Assembly: GCA_037441385.1 (NCBI GenBank)
Contig: JBBISH010000106.1
Span: 1 to 22,064, forward strand
DNA from: Myxococcales bacterium
GTDB lineage: Bacteria; Myxococcota_A; UBA9042
Direction: 5' to 3'
DNA length: 22,064 nt
This document shows, piece by piece, positions 1-22,064 of this stretch. A program made the translations under genes and the position numbers. A model generated the notes under the pieces. The model ran no database searches and was not told the DNA's origin. It worked only from the letters and a program-made list of their open reading frames with translations. Numbering within the stretch: position 1 is the stretch's first letter; each line of letters begins with the position of its first letter.

Positions 1-98
1 ATTCTTCGGGCCCGAACCGGGGTCCCCGCCTGATTCTCGCCGGTTGCAGACCGGGTCAGAGGAACCGTACAGGCGTGAATCAGACGGGGTTCGTATTA
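1..98 (+). mobile_element. Family B MITE-like element, copy 1 (left part cut off by the window edge); ends ...GGGGTTCGTA followed by TTA
   Basis: 1-69 matches 21996-22064 with 2 mismatches and aligns without gaps to the reverse complement of 20064-20161. The flanking TTA (96-98) is the TAA stop codon of the minus-strand gene. Confidence 0.85.
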
Positions 99-3000
99 GT
101 TCCCGCACTTGGCGGCCTTGTCCAGGCAGCAGTCGCCGTTTTGGCTGCAGTAGCCGTCGCACCAGCACACGCCCGCGGTCGACTGGCTGCCGCAGGCGCC
201 GGTGCACGAACCGCCGCACTTGCCGCCAAAGTCCGAGCAGCAGTCGCCGACCGCGGCGCACAGGGCGTCGCAATAGCAGGTGCCGTCTTTGGATTTGCCG
301 CCGCAGGCGCCGCCGCACGAGCCCGCGCCAGGGGTGACGCAGATGCCGGCCGCGCTGGGATCGGGCGTGGCGCAGAACTCGCTGCTGTTGCAGGCCAAGG
401 CCGTGTTCCAGGCGCCCGCGGTGGTGGTGCTGGTGCTGCAGGTCGAAGACGAACCGCCGCAAGTGCCCTTGATGTCGCGCTTTTGCATGATGCCGCCGGC
501 GCTGGTCTTGCTGCACTGGTACTCGCTCTTGACCACCGCGCCGCACGCCGTGCCCTTGGCGGCCCAGGTGCCGTTGTCCGCGCAACAGCTGGTAGTCGGG
601 TCGCACTGCGGCGTGGTGCTGCCACCAAAGGCGAGCTTGACCGCCACTTGCTGGCAGCCCGAGCCGGTCTTGTTCTTGACGTTGAAGTGCACGTAGCCGT
701 CTTCGTTCATCGTGCCCGGCGCGTTGACCGAAAACGCGAGCGTGCCGCTGGTGGCGTCCATGCAGCAACCGTTGGGGTCGACCGTGCTGACCGCCGGGTT
801 GATGTAGCTGGTGCTGCCGCTGGGGCAGGTGATGGGGTCGCAATCGGTGCCGTTGGGCCCGGCGAGGCACTGGTAGTAGGCACAGACGGTGACCGGCTTG
901 GTCGCGGTCCAAGTGACCGACACGGTGGGGTCATTCATGTTGAAGTCGTCGGTGATCTTGTACTTGAAGAAGTCCTTGTCGGTGTCGGACGCCAGGGCCA
1001 CCTTGGGCGCCATCCATTGCGCGGCGGCAGAGTCCGAGAATGTGCCCAGATCCTTGGGCGCGCTCAGGCTGGTGGTGCCGTAGTTGGGGTCGGTGCTGCC
1101 GCACAGGTCGGCGGGCGGGGTCTGGCAGGTGGGCGGCACCGTGGCGCTGGCCCCGGCGACGCACAGCTGGCTGGAGCCGCAGGTCTGGTAGCTGCTCCAG
1201 CCGGACCACACCAGGCTGCTGGTCGCCGTGGAGCAGGTGGCGCTGCTGCCCGAGCAACCGCCATAGCCCTTGCGGACTTGCGCCGAGGCGCCCAGGCCGG
1301 TGCCCGAGCACTTGTACTCCAGCTGCGCAGCTTTGGTGCCGCAGGCGGTGCCGGCCGCGGCCCAGGTGCCGGTAGAGGTGCAGCAGGTGCTGCCGGCGGC
1401 GCAGACTGAGACGGTCTTGCAGGTGCCGGGCTGGTCTACGGCGGTCACGTTGCACACCTCGTTGGCGGCGCAGGTCTGGATGGGGGCCCAGTCGCTCCAG
1501 GCGTAGTTGGCGGCCGCGGTCGAGCAGGTGGTGCTGGTGCCCAGGCAGCCCTGAACCGCCTTGCGCTGCAGGATCTTGCCGCCCTGGGCGGTGCTGTCGC
1601 ACTTGTACTCGGCGGCGACGGTGGTGGTGCCGCAGGCGGTGCCCTGGGCGGCGAAATTGCCGTCGGCGGTGCAGCACTTGCTGCCCGGCGTGCAGGGGGT
1701 GGCCGCAGCGACGCCCATGGTCGCGGTCAAGCTGACCTGCTGGCACTTGCCGGCGGTGTTGGTGACGGACACGTAGACCGTGCCGGTGGCGTCGGTGCCG
1801 GTCGACGGCGCGGGGTTCCAGGTCAAGGTGCCGGTCTGGCCGGTCATGCAGCAGCCGTTGCCGGCGACGCCGCTGACGTCGGCGTTGCTGTCCGAGGTCG
1901 AGCCGCTGGGGCAGATCACCGCCTTGCAGGTGTTGCCGCCGGCGCCCGCGCTGCAGGCGTAGTAGGCGCAGACCTTGGCCGTGCCGGCGCCGCTCCAGGT
2001 CAGCTTGACGGTGGGGGCCTTGGTGTTGGCGCCGTCGGTGATGGTGTAGCGGACGAAGTCGACGTCGTCGTTGCCGCCCATCAGCAGCTGCGGGTTCAGG
2101 GTCAGGTCGGCGGCGTCATCGGCAAAAGTGCCCAGGTTGTATGCGGTCTTGGCGGTGGTGCCCACTTCGTACTTGTCGGCTTGGCCGCACAGCGGGTCGG
2201 CGCCGGCCTTGCAGGTGCCGGCCACGGTTGGGTCCGTGACCTCGCAAGTGGTGTTTGCGCCGCAGGTTTTGAAGGGCGCCCAGGCGGTCCAGCTGTAGTT
2301 GCTGGCCGAGGTGGAGCACGTGTTGGACTTGCCGGTGCAGCCCTGGGTGGCGGTGCGGGTCTGGACGACGGTGCCATCGGTGCTGCACGAGTACTCGGTG
2401 GCTTTGACGGCGGTGTCGCACGAGGTGCCCTGCGGCTGGATCTTGCCGGTGGTGGCGTTGCAGCAGACGCCGGTGGTGCAGGTGCAGGTGCTGGTCAGCG
2501 ACCAGGCGGTCTGGCTCTTGGTGGGCTGGCAGGTCAGGCAGCCGTCGGTGGGGTGCTTGGCGCCCGAGGCCAGGCAGGTGTTGTCGATGTAGCAGTTGTT
2601 GTCGGCCACACCCAGGCCGCAGGCGCCGGTGCTGGGGTCGCACACGCCCACCTGGCAGGTGGCGCCGCCGGGGCATTTCTTGGGCAGGTTGCTGCAGGTG
2701 GCGTTCACGCAACCGTCGTCGGTGCAAGGATCTTTGTCGTCGCAGTCGGCGTCTTTGCTGCAGGGGCCGATGGCGGACTCGCAGGTGGGCGGCGCTCCGG
2801 CGTTCTGCACACACTTTTGGATGGCGGTGCAGGTGGCCAAGGTCTTCCAGGCGGTCCAGCTCAGCCCTTCGGCGGTCTTGAGGCAGCCGATGCCGGTCTT
2901 GCCGTCGCAGCCGGGCAGGCCGTCGCGCTTCTGGGCCAGGTTGCCGTTGCAGGCATAGTCGACCTGGATCGCGGTGCTGCCGCAGGCGGTGCCGGCCGCT

Positions 3001-4088
3001 TTGATGGTGTGACTGGCCAGGTCGCAGCAGGTGCCCACGGTGCAGCAGTTGGTCTTGGGCGCAAACGAGCAGATGCCCGTGGTCGCGTTGCAGGTGCCGC
3101 CCGAGCAGGGGTCGGTGGCGCCGCAGTCGGCGTCGGTCTTGCAGCAGCCGGCCTTGGCGGTGCCCACGCAAGTGCCCTTGGCGTCGCAGGCATCGCCGCT
3201 GGTGCACGACAGGCCGTCGTCGCAGGCCGTGCCGGTCTTGGGCGTCCAGGCGTCTTGGGCCTTGCTGGGGTCGCAGGTCATGCAGGTGTTGTCGTCCAGC
3301 TCGCCGGCGATGTGGCAAGTGCCCTCGATGGCGCAGAACCCGGTCTGGATCTTGCTGGCGCAGGCGCCGGTCTTGCTGTCGCAGCTGTCGGTGGTGCAGG
3401 CCAGGCCATCGTCGCAGGTCTTGGCGGTGTGGCCACACCCGGAGCTAGTGCACTTGTCGGTCGTGCAAGCGTCAAAGTCATTGCAGTCGGTGTCGGCCTT
3501 GCAGCAGGCGCCGGTGCCGACGTGCTTGCAGGTGCCGCTGGCGCACGAGTCGGTGGTGCACGGATCGAAGTCGTCGCAATCCTTGTCGACCTTGCAGCCT
3601 GCGCTGGCGGCGCACAGGGTGGCGTAGTCGTCGCAGCAGTCGCCCGAGTCGGTGCAGTAGCTGTCGCACTGGCAAGGGGCTTTGGCGTCGTACTTGTCGC
3701 AGCGGTCCTTGCACGAGGCGGCGACCACCACGCTGTCGCTGCCGTCGGCCTTGGTGTCGACCTTGACGTCGGGTTCGATCGTCGTGTCAGCCACTTCGAT
3801 GATCTGCACGTCGACGGGCTCGGTCGTGTCCTTGGCGCTGGTGTCGGTGGAGCCGCCGGTGTCGGTCGTGCCGCCCGTGTCGCCGGGCTTGGAGGTGTCG
3901 CCGGGCTTGGCGCTGTCGTTGCTCTTGCCGTCGCCAAACGAGGTGTTGACGTCCTGGCCCGCGCTGTCTTGGACGGCTGCGGTGCCGGGCGACTGCGCGG
4001 GATCGCCGCAGGCGCAAGCCAGGGTGACCCAAAGCGCCGCAGCGGTGGCAAGGCGGAAGTGCTGGGCACGAATCGGAAGACGCAACAT
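96..4088 (-). CDS. Large Cys-rich secreted/lipoprotein (~1330 aa): three somatomedin B-like modules, CDDxxxCTxDxC repeats, five ~80-aa CC...WxxW repeats and two PPC-like beta-sandwich modules
   Basis: Long ORF with GC-rich codon usage. ATG at 4088 is preceded by GAGG and followed by a hydrophobic signal with lipobox-like LACAC. Motifs SCKDRC..CQCDSYC..GDCCDDY..C, CYCDALC..GDCCSDF and CWCDGYC..GDCCLD are visible. Confidence 0.9.
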   Translation of the reverse strand: MLRLPIRAQHFRLATAAALWVTLACACGDPAQSPGTAAVQDSAGQDVNTSFGDGKSNDSAKPGDTSKPGDTGGTTDTGGSTDTSAKDTTEPVDVQIIEVADTTIEPDVKVDTKADGSDSVVVAASCKDRCDKYDAKAPCQCDSYCTDSGDCCDDYATLCAASAGCKVDKDCDDFDPCTTDSCASGTCKHVGTGACCKADTDCNDFDACTTDKCTSSGCGHTAKTCDDGLACTTDSCDSKTGACASKIQTGFCAIEGTCHIAGELDDNTCMTCDPSKAQDAWTPKTGTACDDGLSCTSGDACDAKGTCVGTAKAGCCKTDADCGATDPCSGGTCNATTGICSFAPKTNCCTVGTCCDLASHTIKAAGTACGSTAIQVDYACNGNLAQKRDGLPGCDGKTGIGCLKTAEGLSWTAWKTLATCTAIQKCVQNAGAPPTCESAIGPCSKDADCDDKDPCTDDGCVNATCSNLPKKCPGGATCQVGVCDPSTGACGLGVADNNCYIDNTCLASGAKHPTDGCLTCQPTKSQTAWSLTSTCTCTTGVCCNATTGKIQPQGTSCDTAVKATEYSCSTDGTVVQTRTATQGCTGKSNTCSTSASNYSWTAWAPFKTCGANTTCEVTDPTVAGTCKAGADPLCGQADKYEVGTTAKTAYNLGTFADDAADLTLNPQLLMGGNDDVDFVRYTITDGANTKAPTVKLTWSGAGTAKVCAYYACSAGAGGNTCKAVICPSGSTSDSNADVSGVAGNGCCMTGQTGTLTWNPAPSTGTDATGTVYVSVTNTAGKCQQVSLTATMGVAAATPCTPGSKCCTADGNFAAQGTACGTTTVAAEYKCDSTAQGGKILQRKAVQGCLGTSTTCSTAAANYAWSDWAPIQTCAANEVCNVTAVDQPGTCKTVSVCAAGSTCCTSTGTWAAAGTACGTKAAQLEYKCSGTGLGASAQVRKGYGGCSGSSATCSTATSSLVWSGWSSYQTCGSSQLCVAGASATVPPTCQTPPADLCGSTDPNYGTTSLSAPKDLGTFSDSAAAQWMAPKVALASDTDKDFFKYKITDDFNMNDPTVSVTWTATKPVTVCAYYQCLAGPNGTDCDPITCPSGSTSYINPAVSTVDPNGCCMDATSGTLAFSVNAPGTMNEDGYVHFNVKNKTGSGCQQVAVKLAFGGSTTPQCDPTTSCCADNGTWAAKGTACGAVVKSEYQCSKTSAGGIMQKRDIKGTCGGSSSTCSTSTTTAGAWNTALACNSSEFCATPDPSAAGICVTPGAGSCGGACGGKSKDGTCYCDALCAAVGDCCSDFGGKCGGSCTGACGSQSTAGVCWCDGYCSQNGDCCLDKAAKCGN

Positions 4089-4200
4089 GAAGGCCTCTTT
4101 GCAGACGGGCGGGGCAGGCGAGCCCCGCAGCATGCTGCGCTGCGGGGCGGCGGATCGCAATCGCAATTTGCGGCGCTGTGTCACGGCGAGGTGGCGAGAC

Positions 4201-4219
4201 TCATACGGGGTTCGTATCA
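4201..4219 (+). repeat. Minimal family B derivative: TCA-TACGGGGTTCGTA-TCA
   Basis: ACGGGGTTCGTA is identical to the family B right end (84-95). The 13-bp core starts with TAC and is flanked by a direct TCA/TCA repeat. Confidence 0.5.
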
Positions 4220-4366
4220 GGCGGGGTTCGCTGGGCACCACACGCAGCCGTGACATTCGCGCTAGCCGCATCACTTGGCGGGCATGGACCGGTTGTCTAG
4301 ACTGCTCGCGGCTGGTGGGGCCGGACCGCGCGTGCGCGGATTGGCCGCCAATTGCGGGGGCAACAA

Positions 4367-6943
4367 ATGAACAGGACTGTGCTATCTGGATGGATGGCCG
4401 CGCTGGCCATCGCCGGTTGTGGTACGCCGACCTCGACGTCGAGCACCTGGAGCACCGTGACCGGCGACGCCACGGCAGACGGTGGCGACAGCACGGTCGC
4501 GGCGGCCGACGGCGAAGACATCAAGCAGGTCGAAATCATCGTCTACAAGCCCGATGCGAGCGCCGAGACCGCCGAGGCCGATGCCCCGCTTGTGGATGCG
4601 CCGGAGCCCGACACCGCCGCGCCCGACACCGCCGCGCCCGACACCGCCGCGCCCGACGCCGCAGACCCCGATGCCGTTGCACTCGATATCGCCGCCCCCG
4701 ACACGGCTGCGCCCGACACGGCCGACGACGCGGTGGCCCAGCCGTGCGCGGTCAACTGCAACGACGGCGATCCGTGCACCATCGACCTGTGCCAAGGCAG
4801 CAGCTGCAGCCACAGCCCGGCGCCGGCGTGCGGGCCGGCCAGCCCCTGCAGCGGCAGCAAGGACTGTGCCAAGGGCTTGGTGTGCAACACGGCGAGCCAC
4901 ACCTGCGTGGTCTGCAGCGAGAATGCGGACTGCGGCAGCGGCGCCTGGTGCGACCAAGGCCAGTGCCACAGCGCGGTCGCGTGCAAGTCCGACACCGACT
5001 GCAAGGCGGCCAAACAAGTCTGCAACAAAAGTGCGGGTGTGTGCGTCGCCTGCCTGAGCAGCAACGACTGCGCCGCCAACGAGGCGTGCAAGAATTTTGC
5101 CTGTCTGCCCGTCAAGGCGTGCAAGTCCAGCCTGGACTGCCCGCAGGTTTGCGACGCGGTGCAGGGCGTTTGCGTGGCGTGCGCCACTTCGGATGATTGC
5201 CCGGCGGGCAAGTTCTGTAGCAACAATCAGTGTTTGCCGGATGTGTGCAGTGCTCCGGGCTGTGCCGGTGGCGCCGCGTTCACCTGCAACAGTGACGGCG
5301 GCGGCTATGCGGCCGGGCAGAGCTGCGACGACGGCAGCCCCTGCACCAACGACACCTGCCAAGCCGGCATCTGCACCTGGATCGCCGCCGGCCTGGGCAA
5401 CTGCGACGATGGCAATGCCTGCACCAGCGGCGACTCGTGCGCGGGCGGCAAGTGCGCCGGGACCGTCGTGAACTGCGACGACAAAAACCCTTGCACGGCG
5501 GATAGCTGCGACCCCAAGCAGGGCTGCCAGCACGCCGCGGCCGCGGGAACCTGCGACGACGGCGACTCGTGCACCACCGCCGACACCTGCACGGCCGGCA
5601 AGTGCGCCGGCACCCCCAAGGTCTGCGACGACAGCAACGAATGCACCGACGACTCGTGCAAATTCGGCGTCTGCGTCTTTACCAACAATAGCGCCCCGTG
5701 TGGCTCCAGCAGCACGTGCAGCGTCTGTTCGGGCGGCAAGTGCACGGCGGGCCTGAGCAAAGGCGCCAACATGGTGGTGGGTCCCGGCTTTGAGGTGCGC
5801 TCGGCCTTGCCGATCGCCGGCGGCGGCTACAGTGGTGCGGGTTCGGTCCAGCTCGACGTGGCCAGCGGCGGTCACGGCGGCAGCGACGGCTGGCTCGTCC
5901 TTGTCTCACCATCGGGCTACCCCACCGGCTCGTTCGCCTACGGCGGGCCCGGTAACGACCGCTTTGACGGCCACTTGGCCACTCAGGGTGGCTACTTGCT
6001 CTACGGCAGCGTCGCGGCGGGCACTAGCAGCGCCGGATACCTGGTCCGCACCAAGGCTGACGGCAAGAGCCTGTGGGAGTGCGTCTTTCCCGACGGGGAC
6101 CAAGCGGTCGAGGGCCACCGCGCCGTAGCCGTAGCCAAGGGCTGGGTCCTTGGCGGCACCGTCTATGCCAGCACCCTGCAAGGCTGGCTGGGCGGCGTTG
6201 ACGCCAATGGTGGCAAGCTGTGGAGCGTAGCCGTGCCCGCCATGACCGGGGTGGGCGGCCTGGCCGTGTGGCCCGACGGCAGCCTGGCGGTGGCGGGATT
6301 GGGCTCGGGCGGCAACTTGGTGGTCGCCCACGTGTCGGCGGACGGCGCAATCTTGGGGAGCACCGCCGTCTTGGCCGCGACCGCCATCGCGGACGCCACG
6401 CTGAGCGTGGCCGGCGAGTTGGTGGTGTACGGCAGCTACACCAGCGGCGGCGGCGGTCTGGCGGCCTTTGACAGCGGCGGCAAGTCGCTGTGGAGCAAGA
6501 GCTTCCCCGTCGCTGATCTGGAGTCGCTTGGGCGCGTCACCGCAGGTCCAAACGGTGGCTTTGTGGTGAGCGCCACGGTCAAGACCAGCTCGGGCGGGCT
6601 CGACGGCTGGCTGGCGGGCCTGGACGCGGGCGGCGCGCTCGCCTGGTCGCACAACTACGGCGGGTTGAGCGACGACCCGTTCTACGGCGTGACGAACGTG
6701 GCCGGTCGTCTGTACGTTGCAGGCAGCACCAAGCTGCTCAGCGCGACCGCCAACGCCTGGATATTCGACCTGAACGAGGTGGGCATGATGGGCTGCAAGT
6801 GCACCAGCGATCCGGGCTGCGCCGACGCGAACGCCTGCACCTACGAGTTCTGCAATCTGGGCCTGTGCTACTCGTTCAACAACGCCGCGGGCACGGCGTG
6901 CGGCACGGGCGGCAAGTGCGACGCCAATGGCGTTTGCAAGTAG
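4367..6943 (+). CDS. Cys-rich lipoprotein (~858 aa): acidic PDTAA linker, many Cys repeats and a C-terminal beta-propeller-like region
   Basis: ATG at 4367, signal ending in lipobox IAGC, repeated CDDGxxCTxDxC motifs, and repeated 'W(L/V)xxxDxxGxxxW' blade-like motifs in the C-terminal half. Confidence 0.9.
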   Translation: MNRTVLSGWMAALAIAGCGTPTSTSSTWSTVTGDATADGGDSTVAAADGEDIKQVEIIVYKPDASAETAEADAPLVDAPEPDTAAPDTAAPDTAAPDAADPDAVALDIAAPDTAAPDTADDAVAQPCAVNCNDGDPCTIDLCQGSSCSHSPAPACGPASPCSGSKDCAKGLVCNTASHTCVVCSENADCGSGAWCDQGQCHSAVACKSDTDCKAAKQVCNKSAGVCVACLSSNDCAANEACKNFACLPVKACKSSLDCPQVCDAVQGVCVACATSDDCPAGKFCSNNQCLPDVCSAPGCAGGAAFTCNSDGGGYAAGQSCDDGSPCTNDTCQAGICTWIAAGLGNCDDGNACTSGDSCAGGKCAGTVVNCDDKNPCTADSCDPKQGCQHAAAAGTCDDGDSCTTADTCTAGKCAGTPKVCDDSNECTDDSCKFGVCVFTNNSAPCGSSSTCSVCSGGKCTAGLSKGANMVVGPGFEVRSALPIAGGGYSGAGSVQLDVASGGHGGSDGWLVLVSPSGYPTGSFAYGGPGNDRFDGHLATQGGYLLYGSVAAGTSSAGYLVRTKADGKSLWECVFPDGDQAVEGHRAVAVAKGWVLGGTVYASTLQGWLGGVDANGGKLWSVAVPAMTGVGGLAVWPDGSLAVAGLGSGGNLVVAHVSADGAILGSTAVLAATAIADATLSVAGELVVYGSYTSGGGGLAAFDSGGKSLWSKSFPVADLESLGRVTAGPNGGFVVSATVKTSSGGLDGWLAGLDAGGALAWSHNYGGLSDDPFYGVTNVAGRLYVAGSTKLLSATANAWIFDLNEVGMMGCKCTSDPGCADANACTYEFCNLGLCYSFNNAAGTACGTGGKCDANGVCK
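4606..4725 (+). repeat. In-frame 15-bp tandem repeat, 8 units (PDTAA-like)
   Basis: GCCCGACACCGCCGC occurs three times exactly (4606-4650), followed by five degenerate units. Confidence 0.9.
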
Positions 6944-6974
6944 GCGGGCGATCACCGGCTACCGCAAGATTGCG

Positions 6975-7255
6975 CCCGCCTTACCGGATAACTGCTAGCA
7001 CCCTAAGTGTATTGGAAACCTGTGCGAACCGCGGCACTTGGCCCTCACCCCGCCGCCTGCGGCGGCAGCCCCGCTCTCCCGGCGCCGCTGGCGCCACTCG
7101 TTCGCATCGCTCACCGCGGGGATTCCAACGCTGTGGGCGAGGGGCAATGCAATTTCCCTTTACTCCTCGCCCACTTCAGTGGGAGAGGGGTCGGCCGTAG
7201 GCCGGGGGTGAGGGCCATTCGACGCGGCGGCAGAGTAGGCAACCGGCAAGGCAGG
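6975..7255. mobile_element. Family A MITE, copy 1 (281 bp)
   Basis: Ends CCCGCCTTACCGG...CCGGCAAGGCAGG, flanked by AGATTGCG (6967-6974) and AAATTGCG (7256-7263), a 7/8 TSD match. Highly similar to 15436-15719. Confidence 0.85.
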
Positions 7256-7265
7256 AAATTGCGGA

Positions 7266-7390
7266 CCTGCGCCTGAACCTGAACCAGGGGCCCCCACGTG
7301 CCCGAAGGGATGGGCGAGTCCAGTGGACTCGGCCAAGTGGGGACCTGAACCCGAACCTGACCCTGACCCTGACCCTGAACCGTACCCGAT
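7266..7390 (+). repeat. Hexamer tandem tracts (CCTGAA/CCTGAC) flanking a hairpin
   Basis: CCTGCG CCTGAA CCTGAA on the left and ~8 units at 7344-7390 on the right. The centre has CCCCAC...GTGGGG arms and a CGAGTCCA-G-TGGACTCG stem. Confidence 0.8.
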
Positions 7391-7512
7391 CCTACACAAC
7401 CACGGGTACGAGCGGGCCTCTGGCCCGCGACCTCTCCGTCCCCTGGCCAAGCCCCGCGCCCCGTGCTACCACGCCACCAACGGCCGCAGCCCACGCGGCC
7501 CAAAGGCCGCCC

Positions 7513-8250
7513 ATGCCGCTCATGCCGCCCAACAGCTCCCGCAACGCCAACCCTCCCGTAGCCCTGGACCTGACCCGCCGCCAAGACGCCGACCCCGGCC
7601 TGCCCGCGCCCGTCGCCGACGCCCCACTGACCCCGGCCGAGGCCGCCCAGGTTGATCAGGCCGTGCGCACGGTCAACGCCATCCTGCTGCGCAAGAACCT
7701 GGAGATCGCCACCGAGCTGCACAGCTACGTCCTGGCCGAGTTTTTTGGCGGCGACTGGCAGGCCTTTGCCGACTGCCGGCCCGGCAACCTGCCGGCGTTC
7801 GACGCCTTTGCCACCAGTCCCAAGCTCCGGGTCGGCCGCGACATGCTGCGCGAGCTACTGCGGGTGGGCGAGCAAGTCCGGCACATGCCCGGCGCGCTGG
7901 CCAGCGAGCTGACCGTGGCCCACCATCGGGCGTTGCTGCCGGTGCTGGACCCTGACGAGCGCACCAGCCTGGCCGCCTTGGCCGTGCAAAAAGGGCTGAC
8001 CGCCGAGGAACTGGCGGCCAAGGTCCGCGAGGCCCACCCGCGCCCGCCGCGCAAAGCGGGCCGGCCGGCGCAGTTGCGCACGTTCAAGAAGCTGACCGCC
8101 ACGTTCAAGGCCGGCAAGCAAGTGGACCCGGTGCGGCTGGCCGCCGAGGTGGCGCGCTACACGCCGACGCAGCGGCAGACGGCGGCCGAGCGGGCGCGGG
8201 CGCTGATCGCCATGGCGCAGGCGGTGTTGGCGGCGCTGGAGGGGGCGTAG
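7513..8250 (+). CDS. Hypothetical helical protein, DUF1016/YhcG N-terminal-like (putative DNA binding), no nuclease domain visible
   Basis: 245-aa ORF with good codon bias. LTVAHHRALLPVLDPDERTSLAALAVQKGLTAEEL resembles the LSWSHYxxLLxVxDxxxRxxY..A....WSxREL signature, followed by a basic RKAGRP motif. Confidence 0.7.
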   Translation: MPLMPPNSSRNANPPVALDLTRRQDADPGLPAPVADAPLTPAEAAQVDQAVRTVNAILLRKNLEIATELHSYVLAEFFGGDWQAFADCRPGNLPAFDAFATSPKLRVGRDMLRELLRVGEQVRHMPGALASELTVAHHRALLPVLDPDERTSLAALAVQKGLTAEELAAKVREAHPRPPRKAGRPAQLRTFKKLTATFKAGKQVDPVRLAAEVARYTPTQRQTAAERARALIAMAQAVLAALEGA

Positions 8251-8271
8251 CTGGGCCAACTTGCGGTGGGG

Positions 8272-8653
8272 GATTTACGCGCGTCAATCCAACCCCGCCA
8301 CCAGCGCGAGCCCTACGGCAAGCACTTGCCCTTCTGGCAGGTTTTTCCGGGCTTGCACGGCATTCCGTCGGCGAAGGGCTCGTGGTGGCAGCCTTTCCAC
8401 CACGCCGCGCAGAGGTCGTTGGTGCACGGGTCGCCGTCGTCGCAGTAGGTGGCCGGCTTGTCCCAGCACGGGCCGGATTCGGCGCAGGTGATGTTGCCGA
8501 AGGCGTCGCTGCGGGTTAGGCGAGCAGGTCGAGTGTTCCCAGTGGGTGCGTCCACGTAGGACCTGGGACCAACTACTCCAAGACCCGCCGCAACCTCAAT
8601 CGGATCTGGCCACAGTGGTTGCTGGCTTGGACTTCGATTGACGCGCGTAAATC
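8272..8653. repeat. Perfect 18-bp inverted repeat pair bracketing a 382-bp segment
   Basis: GATTTACGCGCGTCAATC at 8272-8289 and its exact reverse complement GATTGACGCGCGTAAATC at 8636-8653. Confidence 0.9.
8313..8635 (-). pseudogene. Orphan C-terminal fragment of a Cys-rich/propeller lipoprotein
   Basis: The frame reads ...LTRSDAFGNITCAESGPCWDKPATYCDDGDPCTNDLC...CQKGKCLP*, with the same motifs as the neighbouring proteins. No signal peptide or convincing start lies inside the IR. Confidence 0.65.
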
Positions 8654-8788
8654 TCGGCCCCCGCCTCGCTCCTCGCCCCTGCGAGCCAGAATCCGCCACC
8701 CACTTGATCCAAGTCAAGGCGCCCCCGCCTGCCTCAGCCTACCTTGGTTTGCAGCCCCTTGCGCCGCGCAAGATCGATAGAGGTAGCC

Positions 8789-10864
8789 ATGTTGCAAGCG
8801 AACTCCCCTCGTGGCCCGGCCAAGTGGCTGGCCCTTGCCGCACTGACCCTGACCAGCCAGGGCTGCATCTTGGCCTCCAGCTCCACCGACTTGGACGCCA
8901 CCAGCACCGCCGACACGCAAACCAGTGGCGGAGTCACCGCGGTGGGCGCCGTCTTTGACCCCAGCGGCGCGCCGATGGCAGGAGTCACCGCGCGCGCGGG
9001 CTCGCAGAGCGCCACCTCGGACGGCAACGGCCAGTTCAACCTGCCGCTGGGCAAAGTGAACAAAGCAGTCGTCCTCTTGGAAAAGGCCGGCTATGCCCCC
9101 GCCTACCGGCTGGTGGAGCCCAAAGGCGGCACGCTGGTCACGGTGAGCGCGGTCCTGTCGCCGGTGACGACCACCGGCATGGTCACTCCGCAAGATGGCG
9201 GCACGGTGGCCGTGACGGGCGGCGCCAGCATCACCTTCCCGGCCGGCGCGCTGGTCACCACCGCGGGCGAGGCGCCCATGGCTCCGGCCCAGATTACCGT
9301 GACTTGGCTGCCGCCCACCCAGGCTGCGGCCCAGACGCCGTTCCTTCTGCAGGCCTACGACGGCACGGTGCTGACGCCCCTGGTCAGCTACGGGATGCTC
9401 GAGGTCACGGCCACGGCGCTGGGGCAGCCGCTGCAGCTCAAGTCGGGCACCTCGGCGCAGTGGCGCGCGCCGGCCTTGGGCAGCGACCCGGACAGCATCG
9501 GACTCTTCTATGGCAACCCCGCCTCGGGTTTGTGGGAGCTGCAGGGCGCGGCCGGCAAGGTGGGCAGCGAGTACGTGGTGCAGCTGCCGCACCTGAGCTG
9601 GTGGAACCTGGACGGCTTCTACAAAGTGCCCACGGATCAGCAGGCCTGCGTCACCTTCCGCGCCAAGGGGCCCACCGGCGTGCCCATCCCCGGCGTGGAG
9701 ATCCGCTCGAAGTGGGGCAACAACTACACCATCGCCGGCGGCACCGACGTGAGCGGCCTGCTGTGCCACGAGCACTTTCCGGGCGGCACCACCCTGGAGA
9801 TCCAGTGGAAAGCCGCGATGGCCGCCGGCGCCACTGCCCTGGTCAGCGGCTCGCTCAGCGTCACCCCCAGCGCCTACGGGGCCAAATGCGGCGCGGCCGA
9901 CTGCCAGATCGTCGACATCCCCATCCAGTGCACCACCAACAGCCACTGCGGCCCGGGCGGCAAGTGCACGGCCGGCGTATGCACGGGCACCTCCAGCGGC
10001 AGCGACGCCAGCGGCGCCGATACTTTGGGCGATACCCAGGGCGACGTGCCCGGTGACAAACCCTGCGTGCCGGTCTGCAAGCCCAACCAGTGCTCGGACG
10101 ACGGCTGCGGCAAGCCCTGTGCGGCGTGCCCCAGCGGCCAGTCGTGCAACGGCGCCACCCAGCAGTGCGAGACCTGCACGCCCGACTGCAGCGGCCAGAC
10201 CTGCGGGTCCAACGGCTGCACCGGCAATTGCGGCCTGTGCGCGGCCGGTTCGTCGTGCAACGGCCAAAAGTGCGTGGGCCCGTGTACGTTCTGCGCCAGC
10301 GGCGCCTGCAACCTGCTGGGCTTCGAAGACGGGCTGCCGGGCTGGGACACGAGCGGCGACGTGGCGGTGGTCGACAAGATGGGCCCCGCCGTGGCCCCCG
10401 AAGGCAAGAAGATGCTGCGGCTGTCGACCGGTTTGGCCTACGCCGCGCCGTCGTGGGCGCAAAAGGCCCTGTGCGCCAGCAAGGGCGTGACCAAGGTCAC
10501 CTTCCAGTGGCGGATGTTCAGCGAGGAATTCGACGAGTACTGCGGCTCGACCTACCAGGACTATTTTGTGGTGTGGGCCTTGGGCGCGGGCGGCGCCAAG
10601 ACCGAGCTCGCGCGCTGGACCATCGACCAGTTGTGCCCGAACGGTCAGCACAATTGCACGACCTGCGGCAGCAAGTCGGTGGGCATCAGCAAGACCGACG
10701 TGACCTTTGACAAGGGCGACGTGTGGGCCACGCCGTGGCAGAGCGCGACCTTGCCGCTGCCGGCGGGCGGCGAGTCGGCGACGCTGGTGTGGGAGGTGGC
10801 GGACGTGGGCGACAGCGCCTTTGACACGGTGGTGCTGGTGGATGGGATCAGCTTCACGCCGTAG
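8789..10864 (+). CDS. Lipoprotein (~691 aa): carboxypeptidase-regulatory-like domain, FAM171/ZU5-like region, Cys-rich linker, C-terminal choice-of-anchor-L-like domain
   Basis: GAGGT RBS, ATG at 8789, lipobox SQGC. Motifs ATSDGNGQFNL, GGASITFPAGAL, LPHLSWWNLD, CxxDGCGxxC, FSEEFDEYCGSTYQDYF and DVGDSAFDTVVLVD. Domain names are by-eye resemblance. Confidence 0.85.
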   Translation: MLQANSPRGPAKWLALAALTLTSQGCILASSSTDLDATSTADTQTSGGVTAVGAVFDPSGAPMAGVTARAGSQSATSDGNGQFNLPLGKVNKAVVLLEKAGYAPAYRLVEPKGGTLVTVSAVLSPVTTTGMVTPQDGGTVAVTGGASITFPAGALVTTAGEAPMAPAQITVTWLPPTQAAAQTPFLLQAYDGTVLTPLVSYGMLEVTATALGQPLQLKSGTSAQWRAPALGSDPDSIGLFYGNPASGLWELQGAAGKVGSEYVVQLPHLSWWNLDGFYKVPTDQQACVTFRAKGPTGVPIPGVEIRSKWGNNYTIAGGTDVSGLLCHEHFPGGTTLEIQWKAAMAAGATALVSGSLSVTPSAYGAKCGAADCQIVDIPIQCTTNSHCGPGGKCTAGVCTGTSSGSDASGADTLGDTQGDVPGDKPCVPVCKPNQCSDDGCGKPCAACPSGQSCNGATQQCETCTPDCSGQTCGSNGCTGNCGLCAAGSSCNGQKCVGPCTFCASGACNLLGFEDGLPGWDTSGDVAVVDKMGPAVAPEGKKMLRLSTGLAYAAPSWAQKALCASKGVTKVTFQWRMFSEEFDEYCGSTYQDYFVVWALGAGGAKTELARWTIDQLCPNGQHNCTTCGSKSVGISKTDVTFDKGDVWATPWQSATLPLPAGGESATLVWEVADVGDSAFDTVVLVDGISFTP

Positions 10865-10892
10865 CTTCCGCCGGTTTTTTCACCACGGTCGT

Positions 10893-11044
10893 CTGGGCGC
10901 ATCGCCGCGAGCGCGGCGACCCGGCCACGAGTTTGGGCACGGCAAGTCCTGCGCAAATCGCGACCCCTTGGCCCAAACCGGCGCATGGCGCCGCCCTGCG
11001 GGTCCGTGTCCGTTGCGCGGTGGCCCGCTGGCGCGGGCCGGCCG
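10893..11044 (+). repeat. Family C structured repeat, copy 1 (152 bp; related AT-rich tail to ~11154)
   Basis: Aligns with 14409-14560 and with 15383-15435 + 15728-15832. Internal stems TCGCCGCG/CGCGGCGA and GTTTGGGC/GCCCAAAC. Confidence 0.9.
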
Positions 11045-11187
11045 AGATCGAATTTCGCGGTTAGCGACCCGTGCGGTGGGGATTATCTAATCAACACAGA
11101 ATGTTGCTGGTCTTCTCGCCGCCAAAAACGCTGCGTTCGCGAAAAAATTTCGCGCCGCGCCGCCGCCATTGCGAAATGACCGCGCAA

Positions 11188-14100
11188 TTACGGACACTTG
11201 GTGAACCCTTGGTCCGTGGTGCGCACCACCTGCCACGCGAAGTCAGGGTAGCCCCCGGGGCCGACCGCCGCCGCTGCATCCCAGCCCGAATTGCGCCGCA
11301 AGAGTGCCATGTTCGTGCCCTGACCACTGGCCAGGAGCTCGACTTGCCACTTCCAGCCCGTCCCTGTGGAGACATAGACGTCGCCGCGCCAATCGCTGGG
11401 CTGCTTGCCGATGTGGACCACCCCAGCGTGCCAATCGCTGCCGCTGCCGGCCAGGGCGGTGACATGGCCGCTCTGCGCGTACATCCCAGACGAAGCAAGC
11501 TTGCCGGTGGCGTCGATTTGGCCGATGAACGCCTCGGCCTCGTAGCCGTCCGGCGTGCCGGAGTGGCCCGCGGCGAGCCAGCTTTTGCCCTGGGACCGCA
11601 GCACCCGCAACCGCAACGTCATTGGCCACATCGGCATTTGCCAGAGCGCACTGCCGGTGGAGTTCACGCCCACCACGGTCGCGCTGATCCAATCGGTGCC
11701 AGGCAAGTCCATCGGCACGGCGATCGCGGCCGCCAGGTTGCCCTGCGGGTCGCTGGCCAGGCTGTCGACCCGCACGGCGTTGAGCACATTGAGCATTTGC
11801 GTCCAGACGACCTTGCCCTGACCGGTGCGCTTTTGCAGGAACGCCTGCCCGCCCAGACGCCCGCCCACCACGTAGCCGCCGGTGCAGGGCGTTACGGCGT
11901 CGCCCAGGGTGACGCCGCCCATGCTCTCGGTTTGGACTTGGCCCGAGCCGTCGAGTGTGGGCCAGCGCACGATCAGCAGCTGGTTCGCCGCGGAACCGAC
12001 CCCGACCAGGCTGCCGTCGGCCAGCTGGGCGGTCGCCCGCAGCTCGGCCGAGCTGAGTGGCGAGGCGATCGTTTGCTCGGACAGCACGTTGCCGCCGTGG
12101 TCCAGCGCGACCACCGTGGGCACTTGCGCGCCCGCCGACCCGGCGCTGCCCACCACCGCCAGCCCGTCGTCGGGCAAGGCAAACAGGCCAACAATCGTCC
12201 CGGTTTTCTGCGGCAAGAGCAGCCGGGCCCACACCGACGGGTAGCCGCACTTGCCCTGGCTGCAGGTGTCGCCCAGCGTGCACGCAATGCTGTCGTCGCA
12301 GGGTGTGCCGTCGGCCGCCTGGGCGTGGCTGCAGCCGTCCGGGCCCAGGCACGTGTCCACGGTGCAGGGGTTGCCGTCGCTGCACGGTGCCTTGTCGGCA
12401 GGACCGTCGCACGCGCCGTCGGTGCACAGGTCGCCTTTGGTGCAGGGATTGCCGTCGTCGCAGGGCGCGCCGTTGGCGATGGGGTAGTGCACGCAGCCCT
12501 GGCTGGGGTTGCAGCTGTCGGCGGTGCAGGCTAGGCCGTCGTCGCACTGCGGCAGGGTGGGCGCGCAGCCACCACTGGGCGCGCACGTCGCGGGCGCGCA
12601 GGGGCCGTTGCCTGCGCAGTTGGTCGGGACCAGATCGCCGCACGCCCCCGCGGCCAGGCAGCCGTCGTGGCCCCACGAGTCGGCCCGGAGCCAAAGCACT
12701 TGCGCAACCCCGGCTTGCACGTCGGTGTCGGTCCACATCCAGCCGGTGCCGCGCGGGTACAAGTGCTTGGCGTTGGCGTTCGAGAGCGCTGCCTTGGTGT
12801 CCCAGAGTACCCCGCCGTCGGCGTCCACCAGGAGCAACCGCGCCGCGCCCCAGCCCTGCGTGGACCCCAGCACCGCGACCTGGCCGTTCGCCAGCGGCCA
12901 TAGGCTGACCACCGCTCCTGGCAGGGCGGCCTGGCTGCGCCACTGCAGCTGGTCGTCCTGACCAAATCGAAGGACCAGCGGGTGAATTCCGCCGTTCGTC
13001 GCCACCTCGCTGGCCGCCCACCAGCCCCCCGCGTCCGCGCCAAGGGCGTTGAACTGGCCAAACTTGGCCAGGGGGAAGGTGTGCTGGCTGACCACGCTGC
13101 CATCCGCGGCCATCCGCCAGACCAGGGTGCTGGAAGGATAGATCTTCCCGCCACTTACCTCGCGGCCGATGCCGGTGACCAGGACGGTGCCGCTGGCTTC
13201 GGCCGCCATGGCCAGGGCGGTGGACCACACGCTTTGCCCCTTGCCCACGGCCACGGGGGCGCCCAGCTCGGACGCGCCCAGCAGCTCGCCCGCGGCCGTC
13301 AGGCGAATGAGTTGGCTGGGTTCCGCGGGGGAGTAGCCCCGCTCCAGCACCCACAGGTCGCCGTTGGGGCGCGTCACTGCGGTGGAGGTCTCGCCCAGGC
13401 CGACGGCGGTGACCTCCTTCTCCCAGACTACCTGGCCGGCGGCGCTGATGCGGGCCGCCCACGGCCGGACCGAGGTGGATTGGCCCGGCGCAAGCGGCGT
13501 CAAAGCCGCCTGCCCCACCACGTAGTAGCCGCCGTCTGGGCCGGCTAGGCTGCCGGCGACCCCGCCGCCGTCGCCCAACTTCCAGTCGATCTCCCAGCTG
13601 GGGGTGCCGCTGCCGTCCACGCGCTTGCACCAGGCCGAGCCGGCATTCGGCGGCCAGGTCTTGCTGCCCACCGCCACGGCGCCGCCGTCTTCGAGCGGCA
13701 GGACGTGCCCTTGATCGCCGGGGCCCATGGCCAACGGCCCCAGCGCGCCGCTGCCGCATTGGCCCCATTGGCAGCTGTTGCCTTGCGTGCAGGCGGTGTT
13801 GTCGCTGCACGGTGTGCCGGCCGCGGCCGGGCTGTGCACGCAGCCCATGCCGGCGACGCACTGATCCACCGTGCAAGAGTTGTTGTCATCGCAGTTCCAG
13901 GGGTTGCAGCTGGTGGGGCCGCCGTCGGGACCGGGCCAGTTTTCCTCGATCAACGTGTCGGGAGAAAAGGTGTCTGGCCCGCTATCGGGCGGCGGCTTGG
14001 TCGGCCCAACATCGGGATAACCGGGCGGATCGGTGTGAGGGACATCGGGGCCCCACTGCGGACTGCCGCCGTCGGGGACATCGGCCGGTGGCGCGGCGGC

Positions 14101-14289
14101 GTCGATTTCGCCAGCGGCCACCTCAGCCGTCGCCGAGGACGAGACGTCGGCCAAGCCACCACTTGGGGCACTGCCCGCGCAGCCAGCCAGGCCGACGACG
14201 GTGGCCGCTGCAGCAAGACAGCGACGCGCCTGCCACGGACCGGCGAAAATCGAGTGTGGCCCGTGCGACCATTGAGCAGGTCTAGCCAT
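11188..14289 (-). CDS. Large lipoprotein (~1033 aa): Pro/Asp-rich linker and two beta-propeller-like regions separated by Cys-rich repeats
   Basis: Long ORF with lipobox GLAGC, CDDxxxCTxDxC repeats, and two similar blocks beginning LPLEDGGAVAVGS and FALPDDGLAVVGS. Exact start uncertain. Confidence 0.88.
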   Translation of the reverse strand: MARPAQWSHGPHSIFAGPWQARRCLAAAATVVGLAGCAGSAPSGGLADVSSSATAEVAAGEIDAAAPPADVPDGGSPQWGPDVPHTDPPGYPDVGPTKPPPDSGPDTFSPDTLIEENWPGPDGGPTSCNPWNCDDNNSCTVDQCVAGMGCVHSPAAAGTPCSDNTACTQGNSCQWGQCGSGALGPLAMGPGDQGHVLPLEDGGAVAVGSKTWPPNAGSAWCKRVDGSGTPSWEIDWKLGDGGGVAGSLAGPDGGYYVVGQAALTPLAPGQSTSVRPWAARISAAGQVVWEKEVTAVGLGETSTAVTRPNGDLWVLERGYSPAEPSQLIRLTAAGELLGASELGAPVAVGKGQSVWSTALAMAAEASGTVLVTGIGREVSGGKIYPSSTLVWRMAADGSVVSQHTFPLAKFGQFNALGADAGGWWAASEVATNGGIHPLVLRFGQDDQLQWRSQAALPGAVVSLWPLANGQVAVLGSTQGWGAARLLLVDADGGVLWDTKAALSNANAKHLYPRGTGWMWTDTDVQAGVAQVLWLRADSWGHDGCLAAGACGDLVPTNCAGNGPCAPATCAPSGGCAPTLPQCDDGLACTADSCNPSQGCVHYPIANGAPCDDGNPCTKGDLCTDGACDGPADKAPCSDGNPCTVDTCLGPDGCSHAQAADGTPCDDSIACTLGDTCSQGKCGYPSVWARLLLPQKTGTIVGLFALPDDGLAVVGSAGSAGAQVPTVVALDHGGNVLSEQTIASPLSSAELRATAQLADGSLVGVGSAANQLLIVRWPTLDGSGQVQTESMGGVTLGDAVTPCTGGYVVGGRLGGQAFLQKRTGQGKVVWTQMLNVLNAVRVDSLASDPQGNLAAAIAVPMDLPGTDWISATVVGVNSTGSALWQMPMWPMTLRLRVLRSQGKSWLAAGHSGTPDGYEAEAFIGQIDATGKLASSGMYAQSGHVTALAGSGSDWHAGVVHIGKQPSDWRGDVYVSTGTGWKWQVELLASGQGTNMALLRRNSGWDAAAAVGPGGYPDFAWQVVRTTDQGFTKCP

Positions 14290-14408
14290 GTGTCATCCAA
14301 CTGCCGCCCGCGGTCCAGCCTAGTGGTTGCCGGGGCTGGTCGCAAGGCGCGCCAGCACACGCTTGCCGTTCCGGTGTCGGCCATGGCCGTGATGAGTCGC
14401 GTCGTTTG

Positions 14409-14560
14409 CTGGGCGCATCGCCGCTGCCGCGGCGACCCGGCCACGAGTTTGGGCGCGACAATTCACGCCAAAATCGGAGCGACTTGGCCCAAACCGGCGC
14501 GCGGCGCCGCCCTGCGGGTTCGTGTCCGTTGCGCGGTGGCCCGCTGGCGCGGGCCGGCCG
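14409..14560 (+). repeat. Family C structured repeat, copy 2 (152 bp)
   Basis: Same length as and high identity to 10893-11044. Confidence 0.9.
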
Positions 14561-14563
14561 GAC

Positions 14564-14692
14564 CTACGGCACCACCACCGTCGTGTCGGGCTGGACAGAG
14601 CTGGCTGGCGTCGCCGGTTGGGAGCAAGTTGCCGGCCCCAGCAGCATCCCCAGCCAAACCACCACGGGTTTCAGGTCACTCCGCTGGCGCAC
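14564..14692 (-). pseudogene. Small 42-aa ORF, possibly a truncated lipoprotein (signal-like segment, Cys, PATPAS linker)
   Basis: GGGAG RBS upstream of GTG at 14692. MRQRSDLKPVVVWLGMLLGPATCSQPATPASSVQPDTTVVVP* resembles the N-terminus of the adjacent lipoprotein. Confidence 0.35.
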
Positions 14693-14724
14693 TGTCTTCT
14701 CCCTTTCACGTGCACCCAGAGGCA

Positions 14725-15312
14725 CTACGGCACCATATCGGTCTGGATCGCCAGGCAAATCGGCTTGTTTTGCAGCAGCGCCGGGTAAAAGTGGAAGCAG
14801 AGCTTGGCCGCCGGCAGCGGGCCGGCCTGGTGGCGGATCGTCACTTGCACGTTTTGGGCGGTGGTTTGCTCGGGCCCGGCCTTCATGTCCGCGGGCACGA
14901 TGGCCTTCCAAGTGGCCTTGGGGTCGCTGCAGGCCAGCCCGTCGCTGCGGATGCACTCGATGGCGGGAGGGTCCTCCGTGCTCTTGGTCACCAATGTGAC
15001 CTGGCTGATTTGGACCGCGGCCGCGAGGATGGGCGACGCCTCGTTGGTCAGGCTATACGGAATGCCCAAGGTGGTGCCGGTGGCCACGCTGGCCAGGTGG
15101 ATGGCCTGGGTCCACGAAGTGGCGCTGGGGTGCAGTTTCTGGCCGGTGGCCAGGTTGGTGAGCGCGGGATAGGGCATACAGTCCACGACCGAGTTCCTCA
15201 GGCAGCTGGGATTGGGTGTTGCGGCAGGCACGGAAGCGGGCGTGGAGGGAGTATCGACGCAGCCGACCAGGCCGAAGGTGGCGATGAGGCAGACAAACTG
15301 GGCGAGGCGCAT
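14725..15312 (-). CDS. Hypothetical lipoprotein (195 aa)
   Basis: GGGAG RBS, ATG at 15312, signal MRLAQFVCLIATFGLVGC with lipobox LVGC, and several further Cys. Confidence 0.8.
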   Translation of the reverse strand: MRLAQFVCLIATFGLVGCVDTPSTPASVPAATPNPSCLRNSVVDCMPYPALTNLATGQKLHPSATSWTQAIHLASVATGTTLGIPYSLTNEASPILAAAVQISQVTLVTKSTEDPPAIECIRSDGLACSDPKATWKAIVPADMKAGPEQTTAQNVQVTIRHQAGPLPAAKLCFHFYPALLQNKPICLAIQTDMVP

Positions 15313-15382
15313 GGGCAGCTCCCGGTCGCGGTGGCCTGGGCGAGTATAGGGGCCAGGGCCGCGGTCAACAAGGCAATTCGAC

Positions 15383-15832
15383 CTGGGCGCATCGCCGCGG
15401 GCGCGGCGACCCGGCCACGCGTTTGGGCACGGCAACCTGCCTTACCGGATAGCTACTAGCACCCTAGTTCTATTGGAAACCTGTGCGAACCGCGGCACTT
15501 AGCCCTCACCCCGCCGGCGCCCGCCCCGCTCTCCCGGCGCCGCTGGCGCCACTCGTTCGCTTCGCTCACCGCGGGGACCCCTCCTCTCCCAACGCTTTGG
15601 GCGACGGGCAATGCAATTTCCCTTTACTCCTCGCCCACTTCAGTGGGAGAGGGGTCGGCCGTAGGCCGGGGGGGAGGGCCATTCGACGTGGCGGCAGAGT
15701 AGGCAACCGGTAAGGCAGGCACGGCAAGTCCTGCGCAAATCGGAGCGACTTGGCCCAAACCGGCGCACAGCGCCGCCCTGCGGGTGCGTGTCCGTTGCGC
15801 AGACGCGGCGTGGCCGACGCGATCGAATTTCG
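15383..15832 (+). repeat. Family C repeat, copy 3, interrupted by family A MITE
   Basis: 15383-15435 and 15728-15832 rejoin to match the uninterrupted copy at 10893-11057. Confidence 0.88.
15436..15719. mobile_element. Family A MITE, copy 2 (284 bp), 22-bp TIR and perfect 8-bp TSD
   Basis: CCTGCCTTACCGGATAGCTACT ... AGTAGGCAACCGGTAAGGCAGG, with CACGGCAA duplicated at 15428-15435 and 15720-15727. The empty site is visible at 10938-10945. Confidence 0.93.
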
Positions 15833-15986
15833 TAGTTACGGAGTTCGTGTTGGTTTGTTCGAATGTAAAATCAGCGTACTACTCGGTGCGGCTCGCCAAA
15901 ATCCGACGACGAAGCGAAAAAATTTCGCGATTCCACCAGCGAACCAGACTCATGCACTTGATCTGTTGCGGCTTTTTCGCGCAAAG

Positions 15987-17918
15987 CTACGGCACCGAAC
16001 CCCCAGCCGCCAACTTCCGCACCAGTTCGTCCAGCGGCGCGTAGCCGGTCTGCGCGTTGGGCGTGACCCGCCGGCCGTTCACGAACACGGTCGGCGTCCC
16101 CTGGACCCCCGCAAACTTCGCCATGGTTTCTGCGCTCTGCAGCACGGCGTCATAGCGGTCGCGCTCCATCGCCTCGCGCCACTCGGCCGGGTTCAGCCCG
16201 GCCTGGGCCACCGCGTCGGCGATGGTGTCTTCGCTCAGGCCGCGCGCCATTCCCAGCCCCACCAGCCGTGGGTGCAGGGTCTCGAACTGGCCCTTGCTCC
16301 AGGCCAATTGCGCCGCCACCGCCGCCGGCCGGGCCATGGCATGGAAGCTCAGCGGCATCGGCGCCCACACCAGCTGGACCTGCCCGGTGCTCCGCCACTT
16401 GGGCCACCACATGCCCAGCTGCGTCGCCAGCTGCACGCAGTAGGGGCACTGGTAGTCAAAATAGACCACCACTTCCACCTTGGCTTTCTCGGGGCCCTGG
16501 GTCGGCACGCCTTGCGGCCGCGCCTGCACCACGTCGTCGGCCAGCAGCCCGACTTCCTTGCCCTGCGCTACCGCCTGCTGGTAGCCGCTTTGGCCGCGCC
16601 AGCCGGCCGCTTTGGCCCGCTCTAGTTCTTGCTCCACCACCGCCTCGAAGCTCGCTTGCGGCAGCGCGCCCAGAATTCGCCGCCCATTGATGTAGACCGT
16701 GGGGGTACCGTCGGCGCCGGCCTTGTCGGCGGCGTCCATGTCGGCCTCGATCTGGGCGGCCAGGCGGGCGTCGCTGCGGTCGCGCTGCCAGCGCGCCACG
16801 TCCACGCCCACCGCTTTGGCGATCTCGGCCAGGCGGCCGTCGTTCAGGTCCTTGGGATCCTCGTAGACTTTGTCTACAAACTCCCAGAACTTGCCTTGCT
16901 TGCCGGCCGCCAGCGCCGCCAGGTGCGCGCCCACGGCCTGCTTGTGGAACGACATGGGCAGGTGCTTGAACACCTCGCGGATCTGACCCGGAAAGCGCTG
17001 CTTCAGCGCCGCCACGGTGGGCCGCAGCTTGTTGCAGTACGGGCACTGCAGATCGCCAAAGGTGACCAGCGTGACCGCGTAGTCCGGGCTGTCGCTCCGC
17101 TGCATGTCCACGGCGGGATCCACCGGCACTTTCCAGATGGTCTTTAGGTTTTCCGGGTGATCTTCGGGGTCTTCGGCCTTGGGGGCCAACTTGGGCGGCG
17201 GCGGTTCCACACCCAGCAGCAGGTAGTCGGCGACCTTGGCGCCTTTGCCTGGGGCATGGCGCTCCCACGCCGCCCGCGGCGGTTCGCCCGGCCTGGGCGC
17301 GTCCTTCAGCGCCGCCTTCACGGCTTCTTCAAAGGCGTCTTGCGGCTGGGCGCCCACCACCAGCGCGCCGTTCACAAAGATCGACGGCGTCCCCGTCACC
17401 CCTAGCGCCGTCAGCGCCGCCACCTGGTCCGCGATCGCCTTCTCGGCCGCCGGCCCGTCTTGATCGCGGACCAATTGCACCCGGTCCAGCCCGAGTTTTG
17501 CGCCGATCTCGTCGTACAGGTCCGGCCCCAGGCGGTCGCGCGCCGCCAGCAGGGCGTCGTGAGCCTCCCAAAACCGCCCCTGCTTGTGCGCGGCCCAGGC
17601 GAACTTGGCCGCCGGCATGGCTTGGCCGTGGAAGGGCAGGGGGAAATGCACATACCCCACCCGCACTTCCTTGGGGTGGGCCGCGCGCACCGCCTCGATG
17701 GTCGGCGCCACTCGGCTGCAGAATGGGCACTGGAATTCGCTCGCCACCAGCAACGTCACGGGCGCGTTGCTGGGCCCGCGGAACGGGATATCGCCAGCCA
17801 CCACCTGGGCTTGCGCCGGCAGCGCCCACAGCACCGCCAGCTGAATCGCCAGGACCAGCAGTCCCAGCCACAGAGGCTGCGGGCGGTCAACGGAGCGGAA
17901 GTTCGTCTTGAGTGGCAC
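15987..17918 (-). CDS. Secreted DsbA-family thioredoxin-fold oxidoreductase with three tandem CxxC domains
   Basis: EFQCPFC, DLQCPYC and DYQCPYC, each followed by a PLxFH-type motif and a GTP cis-Pro loop. Signal peptide ends AQA. GTG at 17918 has a GAGGA RBS (alternative ATG at 17951). Overlaps the ppk1 3' end. Confidence 0.92.
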   Translation of the reverse strand: MPLKTNFRSVDRPQPLWLGLLVLAIQLAVLWALPAQAQVVAGDIPFRGPSNAPVTLLVASEFQCPFCSRVAPTIEAVRAAHPKEVRVGYVHFPLPFHGQAMPAAKFAWAAHKQGRFWEAHDALLAARDRLGPDLYDEIGAKLGLDRVQLVRDQDGPAAEKAIADQVAALTALGVTGTPSIFVNGALVVGAQPQDAFEEAVKAALKDAPRPGEPPRAAWERHAPGKGAKVADYLLLGVEPPPPKLAPKAEDPEDHPENLKTIWKVPVDPAVDMQRSDSPDYAVTLVTFGDLQCPYCNKLRPTVAALKQRFPGQIREVFKHLPMSFHKQAVGAHLAALAAGKQGKFWEFVDKVYEDPKDLNDGRLAEIAKAVGVDVARWQRDRSDARLAAQIEADMDAADKAGADGTPTVYINGRRILGALPQASFEAVVEQELERAKAAGWRGQSGYQQAVAQGKEVGLLADDVVQARPQGVPTQGPEKAKVEVVVYFDYQCPYCVQLATQLGMWWPKWRSTGQVQLVWAPMPLSFHAMARPAAVAAQLAWSKGQFETLHPRLVGLGMARGLSEDTIADAVAQAGLNPAEWREAMERDRYDAVLQSAETMAKFAGVQGTPTVFVNGRRVTPNAQTGYAPLDELVRKLAAGGSVP

Positions 17919-20250
17919 GGTGTTCCTCGTGGTGTTCCTCGGGATGGTCATGGGTGCGGATCTCGCCGCGCAACAGCGCCTCTTGCAGCGAAAAGGGCTC
18001 CGTGTCGGGCAGTTCGCGCGCCGGCCGCCAGCTGCCGTCGGGCTGCAGCAGCCAGGCGCCCAGGGTGTCTTCCAGCGCCGCCTCCAGGCATTCGCGCCGC
18101 ACCCGCCGCCGCAGCTCGGGGTCGTCGATGGGGAACGCGGCCTCGACGCGCCGGTGCAGGTTGCGCTCCATCCAGTCGGCGCTCGAACAGTACAGGGTGT
18201 CCGACGCGCCGAACCACCACACCCGCGCATGTTCCAGGAATCGCCCCACAATCGAGCGCACCCGGATGTGGTCCGACAAACCGGGCACGCCCGGCACCAG
18301 GCAGCAAATGCCGCGGATGATCAGGTCGATCTGCACACCCATCTGCGAGGCGCGGTACAGGGCGCGGATGATGGTCGGCTCGGTCAGGGCGTTCATCTTG
18401 GCGACGATGCGCCCGCGCAGCCCGGCCTTGGCCAGTGCCGTCTCGTGCTCGATACGACGCAAGATCTCGATATGCATCGTGAACGGCGACTGGAGCAGCC
18501 GCTGCAGGTGCCGCACGCTGCCCAGCCCGGTCAGGGTCAAGAACAGCTGGTGCACGTCTTCGGTCAGCACCTCGTCCGCGGTCAGCAGGCTGATGTCGGT
18601 GTACAGCCGCGCCGTGGCGGGGTGGTAGTTACCTGTGCTCAAGTGTGCGTAACGTCTGACTTTATCCGCCTCGCGCCGCACGATCAGCATCATCTTGGAG
18701 TGGGTCTTGTGGCCCACCACGCCGTAGACCACGTTGGCGCCCGCGTCCTGCAACTCCGTGGCAAAGCTGATGTTGTCGGCCTCGTCAAAGCGCGCCCGCA
18801 GCTCCACCACCGCGGTCACGTCCTTGCCGGCCCGCGCCGCCTGGACCAGCGCCTTCACGAACGGCGAACTGGGGCCAGTTCGGTACAAAGTCTGTTTAAT
18901 TGCAAGAACATCGGGATCCATGGCGGCTTGCCGCAACAATTCGATCACCGGCGCCGCCGAGTCGTACGGATGGTGCAAAAGCAGTGTTTGCTGACGCAGG
19001 ACGTTGAAAATACTTCCTTTAGACTCCAGGGCCTTGCCGTCTTTCACCTTGCCGTGCAGCGCTTTGGGCAGGCGCGGCACCAGCGGCGGCCAGCGCAAAT
19101 CCGGGCGCTCGGCCAAATCCGCGATCGCCGCCAGGCGGTGCAGGTTCACTGGGCCTGGGCAGCGATACAAGTCCATGGAATCAAGCTCGAATTCCGAAAG
19201 GAGGAACTTGGCCAACTCTGGCGTGCAGCCCTCGCCCACCTCGATGCGCACGGCGTCGCCGTCGTTGCGGCGCGTCAGTTCGCCCTTCATCGCCTCTAGC
19301 AGGTCGTCGGTCTCTTCCTCGGCCACAAACAAGTCAGAATCGCGGGTTACGCGAAACGGCACGCAGCCTGTGACCGCCATGCCTGGGAACAACTCGCCCA
19401 CAAAGCGCTGCACCACGCTGGACAGCAGCGTCAGCGCCCGGCCCACACCATCGCCGGGCTGCGGCATCCGCAGCACGCGCGGCAGGACCCGCGGCACCTG
19501 CACGATGGCGATCCCAGACCGCCGGCCAAAGGCATCCGGACCGTCCAGGCTGACTACCAGCACCAGGTTCTTGTTCTGCACGTTGGGGAACGGGTGCGCC
19601 GGGTCCAGGCCAATCGGCGTCAGGATCGGTAACACGTTGGCACGAAAGTACTCTTGCGCCCAGGTGGCCTGCGCCGGGCTCCACTGCTCCGGCGGCAGCA
19701 GCACGATGCCTTCGCGCGCCAGTTCGGGCAGCAGTACTTCTTGAAGGACCCGATATTGTTCAGCTACCAGGCGGTGCACCTCTTCGGCGATGCGATCCAG
19801 CACTTCTTGCGGGCCCAGCCCGTCCAAGGTGTGGGTCGCCACGCCGTAGGCCACCTGCTGCTGCAGCCGCGACACGCGAATCTCGAAGAATTCGTCCAGG
19901 TTCGACGACGAGATCGCCAAGAACTTCAGCCGCTCCAGCAGCGGCACCCGCGTGTCCAGGGCCTGCGCCAAAACCCGCCCATTGAACGCCAGGCGGCTCA
20001 ATTCGCGATTGAGGAACGGACGCCGCAAGTTGCGCTCGGGATTGGCCTCGTCCAGGTTGCCGCTCATACGCACCCCACCTGATTCACGCCTATACGTTTC
20101 TTCTGACTCGCTGTGCAACTGGCGAGAGTCAGGCGGGGACCCCGGTTCTGGCCCCGAGAATTGCCCGAGTTTTCGACCCGATTCGGACGGAACTGCTGTC
20201 AGGGCCGGCAACACGCCCGAATTGCGGCTGGCTGCGGGGGAATCGCTCAT
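17887..20250 (-). CDS. ppk1: Polyphosphate kinase 1
   Basis: Motifs NRELSxLxFNxRVL, PLLERLKFLAISSSNLDEFFEIRV, DPAHPFP, LHHPYDS, IKQTLYRT, ELRARFDE, KTHSK, STGNY, GRFLEH and SSADWMERNL. Start is either ATG 20250 (includes the family B insert) or ATG 20067. Confidence 0.97.
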   Translation of the reverse strand: MSDSPAASRNSGVLPALTAVPSESGRKLGQFSGPEPGSPPDSRQLHSESEETYRRESGGVRMSGNLDEANPERNLRRPFLNRELSRLAFNGRVLAQALDTRVPLLERLKFLAISSSNLDEFFEIRVSRLQQQVAYGVATHTLDGLGPQEVLDRIAEEVHRLVAEQYRVLQEVLLPELAREGIVLLPPEQWSPAQATWAQEYFRANVLPILTPIGLDPAHPFPNVQNKNLVLVVSLDGPDAFGRRSGIAIVQVPRVLPRVLRMPQPGDGVGRALTLLSSVVQRFVGELFPGMAVTGCVPFRVTRDSDLFVAEEETDDLLEAMKGELTRRNDGDAVRIEVGEGCTPELAKFLLSEFELDSMDLYRCPGPVNLHRLAAIADLAERPDLRWPPLVPRLPKALHGKVKDGKALESKGSIFNVLRQQTLLLHHPYDSAAPVIELLRQAAMDPDVLAIKQTLYRTGPSSPFVKALVQAARAGKDVTAVVELRARFDEADNISFATELQDAGANVVYGVVGHKTHSKMMLIVRREADKVRRYAHLSTGNYHPATARLYTDISLLTADEVLTEDVHQLFLTLTGLGSVRHLQRLLQSPFTMHIEILRRIEHETALAKAGLRGRIVAKMNALTEPTIIRALYRASQMGVQIDLIIRGICCLVPGVPGLSDHIRVRSIVGRFLEHARVWWFGASDTLYCSSADWMERNLHRRVEAAFPIDDPELRRRVRRECLEAALEDTLGAWLLQPDGSWRPARELPDTEPFSLQEALLRGEIRTHDHPEEHHEEHRATQDELPLR
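20064..20201 (-). mobile_element. Family B element, complete diverged copy (132-bp core plus TGA/TGA flanks) within the ppk1 5' region
   Basis: The reverse complement aligns without indels to the composite of 21956-22064 and 1-98, and is flanked by TGA on both sides on the minus strand. Confidence 0.85.
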
Positions 20251-20310
20251 CGGCAAAGGTCGCGCGGAACACCGCCGTCCTTGGCCAGTCTAGACCATTT
20301 GGGGGCGTAA

Positions 20311-20500
20311 TACGAACCCTGGCCGCTCCTCGCCCAGGCAGCGTCCGTCGCCGCGGCCCTTGGCTTCCCACCCGCTCCGTGGTCCTGCGCCCGCCTTGCG
20401 GCCCTAGCCGACGGCAAGCTTGGGGCGCGCCGGCCCGCTCCAATCTCGTGGATTCCCGCAGGATGCCTGCGCGGATGCCTGGACTTGGCCAAGGCTTGCA
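20311..20500. mobile_element. Degenerate ~190-bp hairpin element with a family B-like end
   Basis: Begins TAA-TACGAACCC, the reverse complement of the B right end. The far end GGCCAAGGCTTGCA matches the expected GGCCAGGGTTCGTA at 10/14, all mismatches transitions. Inner arms CCAGGCA..GTCCG / CGGATGCCTGG. Confidence 0.5.
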
Positions 20501-20536
20501 GACCCATAGGGGATATGCCACACTCGGGTGTCGCCA

Positions 20537-20562
20537 GCCTTGACTTCTACCGGCGTCAAGGC
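20537..20562. promoter_or_regulatory. Dyad GCCTTGAC-N10-GTCAAGGC, candidate operator
   Basis: Perfect 8-bp inverted repeat between divergent ppk1 and the wHTH gene. A TAAAAT -10-like hexamer lies at 20590-20595. Confidence 0.45.
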
Positions 20563-20615
20563 ATTCCCCAATCCGCGACCTTTGGCCGGTAAAATGTTGT
20601 TTCTCGGGAGGAAAC

Positions 20616-21365
20616 ATGCCAGCACATGCACAGGTGTCCGCGCGCACCGTTGGACTCAGTCCGGCCAAACCGGCCACAGAAGGGGGCGATTCCGCGCGCG
20701 CACCCCGCGTCTTGGGTCCACGTGTGGGGACCATCGAGAGTGAGCGCAAAGTCATCGCCTACTTCTTGGAGCAGACCGCCGCTACCGGCTACAAGTGCAC
20801 CACTTTGCAGGAAGTGGCCGACGCGGTGGGGGTGACCAAAGAAGCCCTGCGGCTCCGCGTGGATACGTTGCGGGCCGACGGCCGGATGCGCCGCGAGCCC
20901 TGCTGGTGCGCGGCCGTCAACACGCCGCATGTGCGGTTCTTTACGCCCAGCGTGACCCTGGACGCGCTGCCGCCCGCCGCCAGCCGTGCTACCCCGGCCG
21001 CGGTGCCTGCGGTGGCTCCTTCGTCCGAGCGGCCGGCCGTCGCAGTCGCCAAACCGGTAGCCGCGCCCGCTCGCACGACGGTGGTAAGTGGCCGTCAGAT
21101 CAAGCAGTTGCTGCCCGCGCACCCCGACACCTGGGCGCTGTTCCGCGTCGCCGGTGCCGTATGGCGCGACCCTGTCGTGGCTTGGGGCGTGTGGGACGAA
21201 GTGGACGGGGGCCAGGTGCGCTCGGCCTCGGGTCCGCTGGTGTTTGGCGGTACTGAACTGGAACCGGCTGCCGCTTCGCCTGGCTATGTGGGCGTGCGCA
21301 TTGGGGCCTACCGCTGCTTGGATGGCAAGCGCAGCTTTGACGACGGCAAAGGCGCAGAAAACTAG
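20616..21365 (+). CDS. LexA-like winged-HTH protein with an Ala/Pro linker and a C-terminal domain of unknown function
   Basis: GGAGG RBS at 20607-20611 and ATG at 20616. VIAYFLEQTAATGYKCTTLQEVADAVGVTKEALRLRVDTLRADGRMRREP parallels the LexA DNA-binding domain. No clear S24 peptidase motifs follow. Confidence 0.7.
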   Translation: MPAHAQVSARTVGLSPAKPATEGGDSARAPRVLGPRVGTIESERKVIAYFLEQTAATGYKCTTLQEVADAVGVTKEALRLRVDTLRADGRMRREPCWCAAVNTPHVRFFTPSVTLDALPPAASRATPAAVPAVAPSSERPAVAVAKPVAAPARTTVVSGRQIKQLLPAHPDTWALFRVAGAVWRDPVVAWGVWDEVDGGQVRSASGPLVFGGTELEPAAASPGYVGVRIGAYRCLDGKRSFDDGKGAEN

Positions 21366-21400
21366 CCAAGCCGGGCGAATTCAGCCAGCCCCAACGTCCA

Positions 21401-21586
21401 CCCCGATCCGCCGCTTTGGGCGCAACTCGGCGTTGCTGCGTCGTCCCAGCTACGGGTTGCCCCACTGGGGCGACCCGTTCACCCTTCGGGCGACCGCTGG
21501 GGCCCTTCTCCCTGCGGCGACCTCTAGGTCGCCTCAGTCGCTCCGTTCCTTGCACCTTGGTTTGCATCCCAAATCGGCGGCCGGGG
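21401..21586. repeat. Large multi-branched palindromic element
   Basis: Outer arms GCCGCTTTGGGCGCAA / TTGCATCCCAAATCGGCGGC. Inner stems ACGGGTTGCCCCA-C-TGGGGCGACCCGT and GGCGACCT-CT-AGGTCGCC. Confidence 0.7.
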
Positions 21587-21676
21587 CGAATTTCGATGGT
21601 GGATCCTGGTCCAGTCGCCGGGCATCGGGCTTGTGCAAAGCAACTCGCTCGGTCGCGTGCGCGCGGAGCGGTGCTT

Positions 21677-21958
21677 CCTGCGTTACCGGTTAGCGACAGT
21701 AACACGAATAGTCCGTATTGTTGTGACGTTGGCCGCATGAGCCCTCACCCCGCCGCTACGCGGCACCCCGCTCTCCCGGCGCCACTGGCGCCACTCGCTC
21801 GCTTCGCTCACCGCGGGGACCCCTCCTCACCCAACGCATTGGGCGATGGGTAACTATTGATTTATCAATAACAACCCTCTCGCCTGAGCGGGAGAGGGTG
21901 GACGGCACCGCCGGCCGGGTGAGGGGGCCAAGCCGTGACCACTGTCGGCATCCTGTAA
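21677..21958. mobile_element. Family A MITE, diverged copy 3; right TIR interrupted by family B
   Basis: Left TIR CCTGCGTTACCGGTTAGCGACAGT. Core 21741-21850 is close to 15502-15610. The right TIR ACTGTCGGCATCCTGTAA stops at TAA, where family B begins. Confidence 0.8.
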
Positions 21959-22064
21959 TACCAGTTCCGTCCGAATCGGATCGAAGACTCGGGCAATTCT
22001 TCGGGCCCGAACCGGGGTCCCCGCCTGATTCTCGCCGGTTGCAGACCGGGTCAGAGAAGCCGTA
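21956..22064 (+). mobile_element. Family B element, copy 3 (right part cut off by the window edge)
   Basis: TAA-TACCAGTTCCGTCCGAATC... The left end is an imperfect inverted repeat of the right end seen at 76-95. Confidence 0.85.

Follow-up and report, generated by a model that had tools for sequence, protein, structure and literature searches.

How does a polyphosphate kinase gene come to carry 135 additional nucleotides in its coding sequence, and where does translation begin once they are in place? In a Myxococcales bacterium with a genome of 6.6 Mb and 67% GC, ppk1 lies on contig C106, which constitutes the whole stretch of DNA analysed here (22,064 nt; hereafter the window). A first-pass annotation had proposed that a frame-preserving element similar to the Rickettsia palindromic elements (RPEs) entered the gene and either added 45 residues to PPK1 or provided it with a new start codon and ribosome-binding site. 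The evidence collected below leads us, with considerable confidence, to the following overall reading: a non-autonomous element that duplicates T-N-A has been tolerated in the N-terminal tail of PPK1, and was perhaps moved by a resident insertion sequence (IS).

An in-frame insertion in the coding part of ppk1

With the insert, ppk1 spans positions 17,887–20,250 of the minus strand and encodes 787 amino acids; all four PPK Pfam domains are preserved, the first starting at residue 79, and the protein also exceeds the TIGR03705 cut-off. On the same strand, a MITE-like core of 132 nt (20,067–20,198) is flanked by two copies of the target TGA. The 5’ copy (20,199–20,201) covers positions 2 and 3 of ppk1 codon 17 together with position 1 of codon 18, and the 3’ copy is located at 20,064–20,066. 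The family consensus ends in TAC…GTA, and in this copy the left-hand TAC has decayed to CAG. The net gain of 135 nt provides 45 codons (20,065–20,199; PPK1 residues 18–62), which read TAVPSE…GGVRM without a stop in the ppk1 frame and gave no match in a Pfam search. Excision of the 135 nt in silico restores a continuous frame of 742 amino acids that is colinear, without gaps, with the ortholog from the related genome G005 over the first 353 residues. The insertion of a 135-nt element in frame within the coding part of ppk1 is thereby confirmed, including the restored frame described in the first-pass annotation. The same annotation described three stop-free, indel-free copies in the window; this holds for the ppk1 copy, which is the only complete one, whereas the other two are cut by the contig ends, such that both flanks and the full length can be read in neither. 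These partial copies lie on the plus strand at 1–95 (core positions 38–132) and 21,959–22,064 (core positions 1–106). The former is followed by the flank TTA at 96–98, corresponding to the TAA stop codon of a minus-strand open reading frame (96–4274), and the latter is preceded by TAA at 21,956–21,958.

The PPK1 ortholog of G005 lacks the element, and its 35 residues ahead of the sequence NRELS equal the 17 and 18 residues found on either side of the insertion in the excised allele. Eleven of the first 17 residues, encoded at 20,200–20,250 in the window, are identical between the two proteins, and divergence is biased to third codon positions. Given this match of the N-termini, the ATG at 20,250 is the ancestral start, and the insertion took place within coding sequence. 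The expected empty allele was thus recovered as an element-free ortholog, yet without a base-exact empty TGA, since the site reads CTG CCC in G005 rather than CTG AGC. No ppk1 ortholog was found in a second relative, G007, whose genome is 81% complete.

Among 11 orthologs, the N-terminal segment of PPK1 ranges from 18 to 54 residues, and similarity to solved structures begins at residues 77–79, after the insert. An AlphaFold model retains an intact kinase fold (pTM 0.75) and assigns pLDDT values below 50 to residues 1–75, inserted residues included, for which the shallow alignment of 12 sequences may be partly responsible. Modelling and alignment suggest that the insert sits in a variable, unstructured N-terminal tail ahead of the kinase fold. 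The insertion was probably near-neutral, because either of the two possible products discussed below keeps the entire enzyme.

A scan for promoters and terminators over 19,900–20,700 returned none. A -10-like hexamer, TAGACT, is present on the minus strand at 20,287–20,292, about 40 nt upstream of the ATG at 20,250, where G005 carries TAAACT; it was missed by the promoter scan. Just upstream of ppk1 (20,308–20,319, minus strand), GGGTTCGTA followed by TTA resembles the right end of the element; BLAST of the genome with the adjoining sequence gave no other match, and this segment is possibly a relic of the element or a chance resemblance. Directly downstream of ppk1, a protein with three DsbA/thioredoxin domains is encoded at 15,987–17,918 (minus strand), with a called start that overlaps the end of ppk1. 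The window further contains large cysteine-rich proteins that carry repeats of the Somatomedin B or Dictyostelium type (96–4274, minus; 4352–6943, plus; 11,188–14,289, minus), and repeats of this kind also end many contigs of the assembly. Between genes, at positions 6990–7400, 10,893–11,044, 14,409–14,560, 15,383–15,826, and 21,400–21,950, the window holds at least three further families of dispersed repeats, partly nested in one another and with approximately 10–50 genome hits each.

A repeat family that duplicates T-N-A

The element is abundant in its own genome, with 369 BLAST hits and 426 nhmmer hits, of which 283 are near full length. A length of 132 nt was found in 214 of the 283, followed by 131 and 133 nt, and a deletion form of 65 nt with matching TNA flanks adds a net 68 nt. 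The fixed length in multiples of three that the first-pass annotation anticipated is therefore the prevailing one, but the 131-, 133- and 65-nt forms depart from it. Its prediction of TNA duplications was borne out: among 140 copies of exact length, 95 have TNA on both sides, and the two flanks are identical in 85 of these (shuffled flanks: mean 30.2, maximum 46 in 10,000 trials). A host repeat documents the event itself: over 20 of its copies are empty and show TCA once, and in 10 others the element follows this TCA, seven times in one orientation and three times in the other. These filled and empty alleles establish a net gain of 135 nt and a duplication of TNA rather than TA.

Nearest neighbours among 211 copies show a median identity of 96%, with seven identical pairs, which indicates that some of the amplification is recent. 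At 89% identity to the family consensus and 93% to its nearest relative, and with its left end decayed, the ppk1 copy is older. The element has a GC content of approximately 60% and short, imperfect terminal repeats: as read from the consensus, perfect agreement is limited to TAC…GTA, and some 10 of the 19 outermost positions agree, a symmetric GANTC at positions 15–19 among them. GANTC motifs at element positions 15–19, 69–73, and 114–118 are present in 132, 183, and at least 176 of 196 copies, respectively. The predicted fold is two-armed in the consensus and in five of six copies, while a copy from G007 pairs only five terminal bases; fold energy z-scores range from -1.4 to -2.8 in six copies and amount to -0.89 for the ppk1 copy. 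An Rfam search with the element produced a single chance match to a miRNA (E 0.79).

Outside its own genome, the family is narrowly distributed. Among 36 other genomes of the taxonomic family, G007 contains many copies and G001 one decayed copy, and a draw of 400 genomes from the phylum, with two candidates scored per genome, matched in G007 only. The G007 copies, a set chosen by peptide search, are also 132 nt long. Scanning for the end pattern recovered at least one further locus with a full 132-nt copy among genome contigs (L057, which we do not count as an independent genome) and no match among metagenome contigs. When the 45-residue peptide was compared with 1.84 billion representative proteins, one match was obtained, a 205-residue open reading frame that begins with the same peptide.

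Together, these observations show that the element constitutes a non-autonomous, MITE-like DNA family of 132 nt that duplicates T-N-A. The family has apparently been undescribed until now, as the first-pass annotation suspected; a search confined to openly available papers gave no account of it among the matches listed.

Tolerated gene fusions and the reading frame

To place the copies relative to genes, we used a home-made Markov-model caller on the element-excised genome and dropped five overlapping copies, leaving 278. Of these, 195 are intergenic, 62 fall on stop codons and five on start codons, and 16 lie within called genes; the intragenic copies comprise 11 in the phase of ppk1 (10 of them open), three in phase 0, and two in phase 2. 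By comparison, 5,027 of 6,000 random TNA sites (84%) are genic and 3,817 share the ppk1 phase. A stricter local classifier recovered only one genic copy and missed both ppk1 and the CheA case described below; it was left out of the tally as too strict. Roughly 1% of frame-compatible genic landings seem to persist, to which target preference could contribute.

Two of the persisting copies split conserved domains. In the P4 domain of CheA (L030; contig C145, position 6272), a loop of seven residues in solved structures comprises 55 residues here, and in the HATPase_c domain of a hybrid histidine kinase (L029; contig C17, position 40,527) the in-frame copy occupies a loop between two strands, which is enlarged in a solved receptor as well. 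Relative to homologs and known structures, each domain is divided at a loop by about 45 residues. Neither G005 nor G007 yielded a close ortholog of the CheA gene. In G007, one of 22 copies examined lies in frame in a PAS-type sensor, the domain identity being read from the sequence. The remaining genic copies lie close to gene starts, occupy the linker of a kinase, or lengthen a C-terminus. A DsbA-like case on contig C67 was rejected as an internal insertion and is a C-terminal extension, since all three orthologs stop there. At two further loci, an in-frame copy apparently interrupts a signal-peptide-like N-terminus, namely in a large cysteine-rich protein (L036; contig C137, position 756) and in an ApbE-family protein (L037; contig C7, position 66,758). 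Another copy (L038; contig C49, position 17,203) is found on the TGA that ends a frame of 1166 amino acids for an MtrC/OmcA-like multiheme cytochrome; the approximately 1 kb of in-frame, coding-like sequence behind it may be a separate gene.

In sum, the element inserts at T-N-A with duplication of the three nucleotides, and one copy hit the TGA spanning codons 17 and 18 of ppk1, where the frame survives because the element is without a stop in either orientation in that phase. We propose that most genic insertions are purged, with survivors at positions where added residues harm little. The accumulation at gene boundaries would follow from the target itself, given that duplication of TGA or TAA keeps a stop codon and duplication of TGA rebuilds an ATG.

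Does the family go beyond tolerance, having been selected to preserve reading frames by virtue of its 45 codons, as in the RPE-like "coding MITE" of the first-pass annotation? The prevalence of the exact 132-nt length, in G007 as well, speaks for such a strategy, and so does the consensus, in which four of six frames are open (shuffle P = 0.035), including both phase-1 frames (P = 0.099). Unadjusted counts of stops also looked significantly low, with 24 versus 41 in frame +2 and 13 versus 33 in frame -2. When conditioned on position, however, the depletion is not specific to these frames (z = -1.4 for +2 and -2.4 for -2), as it is strongest in frame -1 (z = -3.0), which is already closed. Private mutations of the element display no codon periodicity (348/389/367), the 65-nt form with its net gain of 68 nt carries matching TNA flanks, and the 11 phase-1 genic copies among 278 compare with about 1,000 expected from the site ratio. 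We therefore regard the frame-preservation strategy as largely refuted and improbable. Far less likely still is an assembly artefact in which the repeat was mis-joined into ppk1. It is true that numerous contigs are broken at members of the family, C106 at both of its ends, and that the whole ppk1 copy is spanned by no single contig from the sequencing runs. Yet the ppk1 copy shares its exact sequence with no other, its duplication is perfect and its frame open; in addition, contigs from run X1, possibly the source sample itself, reach into the element from either side without a difference (33 and 27 element letters). No 135-nt skip was found among the joints listed for the sequencing runs.

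Start codon choice in ppk1 and coaX

The annotation correctly noted that the insertion creates a second ATG, at 20,067–20,065 on the minus strand, from the last A of the element and the TG of the duplication, and that the element supplies a Shine-Dalgarno (SD)-like sequence ahead of it (AGGTGGGG, 20,080–20,073). The SD duplex is predicted at -8.5 kcal/mol and beats that of 84% of called ATG starts. We think that ppk1 is, by a modest preference, still translated from the ancestral ATG at 20,250 and carries the 45 residues as a passenger. The element may instead have given the gene a new ribosome-binding site and start, such that translation begins mainly at 20,067 (726 amino acids) and the old 17 codons together with the element form a 5’ leader; we consider this possible, if somewhat doubtful. 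Both starts are plausible, and mixed use overlaps the two readings. In favour of the junction start, the native one has no SD match (0.4 kcal/mol), and initiation at 20,067 yields an N-terminus of 19 residues, within the range of the orthologs, while 20,250 would give 80 residues, more than in all 11 orthologs checked. Moreover, the junction ATG of 16 copies lies close to, and in frame with, the called start of a gene; in eight of these the element frame is closed. On the other side, AGGTGGGG occupies the 3’ arm of a predicted right-hand hairpin, and the identical combination of SD and ATG recurs far inside CheA and the histidine kinase; initiating mainly from it there would destroy the protein. 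The equivalent native start in G005 is devoid of an SD as well, which indicates that the native ppk1 start needs none. The ppk1 copy is also still open in its frame, a weak argument given an open frame in 184 of 206 non-genic copies as well.

Since both ends of the element read …GTA outward, duplication of TGA always yields an ATG, and a junction ATG is present at one or the other junction in 64 and 61 of the 278 copies. This ATG is a by-product of the terminal A and TGA, and it occurs within CheA and the histidine kinase as well. A different situation is encountered at coaX, encoding a type III pantothenate kinase (L042, positions 534–1451; contig C15), one of the eight genes with a closed element frame. 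Here, the element lies in an ATGA start codon and has a stop in its own frame, and the empty ATGA serves as the start of the orthologs from G005 and G007 (the latter protein being 99% identical). No type I pantothenate kinase was found at the cut-off in this genome. Since CoA is essential, coaX is presumably expressed, and if so its translation uses the junction ATG.

Candidate mobilisers

A transposase gene with TAC…GTA ends, for which the first-pass annotation had suggested a search, was not found, nor was an autonomous partner among pairs of end-profile matches 200–6000 nt apart in this assembly, which collapses IS copies. A DDE_Tnp_1 search gave two hits in the genome, neither linked to element ends. 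The genome does harbour an IS5-family element in about eight near-identical copies that are collapsed at contig ends; copies are seen at the ends of C84, C98, C146, C149, C156, and C216, and also of C89 and C158. Based on a C-terminal motif, besides a DDE_Tnp_1_2 match below the cut-off, we take this IS to be a member of the IS1031 group. Its ends begin with GAGGGTG, all 16 of them have TNA flanks, and six of the 16 abut the left end of a 132-nt element. Element flanks make up no more than about 4% of the non-coding TNA sites; six of eight copies would thus abut an element by chance with a probability of approximately 1e-7, assuming that the 16 ends represent eight copies. One IS copy is located at the same TCA of the host repeat. 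In the excerpted text of PMC12016507, the IS1031 group is described with TNA target preference and a 3-bp direct repeat, a likeness to our element that extends to the target sites shared with the resident, multi-copy IS.

Movement of the element in trans by this IS5-family (IS1031-like) transposase is a serious possibility, though one we hold tentatively: it would explain why about six of eight IS copies reside in the left flank of an element and one at a shared hot spot. Against it, the GAGGG ends of the IS differ from TAC…GTA, such that the element is no simple deletion derivative of it, and no match to the IS fragment was found in G007, a genome (81% complete) in which copies of the element are likewise numerous. 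A candidate alternative is that the IS merely uses the same safe sites. A bolder version, which we deem unlikely, holds that an IS1031-type transposase moves a MITE with dissimilar ends and that the element acts as a portable start and ribosome-binding site cassette with hairpin-coupled translation, having replaced the start of coaX and perhaps that of ppk1.

The element could also belong to the TA-duplicating, IS630-type elements such as ERIC, RUP or CIR, with TNA as a flank preference only. Its TA at both termini, two arms with a linker and conserved GANTC motifs do recall the Caulobacter CIR as portrayed in the accessible sections of PMC2229807. CIRs, however, are described there as never intragenic and closed in six frames, in contrast to the four open frames and TNA duplication of our element. 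The empty sites carry a single TCA and no TA, and the flanks are direct copies rather than complements (85 versus two of 95). GANTC is only about 4–6% below Markov expectation genome-wide. Profiles for DDE_3, DUF4096 and ISAzo13 had no match in G000 (the genome studied here) or G007, assemblies in which multi-copy IS are collapsed; for DDE_3 this again argues against an IS630-type origin, which we rate as highly improbable.

Discussion

The closest functional parallel to the ppk1 insertion is provided by the RPEs (Ogata et al. 2000, as summarised in later reviews), which measure 105–146 nt and of which nearly half of those first reported lie in open reading frames, according to the portions consulted of three reviews (PMC10969869, PMC2229807, PMC3184786). 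Our element resembles them, as characterised there, in size, in its open frames, and in being fused in frame to conserved genes where the fold is left intact, as seen in ppk1 and in the loops of CheA P4 and HATPase_c; the fusions are likely near-neutral, as reviewed for gmk. Their genic share of nearly half contrasts with 16 of 278 copies here. RPEs, as described, fold by pairing of their 5’ and 3’ ends, unlike the two-armed element, and their duplication is listed as "?", in contrast to the defined TNA.

Bacterial MITEs, as the same partial accounts portray them (Correia/NEMIS, ERIC, RUP, YPAL, BRE), are shorter than 200 nt, lack a transposase, duplicate their target, are mostly intergenic, and occur in long and short forms. 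Our element is likewise short and multi-copy, with a target duplication and no transposase. Most of these MITEs duplicate TA and are AT-rich, whereas the present family duplicates TNA, has about 60% GC, and ends in short, imperfect repeats. Fusions of MITEs and other repeats with open reading frames are noted at 5’ ends, at 3’ ends, and internally (PMC2229807; PMC3184786; PMC10969869, in the parts available), and nothing decisive for the comparison was contained in the corresponding parts of PMC5756416 and PMC6382973. The element is thus MITE-like and of a known kind, with occasional RPE-like fusions.

While no new class of biology emerges here, the ppk1 locus offers an example of RPE-like peptide insertion from a high-GC, free-living organism, with a clean element-free ortholog. 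It also allows tolerance to be quantified, with survivors in loops and tails. For annotation, the element creates false N-terminal extensions and breaks contigs. The piling of IS copies onto its flank is a concrete lead to the transposase, and coaX presents a testable case of a mobile element that rebuilds start codons and supplies a ribosome-binding site.
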